Positions 1 to 56,879 of a stretch of 56,879 bases of DNA are shown one piece after another. Positions within the stretch are counted from its first letter, which is position 1, and the number at the start of each line of letters is the position of its first letter. Under the pieces are notes generated by a model, which did not search any database, had not been told where the DNA came from, and was given only the letters and a program-made list of their open reading frames with translations. Origin of the DNA: Legionellaceae bacterium UBA2794 (lineage in GTDB: Bacteria; Pseudomonadota; Gammaproteobacteria; Legionellales; Legionellaceae); NCBI GenBank assembly GCA_002352055.1, contig DEHS01000088.1, positions 23,151-80,029 of the forward strand, in the 5' to 3' direction. A program made the translations under genes and the position numbers.

Positions 1-434
1 GTTCCATAAGGGTTGCCTCTAATATCCATGCCACTGCTACCCGACATCGGTAAACCTGAACCTGGATTAATACTAAATGAAGAACTAAAAGAATAAGGCT
101 GATGTATCGAATGCTCATCACTGCCCACAACAGCTTGATGGTCTGAATCAAAATCAGGCGTGAAGAGCGGTAATTTATACCCCAATTTGGCTAATTGTGC
201 GTATTGGGCAATTAGATAACCGAATGCAAACAAAAAGATGGGAGGATTTAATGAAAGTAAACAAGCAAGACAAAAGAAAAATACACTATCATTGACGGTA
301 AAAGGGTAAATGCCCATGCAAACTAAAAATAGTACTCCTGTGCAGCAAGTTAAAAGACCAATCCTTAGACCAGTACGATGCACTTTTTTTCTTTCCACAC
401 AGGAAAGTTCATGTAGTGAGTTTATTTTTTTCAT
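1..434 (-). CDS. hypothetical membrane protein, partial (runs off left edge)
   Basis: Absent from ORF track because it is truncated by the window edge. ATG at 432-434 (minus) with AAGGAG (revcomp of 440-445) 5 nt upstream. Hand translation MKKINSLHELSCVERKKVHRTGLRIGLLTCCTGVLFLVCMGIYPF..., with no in-frame stop down to nt 3. Two hydrophobic segments. No family recognised. Confidence 0.5.
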   Translation of the reverse strand, partial: MKKINSLHELSCVERKKVHRTGLRIGLLTCCTGVLFLVCMGIYPFTVNDSVFFFCLACLLSLNPPIFLFAFGYLIAQYAQLAKLGYKLPLFTPDFDSDHQAVVGSDEHSIHQPYSFSSSFSINPGSGLPMSGSSGMDIRGNPYG

Positions 435-709
435 GGGAACTCCTTCTCTTTGAGTTTTAGTATAGCTTGACTTTTAATTTGGAAATAGAGAATGGATTGA
501 TTTTAACTGTGAAATGAAGCTAATCGGGAAACATTGCAAGAATCATTAGGGTAGTTTCTACCTTGTTTTATATCAATATTTTAGATTAATATGGTACATA
601 TTTTATCAAATGTTTATTGTATGTGCCATACATCATGACAGGGCATGTTATAATAAAATCCCCAAATAAGAATATTCGAAAATATCGAGCAAACTGAAAA
701 TAAAATCAT

Positions 710-1357
710 GTGACCAAAATGAATAAAGAAAAGATTGGAAAGGATGCTGTTCTTAGATTAATTACTGGGGAATTAGTCTCTGAATATCATTGCCATACGA
801 TCGTATTATATGGTTCACGTGCCCGTGGAGATTTCACCTCAACGAGTGACTATGATGTTGCAGGCATTGTAAAAACAGGGGAGATAAAACGCATCGCCCG
901 TTTTGATGAAGCGCATGGCGTTTTTCATGATATTTTTATCTATCCAGAAAATGCTTTTGAGGTGATTTTGGATAATCACTTATGTATGGCGGATGGAGTT
1001 GTGGTTATTGAAAAAGCTGATTTCGGCACTCAGTTATTAAAAAAACTTGCAACTGCTTACGCCCTCCCGGAAAACATTCCTCCTGATGAGATTGCAGTAC
1101 GTAAAGTGTGGTATCAAAAAATGTTAGCCAGAGCATCCACCAGAGATTGGGAAGGAAAATATCGTCATATCTGGTCAATTTTCACACTTTTAGAAGATTA
1201 TTTTGTTTTTAGAAAATTACGCTATGAAGGGCCTAAAAAAGCATTCCAATATTTGAAAATACATGATCCAGAAACATTAAGATTATTTGATGAGGCGATG
1301 TCTCATACCGATAATTTAAATGCCTTAAATCATTTGATTACACGAGTTGCAACATGA
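710..1357 (+). CDS. nucleotidyltransferase-domain protein (KNTase/ANT- or MNT-like)
   Basis: 215-aa ORF. Minimal NTase motif LYGSRARGDFTSTSDYDVAG (GS..D.D) followed by a helical C-terminal half. GTG at 710, first ATG at 719. Confidence 0.7.
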   Translation: MTKMNKEKIGKDAVLRLITGELVSEYHCHTIVLYGSRARGDFTSTSDYDVAGIVKTGEIKRIARFDEAHGVFHDIFIYPENAFEVILDNHLCMADGVVVIEKADFGTQLLKKLATAYALPENIPPDEIAVRKVWYQKMLARASTRDWEGKYRHIWSIFTLLEDYFVFRKLRYEGPKKAFQYLKIHDPETLRLFDEAMSHTDNLNALNHLITRVAT

Positions 1358-1493
1358 TATTAAAACAAGATATTGAAGTAATTGAAGCTCATTTAGAGCA
1401 ATCTTCAATTATTGCCCAGCTTTGTGAATTATATATTTACGAAGGCCATGAGGGCTGCTGGTGTGTCGATTTACGTCTCAAGGATAATTGATT

Positions 1494-2648
1494 ATGAAAT
1501 GTTCTGTTTTTATTGCTACCAGCCTTGATGGATTTATTGCTCGAAATGATGGAGCTATCGATTGGTTAACCAAAGCAAATGCTTTGGTTTCTCCTGGTGA
1601 AGATGGTGGTTATAAAGAATTCATATCTACCGTTGATGCACTGGTTATGGGCAGACATTCCTTTGAAAAGGTTTTATCGTTTGATCCTTGGCCTTATGGA
1701 GAGCTTCCAGTAATAGTCTTAAGTAGTCAAGATATTGAAATACCCAGTCACTTAAAAAATAAGGTCTCAATTTCCTCAGAAAATCCTACAGAGCTTGTTA
1801 AGCGCTTAAGCCAAAAAGGCTTTAAACATCTCTATATTGATGGAGGTATCACCATCCAAAATTTCCTTGCTCATCATCTAATTAATAATTTAACCATAAC
1901 ATTGACTCCAGTTTTGCTTGGTTCTGGTCGTTCCTTATTTGGCCCCTTGGCACAAGATGTTGAATTAGAACACATCGAAACTAAATGTATCAGTGGCGGT
2001 TTTGTTCAATTAAAGTATCAAATCCGACAGGATGGCTCTGCAAAGAAAAGAAATCGAGATAAAGTATATCTTGCTTATGAAGAAATTATTGATTGGTTTG
2101 ACACCCATCGTAATAAAGAACTGCAAATGGAACAATTTTATTTAGACCTATTGCAAAAAAACATCCCCTCAGGAAGCCAAGTATTAGATGTAGGGTGCGG
2201 TACTGGAGAGCCTATTGCGCAATATTTAATTAAACAAGGTTATAGAGTAACAGGTATTGATGCCAGTAAAAAAATGATTGATTTATGTAAGAAACGATTT
2301 CCAAATGAAAAATGGTTGCTTGCTGATATGCGCCATTTGGACTTGCAAGAAAAATTTCACGCGGTAATTGCTTGGCATAGTTTTTTTCATTTACCGCATG
2401 ATGATCAACGAAAGACATTAAAAATCCTGTTATCTTTAGTGGAGCTCAACGGTTTATTTATATTTACCACGGGCCCTGAATACGGTGAAGTCTGGGGTGA
2501 TAATGGGGGATTTGAACTCTATCATGCTTCGCTTTCTGCTGAAGAATATACCCAGATGCTGCAGGATTGCAATTTTAAAGTCCTTGTACATAAAGTTAGA
2601 GATCCAAAGTGTGGTGATGCCACTGTCTGGGTGGCTCAAAGAATATAG
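1494..2648 (+). CDS. fusion: RibD_C/DHFR-like reductase domain + class I SAM-dependent methyltransferase
   Basis: N-terminal ~175 aa carry FIATSLDGFIA, LVMGRHSFE, LYIDGGITIQNF and LLGSGRSLF (RibD C-terminal/DHFR-like fold). C-terminal half carries SAM motif I VLDVGCGTGEP. Track starts at TTG 1488; ATG at 1494. Confidence 0.7.
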   Translation: MKCSVFIATSLDGFIARNDGAIDWLTKANALVSPGEDGGYKEFISTVDALVMGRHSFEKVLSFDPWPYGELPVIVLSSQDIEIPSHLKNKVSISSENPTELVKRLSQKGFKHLYIDGGITIQNFLAHHLINNLTITLTPVLLGSGRSLFGPLAQDVELEHIETKCISGGFVQLKYQIRQDGSAKKRNRDKVYLAYEEIIDWFDTHRNKELQMEQFYLDLLQKNIPSGSQVLDVGCGTGEPIAQYLIKQGYRVTGIDASKKMIDLCKKRFPNEKWLLADMRHLDLQEKFHAVIAWHSFFHLPHDDQRKTLKILLSLVELNGLFIFTTGPEYGEVWGDNGGFELYHASLSAEEYTQMLQDCNFKVLVHKVRDPKCGDATVWVAQRI

Positions 2649-2660
2649 AGTTTGGCGATA

Positions 2661-3623
2661 TTACAATCCCCAAACTAAATCTTCTAAGTCTTTTAGGGTG
2701 GTCACTTTATTTTCCCAATCTGGAATTCTTATTTGAACTTTTAAGTTACTGTATTTATGAAGCAGCATTAATGCGGTTAATTGATGGTGCAATTCAGAAT
2801 TGAGTTCGCTTGGTAAATACCCATAAGCATTTAAAAAAGCGCTTAACAATTCTTTATTGCCTTGGATTAAGAATGCGCCTGGACCTAATAAATCGTATTG
2901 GTAATGACCCAACATGGTATCGCCAAAATCAATTAAACCGGATATGTGCCAAACACCCTCAATTTGAGTGACTAAAAAATTCATAGGCGTGTATTCCCCA
3001 GTTAAAAGAACTGGTTTATCAATCTGGCTTAAGGTTTTATCAACTTGCTCAATATAAGCAGGTATTTGTTCCAGTAAAGAACTCGGTAATTTCTTAACTT
3101 GATGATGTGCTACACAGTGCTTTATTTGATGTTTAATAAAGCTTGTCCAATGGCAGTCAATGGACTCCAATCCTTTTGTTGGTAAAGAATGAACTTCTTT
3201 TATCAATGTACCTATTTCTCTCATAATAACTAACTTATTGTCATGATCTAAAGTGGGCCAAAGTGTTTCTAATAAAGTACCATCCAGTTGGGTCATTATT
3301 ATATAAGGCCAACCCGCTATTTCTCCTTCATAGCGAATGGATGGTGTTTCAATTGAAAGCTTTTTTTCAAGAGCTTTTAAAACCAGACGTTCACTTTCAA
3401 ATTGGTCTTGATGAAAAGAGGGGTATAATTTGATAACCAAGTTATTATCATAAGAAAATACAATATTGGTTCCTTCAGAAAAAAGCTCTAAAGGTTTTAA
3501 GGGTAAATGATGATTTGCGAGAATTTCTTTCATCACCTCTTCAAACATGGTGCTGTTTAATTTTAATTGTTCAAACTCCTCAAATGAATTGATTGAGGTC
3601 AGTGTATTATAAATATTATTCAT
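2661..3623 (-). CDS. APH/choline-kinase-fold phosphotransferase family protein
   Basis: LIDFGDTMLG (DFG-type metal site). The catalytic-loop region LLTGEYTPMNFLV is non-canonical (TGE instead of HGD). ATG at 3623 (MNNIYNTL) has an AGGA RBS; the track start at 3710 is probably too long. Confidence 0.7.
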   Translation of the reverse strand: MNNIYNTLTSINSFEEFEQLKLNSTMFEEVMKEILANHHLPLKPLELFSEGTNIVFSYDNNLVIKLYPSFHQDQFESERLVLKALEKKLSIETPSIRYEGEIAGWPYIIMTQLDGTLLETLWPTLDHDNKLVIMREIGTLIKEVHSLPTKGLESIDCHWTSFIKHQIKHCVAHHQVKKLPSSLLEQIPAYIEQVDKTLSQIDKPVLLTGEYTPMNFLVTQIEGVWHISGLIDFGDTMLGHYQYDLLGPGAFLIQGNKELLSAFLNAYGYLPSELNSELHHQLTALMLLHKYSNLKVQIRIPDWENKVTTLKDLEDLVWGL

Positions 3624-4104
3624 TTTATTCCTGTACTGCGGTGTTACGGTTCGATAGCGCTTAAAGCTAATTATCTCCCGAGCGATTTTAAATGAAAAAT
3701 ATAAAATCAACTAGGGGATAAGATACCCTGAAACAGTATCAATCAGTTGCTTGACCAAGAAAGGTGTCAATGTGTGATCAAGAGTGATAAGACACATGGC
3801 GGCAAAGATACTGAACAAATACCTACGATACGGGATCGCTCTGTGAATAATGAATTTTAAAACGTGCATGGCATGGGATCTTCTGATTTAAGAGTTAATC
3901 AAACATTAAGCTCATTTTTATTTCTAAGATTAGCAAAAAGGTCAAAATATAATAACTCATTTTTATCTTGCACTACGATGAATAAATAGTGAAAATGTTG
4001 GAAAACATTATTTGAGGAAAAAAGAAAAACCCAAAAATCTACTGTTTCAGTTCTGCTAAGGATAGCTCGAGAAGTAATTAATCTATAATACAAGGCAGAA
4101 GTAG

Positions 4105-5954
4105 ATGACAAAAAATACAACAAAATTATTTATCCGCGGTGGTCAGCTTTTTTTGCACAACGTTCGGATGTTCACTCAGGTTGGAAAGAAAGTATTCCTA
4201 GCCATGCTGTTGGTGCAAATCTTAACGATTCCTTTATTTTTTATATTCCACACAAATACATATCAACGCTACCTTGGTAGGCTATTTTTAAAAGCAGAAC
4301 TCACTTTATTAGTCCAATATCAGGCAAAAATAATCCTGCGACTGCCAACAGGTGAAGCATATCCAGTATTTTGCAATCGTATGGCGCATTTCCCATTGGT
4401 CAAAAATAACAATCAAAAAATTATTGAAGCACTTTTGAAAAGCTTTATCGATTCTTTGCTTGCCTCAGTGTTCAGTATGATTCTTATTGTAGGATGGTTG
4501 CAAAAACGAGGTGCACAACAAAGCAAGACTAAGATTCTTCGCGGTAATGCTTTAGTGACAGCTCCACAGTTACAAGAGGCAATTAAAGAAAATTCTAAAA
4601 CTTCTCCTTATCCTGTTGCTGGTATTTATTTACCTGAAGGTTCAGAAACACAACACATTCAAATGGTGGGTACTACAGGTTCAGGAAAAACAGTAGCTAT
4701 TCGCGAACTCTTAAATGTAATTCGTGAACGAGGGGAGCGAGCCATTATTTATGACAAGGAGGGACCTATTTATCGCGGTTTTACCAAAAAGATAAAGACA
4801 TTATTTTAAATCCTTTGGATGCACGTGGGCATGCTTGGAATGTATGGGCTGAGTGTGAGGATAAAGCTGATTTCGAAGCCTTAGCAGAAGCACTAATGCC
4901 TATGCCAATTAATAATACGATGGATCCTTTTTGGATTAATGCTGCACGAATGATTTTTGTTTCTACAGCTAATGAGTTGAAGAAAAATCCCAATCGCTCC
5001 AACATCATGTTGCTGCAATATCTTCTCACCGCAGGGTTAGACAGTATTTATGATTTATTAAAACATACTGAAGCTGAATCCTTAGTTTCAACCAAAGTAC
5101 AAAAAACCGCCTTAAATGTGAAAACGGTGATGGCCACTTATCTTAAGTCACTGCTGTATTTACAAGAAGAGGGTGACGTATTTTCAATTCGAAACTGGAT
5201 ATTAGATGAACAGCAAGATAATTTTCTATTTGTCAGTTCTGATGGGCGCAAGCATCCAACACTAAGACCCTTAATTTCTGCCTGGATTAATACCGCTACC
5301 AAAGAAATATTGGGCATGCCTGCAGATAATCAACGACGTGTTTGGTTTATTTTAGATGAGTTGGCTACCTTGCATGCACTACCTTTTTTAGAGTCCGTCA
5401 AATCAGAAAGCCGTAAATTTGGTGGATGCTTTGTCTTGGGACATCATGGTCCTTCGCAATTGCGTAAAATCTATGGACGAGAAGGGGCATCGATTTTATC
5501 CAATTTATGTTCCACTCGTTTGTATTTACGGCTGCCAGAATATGAAGATGCAGATATTGCATCCCACAACATCGGTACTTATGAAATTGAAGAGGTCAAT
5601 GAATCCGTGAGTTATGGTGCAAATACCATGCGTGATGGAATTTCGGTTTCCAGGCAAATTAAAGAAAAGCGTTTGGTATTACCGACCCAAATCCAGGAAC
5701 TTAATGACATAGAAGGGTATCTGCGTGTTAAGGGCAAATTTCCAGCGGCCAGCGTGCAGTTAAAATACGTTGATTATTCCATTAAGAATGAAGAATTTAT
5801 TGCTCGTCATATAGAACCTGATCCTTTGCGGCAAAATGTAGAGCAATTAATTGATAAATACAGTGGCCCTCTTATAGCACAGCAAGAGGTGCAAAACGAG
5901 CAACAAATTACTGAAAAACCAATAGAGGAGAAGGAACTCGGCGAATTTATATAA
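4105..5954 (+). pseudogene. traD: F-type conjugative coupling protein TraD (T4CP), interrupted by a 1-nt frameshift
   Basis: ORFs 4105-4809 and 4815-5954 are consecutive parts of one TraD. Motifs: N-terminal TM region with RGGQ, Walker A GTTGSGKT, then IIYDKEG | [25 protein letters not shown]. The second part is readable in the other frame from ~4761. Further motifs VWFILDE and RKFGGC. One base appears missing in GAGGG(G)ACC at 4759-4766. Confidence 0.85.
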
Positions 5955-5972
5955 CTAAATCTGCGAGGCCCT

Positions 5973-8900
5973 ATGTTAAGCATTCAACCATTGGAGAGTG
6001 CAGAAGGAGCTGCATCGTATTATCTTAATGTAGTCAACTATTATGCCCAAGACTCTAAAAGCATACGCTGGTTAGGCAGCGGTGCTAAAGAACTGGGAAT
6101 TCATGGTCAAAATGTTGAAAAAGAACAGATGCTTTCTTTGCTGCAAGGCACTTTACCTAATGGACAGCAATTAGGTCGCATTGATAAAGATGGCATTCAC
6201 CACCGCCCGGGTTTTGACATGACCGTCAGCGCACCGAAATCCTTTTCTATATTATTAGAAACTGGAGCTGACCCACGGCTTGCGCAAATCATGGATGATA
6301 CGGTGGATTGGTTTGTCACCGAAATGGAAAAGGAGTTTGCACAAACGCGTCAAATTGTTGATGGTGAGTTGGAATATGCCAATACCCAAAATTTTGTAAT
6401 TGCTGCGTTTCGACAACCTAATTCTCGAGCCAATGACCCACAGACCCATGTGCATTTAGTGGTACAAAATATGACCCACTGCCAGGACGAAAAGTGGCGC
6501 TCACTTGCCAGTGACATGAATGGAAACAAAGGAGTCATTGAGCAAATCATGAAGCATCATATTTATGGTGGGCTTAAGTTTCGCAATAAATTAGCCAATG
6601 GGGTTAAAGACATCGGTTATGAATTGGAAGTTGATGCTCAAGGACTATGGGAAATAAAAGGAATTCCTGAATCCTTAATGACTCATTTTTCTAAACGTCG
6701 ACAAGATATTGAAGGGGTCTTGGAAGAAAATGGTTGGCAAGGTGCTAAAGCTTCTTCGATTGCAGCGCAAAAAACTAAAGTGGATAAAGAGCTCATTGAT
6801 ATTGAGGGGTGGCGTAAAGATATTTTACAAGAATGCCATGAATTTGGATTTAATCCGCATGCCTTTGTTTCAGAGATAAGTCTGCAAAAAAATTCCTTCA
6901 TCAAGACGATCAAAGAACGGGTAATGGAGTACTTTTACAGTAAAGAACAATATCAAATGCAGCATGCGCAAAAGGCAGTTCATGTGGCCATTGAATCAGT
7001 GAGCCAGCAACAAGCGGTATTTGATTGGCGTACTTTAAAAAAAGAGGCATTAATCTACAGTATTGCAAGTCAACATATCATTGATGAGAAATTGATTAAT
7101 CAAGCCATTGAAGAACAAATTAAAACACAAAATCTATATGAAGCCACCCATCCCTACACAAAGCAAAATTTATTAACTACCCCTTGGCAGCTGACTTTAG
7201 AAAGTGAATCGATTGCTTGTATTGAGCAAGGTAAAAATGCAATTAGCCCAATTTGTACCAAACAAAAGGTAAGTGATTTTATCAAAGATAAAGAAAGTGA
7301 ATTGCAATTTTCTTTATCCACTTCCCAGAAACAAGCCATGATTAGTTTTTTAACCACCAAAGACCGTTATATGGCTATTCAAGGTTATGCGGGGACTGGT
7401 AAAACCACTATGTTACGACTCACTAAAGAATTGGCCTTGCAGCAGGGTTATACCTTTCGAGGAATTACAGCTGGTTCTTCTGCAGCTCATGAGCTTTCAG
7501 TTAAAGGTGGCTTAGATGCCACAACCTTTGCTAAAGAGTTAGGGCGCTTACAACGTCAAAAACAAGATTTAAGTAAAACCATTTTTGTGGTGGATGAAGC
7601 TTCGATGCTTTCTAATCCCCAAGGACATAAAATCATTAAACTGGTGGAACAATTTAATACTCAGTTAAAAGTCATCGGGGACAAAGCCCAGCTTCCATCC
7701 CCATCCAGTGGCCGTTGGTTTTCAATAGTGCAAGATTATGGCATTCATACTGTGGCAATGACTGATAATTTACGTCAAAAAGACGAACACCTCAAAGAAT
7801 CTGCGTTACATGCCAGCCGTGGGGAAATTTATGATGCGGTGGAAAAATTAACCCACGTCCATACCGAAAAAACTTATTTAAACCGAGTGCAGCAGATGGC
7901 TAATCTTTGGTTGTCTTTGCCACAAACGGAACGTGAACAAACTTTATGTTTTGCGCCTACGCATCGTAATCGTCATGATGTCACTGAAATTTTACGTCAA
8001 GGGCTACAAAAAGAAGGTAAATTGACCGGTGGAATACATCAACAACCAATTCTTATAGAGCGCAAAATGACAGGCATTCAATTAAGAAACTCCATGTATT
8101 ACTCAGCAAAAGATGTTATTCGCTTTAACACAGCCATTTCCCGTTATCGAATTCAAGCAGGGGAATATCTGACAGTGAATCCAATCAGTGAGCAGAATAA
8201 AAACAAAAATACTTTGTCGTTGCAGCGCTCTGATGGTAAATCTTTTACTTTGCCATTAAACAGTCTTCCACAATATAAAGCCCACCAAAAAGATTTGGAG
8301 CGTCTACTCGAAGTATACCAGCAAGGAAAACTACAACTAATGCAGGGTGATAAAATTCAATGGAAACGAAACTCTGAACCTTATGGAATTCGCAATTCAG
8401 AATTGGGCATCATTAAGACCATTACTAATGAGCATATTGAGATACAACAAGACAACCAAAAAATAATTCAATTAAATCGCAATGCGAATGAATTAAAGCA
8501 TTTAGACCATGGTTATGTATTAACCACTTATGCAGCTCAAGGAAAGGATAAGAAACGAGGTATTGGCTTGATTGAAAGCTTTAACCGCTTTTCAACCACA
8601 ATCCAAAATTTTTATGTAGAAATTACCCGTGCCATTGAGTCAATGACGGTGATAACTGATGATAAAGATACTTTAGTTAAAGCAATTACCTTAAATGATG
8701 CTGATAAGGCTTCAGCTTTAGAGATGGTTTCGGCAGAAACACTTAAAACACATCAGGAACGATTTAAGAGTAAATTAAATCTGCAGAATGTGATTGAGAA
8801 AAAATTAACCAAAGAAAAAGAATGGAATGCAATGGAAAACCAAGTTGCTACTTATTTACAGAGCAAGCAACAAAATAAATCTCCTAGTGCTGCAAAAATG

Positions 8901-11810
8901 GCGCATGTAATCGTGCAGGATTCAAAGTTATATCAGTTGGCTCAAGAACAACTGGGCTTTAAAGCGGGCACTTATCGTACTGATGCCTTAAGATTTCAAA
9001 CAGCAAAGCTTTTTCATTCATTAGACTCACCCCAAAAAAATGCTTTTTCAGTTGTACGCCAATATGTGGCTTTAAATCACCGTATTGCCAAACAAGCCCA
9101 TCATATCAATCAGCTTAAAACAACAAATCCTTTAACCCCCTCTAATAAAAAAGAATTACATTCCTTATCAGTAAAAAGAAATCAATTGGCAACAATCATT
9201 GTAGGGCATTTAGAACTTTATAAACCTTATTTGAAGCATTATTCAATAGGTGAGTTAAATCGAATTGGACTGCCACAATATGAGTACCGCAAAGGAGAAA
9301 CAGCTACAGTTAAAAGACTAGAAACTTTAGTAAAGCATGCGCAAATGGATGTAATAAGAAATCAAGTGATGGAGTACTCTAAAGCTCAAGGAATGGCAAA
9401 AGAGTTCTTGGCCGCTCAAATCAAACGAGAAGCAAAACTGGCTCACCCTTATATTTTAAGTCATGCACAAAGTCTCAATCAAAAGCCAGAAGAGCTTTGG
9501 AAGGCAATTCATCACGATGCACAAATTCAGCGTGACCGCTTATTTAGAGAAGGTCTAAATCCGGTGGGACGAGAGGTTTTTGACAAAGCGAAAGCATATA
9601 AGGAAATCCAAAAACAATTAAGTGAAGGCTGGGCGCAAAAGCTAAAGAATCCTCATGTTCTTGATGAAACATTTAAAAATAATCTGCTAAAGCGTAATGA
9701 GCTGGCTGAACAATTAGTTCAACATCGAGCACTTCCTGATGTCTTGTCTTATTTTAAACTGGATAAGCAGCTGTTGAATCAACAAAAGAATAAACATAGT
9801 TATAAAGAAAATGTGCAACGCTTTATCCATAGCAACAGTAATTTTAAAGTACGGCTTGAAGCAGTTCAAAGCATTAAAGAGGACATTAAAGGACATTATC
9901 CCTATCTTTGTGAGGCTAAGCTTAATCTTAAACTATTCAATAAATATGGCAGAGCAGTTGAGCGACAAGAACGATTCAATGATTTATCTTTGACTGAGCG
10001 CAAGGCTTATCAAACATTTTTAAATTATAAAATGGCTGGGAAAAATGCTTATCAACAATGGCAAAAAGTTCATCGGGACAACTATGGGGTAAAAAAGCAA
10101 GGATTAATACAAGAAGCAATGCAGTGTTCAGCTCATCGTGATGCTCTGGCTCATCAATTAATCAAATCACCTTTTCTTGATTCGATTTTAAATTGTGAAA
10201 AAGGTAATAAAGAAACAATAGTAGCACATGGTGTACAGCATCAAGAGAAGCTTAAAGCACTTAGCCAATTCAATAAATCACTGCACACTTATACTAAACA
10301 GTATTCCTCAATACATCACAAAGAAAAAAAGTCAGAAATTCTTGCTTGGCAAAATAATTGGGCTCAGTTAAATCAACAACTACACCGAATAGAACGCCAT
10401 ACATCTTACCAGTGGGCATTGAAAGAATGCCCTATTAATTCTTCCTCCATTAAGGAAGTCAACAAAGAGCTAGAGGCAGACTATGATTATAGGATTTCAG
10501 AATCACATCCTAATCCAAGCAAATCGAAACAGCTGAAATGTGTTGATAAAGCTTCACAAAAACTCGATGCCCAAATCATTAATGAAGCATTAATAGCTAA
10601 TGCAGAGCAAACTTATAAGAGCATATGGGGTGAACCTAAATCACAAAATACTAAAGAGTTACGTTACAGCGGCGGATTAATTGTGACTTTGAAAGGTAAA
10701 AGCCAAGGTTTATGGTATGACTTTAGTGATGGGGTTGGGGGCTCACCTATTCAAGCCTTAATGAAAGAGCATCATATTTCATTTCCAGAGGCACTTAAAA
10801 AAGCCTCTGAGATCATCGGTTATCAGCCAATTACATCAAGAGTAGATGTAAGTAAAAAACATAAGATATCTAATGAATTAGAAAGAAAAAATAAAATTTT
10901 GGCCGCTCTTAGTATATGGAACGGAGGTGCTTCAATCAAAGGAACCCTTGCTGAGCGCTACTTAAAAGAACACCGAGGCATTGATCCTGCCAAAGAAATC
11001 GATGCACGGTTTTGGCCAGTAGGAGCTCCTTGGACCACCTACAATGAAAATGGGGAGTTAGAGCAAAAAACGAATAAAATTCCTGCTCTTCTTTTTGCAG
11101 CACGAAACAAACAAGGAGAACTCACCGGTGTTCAACGTATTTACTTAGATGCGCAAACAGCTAAGAAAAATACCTTTCTTGAGTCTGCCAAATTGTCCAA
11201 AGGTATTATTGAGGGTAGTGCCGGACTTATTCAAAAAGGGATGAAAAATTCCCGCCTCTATATTGCAGAAGGCCCAGAAACCGCAGCATCCATTGCTATG
11301 GCAGACAGAAAAGCAACAGTATTGGCTTCTTTTGGAATTTCCAATATCAAAAATTTAGGCGAAGTAATTCAAAGTTACAAGCCTAAAGAAATACTGGTGG
11401 CTGCAGATAATGATGGATATAATTCCAAGTCTCAAAAGACTCTTTATAAGACAGTAGAGTTGTTAAAAGAGCAGGGGATTGAAGTAAAAATTTTAGCTCC
11501 TGAGGTTTTGCCTGGTAAATCCAAAACGGATTGGAATGATGTTCTTTTAAGTAAAGGAATTGAGTCAATTCAAAAACAATTATTGGTTCCAAATGTAAAA
11601 ATTGGAGCGTATGAATTTAAAGATCCCATGAATTCAAAAGATCGGATGCAGTTGAATATTAATCAACTTATTACTTCTGATGTAATTAAAATACCTAGAG
11701 TTCATGATGTAAATCAGAAATTGAATAATAATACTCTAAAAAATGATTCAATATCTCTAGAGAAAAATGTTAGAAGAAGAGAATGTGATTTGGAAATGGG
11801 GATATCCTAG
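5973..11810 (+). CDS. traI: MOBF TraI-type relaxase / helicase with C-terminal Toprim primase-like domain
   Basis: 1945-aa ORF. Relaxase: paired tyrosines ASYY..NYY (aa 16-24), HRPGFDMTVSAPKS, His triad QTHVHLVV (H159 at 6447). P-loop helicase: GYAGTGKTT (7383-7409), VVDEASM. C-terminal primase-like region: LWYDFSDGVGGSPI, Toprim YIAEGPETA (E at 11268), AADNDG (11400-11417), TDWNDVL. Confidence 0.9.
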   Translation: MLSIQPLESAEGAASYYLNVVNYYAQDSKSIRWLGSGAKELGIHGQNVEKEQMLSLLQGTLPNGQQLGRIDKDGIHHRPGFDMTVSAPKSFSILLETGADPRLAQIMDDTVDWFVTEMEKEFAQTRQIVDGELEYANTQNFVIAAFRQPNSRANDPQTHVHLVVQNMTHCQDEKWRSLASDMNGNKGVIEQIMKHHIYGGLKFRNKLANGVKDIGYELEVDAQGLWEIKGIPESLMTHFSKRRQDIEGVLEENGWQGAKASSIAAQKTKVDKELIDIEGWRKDILQECHEFGFNPHAFVSEISLQKNSFIKTIKERVMEYFYSKEQYQMQHAQKAVHVAIESVSQQQAVFDWRTLKKEALIYSIASQHIIDEKLINQAIEEQIKTQNLYEATHPYTKQNLLTTPWQLTLESESIACIEQGKNAISPICTKQKVSDFIKDKESELQFSLSTSQKQAMISFLTTKDRYMAIQGYAGTGKTTMLRLTKELALQQGYTFRGITAGSSAAHELSVKGGLDATTFAKELGRLQRQKQDLSKTIFVVDEASMLSNPQGHKIIKLVEQFNTQLKVIGDKAQLPSPSSGRWFSIVQDYGIHTVAMTDNLRQKDEHLKESALHASRGEIYDAVEKLTHVHTEKTYLNRVQQMANLWLSLPQTEREQTLCFAPTHRNRHDVTEILRQGLQKEGKLTGGIHQQPILIERKMTGIQLRNSMYYSAKDVIRFNTAISRYRIQAGEYLTVNPISEQNKNKNTLSLQRSDGKSFTLPLNSLPQYKAHQKDLERLLEVYQQGKLQLMQGDKIQWKRNSEPYGIRNSELGIIKTITNEHIEIQQDNQKIIQLNRNANELKHLDHGYVLTTYAAQGKDKKRGIGLIESFNRFSTTIQNFYVEITRAIESMTVITDDKDTLVKAITLNDADKASALEMVSAETLKTHQERFKSKLNLQNVIEKKLTKEKEWNAMENQVATYLQSKQQNKSPSAAKMAHVIVQDSKLYQLAQEQLGFKAGTYRTDALRFQTAKLFHSLDSPQKNAFSVVRQYVALNHRIAKQAHHINQLKTTNPLTPSNKKELHSLSVKRNQLATIIVGHLELYKPYLKHYSIGELNRIGLPQYEYRKGETATVKRLETLVKHAQMDVIRNQVMEYSKAQGMAKEFLAAQIKREAKLAHPYILSHAQSLNQKPEELWKAIHHDAQIQRDRLFREGLNPVGREVFDKAKAYKEIQKQLSEGWAQKLKNPHVLDETFKNNLLKRNELAEQLVQHRALPDVLSYFKLDKQLLNQQKNKHSYKENVQRFIHSNSNFKVRLEAVQSIKEDIKGHYPYLCEAKLNLKLFNKYGRAVERQERFNDLSLTERKAYQTFLNYKMAGKNAYQQWQKVHRDNYGVKKQGLIQEAMQCSAHRDALAHQLIKSPFLDSILNCEKGNKETIVAHGVQHQEKLKALSQFNKSLHTYTKQYSSIHHKEKKSEILAWQNNWAQLNQQLHRIERHTSYQWALKECPINSSSIKEVNKELEADYDYRISESHPNPSKSKQLKCVDKASQKLDAQIINEALIANAEQTYKSIWGEPKSQNTKELRYSGGLIVTLKGKSQGLWYDFSDGVGGSPIQALMKEHHISFPEALKKASEIIGYQPITSRVDVSKKHKISNELERKNKILAALSIWNGGASIKGTLAERYLKEHRGIDPAKEIDARFWPVGAPWTTYNENGELEQKTNKIPALLFAARNKQGELTGVQRIYLDAQTAKKNTFLESAKLSKGIIEGSAGLIQKGMKNSRLYIAEGPETAASIAMADRKATVLASFGISNIKNLGEVIQSYKPKEILVAADNDGYNSKSQKTLYKTVELLKEQGIEVKILAPEVLPGKSKTDWNDVLLSKGIESIQKQLLVPNVKIGAYEFKDPMNSKDRMQLNINQLITSDVIKIPRVHDVNQKLNNNTLKNDSISLEKNVRRRECDLEMGIS

Positions 11811-11849
11811 AAATTTTAGAGATTCGCCATTCTATTGATTGAGACAACG

Positions 11850-12488
11850 ATGAAAAATAATTATTTTGACAGCCCATTTAAGGGCATTCCATTAGATCAA
11901 CAAGTAACTAATCCCAATATTATTGTAGGACGTTACAGTTATTATTCAGGTTATTATCATGGTCATTCATTTGATGATTGTGCGCGTTATTTATTACCCG
12001 ATCAAAATGATGTGGATAAATTAATCATTGGTAGCTTTTGTTCAATTGGCAGTGGTGTATCATTTATGATGGCTGGAAACCAAGGTCATCGTATGGATTG
12101 GATTAGCACTTTTCCTTTTTTCTATACAGAAGATCCTGAATTTGCAACTGCAATTGATGGTTATCAGTCAGCTGGAGATACCATAGTAGGGCATGATGTT
12201 TGGATTGGAAGTGAGGCCATGATTATGCCTGGAATTAAGATTGGAACAGGTGCAATTATCGGTGCTCGTGCGGTTATTACTAAAGATGTAGAACCTTATT
12301 CCATTGTCAGCGGAGTCCCAGCTAAATTGATTCGTAAGCGCTTTAGTGATGAAGATATAGCTCGCTTATTAGAAATGACCTGGTGGGATTGGCCAGTTGA
12401 ACGCTTATCAGAGGCTCAATCTATATTATGTTCCAATGATATTCAAAAACTCTATAATTATTGGTTATCTTGGACTAGAGAAATATAA
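11850..12488 (+). CDS. catB: xenobiotic (hexapeptide-repeat) acetyltransferase, CatB/Vat group
   Basis: [48 protein letters not shown] and [15 protein letters not shown] match my recollection of CatB-type chloramphenicol acetyltransferases. Hexapeptide repeats in the C-terminal half. ATG at 11850 (track starts at TTG 11835). Confidence 0.85.
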
Positions 12489-12542
12489 GAATGATCCTGG
12501 TTGTAAAGAGGATGCTCACGATATTCTGCTTGGAAAAATATT

Positions 12543-13550
12543 ATGATTCAAATTGAAAAAATAACTGGGGAATTGGCGCAAAAGGTATGTCAAAGCTTGA
12601 CCCACGATTTGCCTGAATACTTTGGATTATCCGAAGCTAATGAGCATTATGAAAAAGGAGTAAAAGCGCGGATTAATTTTGCCGCAAAAAAGAATAATGA
12701 GTCGCTGGGTCTGATTTCCATTGATTTTCCTTATCCTCACAATGCCAACATTTATTGGATGGCAGTACGAAAAGATTATCACCGTCAGGGCATAGGGCGA
12801 CAATTATTTGATGCAGCCTGCCATTTCGCAAAAACACAAGGTGCGAAAACGATAACGGTTGAAACCTTAAGTCCTTCTGAATCAGAAGAAAACTACCTTA
12901 AAACCTATCAATTTTATCAATCAATCGGTTTTACTCCTCTTTTTGATTTAAAACCAGAAGGTTATGAATGGAATATGGTATACATGGTAAAAAAACTCGA
13001 TAACTTAAGTTTAAACTCAAATTCCATTACTATTAGAACGTTTGAATTAGCAGATATCCCTCAACTTGTAGAAGCATTTCAGAAAGCAAATTGGGAAAAA
13101 CCTACTTCACTGTTTGAAACTTATTACCAAGAACAACAAAATGCTGAGCGCAGGATATGGGTGGCTTTTTTTAAAGACCAGATTGCGGGTTATGTCACTT
13201 TAAAATGGACATCCCTGTATGAGCCTTTTGCTCAACAAAAAATACCTGAAATTATGGATTTAAATGTATTGCCATCATTTCGTAAACAAGGAATAGGAAG
13301 TGTGTTACTTACCATCGCTGAAGGCGAAGCGGCAAGGAAGCACGAAGTTATTGGTATTGGTGTAGGGTTATATGGTGGTCCCGATGGAGGTTATGGATAT
13401 GCCCAACGCTTGTATGTAAAACGAGGTTATTGCCCTAATGGTTTAGGCCCAACTTATAATTATGAGCCTACCGTACCAGGACAAGCCTATGCTCTGGATG
13501 ATGATTTGATATTATGGTTTACCAAGGATAATACATCTAAGAAGTTATAA
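12543..13550 (+). CDS. tandem double-GNAT N-acetyltransferase
   Basis: Two acetyl-CoA motif A copies: RKDYHRQGIGRQLF and LPSFRKQGIGSVLL, each in a ~150-aa GNAT-like half. Confidence 0.75.
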   Translation: MIQIEKITGELAQKVCQSLTHDLPEYFGLSEANEHYEKGVKARINFAAKKNNESLGLISIDFPYPHNANIYWMAVRKDYHRQGIGRQLFDAACHFAKTQGAKTITVETLSPSESEENYLKTYQFYQSIGFTPLFDLKPEGYEWNMVYMVKKLDNLSLNSNSITIRTFELADIPQLVEAFQKANWEKPTSLFETYYQEQQNAERRIWVAFFKDQIAGYVTLKWTSLYEPFAQQKIPEIMDLNVLPSFRKQGIGSVLLTIAEGEAARKHEVIGIGVGLYGGPDGGYGYAQRLYVKRGYCPNGLGPTYNYEPTVPGQAYALDDDLILWFTKDNTSKKL

Positions 13551-13577
13551 TTTGGTTGAATCAATGAGAAAGCCACT

Positions 13578-13928
13578 ATGAAACAAGAACATCAGTGCAT
13601 TTATGAGTTAGAAATTTCTCTTTTAACACCAAAAGTGAGAAAATCCAGCACACAACTAAAGAAACTTATTGCTGATGAATTTATCGAATATGGTGCTTCA
13701 GGTTTAATTTACAACAAAAATGACCTACTCGATTCTCTTCCTGAAGAAGACCCACAGAACTATTTTGTTGAGAATTTTTCAGTTTTAGAATTATCGTCTG
13801 AAGTAATGCTTGCAACTTATAAAGTCACTGTTGCATCCAAAAGTTCCTTGCGCTCCTCAATCTGGCAATATAAAAACAATTGTTGGCAAATGGTTTTTCA
13901 TCAAGGAACTCCTTGCCAAGAGAAATAA
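13578..13928 (+). CDS. DUF4440/SnoaL-like (NTF2 fold) protein
   Basis: 116 aa. ELEISLLTP..VRKS...L..LIADEFIEYGASG ... WQMVFHQGT is typical of DUF4440. Confidence 0.5.
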   Translation: MKQEHQCIYELEISLLTPKVRKSSTQLKKLIADEFIEYGASGLIYNKNDLLDSLPEEDPQNYFVENFSVLELSSEVMLATYKVTVASKSSLRSSIWQYKNNCWQMVFHQGTPCQEK

Positions 13929-13945
13929 TTTTACGGAAGTATATT

Positions 13946-15013
13946 ATGCGTCCTCATATTATTGGAATTAGCGGCAAAACAGGTGCTGGCAAATCCACAT
14001 TAGCTAAGATATTAGCTTCAGAATTTTCTGCCACGTTAATTTCATGGGATGATTTTGATGAAATCTCAGCTGAGCCAAATAATTATATTGATTGGCATCA
14101 TCAAGGCAGTGATTATAGTGAGTTTAAGCGAGATGCGCTGCAACATATTTTAGCAAGCCTGGCAAAAGGCGAAAACGTGACTCATCCTGTACTCAATACC
14201 CCATTAAACCCTACACCCTATATTGTGTTTGATGCCCCGCTTGGAACGCTTCATACGCAAACAGGTAAATACATCGATACTTGCATTCATATTGAAGTGC
14301 CACTGGATGTTTCTTTATGCCGTCGCTTATTAAGAGATTTTGAAGGGAAGGGCAATACCAAAGAGGAGCTTCTTGAAGAAATTAAATTTTATCTAAATCA
14401 ATCAAGACCTTTATTTTTTGATGATGAACTCAAAAAAAGTGCTGATTTAGTTGTGGATGGTATGTTAAGTCCACAAATACAACTAGAGCAGATAATTAGC
14501 TACTTAAAAGACCTCAAAAAGAATTCTAATTCTTTAGAAGATAGAGATTATCAAATTCAATTTGTTGACGAATTGGATGAAGACACAGAAAATCGAATGA
14601 CAAAAGGATTTATTGCTTATGAGGCTCAGCATGGTATTGATGTTAATTACCGACGTTTTTCAGTAACGATTTCCAATGCACAAAAAGAAGTTTTTGGGGT
14701 GATTAATGCTTTTACCGCATTTTCGGAAATTTATGTAGATGATATCTGGATAGAGGGTTCTTGTCGTGGGAAAGGATATGGAAAACAGTTGTTGGTTGCT
14801 CTGGAGAATCATTTTAAGGGAAAGGGCTTTAATAATATTAATTTAGTGACCAGCGCTTTTCAGGCTCCTGAGTTTTATAAGAAATGCGGTTTCATAGCAG
14901 AGTTTACAAGAATAAACAAAAAAAATCCCAAGTTAAGTAAAACATTTTTTGCCAAATTTTTTAACGAAGATTCAGAAACTCAAGGAATTCTTCAAGAGGG
15001 TAATCATGAATAA
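13946..15013 (+). CDS. fusion: uridine-kinase-like P-loop kinase + GNAT acetyltransferase
   Basis: ATG at 13946 (MRPHIIGISGKTGAGKSTLAKILA, Walker A). Also DTCIHIEVPLDVSLCRRLLRD. C-terminal GNAT with IEGSCRGKGYGKQLL and FYKKCGF. Confidence 0.7.
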   Translation: MRPHIIGISGKTGAGKSTLAKILASEFSATLISWDDFDEISAEPNNYIDWHHQGSDYSEFKRDALQHILASLAKGENVTHPVLNTPLNPTPYIVFDAPLGTLHTQTGKYIDTCIHIEVPLDVSLCRRLLRDFEGKGNTKEELLEEIKFYLNQSRPLFFDDELKKSADLVVDGMLSPQIQLEQIISYLKDLKKNSNSLEDRDYQIQFVDELDEDTENRMTKGFIAYEAQHGIDVNYRRFSVTISNAQKEVFGVINAFTAFSEIYVDDIWIEGSCRGKGYGKQLLVALENHFKGKGFNNINLVTSAFQAPEFYKKCGFIAEFTRINKKNPKLSKTFFAKFFNEDSETQGILQEGNHE

Positions 15014-15435
15014 TGAACAACCGATTATTTCATCTTCTTGATGACTTAAGATCTTATTTTGAAGAGCTTACAAGAAAAGCATTTTTAATTAAAATTGAGG
15101 ATCAGTTAGCAGGCTTTGTTTTACTTCGCCAACTCCAATCATTGCCTATCAACAGTTGGGATATGAGTGAATTTTTTATTCTTTCAAAATTTCAAGGGAA
15201 AGGTGTCGGTGGCCAAGTAGCGCAAATAATTTGGAACACCTATCCAGGTTATTGGGAGGTTTCAATAATTCCAGAAAACAAAAGTGCTCTAGCCTTTTGG
15301 CGTAAAATCATTTCGGTATATACTAACAAAAACTACAATGAAGAAATTAAAACAATAACATACGACAAAAATCAGCCACAGAGCTATTTTCTAACTTTTG
15401 ATTCGTGTATACATTCCGCAATAGGAGGAGTTTAA
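15013..15435 (+). CDS. GNAT-like acetyltransferase (short)
   Basis: FFILSKFQGKGVGGQVA motif A. Start overlaps the upstream stop (TAATG). Appears N-terminally shorter than typical relatives. Confidence 0.5.
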   Translation: MNNRLFHLLDDLRSYFEELTRKAFLIKIEDQLAGFVLLRQLQSLPINSWDMSEFFILSKFQGKGVGGQVAQIIWNTYPGYWEVSIIPENKSALAFWRKIISVYTNKNYNEEIKTITYDKNQPQSYFLTFDSCIHSAIGGV

Positions 15436-15436
15436 A

Positions 15437-15820
15437 GTGTTGCCAAAAAAGGCAAGTTTAAAACACATTGCTTTGGCTGTGTATTATCTCGATGAATGTG
15501 AAGAATTTTATCATACTTTAGGAATGCGTACGGAACTTAAGACTGAAGACTATGTGTATTTAACTCATTATGAGGATAGTTTGTCTCTTCATAAAGTAAA
15601 TCATCAATTTCCTGCACATCAAAGATTAGAACATATTGGTTTTGCGTTGGATTCGGTTGATGCAGTAAATAAGCTTTATCAGTTTGCACTCAAAAATCAC
15701 CTCAATATTTTGAATGAACCTAAAACTTTTGGTATAGGTACGCACAGCTTTAGTGTTCAAGATCCGGATGGGATAGAGGTAGAGTTTGTATATCATCCTA
15801 CAATGCGGAATCTCCCCTAA
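15437..15820 (+). CDS. VOC (glyoxalase/bleomycin-resistance/dioxygenase) family protein
   Basis: 127 aa, GTG start. LKHIALAV ... LEHIGFAL ... FSVQDPDGIEVEF beta-alpha-beta-beta-beta modules. Confidence 0.7.
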   Translation: MLPKKASLKHIALAVYYLDECEEFYHTLGMRTELKTEDYVYLTHYEDSLSLHKVNHQFPAHQRLEHIGFALDSVDAVNKLYQFALKNHLNILNEPKTFGIGTHSFSVQDPDGIEVEFVYHPTMRNLP

Positions 15821-15834
15821 ATAAGAAGTAATCA

Positions 15835-16098
15835 ATGCTAATTAAATCAACAGTAAATGAACGATATCGACATTATAAAACCGGTAAAGTATACGAAATT
15901 ATTGCTTATGCTTTGCATAGTGAAACCCAAGAAGAGTTAGTGGTTTATAAAGCATTATATCATTGTGAACAATTTGGAAATCATCAGATGTGGGTACGTC
16001 CTAAGGCTATGTTTCATGAAACAATAATTTATGAAGGGACTGCTGTGCAACGATTTAAATTGATTAAGGAATGTGAAAATTATGAGCATACACTTTGA
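15835..16098 (+). CDS. DUF1653 family protein
   Basis: 87 aa. YRHYKTGKVYEIIAYALHSETQEELVVYKALY...MWVRP pattern. Confidence 0.55.
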   Translation: MLIKSTVNERYRHYKTGKVYEIIAYALHSETQEELVVYKALYHCEQFGNHQMWVRPKAMFHETIIYEGTAVQRFKLIKECENYEHTL

Positions 16099-16246
16099 AA
16101 AAGCTAATTTAAATCATATTCCTATGATTTTCGAATGGCTTGCACAACCGTATATTCAAGAGTTTTGGGATAATACTCAAGGCCATAAAGATGATATTTT
16201 AAATTTTGTGAATGGTCGCATATTGGTTAAGCGCTTTAAAGTATGA
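16082..16246 (+). pseudogene. N-terminal remnant of a GNAT (Acetyltransf_8/AAC-like) gene
   Basis: 54-codon ORF, below the track cutoff: MSIHFEKANLNHIPMIFEWLAQPYIQEFWDNTQGHKDDILNFVNGRILVKRFKV*. It resembles the first ~45 aa of aminoglycoside-acetyltransferase-like GNATs, then stops. It overlaps both neighbouring genes. Confidence 0.35.
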
Positions 16247-16725
16247 AAAGGAAAAAAATGATCACTATAGATCTCCTTAAAAATCACCCAGACAGTATAC
16301 CAAGATGCGCTGAAATTTGGCATGAAGTACTGGGTAAAATATGGCTACCGGATATTTCAGTTGAACGAGTAGTCCTGCGTTTCACAGAGCACTTAAATGA
16401 AGATATATTACCTATCACCTTTGTTGCACTTGATGGGGAAAAGCCCGTAGGGATGTGTTCTTTACGTTATAATGATGGCATCAGACCTGATTTAGCTCCA
16501 TGGCTTGGATCACTTGTAGTTGATCCTGAATATCAAAATCAAGGGATTGGATCCATGTTAATCGATAGGACAAAACAAAAAGCACGTGCTCTCGGGTTTG
16601 AACGACTTTATCTATTTGCCTTTGATCAAACAATCCCTGAGTATTATGAACGGTTGGGATGGCTAAAAATTGGTATGGATGAATTCAAAGATTATCCTGT
16701 GACCACAATGGAAATAGCAATATGA
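16243..16725 (+). CDS. GNAT family N-acetyltransferase
   Basis: VVDPEYQNQGIGSMLI motif A; YYERLGW. Confidence 0.75.
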   Translation: MKRKKMITIDLLKNHPDSIPRCAEIWHEVLGKIWLPDISVERVVLRFTEHLNEDILPITFVALDGEKPVGMCSLRYNDGIRPDLAPWLGSLVVDPEYQNQGIGSMLIDRTKQKARALGFERLYLFAFDQTIPEYYERLGWLKIGMDEFKDYPVTTMEIAI

Positions 16726-17549
16726 TAAATACTCCTCCTATTTTATATGGTACAGCCTGGAAAGAGGAGAATACTGAGCACCTGGTATTTCAGGCTTTAA
16801 ACTTAGGTTTTAAGGGTATTGATACCGCCAATCAAAGAAAGCACTATTTTGAGGAAGGTGTTGGACTTGCAATTCAGAAATTTTTAAAAACCAGCCAAAA
16901 GACACGCGCTGATTTGTTTCTACAAACAAAATTTACATCAGTACATGGCCAAGACTTTCGCTTACCTTATGATGCATTTGATTCATTAACCAATCAAGTG
17001 AAACAATCTTTTGACAGTTCGGCTGCTCATTTACAAACAAATTATATTGATTCGTATGTGCTTCATGGGCCTTCTCTGGCTCAGGGAATTACAGCTGATG
17101 ATTTAGAAATTTGGCAGGCTATGGAAGATTTAGTTCATCAGGGGAAAGTCAAATTTCTTGGAATTTCAAATGTAACTATGCAGCAGTTAGAGAAGCTATA
17201 TGGCAAAGTCTCTATAAAACCTTCATTCGTACAAAATCGATGTTTCACACGCACTCAATGGGATAAAGGGGTAAGGCTATTTTGTAAAAAACACAAAATG
17301 ATATATCAGGGGTTTTCTTTACTCACTGCCAATCTGCCTTATTTATCAACTCTCTACATAAAAAATGTTGCTAAAAAATATAATAAAACCATCCCACAAA
17401 TTATATTTCGTTTTGCTCTACATCTGGAGATGTTGCCTTTAACAGGCACGACAAATCCACTGCATATGACAGATGATTTAAATATCAATGATTTTGAGCT
17501 CACTCTTGAAGAAATTCAATTAATAGAAAATATGGCCATGGGGACCTAA
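16722..17549 (+). CDS. aldo/keto reductase
   Basis: YGTAWK, GIDTANQ..Y, LQTKF, YVLHGP, LGISN. 4-nt overlap with the upstream gene. Confidence 0.8.
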   Translation: MINTPPILYGTAWKEENTEHLVFQALNLGFKGIDTANQRKHYFEEGVGLAIQKFLKTSQKTRADLFLQTKFTSVHGQDFRLPYDAFDSLTNQVKQSFDSSAAHLQTNYIDSYVLHGPSLAQGITADDLEIWQAMEDLVHQGKVKFLGISNVTMQQLEKLYGKVSIKPSFVQNRCFTRTQWDKGVRLFCKKHKMIYQGFSLLTANLPYLSTLYIKNVAKKYNKTIPQIIFRFALHLEMLPLTGTTNPLHMTDDLNINDFELTLEEIQLIENMAMGT

Positions 17550-17554
17550 TTATA

Positions 17555-18169
17555 ATGACGCCATTTAATCTTGATAGTTACACCGAAGAAACCTTTAGCC
17601 AGTTAATACTTGATGAAATTAGAGTCGAACATATTGAGTTTCAAAATTGCAAGTTTAAACAATGTAAGTTTATAGGTGTTACTTTTAGCAAAGTAAAATT
17701 TATTGACTGTGATTTTGAGTCTTGCGATCTGTCTCTTGCAAAATTTCCAGGATGTAAATTTTCAGAAGTCTCATTTAAACAATCCAAACTTGTAGGAATC
17801 AATTGGACTGAATTAAGCTGGCCGTTGGTAAAACTTACAAGCCCACTGTATTTTTATGAAAGCAACCTAAGTCATTCGAGTTTTTTTGGACTTACGCTTG
17901 CTGATTTAATCATAGAAGGGTGTAAGGCTCACGAGGTTGATTTTAGAGAAGCCAATTTGAATCATACGAGTTTCGTAGGAACAGACTTACATAATAGTTT
18001 GTTTATGCGCACCAACTTAAAGCACGCTGATTTTACCAATGCCATCAATTACAACATTGATATCCAATGCAATACGCTAAGCAAAGCAAGTTTTTCCTTC
18101 CCTGATGTCATTGCATTGTTAAATCACCTGGATATAAAAATTAATGGTTGGCCCAATGAAGAAGCTTAA
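17555..18169 (+). CDS. pentapeptide-repeat protein (Qnr/MfpA/McbG-like size and layout)
   Basis: 204 aa of A(D/N)LXX-type repeats (FQNCKFKQCKFIGVTFSKVKFIDCDFESCDLSLAKF...), split by a central non-repeat segment. Confidence 0.8.
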   Translation: MTPFNLDSYTEETFSQLILDEIRVEHIEFQNCKFKQCKFIGVTFSKVKFIDCDFESCDLSLAKFPGCKFSEVSFKQSKLVGINWTELSWPLVKLTSPLYFYESNLSHSSFFGLTLADLIIEGCKAHEVDFREANLNHTSFVGTDLHNSLFMRTNLKHADFTNAINYNIDIQCNTLSKASFSFPDVIALLNHLDIKINGWPNEEA

Positions 18170-18176
18170 TTCCTAT

Positions 18177-18487
18177 CTAAATAGTTTCAAGTCGTAACAC
18201 TTGATACGATGGTGTTTCATAGGGGTGAGCTTCTTTTAATGCAGCCAGGGCATCTTTAATTTGATCTTCGGTGCAAATAATTTCCACCTTATATTCAGGG
18301 ACTCGTTCTAATTGGTTGACTTCACCAATAAATGCATTGCTGCCAGATAAAGGCATAAATTGACCTTCGCCTAAAGTTTGCCATGCACAATGAGAATAAT
18401 GACCAATACTTCCCGCACCCACCGCAAAGACTGCATTTTTTGTAACTTCCAGATGTGTTTCAGGAACAAGAAAAAAAGTAGATACAT
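18177..18487 (-). pseudogene. COG3323-type PII-like small protein (YqfO/NIF3-insert-like), frameshifted at an A7/T7 run
   Basis: The track ORF 18177-18422 lacks a proper start. Upstream, ATG 18485-18487 gives MYLLFF in another frame. Adding one T to the T7 run (plus-strand A7 at 18471-18477) yields MYLLFFLVPETHLEVTKNAVFAVGAGSIGHYSHCAWQTLGEGQF... (103 aa), the canonical N-terminus of this family. The 311-nt length is not divisible by 3. Confidence 0.6.
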
Positions 18488-18582
18488 AGTCAATCGCTTT
18501 TAGTTAGCATGTTATTCAAAAGTTCAGAATTTGGGTTTTGTAACAGTTCCTCTTTTTGGGCTTTTGAGCAGTATTAATCATT

Positions 18583-19182
18583 TTAGGAAATCTTATTCAT
18601 TTTTAAAAATTCTAAATGTGCTTTCACAGTCGGCCATTCATTTGCAATAATGCTATAAACGTAAGTATCTCGCAATGTTCCATTGGGCATAATCATATGG
18701 TTTCTTAAGACTCCATCAAGTTTTGCACCAAGTCGTTCTATGCCTTTTCTACTTTGATAATTAAAAGCATGTGTACGAAATTCAACCGCAATGCAATTCA
18801 TGGTTTCAAAGGCATGGGATAATAGCAAAAGCTTACATTCAGTATTAATGGTGGTGCGTTGAGCACTTTTTCGATACCATGTTCCACCGATTTCGACTCG
18901 GCGATTTTCTCGATCAATATTCATGAATGTAGTCATCCCAATTGCTTTTTTTGACTGATTGTCAATTACTGTGAAGGGAAGCATGGACTCTTCTTGTTGC
19001 ATTTTTAAACGAAGATTAATGTTTTCTTTAAGCTTACTGGGTTCTGGAACAAAGGTATACCAAAGTTTATATAAATTCCCATCGTTTACTGCTTCAACAA
19101 GATCATCATGATGTTCATGTGATAAAGGGATTAGGGTACAATAATCTCCCGATAATTTTATGGAATGAAATCCATTATTCAT
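18583..19182 (-). CDS. GNAT (RimJ/RimL-type, Acetyltransf_3) N-acetyltransferase
   Basis: IGGTWY, AVEFRTHAFNYQSRKGIERLGAKLDGVLRNH. ATG at 19182. Confidence 0.75.
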   Translation of the reverse strand: MNNGFHSIKLSGDYCTLIPLSHEHHDDLVEAVNDGNLYKLWYTFVPEPSKLKENINLRLKMQQEESMLPFTVIDNQSKKAIGMTTFMNIDRENRRVEIGGTWYRKSAQRTTINTECKLLLLSHAFETMNCIAVEFRTHAFNYQSRKGIERLGAKLDGVLRNHMIMPNGTLRDTYVYSIIANEWPTVKAHLEFLKMNKIS

Positions 19183-19268
19183 ATGCGTCAACACCAATAA
19201 ATAGATTGATAATATGGCGCTATCGATGTTACGTGAAGAAACAGTCAGGAACTTAAGGTATTTTAAAA

Positions 19269-20231
19269 ATGAATTACTCCGAACAATCTCACCTAGAGAT
19301 GATCAATACAATTATTGCTCATCATTTTAATGAAATACCCAAATCAATTAACCGAATTACGATAGGTATTTGTAATGAGGTCTATGGTGTTGCTCTAAGT
19401 AATAAAGCAGTAATTGTTCGTTTAAGTCCTACTGACAAATACTTGCGTGGCTCTCAACTGCACATTCCAGAATTTAAAGCATTAGACATCAAAGTCCCAG
19501 ATATCTTGGCAGAAGATTACAGTCAAGCGTTTATTCCCTTTTGTTATCAAATACAAAATAAAATAGAGGGACAGGATTTAGGCTTGGTCATTGAGTCTTT
19601 GAATCAAAGTCAACTCAAGATGTTGGCGCATGAGATTGCAGTTATTTTTAGAAAAGTAAAAACATTAGCTGTGACTGCTCAATTTGGTGTGGTTTGGGGT
19701 GGAGATAATGATCTAAATGATAGTTGGTCAGAGCGAATGAAACTGTGGGTGGAAGAATCCATAGAGCGTGGCAAGAGTACAGGAGTCATGGATTCTGAAA
19801 TGGAATCTATTGCAACCCAACTTTATCGGGATTACACAACTTATTTTAATTCGATAAAACCCATCATGTACTATGGAGATATTTGCTCAAAAAATGTGAT
19901 GATTCATGAAGGATTATTTAATGGATTGGTGGATTTGGATGGTTTAACCCAAGGAGATCCTTTAGAAGCGTTGGGTCGGATCAAATTAAGTTGGTTTGAT
20001 ACGCCTTATGGTGATTTTTATAGTAATGCCATTATGGAAGAGCTTGCGCTGGATAAAGAGCAATACCAATTGGTAATCCTGTATGCTTTATTGAATCAAA
20101 TTTCCTGGGCTTGTGAAAATGGAATTCAATTTAATCAAAATACAAAACCGGTAGTCAATTGGGAAAAGGCTAATAAGGATAAAGCCAGGATTAAGAAATT
20201 ATTCAATTTATTGAGAAATTATGAGCCGTAA
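19269..20231 (+). CDS. APH-fold phosphotransferase family protein
   Basis: YGDICSKNVMI (catalytic loop, H replaced by Y) and LVDLDGLTQGDPLEAL. Confidence 0.65.
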   Translation: MNYSEQSHLEMINTIIAHHFNEIPKSINRITIGICNEVYGVALSNKAVIVRLSPTDKYLRGSQLHIPEFKALDIKVPDILAEDYSQAFIPFCYQIQNKIEGQDLGLVIESLNQSQLKMLAHEIAVIFRKVKTLAVTAQFGVVWGGDNDLNDSWSERMKLWVEESIERGKSTGVMDSEMESIATQLYRDYTTYFNSIKPIMYYGDICSKNVMIHEGLFNGLVDLDGLTQGDPLEALGRIKLSWFDTPYGDFYSNAIMEELALDKEQYQLVILYALLNQISWACENGIQFNQNTKPVVNWEKANKDKARIKKLFNLLRNYEP

Positions 20232-21195
20232 TGAATTGCATTTTACTGATCAAGAGCTGATTGATTATTTATATGAAGGTTTTAAGGTTCAGGCTTTAAC
20301 ACTTCATTTTATTGAGGTGGGTTCTTTTTATGGGTTTATTGTGGAGACGAACCTGGATAAAAAATACTTCCTCAAAGTTTATCCTAAACATCAATCATTA
20401 GTGCCCATCCACCCAACAATGGATTCACTGAATCAAACAGGTATTGCTTTAAATCGTTTCAAAAAAGAATTTGGTCTAACCAACATCTCCCATATGCTTG
20501 CAAATCTTCACGGGGATTATTGTTTTGAGACCAAAGAATTAGTTTTAACTTTGTTTGATTATATTGAAGGAGTTCACCCCACTTATTCACCTAATCAACT
20601 TTTAGCAGATAAGATGGCATCTATTCTTTTTCAATTGCATCAAATACCCATTGAGTCTTTCTCATCGTTTGAGAGAGAACATTTTGATATCAGTTATGCA
20701 CTAGGAATGAATGATTGGATTAATCACAAAGTGAAAATTATTGATTCAATACATTCTAAAGAGATGCTGTCTCTATTAGAAAAACATAAAGAGCAATTAC
20801 TAAATAAATTGATTCAATTACAGGGATGGAAGAAACATTTTATCCAACAGAAGATTCCTTTTGTCATTACTCATGGTGACCCACATCATTATAATGTTCT
20901 GCAAACACCATTGGATGTATGGCTGGTTGATTGGGATGGAATAAAAATTGCCCCGAGGGAAAGAGATCTTTGGCATTATGAGCAAGCGCCAATGATTCAG
21001 TTTTATCAGAAATTAAATCCACAATATAAAACTAATCCTAAATTATGCCAATTCTATCAGCTGCAGCGATTCTTTGAAGACAGTCGTTATTATCTGGAAC
21101 AGGTTTTATTAGGAAAAAATAAAACAATGCAGCAGTCAGAAGAAGATAAAAATGCATTTTTATCGCATTGGGGATGGTCTATTTGTTTCATATAA
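20221..21195 (+). CDS. APH-fold phosphotransferase family protein
   Basis: ITHGDPHHYNVL and LVDWDGIKIAPRERDLW. 11-nt overlap with the upstream kinase gene. Confidence 0.7.
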   Translation: MSRNELHFTDQELIDYLYEGFKVQALTLHFIEVGSFYGFIVETNLDKKYFLKVYPKHQSLVPIHPTMDSLNQTGIALNRFKKEFGLTNISHMLANLHGDYCFETKELVLTLFDYIEGVHPTYSPNQLLADKMASILFQLHQIPIESFSSFEREHFDISYALGMNDWINHKVKIIDSIHSKEMLSLLEKHKEQLLNKLIQLQGWKKHFIQQKIPFVITHGDPHHYNVLQTPLDVWLVDWDGIKIAPRERDLWHYEQAPMIQFYQKLNPQYKTNPKLCQFYQLQRFFEDSRYYLEQVLLGKNKTMQQSEEDKNAFLSHWGWSICFI

Positions 21196-21213
21196 AAATT
21201 ATAAATAAAATGC

Positions 21214-21244
21214 TTGACCTTGCCGCAACGTCAACCTTTATCGT
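21214..21244 (+). promoter_or_regulatory. MerR-type promoter with 19-bp spacer and internal dyad
   Basis: TTGACC (21214-21219), a 19-nt spacer, then TATCGT (21239-21244). The spacer is bounded by the dyad TTGAC...GTCAA. It lies 26 nt upstream of the MerR/TipA-like gene. Confidence 0.55.
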
Positions 21245-21269
21245 GTGTTTGTAATTAAGAGGAACAATT

Positions 21270-22028
21270 ATGAAGTACACGATTAAACAGTTGGCTAGGT
21301 TATCTGGGGTAAGTACTCGTACTTTGCGTTTTTATGATGAAATTGGTTTGTTAAAACCTGCTTTTTATGGTGAGAACCAATACCGTTACTATCAAGAAGA
21401 ACAACTTCTGTTGTTACAGCAAATCTTGTTTTTTCGTGAGCTTGAATTTCCTCTTAATGAAATCAAGCGGATTTTGAGTGCTGATGATTTTGATAAAATA
21501 AATTCATTACAACAACATAAATCCTCTTTGCAATCCAAAGTTGAGCGCACCCAAACGCTAATTCAAACGATTGATAAAACCATTTCCCATATAAGAGGAC
21601 ATAAAATGCGTACTGAAGAACTATTTGATGGGTTTGACCCCAAAAAACAACAAGAGCATGAACAATATATGCTTGATACAGGAATGATGTCACAACAACA
21701 AATTGATGACAGTTGGCAACGCGTTGCTCACTGGAAAAAGCCTGATTGGGAACAATTTAAAGGTGCAGGAGAAAAACTGCATTTGCAGCTTGTGGCAGCA
21801 CTCAAACAAGGTGAATCAGTAGATTCGAAGAGTGTTCAAAAAATGATTCAACAGCATTACGATTGGGTTAATAATTTTTGGACGCCCACGAAGGAAACTT
21901 ATTTAGGGCTTGGCCAAATGTATTTAGACCATCCAGATTTTCGTGAGTTCTATAATCGCTTTCATCCTGATTTAGTCGAGTATCTGGTTGCGGCGATGAA
22001 GGTGTTTGCCGATAAAAATTTAAAATAA
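21270..22028 (+). CDS. MerR-family regulator, TipAL/Mta-like (HTH + TipAS ligand domain)
   Basis: YTIKQLARLSGVSTRTLRFYDEIGLLKP, plus C-terminal HYDWVNNFWTP..YLGLGQMYLDHPDFREFY. Confidence 0.85.
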   Translation: MKYTIKQLARLSGVSTRTLRFYDEIGLLKPAFYGENQYRYYQEEQLLLLQQILFFRELEFPLNEIKRILSADDFDKINSLQQHKSSLQSKVERTQTLIQTIDKTISHIRGHKMRTEELFDGFDPKKQQEHEQYMLDTGMMSQQQIDDSWQRVAHWKKPDWEQFKGAGEKLHLQLVAALKQGESVDSKSVQKMIQQHYDWVNNFWTPTKETYLGLGQMYLDHPDFREFYNRFHPDLVEYLVAAMKVFADKNLK

Positions 22029-22058
22029 AATTGAGGAAGATTTTGTTTGAGAGGTTTT

Positions 22059-22922
22059 ATGAAGACTAATTCTAGTATCCTTAAACTTAAAGATGGCAGA
22101 CATCTTGGATTTGCAGAGTATGGTTCTAGCAATGGATTTCCCATATTATTTGTTCATGGGTTACCGGGAAGCCGTCTTGAAGCAGAGAAATTGCACGCGA
22201 CTGCTCTTAAAGTCCAAGTGCGATTAATAGGTTTGGATAGGCCAGGAATGGGTCTATCGTCGCCTCAAAAAAATCGGACATTATTGGACTATCCAGAAGA
22301 TATAATAGAATTTGCTTCTCTATTAAATTTAAAAAAATTCTCTATCGTAGGGCATTCTGGTGGTGCACCTTATGTTGCTGCTTGTGCTTATCACATTTCC
22401 AAGATGCTTCATAAAGCAGTGATTGTTTCAGGTATGGCGCCATTGACTCATCCAGAAGTAATGAATAGCTTATCTAAAACACAAAAGTTAATGAACTGGA
22501 TGGTTCGTTATTTTCCTATGATGGTAAAATTCATGCTGAACATGTCATGCAAATCTTTGGAAAATCCCAATCAATTAAGAAAAATGCTAAAGCAATTGCC
22601 CGAAGTGGATGCAAAAGTTTTTGAAAACACTCATGACAAAGAAGCAATAGTTTTAGCATTAAAAGAAGCATTTAGGCAAAATGCTTCTTGGGTAGTTGAG
22701 GAGTTTAAACTCCTTTTAAAACCTTGGGGATTTGATTTAAAGCAAATTCAATGTCCATTGATTGTTTGGCAAGGAGGGAACGACAAACAAGCACCCGTTA
22801 AGCACGCGGAACTCTATGCGCAACAAGTGCCAGAAGCAGAATATAAATTTTTAGAAAAAGAAGGCCATATTTCGTTGTTGTACAATTATGGCGAACACAT
22901 TTTAATAAGCGCTTCGCAATGA
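22059..22922 (+). CDS. alpha/beta hydrolase
   Basis: HGLPGS, nucleophile elbow GHSGGA, C-terminal GH. ATG at 22059. Confidence 0.8.
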   Translation: MKTNSSILKLKDGRHLGFAEYGSSNGFPILFVHGLPGSRLEAEKLHATALKVQVRLIGLDRPGMGLSSPQKNRTLLDYPEDIIEFASLLNLKKFSIVGHSGGAPYVAACAYHISKMLHKAVIVSGMAPLTHPEVMNSLSKTQKLMNWMVRYFPMMVKFMLNMSCKSLENPNQLRKMLKQLPEVDAKVFENTHDKEAIVLALKEAFRQNASWVVEEFKLLLKPWGFDLKQIQCPLIVWQGGNDKQAPVKHAELYAQQVPEAEYKFLEKEGHISLLYNYGEHILISASQ

Positions 22923-22940
22923 AGAATAGCCCCTTATGAA

Positions 22941-23705
22941 TTAGATTAACCGACCGCCGTTACAACCTCCATCAATGACTAATTCACTGGCCGTAATAAA
23001 TTTAGATTCATCTGATGCAAGATATAAAATGCCATAAGCAATGTCTAACGGTTCACCCATATGACCCATTGGTTGTAATTTATCTTGTTGCGCACGAGCC
23101 TCTGAATAATTTCCAGATTTTTGCGCAATTTCCTCAGTTAAAGCCGTGCGGATATATCCTGGATGAATTGAATTGACTCTGATTCTATCTTTAACATAAA
23201 GCATGGCATCTGTTTTACTCATTAGTCGCACGGCACCTTTGGCAGCGTGATTTGCAGGATAATCAGGTGTACCTAATAATCCATGAAGAGATGAAACATT
23301 GATAATACTACCTCCACCAGCCTTCTTTAAGTAGGGGACTACATGCTTGGTGCAAAAAAGCACACCTTTAACACTTACCGCCATCACTTTATCCCAATCT
23401 TCTTCAAGAAATTCATGAGTAGGATTATTACTTCCAATGATAGCTGCATTATTGACTAATACATCAATGCGTCCAAATTGATTGGCAACTTCTTGTATGA
23501 CTTGCTTCACTTCATTTTCAAAACGTGTGTCCATATGCCAAAATTCAGCTCGCCCACCTTCTTGTTTAATTTTTTGTACTGTATTTTTTCCAGCACTATC
23601 ATTAATGTCGGTTAAAGCGATCATTGCTCCTTCTTTTGCAAGAAGATGGCATGTAGCTTCACCAATTCCTGTGGTACCACCTGTAATAACAATGACCTTA
23701 TTCAA
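22941..23705 (-). CDS. short-chain dehydrogenase/reductase with non-canonical active-site motif
   Basis: TGGTTGIG, NNAAI, NVSSLHG. At the YxxxK position the sequence reads PANHAAKGAV (no Tyr). Confidence 0.8.
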   Translation of the reverse strand: MNKVIVITGGTTGIGEATCHLLAKEGAMIALTDINDSAGKNTVQKIKQEGGRAEFWHMDTRFENEVKQVIQEVANQFGRIDVLVNNAAIIGSNNPTHEFLEEDWDKVMAVSVKGVLFCTKHVVPYLKKAGGGSIINVSSLHGLLGTPDYPANHAAKGAVRLMSKTDAMLYVKDRIRVNSIHPGYIRTALTEEIAQKSGNYSEARAQQDKLQPMGHMGEPLDIAYGILYLASDESKFITASELVIDGGCNGGRLI

Positions 23706-23781
23706 AACTCGTGTAATTAATTCTCCTAAAAATAAGCATTATTAAAGCAGAGCAAATTATATAGGAATTATTTTTGCACAA

Positions 23782-24102
23782 CTATAAAGAACTATTGGCA
23801 AGTCCCTTTAGGCTATTAAATTTAACAATAGTTTCATTGGCAATAGCAGTAATTTTTTCTTTATTAAAATTAAAATGGTGTACGGCTAATTCTTTAACAA
23901 TCCCATTAATTTGTATAATTAATTTTTGACAATATTCTTCTAATTGGTTTACCTCTTTTATTTCAGAGTTATTGTTTACAACTAAAAGGCCAATCTCCAC
24001 CAACCGGGTTATTGTATAAGATAATGAATCATTTTCTTGCTCAGCTATTTTTACAATTTGGTGGTGAATATCCTGGGGGATGTTGATGCTAATTTTAGTC
24101 AT
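23782..24102 (-). CDS. possible ribbon-helix-helix (CopG/Arc-like) DNA-binding protein
   Basis: MTKISINIPQDIHHQIVKIAEQENDSLSYTITRLVEIGL fits a beta-alpha-alpha RHH start. ATG at 24102, by arithmetic from the track ORF. Confidence 0.4.
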   Translation of the reverse strand: MTKISINIPQDIHHQIVKIAEQENDSLSYTITRLVEIGLLVVNNNSEIKEVNQLEEYCQKLIIQINGIVKELAVHHFNFNKEKITAIANETIVKFNSLKGLANSSL

Positions 24103-24215
24103 AGAAGATTCCTTATGCGATTTATTGGAATTTTTAAAGGATGCCTCCATGCATACCATTTTCAGTTTGATTAGATCACATTAATTTATATATTTCAATA
24201 AGATATACTTGAAGA

Positions 24216-24239
24216 GTAGGAAAATATTCCTACTTTTTT
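24216..24239 (+). terminator. intrinsic-terminator-like hairpin + T6 with no upstream plus-strand ORF
   Basis: GTAGGAA-AATA-TTCCTAC (24216-24233) followed by TTTTTT (24234-24239). Confidence 0.35.
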
Positions 24240-24517
24240 GGGCCTAAAATGTAAGGGTAAGAATTCATTCTTACCAGAATTTGTTTCTTTTTAGAACATT
24301 GCTTGAAATTTTTCACTCGTACTTTGAAAATTTCAGATTATTTCTTTAAAATACAATAAGTTAACTAGACTGCAACCTGCAGCGAAAGGTGTGCTGGCTT
24401 TATTTTATATTGCTTGATTTTTTTTATTCGAATATTTTTTAGAGTTGTATGAATGGTCCTTTTTACAGCGCATTATTGCTGCGCGCTTGTGGCAAGCATT
24501 GTCTCCTAGGACAGATT

Positions 24518-24940
24518 TTAAGACAATTCTTCTATTATTTTTTTTAAATTAATTGCTACTTGTGAGTTTGTTGCCTGCTGTTTTACGGGGCACTGTGGCT
24601 CAACCCAACCAAATCCATCATTTTTATATCGTGGAAATACATGCATATGATAGTGATTAACATCATTAAAATATCCACCATTCTGCATCATGCTAACTCC
24701 ATCTGGATAATACTGTTTCTTAAGTGCTACGGATAATAAAGCTGCAGTATTCATTATATCTAATCGGGTCGCTTGATCGGATTCTTCAATATCTAAAATA
24801 TGGTTTTTCGGAACAATCAAAGTATGCCCTTCATGGATCGGATCAATGTCTAAAAAGCAACAAACAAACTCAGTTTGATAAACGATGTTAGCAGGTTCTA
24901 TTCCATTGGCTAAATTACAAAATAGACATGAATTTATCAT
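24518..24940 (-). CDS. HIT (histidine triad) family hydrolase
   Basis: CLFC zinc motif and HYHMHVFPR histidine triad. Confidence 0.85.
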   Translation of the reverse strand: MINSCLFCNLANGIEPANIVYQTEFVCCFLDIDPIHEGHTLIVPKNHILDIEESDQATRLDIMNTAALLSVALKKQYYPDGVSMMQNGGYFNDVNHYHMHVFPRYKNDGFGWVEPQCPVKQQATNSQVAINLKKIIEELS

Positions 24941-25039
24941 GAATAAACTCTATAAAATTTTTGGATAATAATTTTACTCTAGATGATTATTTTGTAAAAT
25001 TAAAATTAAAGATCATGATGGTCCTAGGTTGGTGAAGAA

Positions 25040-25819
25040 ATGAACGATAAACATAAACTTGGCTTGCCGCTTGAATATCAACAAATGCCTGAATATTTTG
25101 ATGCGCATAATGTAAGTGAAGAAACGGACGCTAAAAATGCTGTAATTGAAAAACTCTTAAATGAGCATCGTGTTAAGACTGTACTGGATATGACTTGTGG
25201 TACAGGCTCCCAAGTATTTTATCTGGTTGATCGTGGATATGAAGTAGTTGGTAGTGATTTTAGCCCTGCGCTTATAAAGGTTGCTCGTAAAAAAGCTAAA
25301 AGCTTAGGAAAAAATATAATGTTTATTGATGGTGATATGCGAGACCTTCATGCTGGCACATTTGATGCCATTATTACTATTTTTAATGCAATTGGCCATT
25401 TAACCCGAACGGACTTTGAAAAAGCGTTACAAAATGTTCATGCTAATCTAAAGGCCGGTGGTCTGTATGTTTTTGATATTTTTAATTTACAGGCGATTAC
25501 CGATGATATTATTGGTAATTTTAAGATGGACATTGAAAGTGTCGTCAACGGAGTCAAAATCCGCAATGTTCAGCATTCTGAAGTTGATCGGAAAAATGGA
25601 CTGCTTACCTCTCATGATCACTACACGATTGCTAAAGGCGAGAACGAGCCGGAAATATATACTAATAGTTTTAGCTTGCAAATATATACTTCCAAAGAAT
25701 TACAGGCAATGCTTGCTCGAAATGGATTTGAAATGGTCCATCAGTATGATATGGATGGAAATGATTTTATTCCCGACAGAAGCTTGAATATGCTAACAAT
25801 AGCCAAAAGGCAGGAGTGA
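25040..25819 (+). CDS. class I SAM-dependent methyltransferase
   Basis: VLDMTCGTGSQ..YEVVGSDFS, IDGDMRDL. Confidence 0.8.
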   Translation: MNDKHKLGLPLEYQQMPEYFDAHNVSEETDAKNAVIEKLLNEHRVKTVLDMTCGTGSQVFYLVDRGYEVVGSDFSPALIKVARKKAKSLGKNIMFIDGDMRDLHAGTFDAIITIFNAIGHLTRTDFEKALQNVHANLKAGGLYVFDIFNLQAITDDIIGNFKMDIESVVNGVKIRNVQHSEVDRKNGLLTSHDHYTIAKGENEPEIYTNSFSLQIYTSKELQAMLARNGFEMVHQYDMDGNDFIPDRSLNMLTIAKRQE

Positions 25820-25862
25820 TTCAATTTCCTGTTAATGCTTTGAGTACATATAATGAGCTGTC

Positions 25863-26546
25863 TTAGTCTAAATTCTCTTTTTCTTGTTCTAGCCATGCTA
25901 AAAATGCTTCTCGATCGGACTTGCTCAGACTAGAAAATTTATTTTTGACCGATTCAATTGGTTCTAATTTTTTTCGAGGAATAGGCGCCCAAGCTTCTTT
26001 TAGTTTAATTTTATTTTGTACTACATCATCATAGGCTTGCGGATCTTGTTTTTTCAGCTTAAGAAGTAGCCCATCATTTGACTTGGAACGCGAGGGTAAA
26101 TAAGTAATAACATTTTCCGGAATAAGATGAGGGTTAGTATCATCATAATCTGTTAAATGTCCACCCAACTCTTTAATTTGGATCTTTTTTTCCTTAGCAT
26201 AAGTCCTAACACTGGAATCCACTTCGCCAAGAACATCTGCCCAATGAGCTGCATGCTGATTCTTTTTATTCATCGCAGATTTTAATAACCACAGCATTTC
26301 ATTGTTAGTAATGCCAAGACCTTCGGGTGCTTGATTAAGCGCATATTCCCCAAAATTGTTAAACTCATTATTTCTGGTTTTCCAAGCTTCCTGCTTAATT
26401 ATTTGTGAAATTAATTTAGGTAGATTTTGAAATATAAGCTGGTTTGATTCATTAATATATTGGATAGCCAGGGCATGTAACTCATCATCCGTGAGTGTAG
26501 ACATCTCATCATTGGTTATATTATTTGATGTTTGCATTGATTGCAT
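25863..26546 (-). CDS. hypothetical protein
   Basis: 227-aa ORF, last gene of a tightly spaced minus-strand run. No motif recognised. Confidence 0.45.
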   Translation of the reverse strand: MQSMQTSNNITNDEMSTLTDDELHALAIQYINESNQLIFQNLPKLISQIIKQEAWKTRNNEFNNFGEYALNQAPEGLGITNNEMLWLLKSAMNKKNQHAAHWADVLGEVDSSVRTYAKEKKIQIKELGGHLTDYDDTNPHLIPENVITYLPSRSKSNDGLLLKLKKQDPQAYDDVVQNKIKLKEAWAPIPRKKLEPIESVKNKFSSLSKSDREAFLAWLEQEKENLD

Positions 26547-26571
26547 CCTATCTCCGTTACTTGTTCATTTA

Positions 26572-27132
26572 TTACTTTATTTCATCAATAATTTTCAAAA
26601 TATATTCTGCTCGTTCAGTAATAGAGACTTTTGGTATTTCTACTACATCGTATCCACAGTTTAAATACCCTTCTTTAACTGCATGATAAGTTTCTATTGC
26701 TTCATCAAAATCCTGCTTTCTCTCAGTATCATGGCAATAAATCTCAGGCCAGGGAGGGAAGAGGAATGTCTTTTGGTTATATCGATAGTGATTCACTGCC
26801 TCAATAATTTCTGAACTTACTCCACCACAAAATCGTTCAGAGTAGCTATACAAATCTGGAATACCGCGATCAAAGAATATTATTCTTTCGGTAACGGGTA
26901 CCATTTTTGTATAATCTGTGATGGATTTTTTGAGCATTAAATCACAATAATCGATTCTATTACCAGTATGGGTCGCATTGCCACCAGTAGCATGTTGATT
27001 TTTGATAATATCACGTGCTGCTTCAGCTATAACTAAATGTCCTTGTTGTTTTAATTCTTCTAATACAGTTGTTTTACCTGCGCCAGGACCACCGGTAAAT
27101 AAATAAAAATTCGGACTGTGGATTGAATTCAT
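26572..27132 (-). CDS. AAA_28-type P-loop ATPase
   Basis: ATG at 27132 (MNSIHSPNFYLFTGGPGAGKTT). FFDRGIPD. Paralogous to 49787-50320. Confidence 0.65.
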   Translation of the reverse strand: MNSIHSPNFYLFTGGPGAGKTTVLEELKQQGHLVIAEAARDIIKNQHATGGNATHTGNRIDYCDLMLKKSITDYTKMVPVTERIIFFDRGIPDLYSYSERFCGGVSSEIIEAVNHYRYNQKTFLFPPWPEIYCHDTERKQDFDEAIETYHAVKEGYLNCGYDVVEIPKVSITERAEYILKIIDEIK

Positions 27133-27143
27133 TGGTTTCTCTA

Positions 27144-27698
27144 TTATATTTGTTGATTTGCAAGCCAATCTTCGAGCGTTAAAGCAAAACGGAAATGATC
27201 TTGCCAAATACCATTTACTTTTAAATATCGAGGAGAGAAACCTTCTTTTAAAAATCCATTTTTGGTCACAAGATGAATTGATGCTGTATTAGTGGGTTGG
27301 ATATTGGCTTCAATTCTGTGAAGATCCAATGTTATGAAAATTTCCTTTAAGACTAGCTTTAATGATTTACTCATCAAGCCTTTACCTGCAAAATCAACAG
27401 AGGCATAGTATCCAAGGTAAGCACTTTTGAAAACGCCTTGCATCATACCACTCACATTAAATACGCCAATTATTTTATTATCTGAAGAGTATGCAATGAA
27501 ATAGTGTTCACTTTCTTTTTTACTTTTTTCCAGGTAGCTCGCGAATTCTTCTGTAGTCTTTGGTGCAGTAATAAATGGAAAATGAAATTCTTGGCTATTA
27601 TTCATTGTTGAAATGAAAAGCTTTTCATCTTGTGCTGAGGGTTCGCGTAAGGTAATGGTATCCGTCATATAATAATTCACAATGGCTAAATAATTCAT
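27144..27698 (-). CDS. GNAT (RimJ/RimL-type) N-acetyltransferase
   Basis: LREPSAQDE, GYYASVDFAGKGLMSKSL, HRIEANIQPTNTASIHLVTKNGF. Alternative start at 27668. Confidence 0.75.
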   Translation of the reverse strand: MNYLAIVNYYMTDTITLREPSAQDEKLFISTMNNSQEFHFPFITAPKTTEEFASYLEKSKKESEHYFIAYSSDNKIIGVFNVSGMMQGVFKSAYLGYYASVDFAGKGLMSKSLKLVLKEIFITLDLHRIEANIQPTNTASIHLVTKNGFLKEGFSPRYLKVNGIWQDHFRFALTLEDWLANQQI

Positions 27699-27799
27699 TT
27701 TATCATGGAACCGTTAATGTAATAGTTTACAATTTAGATTGATTGACATTATTAATGTACAATAGGTCGCTGAGCCTTTGCTGTGTGAGATGTATGCCA

Positions 27800-29485
27800 A
27801 TGAATAAAATAAAAACAATGACAATAAAAGCTTTTACAGAGGAATATAGCAGGTTATTACAAAGCTATACAGTTGATGACTTGAGGCTGATTTTAATTTC
27901 AATGGCAAACGAAGTAAAACCTGCGGCTCGACGTGAGTTTATTAATAAACTATTGATGAAGACAAAACAAGTTCATCAGTTAGAGAGAGCAGATGAGAGT
28001 ATCCTAGATGAAATTCAGTCACTTTTAGAAGAAATTGAGGAACAAGCAAATGAAGAACCAGAATGGAATGGATATGATGATGAGGATTCACTTGGAGAGT
28101 ACGCGCAATTTATTCCTTCAATTTCGAGCTTATTTAATAAAATAGAGACATTGTTTGATCATGGACAATATAAGCTCGCACGGCAGGCATATAAGGCACT
28201 ATTTGCAGTTTTTGAAATGGAAGATGATTATGGTCGTAGTATACAGTTGTATGATGTTGATGATTTAGAGCGGGATGAGGTAAGAGCAAGGTATTTGCGG
28301 TCAATTTATTTATCTGAAAAACCGGATAATCGAGTTAAATCATTATTAGATACTATGCAGCAGTTTGAGCAATCAGATTATACAGCACGCCCTAATTTGC
28401 AGGATGTCATTGATATTAGTGTTGACCCTCTCCCAGATTTTACTGAGTTCTTAAAAGAATGGATGCAAATAACTCAAAAAGAATTAGAGCCACAATTTGA
28501 TGCCTGGTTTAGAGAGGCTGTATCCTTGTTAGAAGGTACTCAGGGGCTAGAAAGGCTTGCTAAATTAGATGGATCAAAAAGACCGCGGGTTTTTATTGAT
28601 TGGATTAATGCACTTATTGACAGTAAAAATTATTCTAAAGCATTGGATGCGATAAATTATGCACTTGAATTATTTCCTAAAAATCACCCTATTTGTGCTG
28701 CAATTGGGGATTTGAAGGCTTTTTGTGGAGAACAGCTTCAGCAGAAAGATATTCTGTTTGATGGAAAATGGATTTCTTTTGAAGCGAAACCCGACTTATC
28801 CAAATTAATAGATATATACAATCAAACTAAATTATCAGAACGACAATTTCTGATGCACCAAGCTGTAGAAATAATTAAAACATATAAACAAACAATGAGT
28901 GGTTATAGCTCAAAAAAACACTGGGAAAGAGATTCTATTGAGACACCTTCTAATCCTAATAATTCTTTACTCATGCACGCTTATCTTTTTTCAAATCAAA
29001 TTGAGCAAGCATTTAAATTGGCTAAAGAAGGACAAGCACTGGGATGGAGTAGTACAAGTAATCCGCAGCCAGTATTCGTTGCCTATTGTTTCGTGAAGAT
29101 TACAAATCAATTGATAACTCAATTACCTAATTCACTTCGGACATTTTTGAATAATGTTTTGAGCAATAGCAATGAAGTATATTGTAATGAATTAGAGCAA
29201 CAGTTAATTGATAAACTTGAAAATGGGTATCAAGAACTTATGTCTCTTGCCGATCCTCTTTCTGAAGAAATTATTTCTTGGTGTGTCCTTGCTGCAGAAA
29301 ATAGAATTAGTGCGATAGTTAGCAACCAATATCGTGGAGCGTATGAGCGGGCTGCTTTATTGACAGCAGCTTGTGCTGAAGCTTTAAAGTATAAAAATCG
29401 ATCAGAAGCATCTGAGTTTTATCGGAATATAAAAAACAAATTTCCAAGACATACCGCCTTTCAGGCTGAATTAAGACAATTCTAG
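27800..29485 (+). CDS. hypothetical, predicted all-helical (TPR-like) protein
   Basis: Long ORF with no catalytic or P-loop motif seen. Acidic linker EEIEEQANEEPEWNGYDDED. Start uncertain (27743 TTG, or 27794, 27800 or 27818 ATG). Confidence 0.5.
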   Translation: MNKIKTMTIKAFTEEYSRLLQSYTVDDLRLILISMANEVKPAARREFINKLLMKTKQVHQLERADESILDEIQSLLEEIEEQANEEPEWNGYDDEDSLGEYAQFIPSISSLFNKIETLFDHGQYKLARQAYKALFAVFEMEDDYGRSIQLYDVDDLERDEVRARYLRSIYLSEKPDNRVKSLLDTMQQFEQSDYTARPNLQDVIDISVDPLPDFTEFLKEWMQITQKELEPQFDAWFREAVSLLEGTQGLERLAKLDGSKRPRVFIDWINALIDSKNYSKALDAINYALELFPKNHPICAAIGDLKAFCGEQLQQKDILFDGKWISFEAKPDLSKLIDIYNQTKLSERQFLMHQAVEIIKTYKQTMSGYSSKKHWERDSIETPSNPNNSLLMHAYLFSNQIEQAFKLAKEGQALGWSSTSNPQPVFVAYCFVKITNQLITQLPNSLRTFLNNVLSNSNEVYCNELEQQLIDKLENGYQELMSLADPLSEEIISWCVLAAENRISAIVSNQYRGAYERAALLTAACAEALKYKNRSEASEFYRNIKNKFPRHTAFQAELRQF

Positions 29486-29517
29486 AAACAATTATTAGAT
29501 TTTAAGTTGAAATACAA

Positions 29518-29907
29518 ATGAATACTTGTAAAAAAAGAAACTATTCGCAAAAAGTTGCGAGTATTGCAGGACAAGAGATATCAAATAAAGGTTATGTCAG
29601 TCCCATAGATTTATTTATTGGTATAGGTTGGCTTACAAAAGAAAAATTAATGGATTGGAGAATAGGTAAAATTACTTATCTTGAACGGGTGATAACAGCT
29701 AACTTAAGCAAGCTATCAAAAACAATGAAGGAGTTTCGTGCTTGGGCTAAGCATGCAAATTTAAAACCATCTAAGACGGTTTATAAACATAAAAGTTGTT
29801 TGCTAAGGTTTAGTAAAAGTGGGAACCCTAATATTGAAGAGGCTTATAGTACTCATTATGTGTTGCAGCCCCCTAATTCGAAGGGGGACGAAAAACCTAT
29901 CATTTGA
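29518..29907 (+). CDS. hypothetical basic protein
   Basis: 129-aa ORF 32 nt downstream of the 580-aa ORF. No motif recognised. Confidence 0.45.
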   Translation: MNTCKKRNYSQKVASIAGQEISNKGYVSPIDLFIGIGWLTKEKLMDWRIGKITYLERVITANLSKLSKTMKEFRAWAKHANLKPSKTVYKHKSCLLRFSKSGNPNIEEAYSTHYVLQPPNSKGDEKPII

Positions 29908-29979
29908 AATTAGTGGTTGTTGTTTTCCTTAATAAGAATTTGGCAAATTATTTAAAAAATGAGGAGCATACTCTAATTA

Positions 29980-30009
29980 CCGCCTCAACGCCGCCGCAAA
30001 CCGCCGCAA
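29980..30009. repeat. three GC-rich 9-mers at 10-11 bp spacing (iteron-like)
   Basis: CCGCCTCAA (29980-29988), CCGCCGCAA (29991-29999), CCGCCGCAA (30001-30009). They sit in an AT-rich convergent intergenic gap. Confidence 0.6.
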
Positions 30010-30038
30010 TAGGGGGATCGAGATAGTAATATGGTGAG

Positions 30039-31430
30039 TTATAGTAACTCCCAGTGACCACCTTTATCTGGTCCGACGCGTTTTAAGCGCCCTTGTTCTT
30101 TTAGTTTATTTATTTGCTTTAATATTGCTCTTTGAGTTATACCTATAATTGTTCCTAATTGTTCTGTTGTAATAAATGGATCCTGTTTCATTAATTCAAG
30201 GATATGATTTTCAGTTTTCTGTGAACTTTTCTGTGAACTTTTCTGTGAACTTTCTAAGATTTCATGTGAGTCATAGGTTTTTCTATGAACTATAGCTGTG
30301 AACAAACATCCTTCTCGATCATCGCTAAAATCTATACTTGGCCATTGATCTAAAGCCCTTTTAATTCCGGAGCCAAGACCATGATAGGGTAATAATCCTT
30401 TAGCAACATAAGACACTAAAATCGGATTGCGTATATTGGAATTACCAGTCCTGATTTTTTCTACTGTTAAATTATCTGGTAGATGCCCTGGGCTAATAAT
30501 TTCAATGCGATTATCAAAGATAAATATTCGAATAGGTGCATTAACCAAATAATCCCGATGTACTAATGCATTGACTAGTAATTCTTCAAAAACACTTTCT
30601 GGGATCTCAGGTAATCCAGGGGCATTCACGCCTCGTCCAGCTTGGATTTTATGTAAATTACGCATAATAAATGCCATTGCATCATCAAATATTTTAGAAA
30701 GAGGTCCTACAAAATCCTCTGTATCTATATAATCAGTTGCGTGGATTTTATTACCTGGGTATCGAATGGCTTTTACCACAAATTGAGGTTTTATCCATTC
30801 TGGGCGCTCAGTAAACATGAGTACCCCAGCAAGATTTAAGACATTATCATCTGTTGCCAGATTCATATTTTTTAATAATTGCAGTAAATCTTCTACAGTA
30901 TCCGGGTATTCTTGTTTATAAACATCACGCAAAAAATCACGAAAACGCAGTTTGTCTAATTTATCGATGCCAGCTTTAGTAGGTAATTCATCTGCATAAA
31001 ATTGATCAGAGATTTGAAAGAGGCGTCTTAATTCTTCTTTTGAATTTATCCTTCGTTTGTCAGCCCCAGTTTTGAGCCAAATAACCCCATTTTTATCAAA
31101 ATAGGGTTTATCAATACCTTTGGGGATAGTAAGAATAATCACAACACGATTGTTTTCCAGAGCAACATTTTGTGTCTGTACGGTGACTGGACTGCGTACA
31201 AGATGACTGCTTGCATTGCTAATCAATTGGTTGATGCGATGAACATCTTCTTTAGATAATCCAGGTATTGAACCATCATCTGCAACTCCTATAAATATTG
31301 TGCCTCCATTAAAATTGGCAAATGCAGCTATTTCTGCGGCTAAAGATTCTGCATTACGTATGTCCAATTTAAATTGGCGGGTGCTGTCCTCTCCAAGCTC
31401 AATTTCATTATGTAATGATTTGAGATTCAT
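30039..31430 (-). CDS. AlbA_2 (Schlafen-like) + HATPase_c_4 + C-terminal winged-helix protein
   Basis: AAEIAAFANFNGGTIFIGVADDGSIPGL (AlbA_2), LLVNALVHRDY..ISPGHLP..IRNPIL (RecG-C/HATPase_c_4), C-terminal wHTH. 4-nt overlap with int. Confidence 0.75.
   Translation of the reverse strand: MNLKSLHNEIELGEDSTRQFKLDIRNAESLAAEIAAFANFNGGTIFIGVADDGSIPGLSKEDVHRINQLISNASSHLVRSPVTVQTQNVALENNRVVIILTIPKGIDKPYFDKNGVIWLKTGADKRRINSKEELRRLFQISDQFYADELPTKAGIDKLDKLRFRDFLRDVYKQEYPDTVEDLLQLLKNMNLATDDNVLNLAGVLMFTERPEWIKPQFVVKAIRYPGNKIHATDYIDTEDFVGPLSKIFDDAMAFIMRNLHKIQAGRGVNAPGLPEIPESVFEELLVNALVHRDYLVNAPIRIFIFDNRIEIISPGHLPDNLTVEKIRTGNSNIRNPILVSYVAKGLLPYHGLGSGIKRALDQWPSIDFSDDREGCLFTAIVHRKTYDSHEILESSQKSSQKSSQKTENHILELMKQDPFITTEQLGTIIGITQRAILKQINKLKEQGRLKRVGPDKGGHWELL
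30215..30250. repeat. perfect 3 x 12-bp tandem repeat inside a CDS (encodes SSQKSSQKSSQK)
   Basis: TTTTCTGTGAAC x3 read directly from the sequence. Confidence 0.9.
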
Positions 31431-32683
31431 AAAGTATTTTCCTTACATTCATTTAATAATGGCTGCCATGGTTGAACAGTTGAAGTCACTAAGCTGATAT
31501 TATTTTCTTTCTTCACTAACTCTTCAATATACTTTCCCCATTGATTTAATGCATCTTTGCGTTGAGGCAGCATTTCATTTTTATTATATGTTGCCATGAT
31601 TTTAGGCATCTTATGGCCTAAACATTTTTCAATAACCACAGGATCGATATGCAATGTTTCCCCGAGTTGAGTAGCAAAAGTTCTTCGCAAATCATGCGGC
31701 GTCCATTGAGGAATACCTAAGCGTTCCTGCAGACGAATTACTGCTTTAGGTAAAGCTTTATCGGAAAGAGGCAGGTCTTCATTGATTCCAGCAAGAACAT
31801 ATGTGGAGTTGTTCTGTGTTTTAAGTTCAAAGAAAAGTTGTTTAACTGGTTGGCTTAAATGGATTTTCATTGGGATTCGTGATTTAGAATGTTCTGCTGG
31901 TATAGTCCATAGAGAATTGATGAAATCAAATTCTTTCCATTGAGCGAGTCGTAATTCCCCGGTCCTAACTCCGGTCAATAAAATAATTTTTATAGCATTT
32001 TTTATTTGTAATGAAAGCGCATGTTTGTCACTGTCTAAAAAAAGCCAAAGATTTTTGATTTCATCAATGCTTAGATGGCGTTCTCTAGGTTTTTCCATGC
32101 CGCCGATGTCTTTTGCTAAAATACTCTCAGCAGGATTTTGCTGAATACTGCCACGGCGCACCCCATAACCTAATGCTTGTTTTAATGCAGCCAATACTTT
32201 ATTAGCATGAACTGGAGAACCACGATTTACAATTTTATCTAATGCTTGTGTGATATCTTTTGTTTTTAAAGCCTCAAGCTTTTTTTCGCCTAAAAGAGGG
32301 ATGATGTCTGCGTCAATAATTTGCTTAATTTGTTTGGGTTGTGCGCGCTGTTTTTCTATGTAACCAGTATACCAGTCAAGAACCAGTTTTTTTACTGTAC
32401 TGTGATCGTATTCATTTTGTTCTTTTATTATTTCTTTAGGATTTAGTCCTGCGCGTCGTTTATCTCTGAATTCTAAAAAACTTTTTCTGGCATCAGAAAG
32501 ACTCATTTCAGGATAATGCCCAAGAATAATGTAATCTTTTTTATTATCGATCTTATAACGGTAAATCCAGGTTTTTGTTCCAGTAGGGTAGATCATGATC
32601 CCAAATCCACCGCCTTCAAATTTTTCTTCCCGCTTGTCCTTTGGTTTTAGTCGTTTAATAAACGTGTCCGTAAATTGATTCAT
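31427..32683 (-). CDS. int: P4-type tyrosine site-specific integrase (DUF4102 arm-binding N-domain)
   Basis: GGFGIMIYPTGTKTWIYRYK, TGVRTGEL, HDLRRTFAT, LGHKMPKIMATYNK (R..HxxR..Y). Confidence 0.9.
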   Translation of the reverse strand: MNQFTDTFIKRLKPKDKREEKFEGGGFGIMIYPTGTKTWIYRYKIDNKKDYIILGHYPEMSLSDARKSFLEFRDKRRAGLNPKEIIKEQNEYDHSTVKKLVLDWYTGYIEKQRAQPKQIKQIIDADIIPLLGEKKLEALKTKDITQALDKIVNRGSPVHANKVLAALKQALGYGVRRGSIQQNPAESILAKDIGGMEKPRERHLSIDEIKNLWLFLDSDKHALSLQIKNAIKIILLTGVRTGELRLAQWKEFDFINSLWTIPAEHSKSRIPMKIHLSQPVKQLFFELKTQNNSTYVLAGINEDLPLSDKALPKAVIRLQERLGIPQWTPHDLRRTFATQLGETLHIDPVVIEKCLGHKMPKIMATYNKNEMLPQRKDALNQWGKYIEELVKKENNISLVTSTVQPWQPLLNECKENTL

Positions 32684-32708
32684 CGGCTCCGCCTGATAAT
32701 TATTTTAA

Positions 32709-32732
32709 TGGGTACTTTAGTGGGTACTTTTT
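32709..32732 (+). repeat. 24-bp direct repeat copy 1 (candidate integrase arm-type site)
   Basis: TGGGTACTTTAGTGGGTACTTTTT, itself an internal doublet of GGGTACTTT. It lies 26 nt upstream of the int start. Confidence 0.85.
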
Positions 32733-32850
32733 TATGTACTTACATGAAATAAGTTGTTATTGCTTGATACATAGATTAATATTATAATCCTTATATATCA
32801 ATGTTTAAATCAGGTTTTTAGTTTTATTTGAGATTAGTTGATATCGGTTT

Positions 32851-32903
32851 GCACTAGCATGGGGTGCTAGTGGTCGAAGGTTCAAATCCTTCCGTCCCGA
32901 CCA
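32851..32903 (+). tRNA. 3' fragment of tRNA-Pro(GGG): anticodon arm to CCA, 5' acceptor/D arm missing (att core)
   Basis: Anticodon stem-loop CTAGC-ATGGGGT-GCTAG (anticodon GGG at 32861-32863, U33, G37). Variable loop TGGTC. T arm GAAGG-TTCAAAT-CCTTC. Acceptor 3' strand CGTCCCG, then A, then CCA. No complementary 5' acceptor strand (YGGGRYG) upstream. Confidence 0.75.
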
Positions 32904-32951
32904 GTTAAATCAAGTAGTTACGCAGTTCTCCCTTCGGTTATAAATTTTTAG

Positions 32952-32975
32952 TGGGTACTTTAGTGGGTACTTTTT
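32952..32975 (+). repeat. 24-bp direct repeat copy 2
   Basis: Identical TGGGTACTTTAGTGGGTACTTTTT 49 nt downstream of the tRNA fragment. Confidence 0.85.
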
Positions 32976-33122
32976 ACAATCTAAGAAAATCACTTTAAGA
33001 CATATGGCTTGGCATAAAGCAACTTGCTGAACTAATCTTTAGATTACAATTAAATGTAGATTATTAAGCAACTTTTAATTGTTGAGATAAATCTATGGGA
33101 GGCTTTTTTAAGCAAATTATTT

Positions 33123-34328
33123 ATGGAAATAAGCAACATCGAAGATTTCAAACATATACTTCAAAGTGCCCGCCTGAACTTTCTTATTGGCTCTGGTCTT
33201 TCCACTCCTTATTTAAGAACATTGGGAGATATTGAAAATCGATTTGAAGAACTAGAGGCAACTGAAGATTGTGTAGCAAAAGAATTAGCACGCGCTTCAA
33301 TTATTAAAGTGTATTTTGAGTTGAGCATCAGTAAAAATTATGAACTTTGCCATAATCAATCAGAAGACTATCAAGCAGTATTAAATAATTACAAAGCATT
33401 TCTCCATAATCTAAACAAAATTATTTTATTAAGGAGAAGCAATCTTTTAAGTAAACAAGTAAATTTGTTTACAACTAATGTTGACATCTTTCTAGAAAAG
33501 TCTCTCGAAGAACAGCATCTTGAATTCAATGATGGTTTCACTGGTACTTTAAAACCAAGTTTTGAATTAAGCAATTTTAAAAAGTCACTTTACAAAACCA
33601 GTCCACATTATGATGTTAAATCAGAAGTACCTGTGTTTAATTTATTTAAGTTACATGGATCAGTTACGTGGCAATTAGACTCAAAAGAGTCAATCAAACT
33701 TGATAATAAGTTAGATATTATAAAAACTATGCGCTCACACCTGAATGCCTTACCTGATCAATTATTGGACGAGGCAACTAAAGATAATGGAAAAGATATT
33801 AAGACAATAGAGGAACTTCTATTGGGATATCAGGGTAAGAAAATTCATGAAGATATTCAATTACTTTTATCAAATCTGAAAGATTCTTATGCCCGTATTC
33901 CTATGATTAATCCTACAAAAGAGAAATTTAAATTTACTACACTGAACTATACATACTATGAATTATTAAGAATGTTCTCGAATGAAATGGAGAGAGAAAA
34001 TTCAGTTTTATTTGTGATGGGCTTTTCTTTTGCTGATGAGCATTTAAGAGAGATTGTTCTCAGAGCTATAAACTCCAATCCAACCCTTATTGTTTATATA
34101 TTTCCTTACGATGCAAAAGCAAAAGAACAAATTAAAGGATATCTAAAATTTCAAGATTGTCTGCCCAAAAATAACAACTTAAAGTTCGTTGTACACGAAG
34201 ACGAAACCATAAAAAACGATTTAGCCAATATAAATATGAATTATTTTGAAAAACTGGCGGATAGTTTAATTAGGCCAGAACAATCTAAATCGACACCAAC
34301 AGATCTAGATGGAGAAAAGAATGAGTAA
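33123..34328 (+). CDS. SIR2-like (SIR2_2) NAD-binding/NADase protein
   Basis: FLIGSGLS (33180-33203), LFTTNVD (~33470), FKLHGSVTW (~33650), FVMGFSFADEHL. Confidence 0.85.
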   Translation: MEISNIEDFKHILQSARLNFLIGSGLSTPYLRTLGDIENRFEELEATEDCVAKELARASIIKVYFELSISKNYELCHNQSEDYQAVLNNYKAFLHNLNKIILLRRSNLLSKQVNLFTTNVDIFLEKSLEEQHLEFNDGFTGTLKPSFELSNFKKSLYKTSPHYDVKSEVPVFNLFKLHGSVTWQLDSKESIKLDNKLDIIKTMRSHLNALPDQLLDEATKDNGKDIKTIEELLLGYQGKKIHEDIQLLLSNLKDSYARIPMINPTKEKFKFTTLNYTYYELLRMFSNEMERENSVLFVMGFSFADEHLREIVLRAINSNPTLIVYIFPYDAKAKEQIKGYLKFQDCLPKNNNLKFVVHEDETIKNDLANINMNYFEKLADSLIRPEQSKSTPTDLDGEKNE

Positions 34329-36204
34329 CTTTGTTGCTGATATTATAAGTAAATCCTCCGTCTTAAAAGTTGGGATAGTTATTTCAGTTGAGGGAAGAAC
34401 TATAAAGGTTTTGGTTGACAGAGAAAAAAACACTTCTCATCTTTTTTATAAAGGGGAGCTTGTTAAGAGCATTGTAGTAGGAAGCTATGTAAAAATTACA
34501 AAAGGCTTTGAGGAACTTGTTGGTAAAATAGAAGGTGAATATATAGAAGAAGATAATTTTCAATCTAAAAAAAACTACAAAACTGATTTAGCCAAAATTA
34601 GACGTATATTGGTAATTAGTTTGCTTGGGTATTTTAATGTATCTACTTTTGAAAGAGGAATTAAAGAACTGCCATTGATTGACAATGAATGCTTCTTATT
34701 AGATGAAAAAGAATTTAGTAGAGTTCACCATTTTATAAAAGAAGATGATACCCCTATTCACATAGGTCAGCTTGCTCAAGAACGTGGAATGTCTGTAGAT
34801 CTTGGTGTTAATGGGCTTTTTGCAAGCCATGTTGGAATTTTTGGAAATACTGGAAGTGGGAAATCCTATACTCTTGCGAGCTTATACCATACACTTTTTC
34901 AACAATACAAAGATATGACTGGCTTTAAAAAGAATGCTGCATTTTTTCTTATCGATTTTAATGGAGAATATATTAATCTAGAGGACAAAAATAATGATAA
35001 TGTCATTACAGATGCTTCCTATAAATCCACATATAACCTATCCACCAAGAAAACGGGCAATAAACAATTTCCGATTAATAAAGACTTTTTAACTGATGTC
35101 TCTATCTGGAAGATAATCTTGGAGGCTACCGAAAAAACACAAACACCATTTATCAGTAGAGCTATCTTCAATGATTATCTTGACAACCAAATTGGCAATA
35201 AAGAATTATTTAATGAATACATCATTGATTTAGTAAATCGAATATTAGAATCAAATAATTATTTATATATTGAACTTCCCTCAAAGCTTCTATCTGATAT
35301 AAATCAGATCATAAATGCTAATTTATCAACTCTAATTAATAAATTTAGACAGCATTTAAATTATCACGGAAAAGAAAATAATAAATTTTATTTGAGAATA
35401 GATGGTTCTTCAATTTACTTTGACAAAGCAGAATTTAAAAGTACTATTAGCGCTTGGTTTAAAGATGTAGATTTATATGATCCTCAGTTAAGTAATATAA
35501 AAAAAATATGGCTAAAATTCATTTGTCAGTACTATCACGAAATAATAAGTGGATATTCTAATCAAGAGCATTTGGCCCCTTTGATTAAAAGAATGGAAAC
35601 TCGAATTCCCGAGCTTGAAAAGGTCATTTGTGTAACCAAGGAGGGCAAAAAAAATAACCAGGCTATTAATTTTACTATTATTTCTTTGAAAGATGTTAAT
35701 ACTCATATGAAAAAAATTTTACCACTAATTTTATGTAAACAGTTATATGAAGAAAAGAAAGCTAATTCCAATAAGTGCTCTTTTTTGAACATTATTATAG
35801 ATGAAGCACACAACATCCTATCGGAAGATTCACAAAGAGAAAGTGAGCAATGGAAAGACTATCGCTTAGAAACTTTTGAGGAAATAATTAAAGAAGGACG
35901 TAAATTTGGGGTATTTTTAACTATTGCAAGTCAACGACCTTCTGATATTTCACCTACAATTATCTCACAACTCCATAATTATTTTTTGCATCGTCTTATT
36001 AACAATAACGATATAAAAGCAATAGAGCGAACAGTGTCCTATTTAGACAAAGTATCTTTTGAATCCTTACCTATCTTACCCACAGGAACATGTATTCTTG
36101 CAGGGCTTGTTGCTCAAGTTCCGGTTGTAGTGGAAATAAAAAAAATTGATGCTAAATATAAGCCATTTAATCAAACTATTGTACCAACAAAATATTGGAA
36201 TTAA
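34309..36204 (+). CDS. herA: HerA-like (DUF87) hexameric ATPase
   Basis: N-terminal HAS-barrel-like VGIVISVEGRTIKVLV. Walker A GIFGNTGSGKSYT (~34841-34870). Walker B NIIIDEAHNIL (~35791-35820). TIASQRPSDIS. Overlaps the SIR2 gene by 20 nt (8 nt if the ATG at 34321 is used). Confidence 0.85.
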   Translation: MEKRMSNFVADIISKSSVLKVGIVISVEGRTIKVLVDREKNTSHLFYKGELVKSIVVGSYVKITKGFEELVGKIEGEYIEEDNFQSKKNYKTDLAKIRRILVISLLGYFNVSTFERGIKELPLIDNECFLLDEKEFSRVHHFIKEDDTPIHIGQLAQERGMSVDLGVNGLFASHVGIFGNTGSGKSYTLASLYHTLFQQYKDMTGFKKNAAFFLIDFNGEYINLEDKNNDNVITDASYKSTYNLSTKKTGNKQFPINKDFLTDVSIWKIILEATEKTQTPFISRAIFNDYLDNQIGNKELFNEYIIDLVNRILESNNYLYIELPSKLLSDINQIINANLSTLINKFRQHLNYHGKENNKFYLRIDGSSIYFDKAEFKSTISAWFKDVDLYDPQLSNIKKIWLKFICQYYHEIISGYSNQEHLAPLIKRMETRIPELEKVICVTKEGKKNNQAINFTIISLKDVNTHMKKILPLILCKQLYEEKKANSNKCSFLNIIIDEAHNILSEDSQRESEQWKDYRLETFEEIIKEGRKFGVFLTIASQRPSDISPTIISQLHNYFLHRLINNNDIKAIERTVSYLDKVSFESLPILPTGTCILAGLVAQVPVVVEIKKIDAKYKPFNQTIVPTKYWN

Positions 36205-36290
36205 TCAATGTCATTTTCCAGCAATGATGCTGTAATTTTCAAACGCTAAACCACTATAAAAAAACGATCCTAATTTTTATATAATCCGAG

Positions 36291-36829
36291 ATGAAGAGTA
36301 TGAGTATTTTTTTAGAAACAGAGCGACTAACTCTTAAAGTTCCCCAACTATTAGATTTAGAAAAGCTCATCGAGTTACGTGCTGATGCTGAAGTAATGAA
36401 ATACACAGGCGAAGGTGGGGCTCAAACCAAAGAACAAGTGCAAGACTATTTGAATTTCGCAATTTCTTATCAAAAAAACATGATATGGGATTTTGTTTAG
36501 TATTTGAAAAAGAAAGTGGGAACTTTGTTGGTGAAGCAGGCATATTTCATTTACTCTTTGATGACACCCAGCCTGAAATAGAAATCAACTATCATTTACA
36601 TAAAAAATTCTGGGGAAAAGGTTATGCTACTGAATTAGCCAAAGCTCTAATTGATTGGGGTTTTCAGCATTTATTAATTAATAAGATTGTTGCTGCCAGT
36701 TACCCAAAGCAAACCGCATCTCAAAGGGTATTGCAAAAATCAGGTTTTAATTTTAAGGGTAAAAAACTAACAAGCGATGGTTTGGAGTTATATTGGTACG
36801 AAATTCAAAAAAGGAAACCTCATGGATAA
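36291..36829 (+). pseudogene. GNAT (Acetyltransf_3) gene split by a 1-nt deletion in an A-run
   Basis: ORFs 36291-36500 and 36485-36829 are the two halves. With A8 instead of A7 at 36472-36478 the product reads ...NFAISYQKKHDMGFCLVFEKESGNFVGEAG... Confidence 0.7.
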
Positions 36830-37505
36830 ACCGCTAATCATGATAACAGGCGCAAGCTCAGGTCTCGGTGCCAGTACTGCAAAATTATTCTCGAGAGCGG
36901 GTTACCCACTTGCGTTATTTTCACGCAATCTTGCAAAGATGGAGCAACTTAATTTAAATAACGTTAAGTTATATGCGGTCGATGTTGCTGATAAAAATCA
37001 ATTAGATGAAGCAATACAAAATGTAAAAAACCAATATGGTTTTATTGATTGTCTTATTAATAATGCAGGAATTGCCATTGACGGAGATTTTACAGAAATA
37101 AGTGCTAGTGCAAGAGAAGAAATGGTAGACACTAATTTAAAAGGACTGATGAATACTATAGAACTGGTTTTGCCAGAGATGCAAGCTCATAAAAGAGGAA
37201 CAATTATCAATATAAGTTCTCTTTCTGATCGCAGAGCAAGACCTAATAATCCCGTTTATGCAGCGACAAAGGCTGCAGTGAGAAGTTTAACCGGGTCGCT
37301 ACGTATGGCCTATGCTTCCTCGGGCATTCGTTTTTGCAATATTGCACCTGCGAAAATTCACAGCCCTATGTGGGATGAACCCTATGATCCAGATTATTTT
37401 GTGAGTAGTGAAACTTTTGCTGAAACTTTGTTGTGGATTTATCAACAACCACAGAGTGTTTGCATACGCGATCTGGTGATCGCGCCTACTAATTATGAGC
37501 CATAA
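36822..37505 (+). CDS. short-chain dehydrogenase/reductase
   Basis: ATG at 36822 (MDKPLIMITGASSGLG). NNAG, YAATKAAV. Confidence 0.85.
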   Translation: MDKPLIMITGASSGLGASTAKLFSRAGYPLALFSRNLAKMEQLNLNNVKLYAVDVADKNQLDEAIQNVKNQYGFIDCLINNAGIAIDGDFTEISASAREEMVDTNLKGLMNTIELVLPEMQAHKRGTIINISSLSDRRARPNNPVYAATKAAVRSLTGSLRMAYASSGIRFCNIAPAKIHSPMWDEPYDPDYFVSSETFAETLLWIYQQPQSVCIRDLVIAPTNYEP

Positions 37506-37517
37506 AAAGAGAAACAT

Positions 37518-38510
37518 ATGCTACCTATTATTCCAAATAAACTTAAACAAGGCGATGAAATCCGAGTCATTGCCCCATCTAGAAGTTTAGCTATTATCAC
37601 TGAGCAGACAAGAAAAATAGCAAATCAGCGATTTGAAGATTTAGGGTTAAAATTAAGTTTTGGGCAACATGTGATTGAAAGTGACGTGTTTTATTCCAGT
37701 TCCATCAAGTCACGACTTCATGATTTACATGAGGCTTTTCATGATAAAAATATCAAAGCCATTTTCACAGTTCTAGGTGGTTACAATGTGAACCAATTGT
37801 TAGATGGAATTGATTACCAATTAATTGCATCAAATCCTAAAATACTTTGCGGTTATTCCGATATTACCGCGTTACAAAACGCTATTTATGCTAAAACGGG
37901 TCTTGTAACTTATTCAGGACCACATTATTCAAGCTTAGGCATGGAACAGGGCATAGACTGGTCTTTGGATTATTTAATAAAGTGCTTATTTAATGAGGCA
38001 CCTTATATTATAGAAGCAAGCACTCAATGGAGTGATGACGCTTGGTTTTTAGATCAAACAAATCGTCATTTTATGTCGAATGATGGCCATTGGATCATAC
38101 AACCAGGAGAAGCTAAAGGAACAATTCTCGGTGCTAATTTATGCACTTTGAATTTATTGCAAGGCTCGGCATTTATGCCTTCATTAGAAAATAGTATTTT
38201 GTTTTTAGAGGATGATGCGCTCACAGGAAATGAATCAGCAGTGATCTTTGATAGAGATTTACAATCTCTAATTCAGCAACCAGGTTTTGAAGGAGTTAAA
38301 GGTTTAATCATTGGTCGTTTTCAGAAAGCCTCACATATATGCTGTGATCTATTAAAAACCATTATTCAAAATAAAAAAGAATTAAGAAACATGCCCATCA
38401 TTGCTAATGTGGATTTTGGTCACACAGATCCTATGATTACTTTTCCGATTGGAGGAACAATACAGATTGAAGCAGCAGAGCAGACTAAGTTAACAATATT
38501 AAGTCATTAA
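37518..38510 (+). CDS. ldcA: S66 LD-carboxypeptidase (LdcA/MccF family)
   Basis: GGYN, nucleophile motif CGYSDITAL, LEDD, VDFGHTDP. Confidence 0.8.
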   Translation: MLPIIPNKLKQGDEIRVIAPSRSLAIITEQTRKIANQRFEDLGLKLSFGQHVIESDVFYSSSIKSRLHDLHEAFHDKNIKAIFTVLGGYNVNQLLDGIDYQLIASNPKILCGYSDITALQNAIYAKTGLVTYSGPHYSSLGMEQGIDWSLDYLIKCLFNEAPYIIEASTQWSDDAWFLDQTNRHFMSNDGHWIIQPGEAKGTILGANLCTLNLLQGSAFMPSLENSILFLEDDALTGNESAVIFDRDLQSLIQQPGFEGVKGLIIGRFQKASHICCDLLKTIIQNKKELRNMPIIANVDFGHTDPMITFPIGGTIQIEAAEQTKLTILSH

Positions 38511-38568
38511 ATTAGTCTAGAATCTAACTGCTGTTTTTGGCTAGAGGAAAAGCTATTCCAAATATTAT

Positions 38569-38778
38569 TTATTGATAAGCGCTGACGTCATTAACTTTTT
38601 GACTAATCCATTGCTCAATAATTGCAGAATCCCAAGATAAAACATATCCGTTTATTTTAAATGGTTTGGGAAATTGTCCATTGGTCCACCATCGGCGCAA
38701 AGTTAGTCTGTTACGACCAATGAGTTGTTCAACATCTTTGATGAATAGTATGCGTTGTTTAAATTCCTTAGATTGCAT
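38569..38778 (-). CDS. alpA: AlpA-family phage/island regulatory protein (excisionase-like HTH)
   Basis: RILFIKDVEQLIGRNRLTLRRWWTNGQFPKPFKINGYVLSWDSAIIEQWI. Confidence 0.85.
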   Translation of the reverse strand: MQSKEFKQRILFIKDVEQLIGRNRLTLRRWWTNGQFPKPFKINGYVLSWDSAIIEQWISQKVNDVSAYQ

Positions 38779-38811
38779 AATTTACTCCTTAAAAAATCAA
38801 ATCTATAAAAA

Positions 38812-38847
38812 TACTCGATACGTGCAATTATTAAATCATATCGAGTA
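38812..38847. promoter_or_regulatory. perfect 9-bp inverted repeat in the divergent alpA / peptide-gene promoter region
   Basis: TACTCGATA, 18 nt, then TATCGAGTA. It lies 34-69 nt upstream of the alpA start. Confidence 0.35.
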
Positions 38848-38947
38848 GTTTCATGCAATACCTTTATCATAAAGAGTAGGCTATACATTTATGCTGTTGG
38901 TCTATATAATAAGCAACAACACATTACAATCAGTAAGGAGAGTTAGC

Positions 38948-39097
38948 ATGATTTTATTGGATATAATAGAAAATGCGGTTGGTAATGAGTATTTAGGAGA
39001 TGCTGAGCACCTAGATATTTGTGTAGTAGAAGATTATCTAACTATGTCTTCAAATCAGTTAGATCAACCATCAACCAATAAGATTGTGAGTTTATAA
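38948..39097 (+). CDS. 49-aa acidic peptide, candidate split-borosin precursor
   Basis: ATG at 38948 preceded by AAGGAG at 7 nt. Its stop is 6 nt before the methyltransferase ATG. MILLDIIENAVGNEYLGDAEHLDICVVEDYLTMSSNQLDQPSTNKIVSL. Confidence 0.4.
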   Translation: MILLDIIENAVGNEYLGDAEHLDICVVEDYLTMSSNQLDQPSTNKIVSL

Positions 39098-39103
39098 CAT
39101 TCA

Positions 39104-39904
39104 ATGCCCAATCTTATTGTCGTAGGCTCTGGCATCAAATCCATTTCTCATTTAACAGAAGAAACCAAACGAGTGATTCAAAATTCGGATAAGGTTCTCT
39201 ATCTAGTCAATGAGAATAATTTAAAGGCATGGATTGAGAGAGAAGCTAAGTTTGCAGAATCTCTAGAGCCTATTTATTTTAATTCCCCCAAAAGAATTGA
39301 TGCTTATCACAACATTACCCAATGCATTATTAACGAATATGAACGAGTAAATAATTTATGTGTTGTTTTTTATGGACACCCGACAGTTTTTGCTTCTTCT
39401 GCCTTAACAGCGGTAGAAAAAGTCAAAGCGATGCGGGGGAATGCTATTATTTTACCCGCAGTATCTGCAATGGATTGTCTTTTTAGTGAGCTGCGAATCG
39501 ATCCGGGCGAGCGTGGTTGCTTTTCTATTGATGCAACAGAGCTGCTGCTTTATGAACGCGTTCTTGATATTTTTTCTCATGTAATTTTATGGCAGTTATT
39601 CAACTTGGGCATGCATGATCGACAATTTACCTCCAAATTATACATATTAGTTGACTACTTAAATAGCTATTATCCTATAGATCACCCAGTTTGCCTTTAC
39701 GAAGGTGCAATGCTTCCCACACAAAAATCGCGGGTAGAATGGATAAAATTAGAGCAATTAAAAAACGCAGAGATTAAACCTACCTCCACATTGTATATAA
39801 AGCCTGTAATACAAAAGCAAATAAGTACAAAATATCTTAAACTTTTGGAAATAAATATAGAGGATTACGTTTTATCTGCAGAGTTGAATACATCCTCTAA
39901 ATAA
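39104..39904 (+). CDS. borosin-type peptide alpha-N-methyltransferase (OphMA/SonM-like, TP_methylase fold)
   Basis: Motif-by-motif match to my recollection of OphMA. LIVVGSGIKSI (GTGIESI). YFNSPKRIDAY (YDNGKSRLNTY). VVFYGHPTVF (VFYGHPGVF). ILPAVSAMDCLFSELRIDPGERGC ([23 protein letters not shown]). SHVILWQ (SHLVLFQ). TLYIKP (TFYIPP). No fused core peptide. Confidence 0.75.
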   Translation: MPNLIVVGSGIKSISHLTEETKRVIQNSDKVLYLVNENNLKAWIEREAKFAESLEPIYFNSPKRIDAYHNITQCIINEYERVNNLCVVFYGHPTVFASSALTAVEKVKAMRGNAIILPAVSAMDCLFSELRIDPGERGCFSIDATELLLYERVLDIFSHVILWQLFNLGMHDRQFTSKLYILVDYLNSYYPIDHPVCLYEGAMLPTQKSRVEWIKLEQLKNAEIKPTSTLYIKPVIQKQISTKYLKLLEINIEDYVLSAELNTSSK

Positions 39905-41170
39905 TTTTGCGTCACTTGCAAATTCAGTGTCGTTATTGCAATGGGAAAATGCAAATCGTTTGTCTTTATCTAAAATTTCCGTTGAGTTGCTTATGTTATT
40001 TAATCCCTTAGATTGATAATGATAAAAGGACAATTTAGTTTCCTTGCTTACGTGGTAAAGGGGACTTCCATATGCATCGCCGTGGGTATCTGAAAATTCC
40101 TCTTGATAAGCCAGTAATACATTTTTCAATGTTTCAAGTTCAGTTAAAGTGCTATTGCTTTGATTGGTCTTAAATGTGTTTATTTTAGTAAAAGGGCATT
40201 GTAGAGGATAATAAATAGTATCGTGTTGTTTATCTAAACAGGAAGGGATCATTACAGTTGGGGTATATTCGAGCCCATAGCACTCATTATAAATTTTCTG
40301 TATCTCTTTTACTGGAAAATATTGTTCATCAGTTGCAGGTTTTACGCCTATCCCTGAACCCATACAAATATTAAAAATATATTTTGCTGTATCGATAATA
40401 TAGGGGGTAGGTCGAAAGCGATTAATTTTTTTTGCACTTAAGAATAAGTCGTAGTATGAGGCATCATAAGTATTTTGAGTTAATTTTTTCCTTAATGATT
40501 CTGAGAAATAAAGTTTTAATTCAATCCATTTTGGGTTGTATTTTACTTCACGAATAAATTCTTCGGTAAAATACAGAATTTGACTGTGCCATTTTGTTTT
40601 ACTGTGTTTATTGTGGAGTAGTGCTTTAAAAATCTGATAGTGCTCATAAGGTGATTTTGGCGCAGGATAGGAAATGTCAAAATATTTTTGAATTCTTCCG
40701 TGTCTTCTTGTGCAGCCAATATTAGGCAGTAGGAAAGAAGATAAGACTCCTGAAGAAACCGACAAGACATTGTTATCGACTGTATTTTCCTCATCAAAAA
40801 CAATTTGCATATTAAAAATGGCGCCGGGTCCTTGGATGCAATCTGGAAATAGTCGATTGTTTTCTCCGAAGTAATGCCATTCACAAAATTTATCCATAAT
40901 CATCCCCATAGGATGACTATTTTTTCCATAACCTAAATGGTGAAATATTTCATTATCGGTATGCTTACTGTTTATTTCTGCCAATTGGCCTGAATAGTTA
41001 GGTAGGTACACCTGGTTTTTAATACCAAAATGTTCACCAAATCTAAAATGTGCAAGAAAAAATGGAATCTTTTTGGGGTTTATTTTCTCTAAAACCTGAT
41101 ACAGCAAAGGATTTACTTTTTGAATGAGATGCTTGATTTCTTCCCATGAGACTTTTTTGATTTGGTTCAT
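39872..41170 (-). CDS. hypothetical 432-aa protein
   Basis: Long ORF, no motif recognised. Its 3' end overlaps the methyltransferase 3' end by 33 nt (convergent). Confidence 0.5.
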   Translation of the reverse strand: MNQIKKVSWEEIKHLIQKVNPLLYQVLEKINPKKIPFFLAHFRFGEHFGIKNQVYLPNYSGQLAEINSKHTDNEIFHHLGYGKNSHPMGMIMDKFCEWHYFGENNRLFPDCIQGPGAIFNMQIVFDEENTVDNNVLSVSSGVLSSFLLPNIGCTRRHGRIQKYFDISYPAPKSPYEHYQIFKALLHNKHSKTKWHSQILYFTEEFIREVKYNPKWIELKLYFSESLRKKLTQNTYDASYYDLFLSAKKINRFRPTPYIIDTAKYIFNICMGSGIGVKPATDEQYFPVKEIQKIYNECYGLEYTPTVMIPSCLDKQHDTIYYPLQCPFTKINTFKTNQSNSTLTELETLKNVLLAYQEEFSDTHGDAYGSPLYHVSKETKLSFYHYQSKGLNNISNSTEILDKDKRFAFSHCNNDTEFASDAKLFRGCIQLCR

Positions 41171-41259
41171 CCTAAACGCCTTAATTAAATCAACTCTACA
41201 TTTATGATTTTTATAAAATTAATTTAAATGTAAAAAAGAGTTAATCGTAACCAATTTTA

Positions 41260-42780
41260 ATGTTAGAGTCACCAGCTCAAATGAAATTAAGGAAGAAAAT
41301 GAGTTTTATGATGCAACGAATGCCTAAAGGAACTACCTCACTTTATTTTGCTCAAGCCTTCTCAACCTTTGCTTATGCAGTGCTGTATGCTTGTTTAACC
41401 CTGTATTTAACTAAACAACTTGGATTATCGAATACCGCTTCTAACAGTATTGTTGGATTATTTTTAGCATTTAATTATGTGCTACATTTGCTAGGTGGGA
41501 CCATCGGTGGGAGTTATTTGAGTAATCGATCGCTAATTATTGTGACCACCATAATACAAAGTATTGGAATTGTGTTATTAGCATGGTCTGAGAAAAATTT
41601 GCTCTACACGGGGCTGAGTTTATTTTTAATAGGGTCCGGATTAAACACCACTTGCTGTAATTCTTTATTGACCCAACTTTTTCCATCAGATGATAGCCGG
41701 AAAGATAAAGCATTCTTTTGGAGCTACTCGGCAATGAATGTTGGTTTTTTTGCTGGCTATATTGTGAGCGGACTCTTTGACTATAAAAACCAGTATCAAC
41801 AATTATTTTATGCAAGTGCAGTAATTAATATGCTCACTGTGGTTTTTATTTTGTATCGATGGAAAGAGTTCAAGGATCATGACACATTCTTGGCAACATT
41901 AAAAAATCAAACTCAAAAACAAATCAAGAATTATTTGGGTGTTGTAGGAATATTAATTTTAGTTCCTATTTTGATACTCTGTTTTCATGATGCAAATTTA
42001 AGTAATTATTTGGTTATTTTAATCAGCATTTTCATGTTTTTTGTGATCTTGGCTCTAGGATTACGGCAAAAACTAAAGAGTGATCAGAAAAAGATTATGG
42101 TTTATCTCGTTTTAACGGTAACTTCCATTGTGTTTTGGATGATTTATTATACTGGGCCTATGGGTGTGACTTTATTTATTAAAAACAACGTAGACAAACA
42201 TTTCCTCAATTATGAAGTGCCAACCCAGTGGATCTTGAATATTAATACCATACTCATTATTGCTGGTGCACCCTTGTTATCCATGTTAATTAATAAATTA
42301 CAATCCGAAGGTTTTAAAGTTTCTGTTACCAAACAGTTTGTATGCGCCTTTTTTGCTTTAGCACTTTCATTTCTGTTTCTCACTGCTGCAGTAATATTTT
42401 CAAATGGGGATGGGTATTGCAGCTTAATTTGGATTGTATTGCATTATGCAGCGCAATCGATTGCTGAATTACTTATAGGTCCAGTTGGTTATGCGATGAT
42501 AGGACGTATTGCACCAGCAAAATTGCATGGTATTTTAATGGGAACCTGGATGATGGTATCTGGCGTTTCCGCATCCTTATCCCAATTATTTTCTAATAAT
42601 ATGGTTAAAACAGAGTCATCAGTTCCTTTAGTAACAAATCCAGATTATTTGTCAGTGTTTAACCAATTATGCCTTTGGGCTCTATTTGGAGGAATATTTT
42701 TATATTTGGTCTCTAGTAAAATTGGATCATGGGTTGATGGTAAAAATAAACAACAAAGTGCTGCGCTTGATGCGACCTAA
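41260..42780 (+). CDS. POT/PTR2-family (MFS) oligopeptide transporter
   Basis: About 12-14 hydrophobic segments. GGTIGGSYLSNR and PTR2-type FFWSYSAMNVGFFAG motifs. Confidence 0.8.
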   Translation: MLESPAQMKLRKKMSFMMQRMPKGTTSLYFAQAFSTFAYAVLYACLTLYLTKQLGLSNTASNSIVGLFLAFNYVLHLLGGTIGGSYLSNRSLIIVTTIIQSIGIVLLAWSEKNLLYTGLSLFLIGSGLNTTCCNSLLTQLFPSDDSRKDKAFFWSYSAMNVGFFAGYIVSGLFDYKNQYQQLFYASAVINMLTVVFILYRWKEFKDHDTFLATLKNQTQKQIKNYLGVVGILILVPILILCFHDANLSNYLVILISIFMFFVILALGLRQKLKSDQKKIMVYLVLTVTSIVFWMIYYTGPMGVTLFIKNNVDKHFLNYEVPTQWILNINTILIIAGAPLLSMLINKLQSEGFKVSVTKQFVCAFFALALSFLFLTAAVIFSNGDGYCSLIWIVLHYAAQSIAELLIGPVGYAMIGRIAPAKLHGILMGTWMMVSGVSASLSQLFSNNMVKTESSVPLVTNPDYLSVFNQLCLWALFGGIFLYLVSSKIGSWVDGKNKQQSAALDAT

Positions 42781-42926
42781 TAATAAATAATTTTGATGAT
42801 GCTAAATAATCCGAATTGCATTTTATCCTTGGTATTTTCAGAGAAAAAATACTAATTTTTTCCGCATAGGGTTTATGTTTAACTCTGTGTTAGGGAAGAA
42901 ATCCTTTGTATTATAAGGGGTAGTGT

Positions 42927-43169
42927 ATGGACTGTTTAGCAGATACTTTTGTATCTGATTCTGTTTTAAATTTTAAATGTAAAAAAGAATCGCAAAAATA
43001 TTTAATCGAGTTTATGTTAAAGTGTGGCAGCTATGATTTGCAAGATTTAGCTGAGTTATTGGATGTAAATGTGCTTCAGCTAAGTGATGTGCTTTGTGGA
43101 AAAAGTTATTTAAACACTGACGTTTCGAAAAATCTGGTTAATTGGTTTGTGTTGTTACTGCGGGAATAA
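42927..43169 (+). CDS. hypothetical small protein (possible HTH)
   Basis: 80-aa ORF. DLAELLDVNVLQLSDVLCGKSYL is HTH-like. Confidence 0.35.
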   Translation: MDCLADTFVSDSVLNFKCKKESQKYLIEFMLKCGSYDLQDLAELLDVNVLQLSDVLCGKSYLNTDVSKNLVNWFVLLLRE

Positions 43170-43275
43170 TAGTCTCTTAACAATCCATCAGGAATGAATT
43201 CTAAATTATTATTATCCAAATTAAGGGTATCATTGAATAGTTTATTTTTTAGCATGGGCCCGTGTTATATCTGTA

Positions 43276-43839
43276 TTAAGAGTTTGGATAGTGAATAATA
43301 TCATGGAAGCGCACAATATTTGCGCTTGTATTTCGGTATCCATGCGTTTTGTTTGCTTCAAAACGCAGGCCTTCACCTTGATGTAGGCTTTGCCATGTAT
43401 TCTGAATTAAAATTTCCATAACACCCTCCAGCGCAATGACATGCTCAATGACGCCATGCTTATGAGGAGGAGATAAGTGTTCGCAACCCGGTAAAAGTTC
43501 AATCACAAAGAGTTCAAAATTTAATTGATTATCAAAAGGAAAAAGAGGCAAAACACGAATTTTTTCATCCTGTGGGTGGAGCTGTTGTGCTTGTCCTGCT
43601 CTATAGATGGGTTCATTGAACTGAGTTTGCAATTCTTCGATGAATGAAGAAAAAGAGGTTTGGAAACCACTGGCGATTTTCCATAAAGTAGCAATGGTTG
43701 GGCTTGATTCTTCTCGTTCGATTTGGCCTAACATCGCTTTACTTACTCCTGTAGCTGCTGCGGCTTTATCAAGACTCCAGTTACGTTCTTTGCGTAATTT
43801 TTTTAAAGTAAGAGCGATGTGTTTATATAAATGTTCCAT
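43276..43839 (-). CDS. XRE-family HTH regulator with C-terminal cupin domain
   Basis: LRKERNWSLDKAAAATGVSKAMLGQIERE..SPTIATLWKIA, plus cupin H.HGVIEHVIALEG. Confidence 0.85.
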   Translation of the reverse strand: MEHLYKHIALTLKKLRKERNWSLDKAAAATGVSKAMLGQIEREESSPTIATLWKIASGFQTSFSSFIEELQTQFNEPIYRAGQAQQLHPQDEKIRVLPLFPFDNQLNFELFVIELLPGCEHLSPPHKHGVIEHVIALEGVMEILIQNTWQSLHQGEGLRFEANKTHGYRNTSANIVRFHDIIHYPNS

Positions 43840-43929
43840 AAAAATACTTGTGCGTTATAGCATACAGTGATAATATCTCTATTATGCGTTAAAACGCACA
43901 AACTGTGAAGTAGTGGATAAGAGGTTATT

Positions 43930-44349
43930 ATGACAAATGAATTTAAGAACAAATTGGTGGCGGTCTTAAATAAAAGCATTGAACCGGGTAAAGCCATGAA
44001 TGCTTTGGCTCATATGTGTATTGGCTTAGGCTCTGCTATTGGTCAAGAGGAATTGCGACTCACGGACTATCGCGATGCGGATGGGCAATCACATCCTTTT
44101 ATTTCAGAAATTCCTTTTATTATTTTGGCCGACAATTCAAATAAGATTAGAAAACTACGCACAGAAGCCAAGGCACATAATATTTTATGCAATGATTTCA
44201 CTGATACGATGACCGTGGGAACTTATCAAGACCAAATTGAGCGAACCGCTCAGGTAAAGGAAGAAGATTTTATCTATTATGGGATTGTATTGTTCGGGGC
44301 TTGGGATAAAGTCAGCGAGTTAACGCGAAAATGTTCTCTTTGGAAATAA
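43930..44349 (+). CDS. DUF2000 family protein
   Basis: KLVAVLNKSIEPGKAMNALAHMCIGLG. Confidence 0.6.
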   Translation: MTNEFKNKLVAVLNKSIEPGKAMNALAHMCIGLGSAIGQEELRLTDYRDADGQSHPFISEIPFIILADNSNKIRKLRTEAKAHNILCNDFTDTMTVGTYQDQIERTAQVKEEDFIYYGIVLFGAWDKVSELTRKCSLWK

Positions 44350-44352
44350 CCC

Positions 44353-45042
44353 ATGAACAAGGTTTTTTGGGAAAATCCTTATCAGCGTTCTTTACTAACC
44401 TATGTGGTGTCAGTTGAAGGGCAACGTATTTTATTGAATGATACCATTGCTTTTTCTTTTTCAGGAGGACAAGAAAGCGATAAAGCTTGGATTATGGATT
44501 ATCCAGTTTTTGATTCTGAATTAGCCGGCCATCTTATTTATTATATGCTTCCTAAAGAGCATCAACTTGCTGTTGGCGATGAAGTGCTTATGACCATTGA
44601 CTGGCCACGTCGATACCGGCTGATGCGTTTGCATTTTGCTGCGGAATTAGTTCTTGAATTAGTGACGCGCAAATTAGCTGTGCAAAAAATTGGGGCACAT
44701 ATTGCTGAAGGAAAAGCTCGAATTGATTTCATGATGGAACAAAATATTTCGGCTATTTTTATTCCTTTAATAGCAGAATATGAGCATATCATCAAAGCAG
44801 ACCTGACTATTAAAACAGGATTTTCTGATGTGATGACACAAAGACGTTATTGGGAAATAGAAGGATTTTCAAGAGTGGCTTGTGGTGGTACTCATGTAAA
44901 ATCTACCGCAGAAATTGGATTCATCACCCTAAAAAGAGTTAATATTGGCGGTGGAAAAGAACGTATAGAAATAAAGCTAATTGATCCCGATTTAGGTTTA
45001 AAAGATGAAGACCAACTTAATAAACGAACACCGAATTCTTGA
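44353..45042 (+). CDS. AlaX-like aminoacyl-tRNA editing domain protein (tRNA_SAD)
   Basis: MRLHFAAELV (HxxxH-region equivalent) and CGGTHV zinc/editing motif. 3-nt gap after the DUF2000 gene. Confidence 0.7.
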   Translation: MNKVFWENPYQRSLLTYVVSVEGQRILLNDTIAFSFSGGQESDKAWIMDYPVFDSELAGHLIYYMLPKEHQLAVGDEVLMTIDWPRRYRLMRLHFAAELVLELVTRKLAVQKIGAHIAEGKARIDFMMEQNISAIFIPLIAEYEHIIKADLTIKTGFSDVMTQRRYWEIEGFSRVACGGTHVKSTAEIGFITLKRVNIGGGKERIEIKLIDPDLGLKDEDQLNKRTPNS

Positions 45043-46252
45043 TTCGAATCTTCTTGATACAATCACTCATATATTAAATAAGAAATTTGCTGCGGAGGTT
45101 ACAATAAGCTCCACGCAGTTTTTAAGTGAGCCTGAACGTAGAAATTGCCTAGTCAGACTATTTTTATCAAGTCAAACAAAAGAAATCCCTGCAAGTATTA
45201 TTTTAAAGCAATCTTTGCGAGAAGACACCGATGCTGATGATGAGGATGCTTATGCACGCTTTGCAAGAGATTGGGCGGGTCTTGAGTTTGCCTCAGAGAT
45301 TAAGCAAAACAAGCATAATGTCCCAAAATTTTTTGGTGGAGATAAAGAAAACCGATTTATCCTTATTGAAGATTTAGGCATGCAGCATGTGAGTTTAGTG
45401 GATTCATTGACCAGAGCCGATCGTAAAAATGCGATTGCCGCCTTAACCCGCTTTATGAAAGCTTTAGGCAGCTTTCATGCAGCAAGTTTTGGAAATACCG
45501 CGCTTTATGAACAAATTTTGCAATCAGTTCATCCTGAGGCGGAAACTATTGATGATGAGCTTAGCTTTGCATTTAATGATTTGTTGCCGAAACTCGATTT
45601 GGCAAATAAAAATTTAGGTTTAACTTTAACTAAAGAATGCATTGAAGAAGCTAAATCTTTAATTGAATATACAATAAAACCTGAGCTTTTTACTGTGCTG
45701 ACCCATGGGGATATTTGTCCTGATAATGTATTTGATCATGCAGACACTAAAGATTTGCAGCTTATTGATTTTGAATGGTGTGTGGTACGGAATCCATTGT
45801 TAGATGGGACTTATTTGCGAATGAGTATGCCAACCTGTTGGTGTGCTAAAGCAATTCCTACAGATGTCATTGAACATTTAGAATACATCTATAGAGAAGA
45901 ACTCAAACAAACTATTCCAGAAGCAGCTGATGACCAACAATATAATAAAGCGTATACCTATGCCTGTGGCTTTTGGCTTTTACAACAAACGATACCTTTC
46001 ATTAATTCAACTCGGGAGCAAGACAGGATTGGACCTTCAGGTCCTGTACCGAAGGATTCTTTCTGGAGTGATGAAGAGAATTGGGTTAGGCCCAGAGTTT
46101 TATCGAGGTTGCAAGCATTTATAGAGTGCAGCAGTGTTCATCAGCATTTACCCCACTTACAACAAATGGCTTTAGCAATGTTGACTGAATTAAAACAGTG
46201 TTGGCCTGAAACATCGTTTCTCAAATTTTATCCTGCATTTGGACAAGGGTAA
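45005..46252 (+). CDS. APH-fold kinase family protein
   Basis: LTHGDICPDNVF and LIDFEW. 38-nt overlap with the upstream gene. Confidence 0.65.
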   Translation: MKTNLINEHRILDSNLLDTITHILNKKFAAEVTISSTQFLSEPERRNCLVRLFLSSQTKEIPASIILKQSLREDTDADDEDAYARFARDWAGLEFASEIKQNKHNVPKFFGGDKENRFILIEDLGMQHVSLVDSLTRADRKNAIAALTRFMKALGSFHAASFGNTALYEQILQSVHPEAETIDDELSFAFNDLLPKLDLANKNLGLTLTKECIEEAKSLIEYTIKPELFTVLTHGDICPDNVFDHADTKDLQLIDFEWCVVRNPLLDGTYLRMSMPTCWCAKAIPTDVIEHLEYIYREELKQTIPEAADDQQYNKAYTYACGFWLLQQTIPFINSTREQDRIGPSGPVPKDSFWSDEENWVRPRVLSRLQAFIECSSVHQHLPHLQQMALAMLTELKQCWPETSFLKFYPAFGQG

Positions 46253-46281
46253 AACTTAAAACATCTTATAAAAATCCCCTG

Positions 46282-46755
46282 TTAAATGCTGTATTCAAAA
46301 ACAACAGGATATCGATTTGGCATCATAGGGGATTTTTTAACACCAATTTTGATACACCCCATTTTCTTATAGAATGACTCAGCTCCCGGGTCGCTCCACA
46401 AAGTAAATTTCTTAACGTCACAGAATTGTAGGTCTTCAATTAGACGATGCCACATTTTCTTACCAAATCCTTTACCAATGTATTCGGGATCAATAAAAAA
46501 ATTATCCAGTTCATGAAGACCCTCAGCATTTAAACCAAAACTATAAAATCCAATCATTTTATTGCATTGAGTTCCCGAAAATTCGCCCAAAAGCTTCACG
46601 GTATTTTTTTCAAGATAATCCGCTTTTATTTGAAATAATTGCATGAATTGATTCATAAATGCTTCATTGTATCCCCAATGGGCTTTTGAACGATGCATTA
46701 ATAAGTTGATTTCATCTAAGTCATCAGTACTAATTTTTATGCATTTTAAGATCAT
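46282..46755 (-). CDS. GNAT family N-acetyltransferase
   Basis: FFIDPEYIGKGFGKKMW, FYKKMG. Confidence 0.8.
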   Translation of the reverse strand: MILKCIKISTDDLDEINLLMHRSKAHWGYNEAFMNQFMQLFQIKADYLEKNTVKLLGEFSGTQCNKMIGFYSFGLNAEGLHELDNFFIDPEYIGKGFGKKMWHRLIEDLQFCDVKKFTLWSDPGAESFYKKMGCIKIGVKKSPMMPNRYPVVFEYSI

Positions 46756-46774
46756 GGAACACCTGCAATAATCA

Positions 46775-47353
46775 TTAAGGAGAAAGGGTCTGTTTTACAA
46801 AATTTGTTCCTTCCATCTGATATTCCCAAACATCAGATAATTCATCTAAACGATAAGTATAAAAAACAAAGCGTGTAGGTCTAATTGCAATACCGCAATA
46901 ATCAGGTGAATAAGGCAATTCATTGTTTTGAGTGAATTTTTCTATTTCCAATCGTTTTTCTTCCAATAATTGTTTGCTTACAATGGGCATAGCTGAAGTC
47001 GGTGCATAACTGCAAAATCGTATTTGTGCCCATTTAGGATAACTTGCCCAATATTCGATATTTTGTTTTTTACTTAAAAAATGTGCTTCGCCCTCAATAA
47101 TTACTTCTCGTGCACAACGTTCAAACCAAAACGTGAGGGATACTTTATTATTGTTTTTAATTTCCTCAACTTTGCGCGTTCTCTTTTGGGTAAAAAAGAT
47201 TAAGTTTTCTTCTGTAATTTCCCGAATTGCTACAACTCTGCCATGAGATGCACCATTTAATCCTTGTGATGACAATACCGCATACTGTACATGTTGCGCA
47301 CCCAGTGATTTTTCATCTGCGATCCAAGTAGTTAATAATTGGGTAGGAATCAT
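46775..47353 (-). CDS. pdxH: pyridoxamine 5'-phosphate oxidase family protein (PdxH-like)
   Basis: GRVVAIREI..NLIFFTQ..RKVEEI..N.KVSLTFWF...EVIIEGEA, with a C-terminal ...LSP ending. Confidence 0.65.
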   Translation of the reverse strand: MIPTQLLTTWIADEKSLGAQHVQYAVLSSQGLNGASHGRVVAIREITEENLIFFTQKRTRKVEEIKNNNKVSLTFWFERCAREVIIEGEAHFLSKKQNIEYWASYPKWAQIRFCSYAPTSAMPIVSKQLLEEKRLEIEKFTQNNELPYSPDYCGIAIRPTRFVFYTYRLDELSDVWEYQMEGTNFVKQTLSP

Positions 47354-47460
47354 GACATTACCTGTTCTAACGCCATCTTATCACCGGTCATAATATTCTT
47401 TAAATATACGGTTCGCTCAGTATTTGATACTGGAAATAAGTCGTCAGGATTAGGATGCAT
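47350..47460 (-). CDS. 36-aa small ORF translationally coupled to the pdxH-like gene
   Basis: Below the track cutoff. ATG at 47458-47460 with AAGGAA upstream. Its TGA stop overlaps the pdxH ATG (ATGA). MHPNPDDLFPVSNTERTVYLKNIMTGDKMALEQVMS. Confidence 0.3.
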   Translation of the reverse strand: MHPNPDDLFPVSNTERTVYLKNIMTGDKMALEQVMS

Positions 47461-47652
47461 TATTTAATTCCTTAATTAAAAATATCACCTGAGACCAGGG
47501 GATATAAAGCAAAATTTCTGGTTTTCCTTTCACGGAATATCAAACATTCAGTTCCACAAAGGCAACTTTGTAATTGATTAATCATTGAGTAGAACAATTT
47601 ATAAAAGTGATGTGAACAGTATACAATATGTTAAACGTTAAAGAAGACCAAT

Positions 47653-47892
47653 ATGAATGTAATCATCCTATTAATGGGCATCGCTGGCACGGGTAAAAAA
47701 ACCATTGGTGAGGCTATTGCAGCACAAAATCCTCAGTATAAATTAGCGCACCACAATGACTGGTGCGATCCCGTCTTAAAACTATTAGGCAACGATGCTT
47801 TGGTGTTTTGGTCTTTGGAAGAGAAGGGTTCTTTCTTGTTCGTGGTGCAGCGTATTTGTATTCTGAATATTAAGACGAAACGTAAAAATTAA
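47653..47892 (+). pseudogene. truncated P-loop kinase/ATPase (AAA_33-like) fragment
   Basis: Walker A LMGIAGTGKKT, but only 79 codons. There is no room for the rest before the convergent ABC gene. Confidence 0.35.
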
Positions 47893-47962
47893 GTTAGGCA
47901 TATTATGGAACAAGAAAGTGGTTCCTTGCTTCCATTAGCAGCGAGTCCAACTGGTCATTATT

Positions 47963-49741
47963 TTATTCTGCAAATAAAAATCCTCCCACTTGAGTTTTCC
48001 AAAGAGTTGCAAAAACTCCTCCCGGTTTTTTTGTTAACTGCTCTAGGCTGCCATACTCAATGATATTCCCATTATCAAGTACCACAATAGTATCCACTTC
48101 TTTTAAGGTTGAAAGTCGATGTGAAATAATCAATGTTGTTTTATCTTGCATTACTTCATGCAATGATTTTTGTATGGCTTGTTCAGTTTCAGTGTCTAAT
48201 GAAGAGGTTGCTTCATCAAGAATTAGAATTTTCGTATTTCTAAGGAATGCTCTAGCAATAGAAATGCGTTGTTTTTGTCCACCTGAGAGCTTTAAACCAC
48301 GCTCACCAACGAGAGTGTTATATTGTTCCGGCAAGTTCATAATAAACTCATGGCAATTTGCTTTTTTTGCTGCACTAATCACTTCATCTTTGGTTGCAGT
48401 ATCGTTAGCAAAGTGTATATTATCAAAAATACTTCGATGAAATAATTGTGTTTCCTGAGGAATAATTGTTATTTGTGAACGAAGAGATTTGAACTGAACT
48501 TCGCTTATCCTTTGTTTATCAATAACGATATTTCCTGAAGATGGTTCTACAAGACGCAGTAATAATTTCAAAAGTGTTGATTTACCACTGCCTGACTTAC
48601 CTACAAGCCCAATTTTTTCTCCTGCTGCAATAGATAGATTAAGTTGATTAAAAAGAAGTGCAGAATTAGGGTATGAGAAGTTTATGTTGTCAAAAATAAT
48701 TTCACCTTTTGAAACCTGTAATGGAGGGACGTTAGGTTTATCAATAATGGCATGCGGAATTTTAATGAAGCTTAATGCATCATTGCATGCACCTATAAGT
48801 TGATGTACTTTCAAAATTTGCTGTCCTAATCCGAATATCATCATCAAACATGAGAGTGCGATACTAAGTACTAGAGCAAAATCACCTGCATGAATAGAAT
48901 GTTTTTGAGCGCCATAAATTAGGGCACACACAAAAGCTGATGTTAATGCAGTTACTAAACAGCCCTGGTAAAAAAACACTTTAATCGTTTGGCATTGTAT
49001 TTTTTTCTCAGACTTTGCTACTTCAGTTACTGCTTTCTGAATCGTTTTAGATTCTTTGGTACTACCTGAAAATAATATTGTGCTAGAAATATTGCTAATA
49101 GAATCAGACAGGTAACCGCTTAATTTTGTTTTGGCACTTGCTAGTTCTGCTGAGGAGGTCTGCGTTGTATCCGCAGTAATAAATGAGATACTTACAAATA
49201 GGATTGCCCATGTAAAGAGAATGAATGCATAAATACTACCCACAAATACATACAGAGTTAGCACAGCAATTAAAATTCCCAGAACAGAGCTATAGATCCA
49301 GGTTGAAGCGATTTTAAGTAACTCCTCAATACTTTCAGAAATGTCTATTATTTTTTTGGTTAATGTACCAGAGAAATTACTTTCAAAAAATTCATAGGAA
49401 TGACCTAATAAGTACTCAAACATATCTTTTTTAATGTCCGATTTCATTGAGGGGTATAAACACGCCTCAAAATACTCTTTTAATCTAACAGCAATGTTAG
49501 TTATCATTGGCATGATTGCATAAAATATGGCAGGCCAGATAATAAGCGATAAAAACTGTTTACTTGAATTATAATTACTCACAATAGAAACCATTTTCCC
49601 TAATAAATAGGGAGAGATGGAGCCTTCTAATGCAAAAATTGTAATCATCGCAAGTACACCAATCATAAGACGTTTATTTTTCTTTAGATAACGCCATATA
49701 AAATGGCTTAATGTTGATGGGATCTCTGGGTTATAATTCAT
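47963..49741 (-). CDS. ABC exporter, fused permease + ATPase (MsbA-like half-transporter)
   Basis: Six N-terminal TM segments. GKSGSGKST, LSGGQKQR, ILILDEATS. Confidence 0.9.
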   Translation of the reverse strand: MNYNPEIPSTLSHFIWRYLKKNKRLMIGVLAMITIFALEGSISPYLLGKMVSIVSNYNSSKQFLSLIIWPAIFYAIMPMITNIAVRLKEYFEACLYPSMKSDIKKDMFEYLLGHSYEFFESNFSGTLTKKIIDISESIEELLKIASTWIYSSVLGILIAVLTLYVFVGSIYAFILFTWAILFVSISFITADTTQTSSAELASAKTKLSGYLSDSISNISSTILFSGSTKESKTIQKAVTEVAKSEKKIQCQTIKVFFYQGCLVTALTSAFVCALIYGAQKHSIHAGDFALVLSIALSCLMMIFGLGQQILKVHQLIGACNDALSFIKIPHAIIDKPNVPPLQVSKGEIIFDNINFSYPNSALLFNQLNLSIAAGEKIGLVGKSGSGKSTLLKLLLRLVEPSSGNIVIDKQRISEVQFKSLRSQITIIPQETQLFHRSIFDNIHFANDTATKDEVISAAKKANCHEFIMNLPEQYNTLVGERGLKLSGGQKQRISIARAFLRNTKILILDEATSSLDTETEQAIQKSLHEVMQDKTTLIISHRLSTLKEVDTIVVLDNGNIIEYGSLEQLTKKPGGVFATLWKTQVGGFLFAE

Positions 49742-49786
49742 CTAATGGGCCTTGTAATGGAGGATATTTATCATCCAAAAATTTCA

Positions 49787-50320
49787 CTAATCACCCAGGT
49801 GATTAATAATAAATTGTACGCGTTCTTCAGGTGACACATAAGGAATATCTATCAGAGAATAACCAAAATCTCGATAAATTGCGCGTACTTCATCGCCAAA
49901 TGTTTTTGCAGCTTCAAATGACATGGTCCGTTCATCATCGGTTGTATAGATTTCTTCCCATGCAGGAAAAACAAATACATAGGGATGGTATCGATACAGT
50001 TTTGCAGCAAGATGCGCGGGATGATAATCTAAGTTAAATAATTGAGCATAAGCAATATTGTCTGGAACACCCCTATCATAAATAATAATCCCACCCATTT
50101 TTTGCATGAGCTTATATTGATACATCGCACGTGATAAAAGTAATTGAGTGAAAAGCTTCGGATTTTTTTCAGGAACACCTTCATCTTCAATACTACGCTG
50201 CTCTGCAAGGATAGGTCTCGCTGGTTCTTCAACTGTTATATATCCTTTTTGTTTTAGTAAATTTAAGACAGTTGATTTTCCACTTCCCATAGCACCCGTT
50301 AAAATAATATGCTTAGTCAT
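49787..50320 (-). CDS. AAA_28-type P-loop ATPase
   Basis: ILTGAMGSGKST, YDRGVPD. Paralogue of 26572-27132. Confidence 0.65.
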   Translation of the reverse strand: MTKHIILTGAMGSGKSTVLNLLKQKGYITVEEPARPILAEQRSIEDEGVPEKNPKLFTQLLLSRAMYQYKLMQKMGGIIIYDRGVPDNIAYAQLFNLDYHPAHLAAKLYRYHPYVFVFPAWEEIYTTDDERTMSFEAAKTFGDEVRAIYRDFGYSLIDIPYVSPEERVQFIINHLGD

Positions 50321-50335
50321 TGAGTAGCCTCTATG

Positions 50336-50845
50336 TTAATTTTCCATAATAGATTTTTGTTGTTGCGAAGGAAAAACTATATTTTTAATCACTAAGAGGA
50401 ACATTCCGATACAAATAGCAGCATCTGCAATGTTAAAAGTTGCAAAGTACCAATCAGACACATGACATTGTATAAAATCTGTTACTTGTCCCCAGTGGAC
50501 TCTATCATAAAAATTACCCAAAGCTCCGCCAATAACCATAGATAAGGCAATACTAATTGTTCGCTCCTTGTAGGAAATACGATATAAATACAATAACATT
50601 CCAACAACTAAAAAAATGGCGAAGCTACCAAACAACCATGTTTGCCACCCAGCATCAGAATTTAATATTCCAAACGCAATCCCTTTATTATAAGACAACG
50701 TTAAATTCAGGAAGGGAGACAGAGACAGGGGAATATGCAAAAGTAACTGTTTTTTAGCAAAAAATTTTGTTATGTAATCTAACGTAACAATCACAACAGA
50801 GACCCATATCCACACGAGTCCATTTTTATTTCCAATCTGGTTCAT
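50336..50845 (-). CDS. lspA: lipoprotein signal peptidase II
   Basis: Four TM segments. YNKGIAFG, FYDRV, FNIADAAICIG. Confidence 0.85.
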   Translation of the reverse strand: MNQIGNKNGLVWIWVSVVIVTLDYITKFFAKKQLLLHIPLSLSPFLNLTLSYNKGIAFGILNSDAGWQTWLFGSFAIFLVVGMLLYLYRISYKERTISIALSMVIGGALGNFYDRVHWGQVTDFIQCHVSDWYFATFNIADAAICIGMFLLVIKNIVFPSQQQKSIMEN

Positions 50846-50896
50846 TTTTTATTTATCCTCCACAAATCTTCTTTTTTGAGAGCTTAATACACAGCA

Positions 50897-51346
50897 TTAT
50901 TGTAGATCCTGTTGCTTTTGAATATCTTTTTTCAAATTATCACTGTATTTCTCAGTAGGAAGCTCTGAGGCAAATTCTATTAGGTTACCCTCTGGGTCAC
51001 GTAGATGTGCAACACGAATGCCCCAATCAGGTTGATCTGTTGGAGGAGTAATAAAGTCCACATTTTTTTTGCTCAAGTCATAATAAACTTCATCTACATT
51101 ATTTGTAGTAAAGACTAAAGTCACATTATCTTGAGTGTCCAATTTTTCGGGCAGATGGTTTGTGCCTAGTATCTGAGACATAATATTTTTCGAAAAAATA
51201 GCGAGGGCTGTTGAGTCACTTGGTTGAAATTGTGCATAATTTTCCCCTAAATTACCCCATGTTACTTTGAAGTTGAGTATATCGCGATAAAACAAAAACG
51301 TTTCATCGAACTTTGAAACCAATAGTCGAATATTATTTAATATCAT
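50897..51346 (-). CDS. VOC (glyoxalase/bleomycin-resistance) family protein
   Basis: FYRDILNF, VAHLRDPEGNLIEF. Confidence 0.7.
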   Translation of the reverse strand: MILNNIRLLVSKFDETFLFYRDILNFKVTWGNLGENYAQFQPSDSTALAIFSKNIMSQILGTNHLPEKLDTQDNVTLVFTTNNVDEVYYDLSKKNVDFITPPTDQPDWGIRVAHLRDPEGNLIEFASELPTEKYSDNLKKDIQKQQDLQ

Positions 51347-51429
51347 AAAGAGTCTCTCGAGTTAATTTTTTGTGTAAAAGGCATGAAAGTTATTTCTTAT
51401 GGTGTTTTTGATTTTCTCTAGGCACCAGT

Positions 51430-52035
51430 TTACCAAGTCACTTTTAAATCAGGAAGATCAGCTAAGTTATATCTAGCATAAAGCAAGGTATCGCTCACTT
51501 CATTTGTGATTGGTTTTATACGATGAAATTTAAGTGTTGCTTCTAAAGAGTATCCTAATCGTTCTGGAATTTTTTTACTTTTGATGTTATCGATATCACA
51601 CGTTATAGCAATACGCTTAGCATTGAGTACTTTAAACGCATATTGTGTAATAGCATTGACTGCTTCGGTCATAAGGCCGCAACCTGCATATTTATTTCTA
51701 ATCCAGTATCCAATTTCGACACTCGGTATATCCCAGTCAATATTATGATAGCCAGTTGCACCAATTAGATCGTATGAATTTTTTTCTAAGATAAGTAACA
51801 TTAACTCTGGATCAGTCTTCGGTTTTAAAATCCAGTGCGCAGCTTCCCTTCTTACAACTTCTTCTGAATCTTCTAAAGAAGGCTTTTCACTTGCCCATGG
51901 CATATACAATTTTAAAGTATCAAACGATTCAATCACAGCAGCATTTAACATACTGCCGTCGCCTATTTTTGGTGGTCGTATTAATAATCTCGGTGTGGTT
52001 ATTGGCATGGGAAGATCTAATAGAATAGGTTTCAT
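51430..52035 (-). CDS. GNAT (RimJ/RimL-type) N-acetyltransferase
   Basis: TPRLLIRPP, IGYWIRNKYAGCGLMTEA, RIAITCDIDNIKSKKIPERLGY. Confidence 0.8.
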   Translation of the reverse strand: MKPILLDLPMPITTPRLLIRPPKIGDGSMLNAAVIESFDTLKLYMPWASEKPSLEDSEEVVRREAAHWILKPKTDPELMLLILEKNSYDLIGATGYHNIDWDIPSVEIGYWIRNKYAGCGLMTEAVNAITQYAFKVLNAKRIAITCDIDNIKSKKIPERLGYSLEATLKFHRIKPITNEVSDTLLYARYNLADLPDLKVTW

Positions 52036-52086
52036 ACGATTATTTCCTAGATGAGGCTATGGAATATTTGTCCTTAATTTAGAGAC

Positions 52087-52503
52087 TTATTTCAATCTTT
52101 TCCTTAGAAAAATGCGTGTATGTCCTAAAATATAATTTTTAAATTCACATATGCGTTCGTATCCATACTTCAAGTAAAATTCTTCAGCTTGAAAATCCAT
52201 AGTATTAACAGTAGAAAAAGCACATCCATATTTTATTGCCTCTTCTTCCGCTGTGGTTAATAGTTTTTCCCCATGGCCTTGTCTACGGAGTGCTTCATCT
52301 ACCCATACTATATCAATATGAATTGAGTCAGATTGCAGATAAGCTATTACACCACCGCGAATCGCATTAGTTTCATCTTTTAAAAAAATAGAAAGAGGAG
52401 CTACCTTTTCTCCAAAAATTTTTTCATTAAAAGTCATCAGTGCATTACTCAAAATCTGATTGTCTGATTCACTGGGGTTAAAATCACTTACTAGTTTGTA
52501 CAT
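52087..52503 (-). CDS. GNAT family N-acetyltransferase
   Basis: VWVDEALRRQGHGEKLL, FYLKYGY. Confidence 0.8.
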   Translation of the reverse strand: MYKLVSDFNPSESDNQILSNALMTFNEKIFGEKVAPLSIFLKDETNAIRGGVIAYLQSDSIHIDIVWVDEALRRQGHGEKLLTTAEEEAIKYGCAFSTVNTMDFQAEEFYLKYGYERICEFKNYILGHTRIFLRKRLK

Positions 52504-52546
52504 TGTTTTAAAAATCTCAAAAATGGGTTAATGATATTAACCCTGA

Positions 52547-53086
52547 TTAATTTTTATTTTTAATTCTATATAAAATATGTTTTGAAAGACTGTGACCAGG
52601 AGGCAAATGAGGATGATCAAAATCACCACTTAAGTCACGTATCATCCCAATCTTTTCCATTACTCGAATAGAGCGACTATTCATTGGCACGGTAAAGGAA
52701 ACTATTTCTTTAAGACCACATTGATTAAATCCATAGTCTAAGCATGCTTTTGCACCTTCTGTAGCATATCCTTTATTCCAGTACTCTGTACCCAGTCGCC
52801 ATTCAACTTCTACTGCTTTACCAAAGGGTGGGTTCCATTTTATTGGATCTAACCCAATGTACCCCATTAACTTACCACTTAATTTTTCTTGAGCAGCCCA
52901 AACCGTATAACCAATTTCTTCAAATTGTTTATTCACAAAAGAAATAAAATCATTTACCTCTTTCATCGTGAGCGATCCTTTTAAGAATTCAATCACTTTA
53001 GGGTCTTGGTTGATGCGATAATATTCATCAGCGTCTTCATTTTCCCATGTGCGCAATATCAATCGCTCCGTTTCAATTACTTTCAT
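52547..53086 (-). CDS. GNAT (Acetyltransf_3) N-acetyltransferase
   Basis: TERLILRTW, VEWRLGTEYWNKGYATEGA, NSRSIRVMEKIGM. Confidence 0.8.
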   Translation of the reverse strand: MKVIETERLILRTWENEDADEYYRINQDPKVIEFLKGSLTMKEVNDFISFVNKQFEEIGYTVWAAQEKLSGKLMGYIGLDPIKWNPPFGKAVEVEWRLGTEYWNKGYATEGAKACLDYGFNQCGLKEIVSFTVPMNSRSIRVMEKIGMIRDLSGDFDHPHLPPGHSLSKHILYRIKNKN

Positions 53087-53120
53087 AAATCACCTATATC
53101 TGAATTGATTAAATTGTCTT

Positions 53121-54494
53121 TTAAAATTTAAGTTGTTGATGTTGATCAACAAGAGTTTTCATTTCACTAACGAGTGATTCAAATCGATTAATACTAAGTA
53201 GTAATTCATTAGCATTAATACCAACATTATCCAAGATATCGGTCACCTGTTTACTAAAACTATCTGGCCTAATTGCCAATGAGTCAGCAACTTGAATAGA
53301 CCCTTTTTCATTAATAAAGTATCTTTCGTTTAGAGCAAAAAGTACCTGTGTAAGACAAGCAATACCTCGGAATAAACATCCTGTGACATAAAAGACATCA
53401 TCTCGCTTTGCCGCTTTCAAGTTAGTTCTAATTGAAAAATCAGCTTCCCAAAGATATTGTTTAATCAACGCTTTTTTGAGAAGCGGGGGATACTGTTTCA
53501 CTTGTTCTTTAAAAGATGTAAGAACACCATTAGCATCGTAAAGTGCACGACAATAGTAAATTTCAGCTAGATAATAATGATCATGGAACCCATGTGGGTG
53601 GCCTGGGTAATAATAACAAGAAGTTTTTCCAGATTGACATTCATTAATTACTTTAGAAACGAGTGATATATCCCGATAAAGCCAATCAACCGGTCGCTGC
53701 TTGATATTCAGCCAACCACCACCATTCACCCATATTCCCCATTCACCTATTTCTGTGGTTAGATTTGGTGCATGACTGTCATCGAATTCGGATGCAAGCT
53801 GATTCAGGCCTTTAATAGACGGGGGATAATTTGGAGCGTAATAGAGACCCAAATCAATATCAGAATCTGGATGGCCTTCGCCACGAGCAAGTGATCCGCC
53901 AAGGGCTACAGCTTCAATCCCTTTTATTTTTCCAAGACGGTCTGCAATATCTTGGGCTAAATCCAATGGATTTGAAGCATTAGGTTCATTGACGTAAATA
54001 AGATGTTTGTACCCTTTATAAGTGATTTCTTTCTCTGGAACAAAACCATTTCTACCAGCTACTCGCCTAGAGGGTATATTTTCGGGACGTATTAGCGAAA
54101 TTAATCTTTTGTAACCGAGCTTTCTCCTTGCATAGTTCATTGTGCCATGAGCTGCTTCTGTAGCTAATCCTTGGTGCCAGAATTTTCGAACAAAAAGGTA
54201 TCCTATTTCTACTTCATCTTGCCCATCAATGTTGGGCTGAAAAAATAAACCACATTGACCAACAAATTCACCTGTTGATTTAAGATGACATGCCCATAAA
54301 CCGGCTCCATGCTGGTCATAACTATTAAGTACACGCTGTATCCATGCTTTTGTTTCTTCAATATCGAATGTTTTAGGGTAATATTGCATGGCAATAGGAT
54401 CAGAAAAAATCTTCTGAAGATTTTCCACGTCACCCATAGTCATTTTTCGAAGGACTAGCCTATCTGTTTCAAAAACAATTTCATATGAATTCAT
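53121..54494 (-). CDS. fusion: GNAT (Acetyltransf_3) + nucleotidyltransferase + helical (DUF4037-like) domain
   Basis: N-terminal half: TDRLVLRKM, IGYLFVRKFWHQGLATEA. Middle: ALGGSLARGEGHPDSDIDLGLYY (NTase GS..D.D). Confidence 0.75.
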   Translation of the reverse strand: MNSYEIVFETDRLVLRKMTMGDVENLQKIFSDPIAMQYYPKTFDIEETKAWIQRVLNSYDQHGAGLWACHLKSTGEFVGQCGLFFQPNIDGQDEVEIGYLFVRKFWHQGLATEAAHGTMNYARRKLGYKRLISLIRPENIPSRRVAGRNGFVPEKEITYKGYKHLIYVNEPNASNPLDLAQDIADRLGKIKGIEAVALGGSLARGEGHPDSDIDLGLYYAPNYPPSIKGLNQLASEFDDSHAPNLTTEIGEWGIWVNGGGWLNIKQRPVDWLYRDISLVSKVINECQSGKTSCYYYPGHPHGFHDHYYLAEIYYCRALYDANGVLTSFKEQVKQYPPLLKKALIKQYLWEADFSIRTNLKAAKRDDVFYVTGCLFRGIACLTQVLFALNERYFINEKGSIQVADSLAIRPDSFSKQVTDILDNVGINANELLLSINRFESLVSEMKTLVDQHQQLKF

Positions 54495-54688
54495 GTTTAC
54501 ATGTTTATCGGTAAAGGATTAGAAATGGACTATTCTACAGGAATAATCCGATGAGCAATATCTGCTTACTATACGGAGAGCAGTTGTAATATTTGTTTAA
54601 TGCGAATTCAGTGCTAAAAATTAAACAATGTTAAATTGTGGATACCCAAAATGAGTATATGGTAATTTAATTCTATAGCGCAATGTGA

Positions 54689-55852
54689 TTATTCATATTG
54701 AGGTAAGGTTATCGCATTCGAAACTGATTTTATCATGGCTAGGATTCTGTTGGAGCGTTCTTCTGCAATTTCCTTGGAAACTTCATCGTCTACAAGAAAT
54801 GATTTGCTCACCCAAATACCAAATTTTTGATTGGCATCAACAAAGGAACGTAGTAGTGCATTATAACGAGTAAACGCTTGCATATAATTTCCATTAGCTG
54901 CTTTTAATTCTCCCGCTAGAATATATGCTCCAACGAATGCCAAATTATTACCTTGGCCAGATAACGGAGAAGGACAATAACCTGCATCGCCGACAAGAGC
55001 TATTCGACCTTTGGTCCAACTCTTCATTTTGACTTGCGTAATCGCATCAAAATAAAAATCATCGCTTTCTGGCATTCGATTTAAAATATTTTGTGTTTCC
55101 CAGCCAAAATCGCGAAAAGTATCGCACAGGAATTGTTTTTGTTCCTGCTCATCACGGATATCTTTCAGGATATGCTGAGAACGGAACATAAATCCAGCTC
55201 TTGCTATTTCAGGATTGTTATCACTATTGATGGATACCAATTTATGATTTGCTTCACATTCTAAGTCCATGTGACTCAAGTTAAGGTAATTTGGAATGGT
55301 AAATGTACTAAAATATGAACCAAGATGAATTAACTGATATTCATTTTTATCAAAAATCATGCGCCTTGTAGCAGAGTGAATGCCATCCGCAGCGATCACT
55401 AAGTCATAATTTTCAACCGTGCCATCTTTGAAATTGACGATAACGTTATCAGCATTTTGCTGCATGCTAATAATGGATTGATTGAAATAACAAGGCACAT
55501 CAGCAATTGTTTTCATCAAGATTTCAATCAAATCACCACGGAGAATTTCGACTTCGTCATCTTGCCTGAACCCGAATTTCTCACCATGTTCTTCATGCAG
55601 CACGTTGCCAGCTGCATCTACAAAACGACCGCATTCGATTCGTGTGCGCATATCACATATTTGATCATAAATACCCATTTCTCTTGCGATATGAGTTGCT
55701 ATGCCACGGATATCCAGTGCCTGACCGCCTTTTCTAATAGCAGCAGATTTTTCAATTAAGATAGGAGAAAAGCCAAATCTTCTTAGCCAATAACAAATTG
55801 CAGGACCAGCTATACCAACGCCAATGACGAGAATTTTGATATTTTTAGACAT
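54689..55852 (-). CDS. tet(56): FAD-dependent monooxygenase, tetracycline-destructase family (Tet(56)/Tet(50)-like)
   Basis: MSKNIKILVIGVGIAGPAICYWLRRFGFSPILIEK (GxGxxG). GFRQDDEVEILRGDL, VIAADGIHSATR, GRIALVGDAGYCPSPLSGQGNNLA, C-terminal KSVSNAITLPQYE. These match my memory of soil and Legionella tetracycline destructases almost motif for motif. Confidence 0.75.
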   Translation of the reverse strand: MSKNIKILVIGVGIAGPAICYWLRRFGFSPILIEKSAAIRKGGQALDIRGIATHIAREMGIYDQICDMRTRIECGRFVDAAGNVLHEEHGEKFGFRQDDEVEILRGDLIEILMKTIADVPCYFNQSIISMQQNADNVIVNFKDGTVENYDLVIAADGIHSATRRMIFDKNEYQLIHLGSYFSTFTIPNYLNLSHMDLECEANHKLVSINSDNNPEIARAGFMFRSQHILKDIRDEQEQKQFLCDTFRDFGWETQNILNRMPESDDFYFDAITQVKMKSWTKGRIALVGDAGYCPSPLSGQGNNLAFVGAYILAGELKAANGNYMQAFTRYNALLRSFVDANQKFGIWVSKSFLVDDEVSKEIAEERSNRILAMIKSVSNAITLPQYE

Positions 55853-55928
55853 TGATAATTACCTCAATTTTTTTATAAGCCTTATAAACTTGGGTTTTAT
55901 TATGATCAGTCATAATTAATCCAGTAAG

Positions 55929-56792
55929 TTAAGTTGTCGCGTCATCTCTTACTTCCTGTAGATAAGCAAGCACTTTATCAAATTCGTTTTGATTAAAAGT
56001 AAATTGCATCAAAATGGAAACCTTGACAGCCAATTCATTAAACAACTCACACATTGTGAATAATCCATCCCACATGTTGTTGTAATCCGCATCAACGTAT
56101 GTATTTAGCAACTTTGCCCAAATTTTTGGTTCCAAATATTGCTCAATGTATTTTCCATAGCCACCAAGACTCCATTTAAAATCGGTTTTAAGGCCAATAT
56201 ACCAAGTGATCATTTTAAGAAGCTCTTCTTTTACAACCTGCTCGGCAACATATTTGGCATAAGTAAGTTGCTTTCTCCGTATGCCTTTTGCAACATAGGT
56301 ACTAACCCATAAAAACTCATTACAGCAATCAAAAAATTCTTTGCTTGTAGGTGGTTTAGGCAAATAATCTTTGTCGCTGGGTTTATCGAAAGGCTTTATG
56401 AGATTGTCTTTATCCAGTAACAAAATACTCTGACTGTCTCTTGGCATGGTTTCAAACCTATCAAGATGCAACAAGGTCAGATCAATTCGGTTCCAATCCT
56501 CAAATTGCATGAGATAAGCGTATTCGTCTTTAGCTTTAAGCCATTTTCCATCCATTTCATCGGGGACTTGCATAATAAGTATATCCCCAAATCGATTTAT
56601 CCAGTTTTTATCAGCTACAAATGACTCAACATCTGTTACCAAATAGACAATATCATAATCTTGGAAAATATCTTTAGTGGCTGTTGGACTCGCTCTGGAA
56701 CCATTCATTATCGCTGCTCTGATTCGCTCATCGTTCTTAGCGGTATTAATGATGAGATCCAGCATGGTGTTTTCATTACGTTGGGTTTTCAT
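55929..56792 (-). CDS. ant(6): aminoglycoside 6-adenylyltransferase (AadK/ANT(6) family)
   Basis: NDERIRAAIMNGSRASP...FQDYDIVYLVTDVESF, FFDCCNEFLWVSTYVAKGIRR. Alternative start at 56765. Confidence 0.8.
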   Translation of the reverse strand: MKTQRNENTMLDLIINTAKNDERIRAAIMNGSRASPTATKDIFQDYDIVYLVTDVESFVADKNWINRFGDILIMQVPDEMDGKWLKAKDEYAYLMQFEDWNRIDLTLLHLDRFETMPRDSQSILLLDKDNLIKPFDKPSDKDYLPKPPTSKEFFDCCNEFLWVSTYVAKGIRRKQLTYAKYVAEQVVKEELLKMITWYIGLKTDFKWSLGGYGKYIEQYLEPKIWAKLLNTYVDADYNNMWDGLFTMCELFNELAVKVSILMQFTFNQNEFDKVLAYLQEVRDDATT

Positions 56793-56879
56793 TTTATTAC
56801 CCCAGAAATAGTTAGGTTCATTTTTTTATACAAATCCGTTTTTGAGATTTCTGTAATGGTAAATTCAATAAAATTGATG

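Follow-up and report, generated by a model that had tools for sequence, protein, structure and literature searches.

Legionella was long believed to be phage-free, and the presence of an apparent anti-phage gene pair at the end of a mobile element from this family raises the question of what the pair is, whether it belongs to the element beside which it lies and against what it would act. The pair is found in a stretch of 56,879 nucleotides from Legionellaceae bacterium UBA2794 (contig DEHS01000088.1, positions 23,151 to 80,029), here called the window, the features of which are collected in Table 1. The best explanation, to which a probability of roughly 0.8 is attached, is that the two genes form a functional SIR2-HerA abortive-infection operon and are the first cargo inside attL of a conjugative element of tRNA-Pro(GGG). 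This explanation starts from what was observed directly: both proteins belong to the family, their active-site motifs are intact, the genes are under purifying selection, the pairing is conserved and the att anatomy is visible.

Table 1. Positions of the features discussed, numbered from the first nucleotide of the window.
Feature	Position	Strand	Basis
Conjugation module	4105..11810	+	Pfam TrwB_AAD_bind, TraG-D_C, TrwC, AAA_30, DUF7146, Toprim_3
AlbA_2/Schlafen-HATPase_c_4-wHTH protein	30039..31430	-	Pfam
Tyrosine integrase	31427..32683	-	Pfam Arm-DNA-bind_3 3e-18, Phage_int_M 1e-9, Phage_integrase 2e-20
P arm repeat, integrase side: tandem 12-mers TAATGGGTACTT + TAGTGGGTACTT	32703..32732	+	Repeat search
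att core: 3' 51 nt of tRNA-Pro(GGG), anticodon arm through CCA	32853..32903	+	Identity to intact tRNA-Pro(GGG)
P' arm repeat, SIR2 side: 30-nt copy, 97% identical to 32703-32732	32946..32975	+	
113-nt leader carried along with operon	33010..33122	+	Left edge of 3.2-kb cassette
SIR2 gene, 401 aa	33123..34328	+	Pfam SIR2_2, PADLOC SIR2, PDB matches
HerA gene, 627 aa	34321..36204	+	Pfam DUF87, PADLOC HerA, PDB and fold matches
Weak terminator-like hairpin, 15 nt past HerA stop	36219..36232	+	Consensus scan only
AlpA-like small DNA-binding protein	38569..38778	-	Pfam Phage_AlpA 4.3e-7

The assignment of the pair to the SIR2-HerA (Nezha-type) family is supported by HMMs, fold search, catalytic residues and conserved pairing. 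PADLOC, one of the checks that a sequence-only reading of this DNA had proposed for both proteins, gave strong matches to both SIR2-HerA models (3.2e-63 for SIR2 with PDLC04080; 1.4e-168 for HerA with PDLC04097, positions 3-611 of 618 being covered), and the Pfam domains SIR2_2 (3.5e-9, 37.3 bits against 24.5 bits) and DUF87 (1.4e-17, 65 bits against 23.2 bits) were both above their gathering cut-offs, scores well out of reach of chance. The 401-aa SIR2 reading frame lies where that reading had placed it and has all the SIR2_2 motifs that it quoted, namely FLIGSGLS (residues 20-27, of which 23-27 are the GxGxS NAD-binding motif), TTNVD (117-121), KLHGS (176-180) and GFSFADEHL (300-308). N119, D121 and H178 are the putative catalytic residues of a SIR2_2-family NADase effector; they align with N163/D165/H212 of PsSIR2 in the PDB sequence comparison and are invariant in an alignment of 50 homologues. 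The PDB sequence matches are to SIR2 subunits (8w9l, 8yhx, 8j4u), and when the AF2 model (pLDDT 81) was compared with the PDB by fold, ranks 1-38 were all taken by SIR2 chains of SIR2-HerA systems (E = 2e-12 to 2e-7), with ThsA (E 1e-5), DSR2 and KomC ranking below them.

The companion gene encodes a RecA-like ATPase, in which the 631-aa reading frame, Walker A, Walker B and ASQRPSDIS were likewise confirmed (GNTGSGKS 179-186, IIIDEAH 495-501 and ASQRPSDIS 540-548 in the 631-aa numbering), Walker A and the DE of Walker B being invariant among 49 aligned homologues. The 631-aa form begins at ATG 34309, but the in-frame ATG 34321 is the more likely start; a GGAG lies six nt before it and the NCBI record P0001 (627 aa) has the same start. 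The two candidates overlap SIR2 by 20 and 8 nt, respectively, which bears out the claimed range of 8-20 nt. The HAS-barrel that had been proposed for the N-terminus fared less evenly: residues 18-112 are predicted to be all-beta and, alongside the full-length HMM coverage, support a barrel, but the AlphaFold model is of low confidence there (residues 1-128), as it is at residues 553-607. Sequence matches in the PDB are to HerA chains (8yho, 8wiv, 8j4u), and 8yhx_A was at the top of the fold search with other defence HerAs also among the top matches. HerA-DUF4297 chains equal 8yhx_A in fold score and HerA alone is therefore non-discriminating; HerA-DUF4297 and other HerA-paired defence systems (8XAU, 9C1M, 8ZIQ) share the fold of the HerA scaffold ATPase (E about 1e-14 to 1e-15), whereas the effector in the window is predicted to be a SIR2 NADase and not a DUF4297 nuclease.

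A SIR2 homologue lies immediately 5' of HerA in all 31 of the genome loci that hold more than a C-terminal HerA fragment, and the same was seen at the loci of closer relatives (10 of 10; L035-L040, L042-L045). Comparison with the closest relative gave dN/dS values of 0.10 for SIR2 and 0.13 for HerA at unsaturated dS (0.4-0.6), which shows that both genes are under purifying selection and have been maintained. These data bear on the proposal that the pair is a HerA-type machine that repairs or translocates DNA, or else a relic that is no longer active, with SIR2 as an incidental neighbour. The protein does match archaeal repair HerA (4d2i, NF040937) and CedD, but at lower scores (560 bits for defence HerA against 79 bits for repair HerA), the partners NurA, Mre11 and Rad50 are absent and the pairing with SIR2 is kept in every full-length relative examined, which makes the proposal extremely improbable. 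A HerA-NurA repair reading was accordingly rejected on the conserved pairing and the far higher scores of the defence models, as was a pseudogene reading on the dN/dS of about 0.1 and the intact catalytic motifs. A 287-aa ORF that lies 3' of HerA in L043 and L044 was considered as a third gene of the system and set aside, being missing here and in the Legionella relatives.

The SIR2-HerA family is already well known, with structures and biochemistry published, and the best PDB sequence matches of the window pair are from Paenibacillus (8w9l, 8wiv, 8wld), S. aureus (8yho, 8yhx) and E. coli (8j4u, 8su9). The systems of Paenibacillus sp. 453MF (8W9L, 8WLD), S. aureus (8YHO, 8YHX) and E. coli Nezha (8J4U, 8SU9) share with it the order SIR2 then HerA on co-oriented genes, a SIR2_2 domain with Asn/Asp/His and a HerA with an N-terminal beta-barrel region, RecA-like ATPase and Walker A and B motifs; SIR2-HerA/Nezha systems are likewise carried on mobile elements and E. 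coli types I-III are also anti-phage systems of this kind. However, identity to the solved systems is about 14-19% over Foldseek alignments and the phmmer matches are local only (1e-13 to 1e-28). The best NCBIfam matches, SIR2_antiphage at 90 bits and HerA_antiphage at 117 bits, do not reach the equivalog cut-offs of 500 and 800 bits, and judged by sequence the pair is of another subfamily than these equivalogs, though still inside the wider family. It falls in a separate, populous subclade covered by PDLC04080 and PDLC04097, the members of which come mainly from Bacteroidota, Acidobacteriota, candidate-phyla-radiation bacteria and Legionella, and for which no experimental characterisation was found in the literature. 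Such divergence is normal in the family, the E. coli subtypes having a mutual identity of 13-22%, and the characterised subtypes disagree on SIR2 stoichiometry, on the role of HerA (nuclease, nickase or helicase) and on the trigger. Given the divergence from the solved systems, stoichiometry, HerA activity and trigger are not transferable to the window pair.

The working of SIR2-HerA systems has been described in the literature (PMC11472057, PMC11514289, PMC13434337), and in the known complex a HerA hexamer is joined by 12-14 SIR2 subunits (PMC11472057, PMC11514289). By analogy with the characterised homologues, complex assembly, NADase activity, a trigger and a protective phenotype are most likely properties of the window pair as well. 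HerA would form a hexameric ATPase acting as a DNA-handling platform, on which SIR2 would be mounted as a double ring, of 12-14 subunits in the known complex, and the whole would be inactive until it met infection cues, either phage proteins such as SSB or exposed DNA ends. These cues would free the SIR2 NADase, with its predicted active site of N119, D121 and H178, and the resulting depletion of NAD+ would stop the growth of the infected cell and so block the spread of the phage.

An operon that lies next to a mobile element need not be part of it, and the att anatomy is what bears on the point. The tRNA-Pro att core named in the sequence-only reading is real and has the integrase on the opposite side from SIR2-HerA, but it amounts to only the 3' 51 nt of the tRNA. 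The intact tRNA-Pro(GGG) found at L046 8507-8583 and L047 2-78, both from public assemblies of the same organism, has exactly this stretch as its 3' part, and the core ends 219 nt 5' of the SIR2 start; ARAGORN found no complete tRNA gene within the window, and Rfam at permissive thresholds yielded chance-level matches only across 30-40 kb of it. The 12-mer motif of the arm repeats has four matches in the whole window against 0.05 expected by chance. The same 12-mer pair occupies the same place beside 92-96% identical integrases in L050-L052, and the 51-nt core also lies beside a related integrase in L. adelaidensis and Legionella sp. 16cNR16C, whilst the 25-nt arm repeat has no exact match in either metagenome_contigs or viral_contigs.

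The combination of a tyrosine integrase, a core from a tRNA 3' end and arm repeats is that of an integrative conjugative element of a tRNA gene. The integrase family has more than 600 close relatives, mostly in Legionella, and the AlbA_2/Schlafen gene, the start of which overlaps the integrase stop by 4 nt, encodes a conserved integrase companion that is also paired with it in L. adelaidensis and L050-L052. In the conjugation module a type IV coupling protein, frameshift-split into two ORFs (4105-4809 and 4815-5954), is followed by a TrwC relaxase-helicase-primase of 1945 aa (5973-11810); T4SS genes are absent within the window, and a public contig runs 25 kb past its left end. Identity with a known plasmid was considered and rejected, as megablast of three window segments against plasmids returned short Legionella matches only.

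The order in the window is integrase, P arm, 51-nt core, P' arm and SIR2-HerA. The public assemblies are arranged differently: L046 and L047 have the intact tRNA-Pro and then, beyond the arm repeat, SIR2-HerA (attL-type), and in L048 and L049 the integrase is followed by the core and then by foreign sequence, which is a separate attR-type junction. The identity of the window to both public contig sets switches exactly at the 51-nt core, where related contigs break. Since the public assemblies split tRNA-Pro/SIR2-HerA from the integrase, the window therefore has a junction of the attP type, that of an ICE which has excised or been re-joined, although the assembly itself may have joined two sequences here across the 51-nt repeat. 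The claim that the pair fills the slot beside att and integrase thus holds for the window itself, but in the public assemblies it is the tRNA-Pro end, attL, that carries SIR2-HerA and the integrase is at the separate attR. The boundaries of the ICE were pieced together from separate contigs, none of which spans the whole element.

The same junctions would also fit a model in which SIR2-HerA is not ICE cargo at all but is part of the chromosome, or of a decayed island of greater age, immediately 3' of tRNA-Pro, so that the window would be the attR of an integrated ICE, the public contig with tRNA-Pro and SIR2-HerA an empty attB, and the 496 nt past the core on the integrase contig the other end of the ICE. 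Both public assemblies do put chromosomal genes (flagellar, dehydrogenases) 5' of tRNA-Pro/SIR2-HerA, the integrase contigs run past the core into different sequence, and of the four junctions that are possible three are seen whichever model is chosen. What makes the model unlikely is that the 30-nt repeat of the integrase side recurs on the SIR2 flank at 97% identity, whereas past the core on the integrase contig there is another 12-mer pair, TTGGTACC, a match to the arm repeat that goes with the integrase of L. adelaidensis; a tandem array is a more parsimonious explanation than an attP whose two arms differ. The AlpA-like gene, too, is on the SIR2 side, as is GNAT, APH and NTP-transferase cargo of the same kind. 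Support for a location of SIR2-HerA between attL and attR of one element comes from the matching arm repeats together with the two types of contig junction, attL and attR, and the AlpA-like protein, which lies on the SIR2-HerA side of att, is from its domain match a candidate excision regulator or excisionase.

Integrative elements such as P2/P4 and SXT-ICE carry defence cargo in hotspots at their ends. The window resembles these in having a defence cassette of atypical GC content (30% over the pair, about 35% in the surroundings) right beside the att/integrase end and differs from them in its Legionella host, its tRNA-Pro(GGG) target and the abutment of the cassette on the P' arm repeats. The limits of the 3.2-kb cassette are set by blastn, positions 33010-36205 being 88.4% identical to L042 1294-4482 with nothing similar beyond. 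A consensus scan found no sigma-70 promoter 5' of SIR2, the 219-nt spacer between tRNA and SIR2 has no more predicted structure than shuffled sequence (z = 0.02), and terminator-like hairpins of the kind that follows HerA are expected in about the same number by chance. As the operon lies just inside attL, co-directional with tRNA-Pro and with no predicted terminator between them, its expression could depend on the state of the ICE. While the element is integrated, the operon would be transcribed by read-through that starts at the tRNA-Pro promoter; once the element is excised, attP would lie between the operon and the divergent integrase promoter, and regulation would differ. The operon would then serve the ICE less for host immunity than as a weapon or addiction module, a speculative reading that is very unlikely to be correct. 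The opponents that it envisages are other Legionella mobile elements, phage isolates being rare in the host.

Many genomes of L. pneumophila contain homologous pairs (65-77% identity), the carriers being an ICE and a P4-type integrase island. In the pairs P0125+P0009 and P0122+P0006 SIR2 is 74-77% and HerA 65-67% identical to the window, and these have the same gene order, starts and stops that overlap or abut, and a position on integrative elements near integrase genes. The elements themselves are unlike that of the window, one being an ICE type with TraU, TraG, T4CP, AcaB, Integrase_1-type recombinases and ArdA and the other a small island with a P4-type integrase, RelB and TumE; they have the operon alone in common with it, homology beginning at the SIR2 start codon. 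A scan of the genome collection, made up of representative genomes, revealed no copy closer than 56% identity. The suggestion that such a pair is unstudied in a Legionella-like host stands in so far as no experimental work on SIR2-HerA in Legionella was found in the literature, but it is weaker than it was put: homologous pairs are present in many L. pneumophila genomes, the defence repertoires of L. pneumophila have been catalogued with PADLOC and DefenseFinder, and a Legionella phage, LME-1, has been isolated (PMC12407071).

It has also to be asked whether the pair serves mainly in conflict between mobile elements, or in addiction or stabilisation of the ICE, rather than in phage defence, killing or arresting cells that take up rival plasmids or ICEs, or from which the element is lost. 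All the Legionella contexts seen are mobile elements: one L. pneumophila copy is inside an ICE between T4CP/AcaB and integrase genes with ArdA near, and another shares a P4-type integrase island with toxin-antitoxin genes. Relatives are present on 192 plasmids, HerA tblastn against the phage collection gave no match, and the known triggers, SSB and exposed DNA ends, may by our reasoning arise in conjugative entry too. Yet all the SIR2-HerA systems tested protect against phages, their literature records no link to plasmid or ICE exclusion, and Legionella phages do exist, as seen from LME-1 and from CRISPR spacers that target Microviridae. A main role in mobile-element conflict is thus quite unlikely, the policing of plasmids or ICEs suggested by the sequence-only reading is speculative, and abortive infection directed at phages is preferred.

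The window pair leaves the understanding of how SIR2-HerA works unchanged. What it adds is a well-supported SIR2-HerA operon in the defence repertoire of Legionella ICEs, and it brings the mobile elements of the genus on which this operon family recurs to at least three, none of them related to the others. The att anatomy, with its 51-nt core and three flavours of arm repeat, is a clean example of the tandem stacking of islands at tRNA-Pro, and it is also a caution that a contig can show an attP-type junction that is unlike the integrated arrangement. LME-1 and the L. pneumophila homologues together would allow a practical test of NAD+-depleting abortive infection in an intracellular pathogen, and with them it can also be asked what effect the operon has on the traffic of ICEs and plasmids.

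Both open reading frames described by the sequence-only reading were found on the plus strand, and every motif listed for them is present: FLIGSGLS (residues 20-27), TTNVD (117-121), KLHGS (176-180) and GFSFADEHL (300-308) in SIR2 and, in the numbering of the 631-aa form, GNTGSGKS (179-186), IIIDEAH (495-501) and ASQRPSDIS (540-548) in HerA. The proposed overlap of 8-20 nt also holds, being 20 nt when counted from the first in-frame ATG of HerA and 8 nt from the ATG at 34321. The latter is preferred, and taken as the true start, because GGAG lies at the right distance upstream and the identical NCBI protein P0001 (627 aa) begins at the same position; the junction itself is taken to reflect ATGAGTAA-type translational coupling.

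Significant profile matches to both proteins in Pfam and PADLOC bear out the SIR2_2 and HerA/DUF87 assignments. SIR2 matches Pfam SIR2_2 at 3.5e-9 and HerA matches DUF87, the HerA central domain, at 1.4e-17, both above the gathering cut-off, and far stronger matches were obtained with the PADLOC models PDLC04080 for SIR2 (3.2e-63) and PDLC04097 for HerA (1.4e-168, covering model positions 3-611 of 618). The best NCBIfam matches were SIR2_antiphage and HerA_antiphage, but at 90 bits against an equivalog cut-off of 500 and 117 against 800, which places the pair inside the SIR2-HerA family and outside the subfamily that these models describe. Among PDB sequences, SIR2 matched the SIR2 subunits of the systems from Paenibacillus (8w9l), from S. 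aureus (8yhx) and from E. coli (8j4u), and HerA matched the partner HerAs of these systems, then HerA-DUF4297 and archaeal HerA. The residues proposed as catalytic, N163, D165 and H212 of 8w9l (PMC11472057), align with N119, D121 and H178, which are invariant across 50 homologues together with GxGxS and GFSxxDxH, as are the Walker A, Walker B and SQRP motifs of HerA across 49. When the predicted SIR2 structure (pLDDT 81, pTM 0.82) was searched against PDB folds, ranks 1-38 were all SIR2 chains of SIR2-HerA complexes (E = 2e-12 to 2e-7), with ThsA, DSR2 and KomC appearing only from 1e-5. The HerA prediction is less reliable, with pLDDT 70 and poor modelling of the barrel region and of residues 553-607; S. 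aureus HerA (8yhx_A) ranks first among its matches, and other defence HerAs come next. Standard tools find the pair, which is a textbook case of a family that has been studied heavily.

The two genes travel together. A SIR2 homologue ends right at the HerA start in all 31 genome-collection loci that hold more than a C-terminal HerA fragment, and the same adjacency is seen in 10/10 loci of closer relatives. In comparison with the closest relative (L042, protein identity about 89-90%), SIR2 has a dN/dS of 0.10 and HerA one of 0.13, at dS 0.4-0.6. Since nucleotide homology with that locus is limited to 33010-36205, the mobile unit is a 3.2-kb cassette consisting of a 113-nt leader and the two genes and ending at the HerA stop codon; its GC content is 30%, compared with about 35% to either side. 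Three MAGs, of Acidobacteriota, Saccharibacteria and Gracilibacteria, hold only the C-terminal part of HerA, at 70-80% identity and with no SIR2 nearby, and these fragments look like what is left of operons that have decayed. In two other loci HerA is closely followed by a 287-aa gene, a possible third component in that lineage; the HerA of the relative carrying this gene is 70% identical and adjoins a Prim-Pol primase and an integrase, and the gene is absent from the window.

Coordinates of the features discussed (in the window unless a locus is named)
Feature	Position	Strand	Detail
SIR2 ORF	33123-34328	+	401 aa
HerA ORF	34309-36204	+	631 aa, from first in-frame ATG
att core	32853-32903		51 nt
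30-nt repeat, integrase side	32703-32732		tandem 12-mer pair [A/G]TGGGTACTTT
30-nt repeat, SIR2 side	32946-32975		tandem 12-mer pair [A/G]TGGGTACTTT
Tandem 12-mer pairs	32706-32730; 32949-32973; L. adelaidensis integrase locus (L041) 5893-5916; public integrase contig (L048) 405-428; related-integrase contig (L050) about 9688-9712		
Intact tRNA-Pro(GGG) compared with the att core, public SIR2-HerA contigs	L046 8507-8583; L047 2-78		
Region compared with the att core, public integrase contigs	L048 1-547; L049 1-518		
C-terminal HerA fragments	L031 10001-10531; L032 10001-10426; L033 10001-10501		140-180 residues
287-aa gene	L043 11892-12752; L044 3359-4219		4 nt after HerA
T4CP ORFs	4105-4809; 4815-5954	+	different frames; profile positions 2-62 and 71-387
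TrwC relaxase-primase	5973-11810	+	one protein: TrwC relaxase, AAA_30 helicase, DUF7146, Toprim_3 primase domain
AlbA_2/Schlafen-HATPase_c_4-wHTH gene	30039-31430	-	start 4 nt before integrase stop codon
GNAT acetyltransferase, split	36291-36500; 36485-36829	+	directly after HerA
TP_methylase-family gene and 432-aa ORF	39104-41170		266 aa; convergent
AlaX-like editing protein and phosphotransferase	44816-46248		1.4 kb
Small-molecule-modifying enzymes	710-3710; 11835-15435; 25863-27698; 46282-56792		
ANT(6)-like streptomycin adenylyltransferase	55929-56792		match 4.9e-113

The att core proposed beside the pair is present, although it comprises only the 3' 51 nt of tRNA-Pro(GGG), from the anticodon arm through CCA, and not the whole gene; no complete tRNA gene lies within the window. 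It is flanked by two copies of a 30-nt repeat that are 97% identical, and the four 12-mers within them are the sole matches to the motif in the window, where 0.05 would be expected by chance. This type-1 pair also occurs beside 92-96% identical integrases on three other Legionella contigs and, given this recurrence and its position on both sides of the core, the 12-mers are read as putative arm-type integrase sites. Tandem 12-mer pairs are found 45-150 nt from the tRNA-Pro core in three flavours (GGGTACTTT, TTGGTACC and GGTGTACTT), each apparently tied to a different integrase, a pattern suggestive of several islands stacked at a single tRNA-Pro gene, every one with arm-type sites of its own.

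The organism's public assemblies place the two sides of the core on separate contigs. On two of these, one of 183 kb from NCBI and one of 10 kb from JGI, genes of the chromosome (flagellar, E1 dehydrogenase and acyl-CoA dehydrogenase) lead to an intact tRNA-Pro(GGG) and then to sequence 100% identical to window 32853-46204, which includes the arm repeat, SIR2-HerA and downstream genes. The integrase contigs are 100% identical to 21427-32903 and continue for 496 or 467 nt of other sequence to the contig end, and this sequence contains another tandem pair, TTGGTACCAGTT and TTGGTACCGAT, which is the repeat that adjoins the integrase of L. adelaidensis, and Legionella sp. 16cNR16C has a third flavour after its core. 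Because identity switches exactly at the 51-nt core and the integrase-core-SIR2 junction was not found in these public assemblies, the window would represent an attP-type junction, either of an excised circle or of an assembly path across the repeat.

The simplest reading, to which a probability of about 70% is given, is of tandem islands at tRNA-Pro, with SIR2-HerA as attL-end cargo of a conjugative element. The type-1 element would carry type-1 arm sites on both arms, so that when integrated its attL would run from tRNA-Pro through core and type-1 arm to SIR2-HerA, and its attR from the integrase through type-1 arm and core to the type-2 arm of the next island, as on the public contigs. The order on the SIR2-HerA contigs may also be read as placing the pair in an older island, or in the chromosome downstream of tRNA-Pro, which is considered rather unlikely alongside the type-1 repeat on both sides of the core. 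Under the tandem-island reading SIR2-HerA would be the first cargo inside the attL end whether the join is a circle or an assembly path, and the "cargo slot" of the sequence-only reading is right in substance. The SIR2 side of the att site also has an AlpA-like gene. A T4CP, broken by a frameshift, and a TrwC relaxase-primase of 1945 aa are found in the window, and the element is predicted to be conjugative in type; the break in the T4CP would either knock out conjugation or be an error of assembly. An AlbA_2/Schlafen gene accompanies the integrase family in L. adelaidensis, Legionella sp. 16cNR16C and two metagenome contigs, its product having weak PADLOC matches to pAgo-associated proteins; it may act in regulation or in defence.

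Other genes surround the att site. A frameshift divides the GNAT gene that follows HerA; the gene is probably a genuine pseudogene, as both public assemblies call the same two genes (66-69 and 114 aa). Small-molecule-modifying enzymes, including many GNAT acetyltransferases, APH-type kinases and nucleotidyltransferases, crowd both sides and look like resistance or detoxification cargo. The AlaX-like segment is 87% identical to 130-kb conjugative plasmids of L. pneumophila (pLPP type) and L. hackeliae, and the 432-aa ORF had no match in Pfam or NCBIfam.

The Legionella sp. MAG GCA_035441085.1 encodes HerA and integrase proteins identical to those found here, and the plasmid matches of the window are Legionella in every case. 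With 5,803 proteins at E <= 1e-20 among scored candidates, the HerA subfamily is a large one; outside Legionella, at ~55% identity, it is mostly represented in Bacteroidota, Acidobacteriota and candidate-phyla-radiation MAGs. L. pneumophila pairs are 65-77% identical to the window pair. One of them (P0125 with P0009) is indexed in 36 blocks of the collection, on contigs that include 3.5-Mb and 1.6-Mb records, and is part of an ICE in which TraU, TraG_N, T4CP and AcaB precede it while two Integrase_1-type genes and ArdA come after; another (P0122 with P0006) shares a small island with RelB, TumE and an integrase of the P4 type. A further relative, in what resembles a satellite element, has an integrase and a Prim-Pol/DUF5906 primase as neighbours, and 192 plasmids hold more distant relatives annotated "ATP-binding protein" and "SIR2 family protein". 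No HerA relatives were found in phage records.

The present analysis supports membership of the family, active sites that are intact, coupled translation, selection and carriage by a mobile element; the remaining mechanism would follow by analogy with characterised SIR2-HerA systems. In these, a HerA hexamer is the docking platform for SIR2 rings of 12 or 14 subunits, and protection is lost when either protein carries a catalytic mutation (PMC11472057); HerA binding opens the SIR2 active site allosterically (PMC11514289). In the E. coli type III system the HerA nickase is triggered by phage SSB and Gp5.9, and DNA ends drive ATP consumption, lifting the ATP block on the NADase (PMC13434337). 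Subtypes differ in stoichiometry, ATPase activity and whether HerA acts as nuclease or nickase, and share only 13-22% identity even within E. coli, so the divergence of the Legionella pair is unremarkable and subtype details are not transferable to it. The claim that such a pair is unstudied in a Legionella-like host stands in that no experimental study of SIR2-HerA in Legionella was found in the literature, but L. pneumophila defence repertoires have been catalogued and the Legionella phage LME-1 isolated (PMC12407071). It is conceivable, though improbable, that expression of the operon depends on the integration state of the ICE, no terminator being predicted between tRNA-Pro and SIR2, and that the module serves in conflicts between mobile elements.

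What the first reader, a model, noticed from the sequence alone, without database searches (positions are those of the whole stretch)
38948..42780. Candidate split-borosin RiPP locus: small peptide gene + OphMA-like backbone N-methyltransferase + unknown protein + POT peptide transporter
Seen in sequence:
- The 266-aa protein (39104-39904) matches the borosin alpha-N-methyltransferase domain at essentially every conserved block I remember from OphMA. These include the Y/R/Y catalytic cluster region (YFNSPKRIDAY), VFYGHPxVF and LPxVSAxDCLFxxLxIDP.
- It lacks a fused C-terminal core, so it is the split (trans-acting) type.
- Six nt upstream ends a 49-aa acidic ORF with a strong AAGGAG RBS and a hydrophobic C-terminus (NKIVSL). 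This fits a separate precursor.
- Convergent and divergent neighbours are a 432-aa protein with no recognisable domain and a POT-family oligopeptide transporter, a plausible exporter.
- An MccF/LdcA-type S66 peptidase lies 0.4 kb away, on the far side of alpA.

Established knowledge: split borosins occur in bacteria.

Inference: a backbone-N-methylated peptide from a Legionella-type host would, as far as I know, be new.
Basis: partly seen in the sequence, partly recalled or inferred. Interest (0 to 1): 0.7.

Follow-up and report, generated by a model that had tools for sequence, protein, structure and literature searches.

The report
Legionella split borosin peptide cassette
This is a genuine gene set for putting methyl groups on the backbone of a small ribosomal peptide, but the same Legionella family is already catalogued and has a tested member; what is probably unreported is a conserved 432-residue partner protein of unknown function.

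Summary
The 266-aa protein (39104-39904) matches only borosin backbone N-methyltransferases among solved structures: dbOphMA 9e-40, OphMA, SonM and MroMA about 1e-36, with no corrin enzyme even at E<=1. It keeps the Tyr/Arg/Tyr/Tyr active-site residues.

The 49-aa ORF (38948-39097) is a real gene. A profile built from 26 peptides of other Legionella loci finds it at E=1.8e-13; the next-best ORF in the window scores 0.06.

It belongs to the LepA1 precursor family of L. pneumophila. The leader reads xLLDxIExAVGNEYL and the core reads QPxxNKIVx[IL]. Other species carry the core twice.

The peptide, methyltransferase, 432-aa protein, POT transporter and an 80-aa protein form a fixed cassette in at least 28 Legionella species, often beside an integrase or AlpA. 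The S66 peptidase is not part of it.

The novelty claim fails. Legionellales borosins that lack the usual binding domain are already described, and LepM1/LepM2 are listed as characterised (Cho 2022; Imani 2022; Lee 2024).

One point appears unreported. The 432-aa protein belongs to a family with more than 1,200 representative sequences and no Pfam model. It accompanies only these binding-domain-less borosins, plus a YcaO/TfuA/ATP-grasp cluster on plasmid pLPP.

The parts
38569..38778 (-). AlpA-family small DNA-binding protein. It marks the mobile-island side of the cassette.
   Evidence: PF05930 at 4.3e-07. A homologue sits in the same position upstream of the peptide gene in 10 related loci. 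In other species an integrase and an AlpA-sized ORF occupy this position.
38882..38910 (+). Promoter-like site for the peptide and methyltransferase genes (TATACA, 17 nt, TATAAT).
   Evidence: 10 of 12 matches. The block GCTATACC...TTATACAAT lies at the same distance upstream of the peptide gene in all 28 aligned loci. It falls inside the alternative 68-aa reading, which favours the ATG at 38948. The scan as a whole found no more sites than shuffled sequence does, so conservation is the evidence here, not the scan.
38935..38940 (+). Ribosome-binding site AAGGAG, 7 nt before the ATG.
   Evidence: Read directly from the sequence.
38948..39097 (+). Precursor peptide of 49 aa: MILLDIIENAVGNEYLGDAEHLDICVVEDYLTMSSNQLDQPSTNKIVSL. 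The conserved leader is residues 1-16 (38948-38995). The middle is acidic and variable.
   Evidence: tblastn hits directly upstream of the methyltransferase in 23 loci. Family HMM E=1.8e-13. 41% identity to LepA1, pairwise E=3e-10.
39065..39094 (+). Predicted core QPSTNKIVSL. The hydrophobic I-V-S-L stretch is the probable site of backbone N-methylation.
   Evidence: The motif QP[HDNS]xNKIVx[IL] is conserved across species and occurs twice in the precursors of the 258-aa methyltransferase group. L030 carries three or four AIAQPN repeats. The methylation sites are inferred from SonA, where L63 and I65 of YLVISHG are methylated.
39104..39904 (+). Split borosin alpha-N-methyltransferase, 266 aa.
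   Evidence: PDB phmmer finds only borosin enzymes with E<1e-35 and no corrin methylase at E<=1. Y58, R64, Y68 and Y90 align with OphMA Y66, R72, Y76 and Y98 and are invariant in 19 Legionellales homologues. Pfam reports only the superfamily PF00590.
39872..41170 (-). 432-aa accessory protein (p432) of a large uncharacterised family. It is convergent with the methyltransferase, with a 33-nt overlap of the 3' ends.
   Evidence: About 70% identical across Legionella species and present in 28 of 30 close methyltransferase loci. 1,220 representative sequences at E<=1e-3. No Pfam, NCBIfam or PDB sequence hit. AF2 model pLDDT 89; only a partial CRP/cNMP-binding-like match, TM 0.27 on the query and 0.45 on the target.
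41260..42780 (+). POT/PTR2-family oligopeptide:H+ transporter, 506 aa, divergent from p432.
   Evidence: PF00854 at 3.2e-29; TIGR00924 at 203 bits against a cut-off of 130. Found next to p432 in 25 related loci. Distant versions of the module carry an MFS_1 transporter instead.
42927..43169 (+). Conserved 80-aa protein, possibly a Cro/HigA-like helix-turn-helix regulator.
   Evidence: Found downstream of the POT gene in 22 loci. A profile search against PDB gives only weak Cro/HigA/YbaQ hits, E 0.06-1. The fold assignment is therefore tentative.

Best explanation
The locus is a member of the Legionellales group of split borosin RiPP clusters, the group that lacks a borosin binding domain (BBD). 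It is the same kind as LepM1/LepA1 of L. pneumophila.

Proposed steps, each marked by its basis:
- The 49-aa peptide is translated from a conserved promoter together with the methyltransferase (shown by conservation).
- The enzyme, presumably a homodimer as in OphMA and SonM, uses SAM to methylate one to three backbone amide nitrogens in the hydrophobic C-terminal core NKIVSL (inferred by homology).
- It recognises the peptide through the short conserved N-terminal leader xLLDxIExAVGNEYL rather than through a five-helix BBD (inferred).
- The conserved 432-aa protein acts on the same peptide, either presenting the leader to the enzyme or cutting the core out (weakly supported inference).
- The POT transporter moves the resulting short peptide across the inner membrane, direction unknown (inferred).
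- The 80-aa protein may regulate the genes (speculative).

The five genes travel as one cassette on integrase/AlpA islands, and related modules sit on conjugative plasmids.
For: Enzyme:
- All significant PDB sequence matches are borosin N-methyltransferases: dbOphMA 9e-40, OphMA 1e-36, SonM 1.3e-36, MroMA 2e-35.
- Equivalents of OphMA Y66, R72, Y76 and Y98 are present and invariant. The matching SonM residues Y58, R67, Y71 and Y93 were shown to matter for activity.
- The YGHP and DCLF motifs used for borosin detection are present.

Precursor:
- It is conserved in position and sequence in 23 or more loci, with HMM E=1.8e-13.
- The core motif is duplicated in other species, a hallmark of RiPP precursors.
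- It is 41% identical to LepA1, which is listed among 'characterized borosins'.

Cassette:
- p432 is present in 28 of 30 close loci, POT in 25 and the 80-aa gene in 22.
- The identical gene order occurs in the L. pneumophila chromosome CP021260.1 next to an integrase.

Distant modules:
- The same peptide, methyltransferase, p432 and MFS arrangement is found in MAGs and on the LPE509 plasmid.
Against: - No methylation was or could be shown for this peptide here, and I could not read what Cho et al. measured for LepM1.
- OphMA Y63 is replaced by Glu55.
- The leader shows no detectable relation to the BBD (hhalign probability 1.4%), so how the enzyme finds its substrate is unknown.
- Nothing assigns p432 a biochemical activity. 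Its only structural match is partial (TM 0.27/0.45, rmsd about 9 A). Its C-terminal half alone folds poorly and matches nothing.
- POT proteins are normally importers of di- and tripeptides, whereas the conserved core unit is about 10 residues long.
- One second-copy methyltransferase locus (L031) has no p432 within 6 kb. One p432 homologue (L064) has no methyltransferase within 4 kb.
Confidence: 0.78

Rival explanations
1. The enzyme is a borosin-type methyltransferase, but its physiological substrate is not the 49-aa peptide. It would methylate p432 or another protein, and the small ORF would be a regulatory or coupling peptide.
For: p432 is more conserved than the methyltransferase (about 70% against about 62% identity) and co-occurs with it strictly. 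Borosin precursors can reach about 600 aa. On pLPP a p432-like protein lies next to YcaO/TfuA, enzymes known to modify a protein (McrA) in methanogens; the McrA point is from my own knowledge.
Against: The small ORF has a conserved leader and a conserved, sometimes duplicated, hydrophobic core at its C-terminus. That is the arrangement seen in SonA and LepA1. p432 has no repetitive or hydrophobic tail resembling a core. LepA1 is listed as the precursor of a characterised pair.
Confidence: 0.06
2. The cassette is an inactive or decaying passenger of a mobile island and makes no product.
For: It lies in a region full of island cargo: integrase, SIR2-HerA, relaxase, and many GNAT and APH genes. 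At least one neighbouring gene is frameshifted.
Against: All five ORFs are intact. Catalytic residues are invariant, the promoter and RBS are conserved, and the proteins are 35-74% identical across 28 or more species with gene order kept. This indicates purifying selection.
Confidence: 0.05
3. The 266-aa protein is an ordinary tetrapyrrole (corrin/siroheme) methylase or a YabN-like enzyme, as database names suggest.
For: Pfam gives only PF00590. NCBIfam's best hit is YabN_Meth_PPase. Public names include 'tetrapyrrole methylase' and 'YabN ... MazG'.
Against: The YabN hit scores 64 bits against a cut-off of 525, and cobJ/cbiH 18.5 against 246. No CobA, CysG or CbiF structure is matched even at E<=1, while 25 borosin entries score below 1e-35. 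No cobalamin or siroheme genes are nearby.
Confidence: 0.01

Closest known systems
LepM1/LepA1 of Legionella pneumophila (Cho et al. 2022, Biochemistry 61:183; listed in Table S1 of Lee et al. 2024, bioRxiv 10.1101/2024.01.09.574750), belonging to the BBD-less Legionellales borosins for which that paper built 'Legionellales Borosin group A/B' HMMs
   Same: - Separate methyltransferase and short precursor.
- Leader LExAVGNEYL and core QPxSNKIV (41% identity).
- No BBD.
- The same cassette with p432, POT and the 80-aa gene in L. pneumophila.
- An integrase nearby.
   Different: - The window enzyme is only about 60-65% identical to L. pneumophila homologues.
- It is of the 266-aa subgroup, whose 3' end overlaps p432.
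- Its precursor has one core, ending at the C-terminus, rather than two cores followed by a K-x-INA tail.
- A 6-nt gap separates peptide and enzyme genes, instead of an 8-nt overlap.
SonM/SonA of Shewanella oneidensis MR-1 (type IV split borosin; product shewanellamide A)
   Same: - Stand-alone methyltransferase of about 263 aa, E=1.3e-36.
- The same active-site Tyr/Arg/Tyr/Tyr.
- Precursor with a hydrophobic C-terminal core.
   Different: - SonA carries a five-helix borosin binding domain that supplies most of the binding affinity. The window peptide (49 aa) has none (hhalign probability 1.4%).
- SonM clusters have no p432 homologue. None of 25 BBD-type or other distant loci has one.
OphMA / dbOphMA (fungal fused borosins, types I-III)
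   Same: Best structural-database sequence match, 9e-40 over residues 3-250. All conserved blocks are shared.
   Different: The fungal proteins carry the BBD and core fused to the enzyme and modify themselves. Here enzyme and substrate are separate genes. OphMA Y63 is Glu here.
SamM/SamA/SamP (shewasin A) of Shewanella amazonensis, the only bacterial borosin system with an assigned peptidase
   Same: A roughly 400-450-aa accessory protein is encoded with the methyltransferase. This is a possible functional analogy for p432.
   Different: p432 shows no relation to the pepsin-like SamP (hhalign probability 0.1%), and no pepsin fold appears among the Foldseek hits.

Membership tests
Borosin alpha-N-methyltransferase (OphMA/SonM clade of PF00590) | Closer in sequence to known borosin enzymes than to corrin/siroheme methylases | tested here: met
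   The 25 best PDB sequences are all borosin enzymes, E from 9e-40 to 2e-35. No tetrapyrrole methylase appears at E<=1.
Borosin alpha-N-methyltransferase (OphMA/SonM clade of PF00590) | Active-site Tyr, Arg, Tyr and the Tyr of YGHP (OphMA Y66/R72/Y76/Y98; SonM Y58/R67/Y71/Y93) | tested here: met
   Window Y58, R64, Y68 and Y90 align with them and are invariant in 19 homologues. The role of the SonM residues is described. OphMA Y63 is Glu55 here.
Borosin alpha-N-methyltransferase (OphMA/SonM clade of PF00590) | YGHP and DCLFAD signature motifs used by the antiSMASH BorosinMT rule | tested here: met
   VFYGHPTVF and MDCLFSEL are present. The motifs are described. The HMMs themselves were not run.
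Borosin alpha-N-methyltransferase (OphMA/SonM clade of PF00590) | Catalyses backbone amide N-methylation of a ribosomal peptide | not testable with these tools
   Needs co-expression and LC-MS/MS.
Type IV split borosin (SonM/SonA type) | Methyltransferase and precursor are separate genes | tested here: met
   The 266-aa enzyme has no extension beyond the methyltransferase domain. The 49-aa ORF ends 6 nt upstream.
Type IV split borosin (SonM/SonA type) | Precursor carries a five-helix borosin binding domain (BBD) | tested here: not met
   The peptide is 49 aa, whereas the BBD alone is about 53 aa. A profile of 16 Legionellales precursors against a profile of 11 BBDs gives hhalign probability 1.4%. 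The literature states the same.
BBD-less Legionellales borosins (LepM1/LepA1 type; 'class 4' of Xu et al. 2024) | Short precursor with the conserved Legionellales leader and core motifs, next to the methyltransferase | tested here: met
   HMM of 26 family peptides gives E=1.8e-13. Identity to LepA1 is 41%, E=3e-10. The published BoroLegA/B HMMs were seen but not run.
BBD-less Legionellales borosins (LepM1/LepA1 type; 'class 4' of Xu et al. 2024) | No BBD anywhere in the cluster | tested here: met
   No BBD in the peptide or in p432 (hhalign probability 0.4%). The methyltransferase has no extra domain.
Fused borosins (types 0-III) | Core peptide and BBD fused to the methyltransferase | tested here: not met
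   The enzyme ends 16 residues after the aligned domain. That tail is the antisense of the conserved C-terminus of p432.
Tetrapyrrole methylases proper (CobA/CysG/CbiF) or YabN | Reaches the curated family cut-off, or is closest to those enzymes | tested here: not met
   YabN scores 64 bits against a cut-off of 525; cobJ/cbiH 18.5 against 246. No such PDB hit.
POT/PTR2 peptide transporters | Passes the curated thresholds of PF00854 and TIGR00924 | tested here: met
   102.5 bits against 27, and 203 bits against 130. Substrate and direction were not tested.
CRP/FNR-type cyclic-nucleotide-binding proteins (considered for p432) | cNMP-binding beta-roll plus a C-terminal winged-helix DNA-binding domain | tested here: inconclusive
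   Foldseek E=1.6e-4, but TM only 0.27 (query) and 0.45 (target), rmsd about 9 A, 9-11% identity. The same picture appears against viral models. No Pfam cNMP_binding or HTH_Crp hit.

The most novel reading that the evidence does not exclude
The 432-aa protein defines a large, so far unnamed family. It has 1,220 representatives at the 50% clustering level, no Pfam model, and a C-terminal half with no match in PDB. In this reading it is a dedicated peptide-handling partner of RiPP-like pathways in Legionellales and related intracellular bacteria.

In borosin clusters that have lost the BBD, it would take over either precursor recruitment for the methyltransferase or excision of the core. A distant member would do the same job in a YcaO/TfuA/ThiF/ThiS/ATP-grasp cluster on plasmid pLPP.

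Together with the POT transporter, this would point to short modified peptides as the exchanged products.
Probability: 0.3. Interest if true: 0.65.

Novelty: new member of a known kind. Interest (0 to 1): 0.4.

Why it matters
As a borosin locus it adds little. The Legionellales group is already in the genome-mining literature and has a characterised representative.

It still marks open ground. No Legionella borosin product, target or biological role is known. How a borosin methyltransferase finds a substrate that has no binding domain is unexplained.

The analysis also shows that the functional unit is larger than enzyme plus peptide. A 432-aa protein of unknown fold family, a peptide transporter and a small putative regulator are inherited with them across the genus. 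Relatives of the 432-aa protein accompany a different peptide-modifying chemistry.

That gives a concrete, testable candidate for the missing recognition or maturation step. It also gives an extra marker gene for mining this class.

Tried and rejected
- S66/LdcA peptidase as cluster protease: rejected. No homologue in 58 related loci.
- Corrin or YabN methylase: rejected.
- 68-aa reading of the small ORF (ATG 38891): disfavoured. The conserved promoter lies inside it, and homologues begin at the position of 38948.
- BBD hidden in p432: hhalign probability 0.4%.
- Leader as a BBD remnant: probability 1.4%.
- p432 as a SamP-like aspartic peptidase: probability 0.1%.
- p432 against PDB by sequence, singly and as a profile: nothing.
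- p432 and 10 distant relatives against Pfam: nothing credible.
- C-terminal half of p432 modelled alone: pLDDT 75.6, with the other four models at 43-59. No Foldseek match with E<1. It is probably not an independent domain.
- His384/Asp403/Cys427 as a catalytic triad: considered from conservation only. No protease fold was found, so it is not claimed.
- An 18-nt similarity between the peptide promoter and the p432-POT intergenic region (38881-38898 and 41194-41211, 83%): not conserved in other loci, so treated as chance.
I used seven single look-ups instead.
- Cho et al. 2022 and the final ACS versions of Imani 2022 and Lee 2024 are not held. What exactly was measured for LepM1 is therefore unknown to me.

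Full report
**What is in the sequence**

- A 49-aa ORF runs from ATG 38948 to the stop at 39095-39097. AAGGAG lies at 38935-38940, 7 nt upstream of the ATG.
- Six nucleotides after its stop, a 266-aa ORF starts (39104-39904).
- A 432-aa ORF (39872-41170, minus strand) converges on the 266-aa ORF, and their 3' ends overlap by 33 nt.
- A 506-aa ORF (41260-42780) diverges from the 432-aa gene.
- Pfam and NCBIfam call the 506-aa protein a POT/PTR2 oligopeptide:H+ symporter, above the curated thresholds. They give only the superfamily PF00590 for the 266-aa protein and nothing for the 432-aa or 49-aa products.
- The exact methyltransferase sequence is on record from a Legionella sp. MAG, and the G+C content is about 35%.

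**The enzyme**

A phmmer search of all PDB chains returns 25 significant sequences, and every one is a borosin backbone N-methyltransferase: dbOphMA 9e-40, OphMA about 1e-36, SonM 1.3e-36, MroMA 2e-35. The matches cover residues 3-250. No CobA, CysG or CbiF enzyme appears even at E<=1.

In the printed alignment, OphMA Y66, R72, Y76 and Y98 correspond to window Y58, R64, Y68 and Y90. All four are invariant in an alignment of 19 Legionellales homologues. The equivalent SonM residues (Y58, R67, Y71, Y93) were shown by mutagenesis to matter. OphMA Y63 is Glu55 here.

The best NCBIfam hit (YabN) scores 64 bits against a cut-off of 525. This explains the misleading public names 'tetrapyrrole methylase/MazG'.

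**The small ORF is a real, conserved precursor**

A scan of one genome per GTDB species with the methyltransferase alignment gave 58 loci.
- In 23 of them, tblastn finds a relative of the 49-aa peptide directly upstream of the methyltransferase.
- Extracting the ORFs shows a family with three parts: an N-terminal leader xLLDxIExAVGNEY[LF], a variable acidic middle, and a C-terminal motif QP[HDNS]xNKIVx[IL][KQ].
- In the subgroup whose methyltransferase is 258 aa, the core motif occurs twice, for example ...QANSNKIVSIQKQHQPDSNKIVNIK.... One divergent locus (L030) has three or four AIAQPN repeats. Repeated cores are typical of RiPP precursors.
- An HMM built from 26 non-redundant family members, without the window, finds the window ORF at E=1.8e-13 among 1,099 six-frame ORFs. 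The runner-up scores 0.06.
- A conserved promoter-like block (GCTATACC ... TTATACAAT) precedes the gene in all aligned loci. It corresponds to the window site at 38882-38910.

**The cassette**

Of the 30 genome loci whose methyltransferase is at least 59% identical to the window's:
- 28 carry a homologue of the 432-aa protein (65-74% identity). The exceptions are a 2.5-kb contig and a second copy in L. santicrucis.
- 25 carry the POT gene next to it.
- 22 carry an 80-aa gene after that, matching window 42927-43169.
- AlpA precedes the peptide gene in 10 loci.

In the 258-aa subgroup, a tyrosine integrase and a small AlpA-sized ORF sit there instead, downstream of dnaG-rpoD. Variable genes (GNAT, resolvase, helicase) can be inserted between the methyltransferase and the 432-aa gene.

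The L. pneumophila chromosome CP021260.1 shows the order integrase, 61-aa two-core peptide, methyltransferase, GNAT, 447-aa protein, POT, 80-aa protein. That methyltransferase sequence is indexed in 735 blocks of the collection.

The S66 peptidase of the window has no counterpart in any related locus. It is a neighbour, not a member.

**What is already known**

- Imani et al. (bioRxiv 10.1101/2021.12.24.474128) counted 81 Legionellales sequences among 'type IV' borosins and noted that their methyltransferase domains diverge.
- Lee et al. (bioRxiv 10.1101/2024.01.09.574750) state that a subset of Legionellales clusters lack a BBD. They built HMMs named 'Legionellales Borosin group A/B', infer loss of the BBD, and note nearby phage integrases.
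- Their Table S1, 'characterized borosins', lists LepM1 (WP_061716904.1) with the precursor MDLLSKLEQAVGNEYLSNQNGLTIKINQEKQRQADS..SLQPDSNKIVNFKKINA, and also LepM2. Both cite Cho et al. 2022, Biochemistry 61:183.
- The window peptide is 41% identical to that precursor.
- Xu et al. 2024 (PMC11395268) show a class with a separate methyltransferase and core and no BBD.

I could not read Cho et al., so I do not know which sites were methylated or whether the 432-aa gene was considered. In the texts and supplements I could search, neither the 432-aa protein nor the transporter is mentioned for these clusters.

**Membership**

The locus meets the sequence criteria of a borosin methyltransferase and of the BBD-less Legionellales group. 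It does not meet the defining feature of SonA-type (type IV) systems.
- The precursor is shorter than a BBD.
- A profile-profile comparison of 16 Legionellales precursors with 11 BBDs gives probability 1.4%.
- The BBD has not moved into the 432-aa protein either (probability 0.4%).

Within the group, the window represents the 266-aa, single-core subgroup, not the 258-aa, two-core subgroup of LepM1. The extra conserved C-terminal tail of the 266-aa enzymes (LSxExxTSxK) is the antisense of the conserved C-terminus of the 432-aa protein (DAKLFRGC...). Gene overlap, not function, therefore explains it.

**The 432-aa protein**

This is the part that goes beyond the literature I could read.
- A profile of 29 Legionella members finds 1,220 representatives (50% clustering) at E<=1e-3 and 705 at E<=1e-30 among 1.84 billion proteins. 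Nearly all of the 150 best hits listed match over their full length, 430-470 aa.
- Ten sampled members have no Pfam domain.
- Seven genome contexts of distant members were retrieved. Five contain a PF00590 methyltransferase with a small upstream ORF and an MFS or POT transporter. One has a class-I methyltransferase-like gene plus MFS. One stands alone.
- The small ORFs fall into two leader families. One is the window's type, for example MNIIEKIENLVGLEYL...QKPNSNAIIL in L065. The other is LepA2-like, of the form MSxI..xE...
- The same module is on the conjugative plasmid of L. pneumophila LPE509, where the 64-aa precursor is unannotated.
- Conversely, none of 25 loci with more distant methyltransferases has a homologue. 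Six of these (L032, L036, L039, L040, L042, L057) have clear BBD-type precursors.

Presence of this protein is thus complementary to presence of a BBD.

A more distant member (22.5% identity, E=1e-13) on plasmid pLPP of strain Paris sits in a different cluster. That cluster holds a POT transporter, HTH proteins, an ATP-grasp enzyme overlapping it, ThiS, ThiF, YcaO and TfuA.

The AlphaFold2 model is confident (pLDDT 89.2, pTM 0.88). Even so, Foldseek finds only a partial resemblance to CRP/FNR cyclic-nucleotide-binding regulators: E=1.6e-4, TM 0.27 on the query and 0.45 on the target, rmsd about 9 A. The same is seen against viral models.

The C-terminal half modelled alone is poor and matches nothing. 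It is not related to the Shewanella borosin peptidase SamP.

Residues invariant across distant members are W9, P87, E97, G116, G141, F181, W194, F201, G271, P286, Y298 and C427. H177, H384 and D403 are nearly invariant.

**How it most likely works**

- Shown or strongly supported: a borosin-type methyltransferase and a LepA1-type precursor are co-transcribed from a conserved promoter as part of a five-gene mobile cassette.
- Inferred by homology: the enzyme methylates backbone amides in the hydrophobic end of the core (N-K-I-V-S-L). SonM does this at L63 and I65 of YLVISHG.
- Inferred from distribution only: the 432-aa protein handles the same peptide, either by binding the short leader in place of the lost BBD or by releasing the core. 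The transporter moves a short product, and the 80-aa protein regulates. For the 80-aa protein the only support is weak Cro/HigA-like matches, E 0.06-1.
- Unexplained tension: POT proteins are typically importers of di- and tripeptides, and that does not fit a 10-residue unit.

**Verdict**

The finding is real and correctly recognised as a split borosin. It is a new member of a known, already mined and partly characterised group, so its novelty as stated is low.

The residual interest lies in three things: the unknown product, the unknown way of substrate recognition without a BBD, and the conserved 432-aa partner family.

Noticed in passing
window 39872-39904: The methyltransferase and the 432-aa gene converge and overlap by 33 nt. 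The conserved C-terminal tail of the 266-aa methyltransferases (LSxExxTSxK) is the antisense of the conserved C-terminus of the 432-aa protein. The 258-aa subgroup, whose genes do not overlap, lacks the tail.
   Followed up: partly
L066 (NC_006365.1, plasmid pLPP of L. pneumophila Paris, 4469-13602): A distant relative of the 432-aa protein (420 aa, 22.5% identity) lies in a different peptide-modification cluster. The cluster holds a LOG-like protein, a POT transporter, a TrmB-like HTH protein, a 64-aa HTH-like protein, the relative itself, ATP-grasp, ThiS, ThiF, YcaO and TfuA. No precursor-like small ORF was evident.
   Followed up: partly
L067 (NC_020522.1, L. pneumophila LPE509 plasmid) 6116-6310, minus strand: An unannotated 64-aa ORF (MSLISKLEKMAYEPLSD...CETHVVSC) lies between an MFS transporter and a borosin-type methyltransferase that converges on a 446-aa relative of the 432-aa protein. 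It is a LepA2-like precursor missed by the annotation.
   Followed up: yes
window 33123-36204: A SIR2-like protein (PF13289) is followed, with overlap, by a HerA/DUF87 ATPase. This looks like a SIR2-HerA anti-phage pair. It was not checked against PADLOC.
   Followed up: no
window 30039-32683, minus strand: A tyrosine integrase with an Arm DNA-binding domain lies next to a Schlafen/AlbA_2-HATPase-wHTH protein. No tRNA gene occurs anywhere in the window.
   Followed up: no
window 4815-11810: A TrwB-type coupling protein matches its profile only from position 71 of 387, so it may be truncated or split from ORF 4105-4809. It is followed by a 1,945-aa TrwC relaxase-helicase with a C-terminal DUF7146-Toprim region. 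This looks like a remnant or part of a conjugative element.
   Followed up: no
window 36291-36829: A GNAT acetyltransferase appears frameshifted. A 69-aa ORF (36291-36500) overlaps a 114-aa ORF (36485-36829) that matches only positions 56-138 of PF13302.
   Followed up: no
window 41223-41239 and 42972-42988: An exact 17-nt direct repeat, TTTAAATGTAAAAAAGA, occurs once in the intergenic region between the 432-aa gene and POT and once inside the start of the 80-aa gene. It could be chance in AT-rich DNA.
   Followed up: no
L030 2639-2824 (uncultured Legionella MAG): A divergent borosin locus (methyltransferase 46% identical) has the family leader (KLEQLVGNEYF) but a core of three or four AIAQPN repeats. 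It has no 432-aa homologue or POT within 6 kb downstream.
   Followed up: partly
window 1488-3710, 12543-15013, 19269-21195, 45005-46755, 53121-54494: There is an unusual density of GNAT acetyltransferases and APH/EcKL-type phosphotransferases, including fusions: RibD_C-methyltransferase, uridine-kinase-like-GNAT and GNAT-nucleotidyltransferase. This is typical island cargo of unknown role.
   Followed up: no
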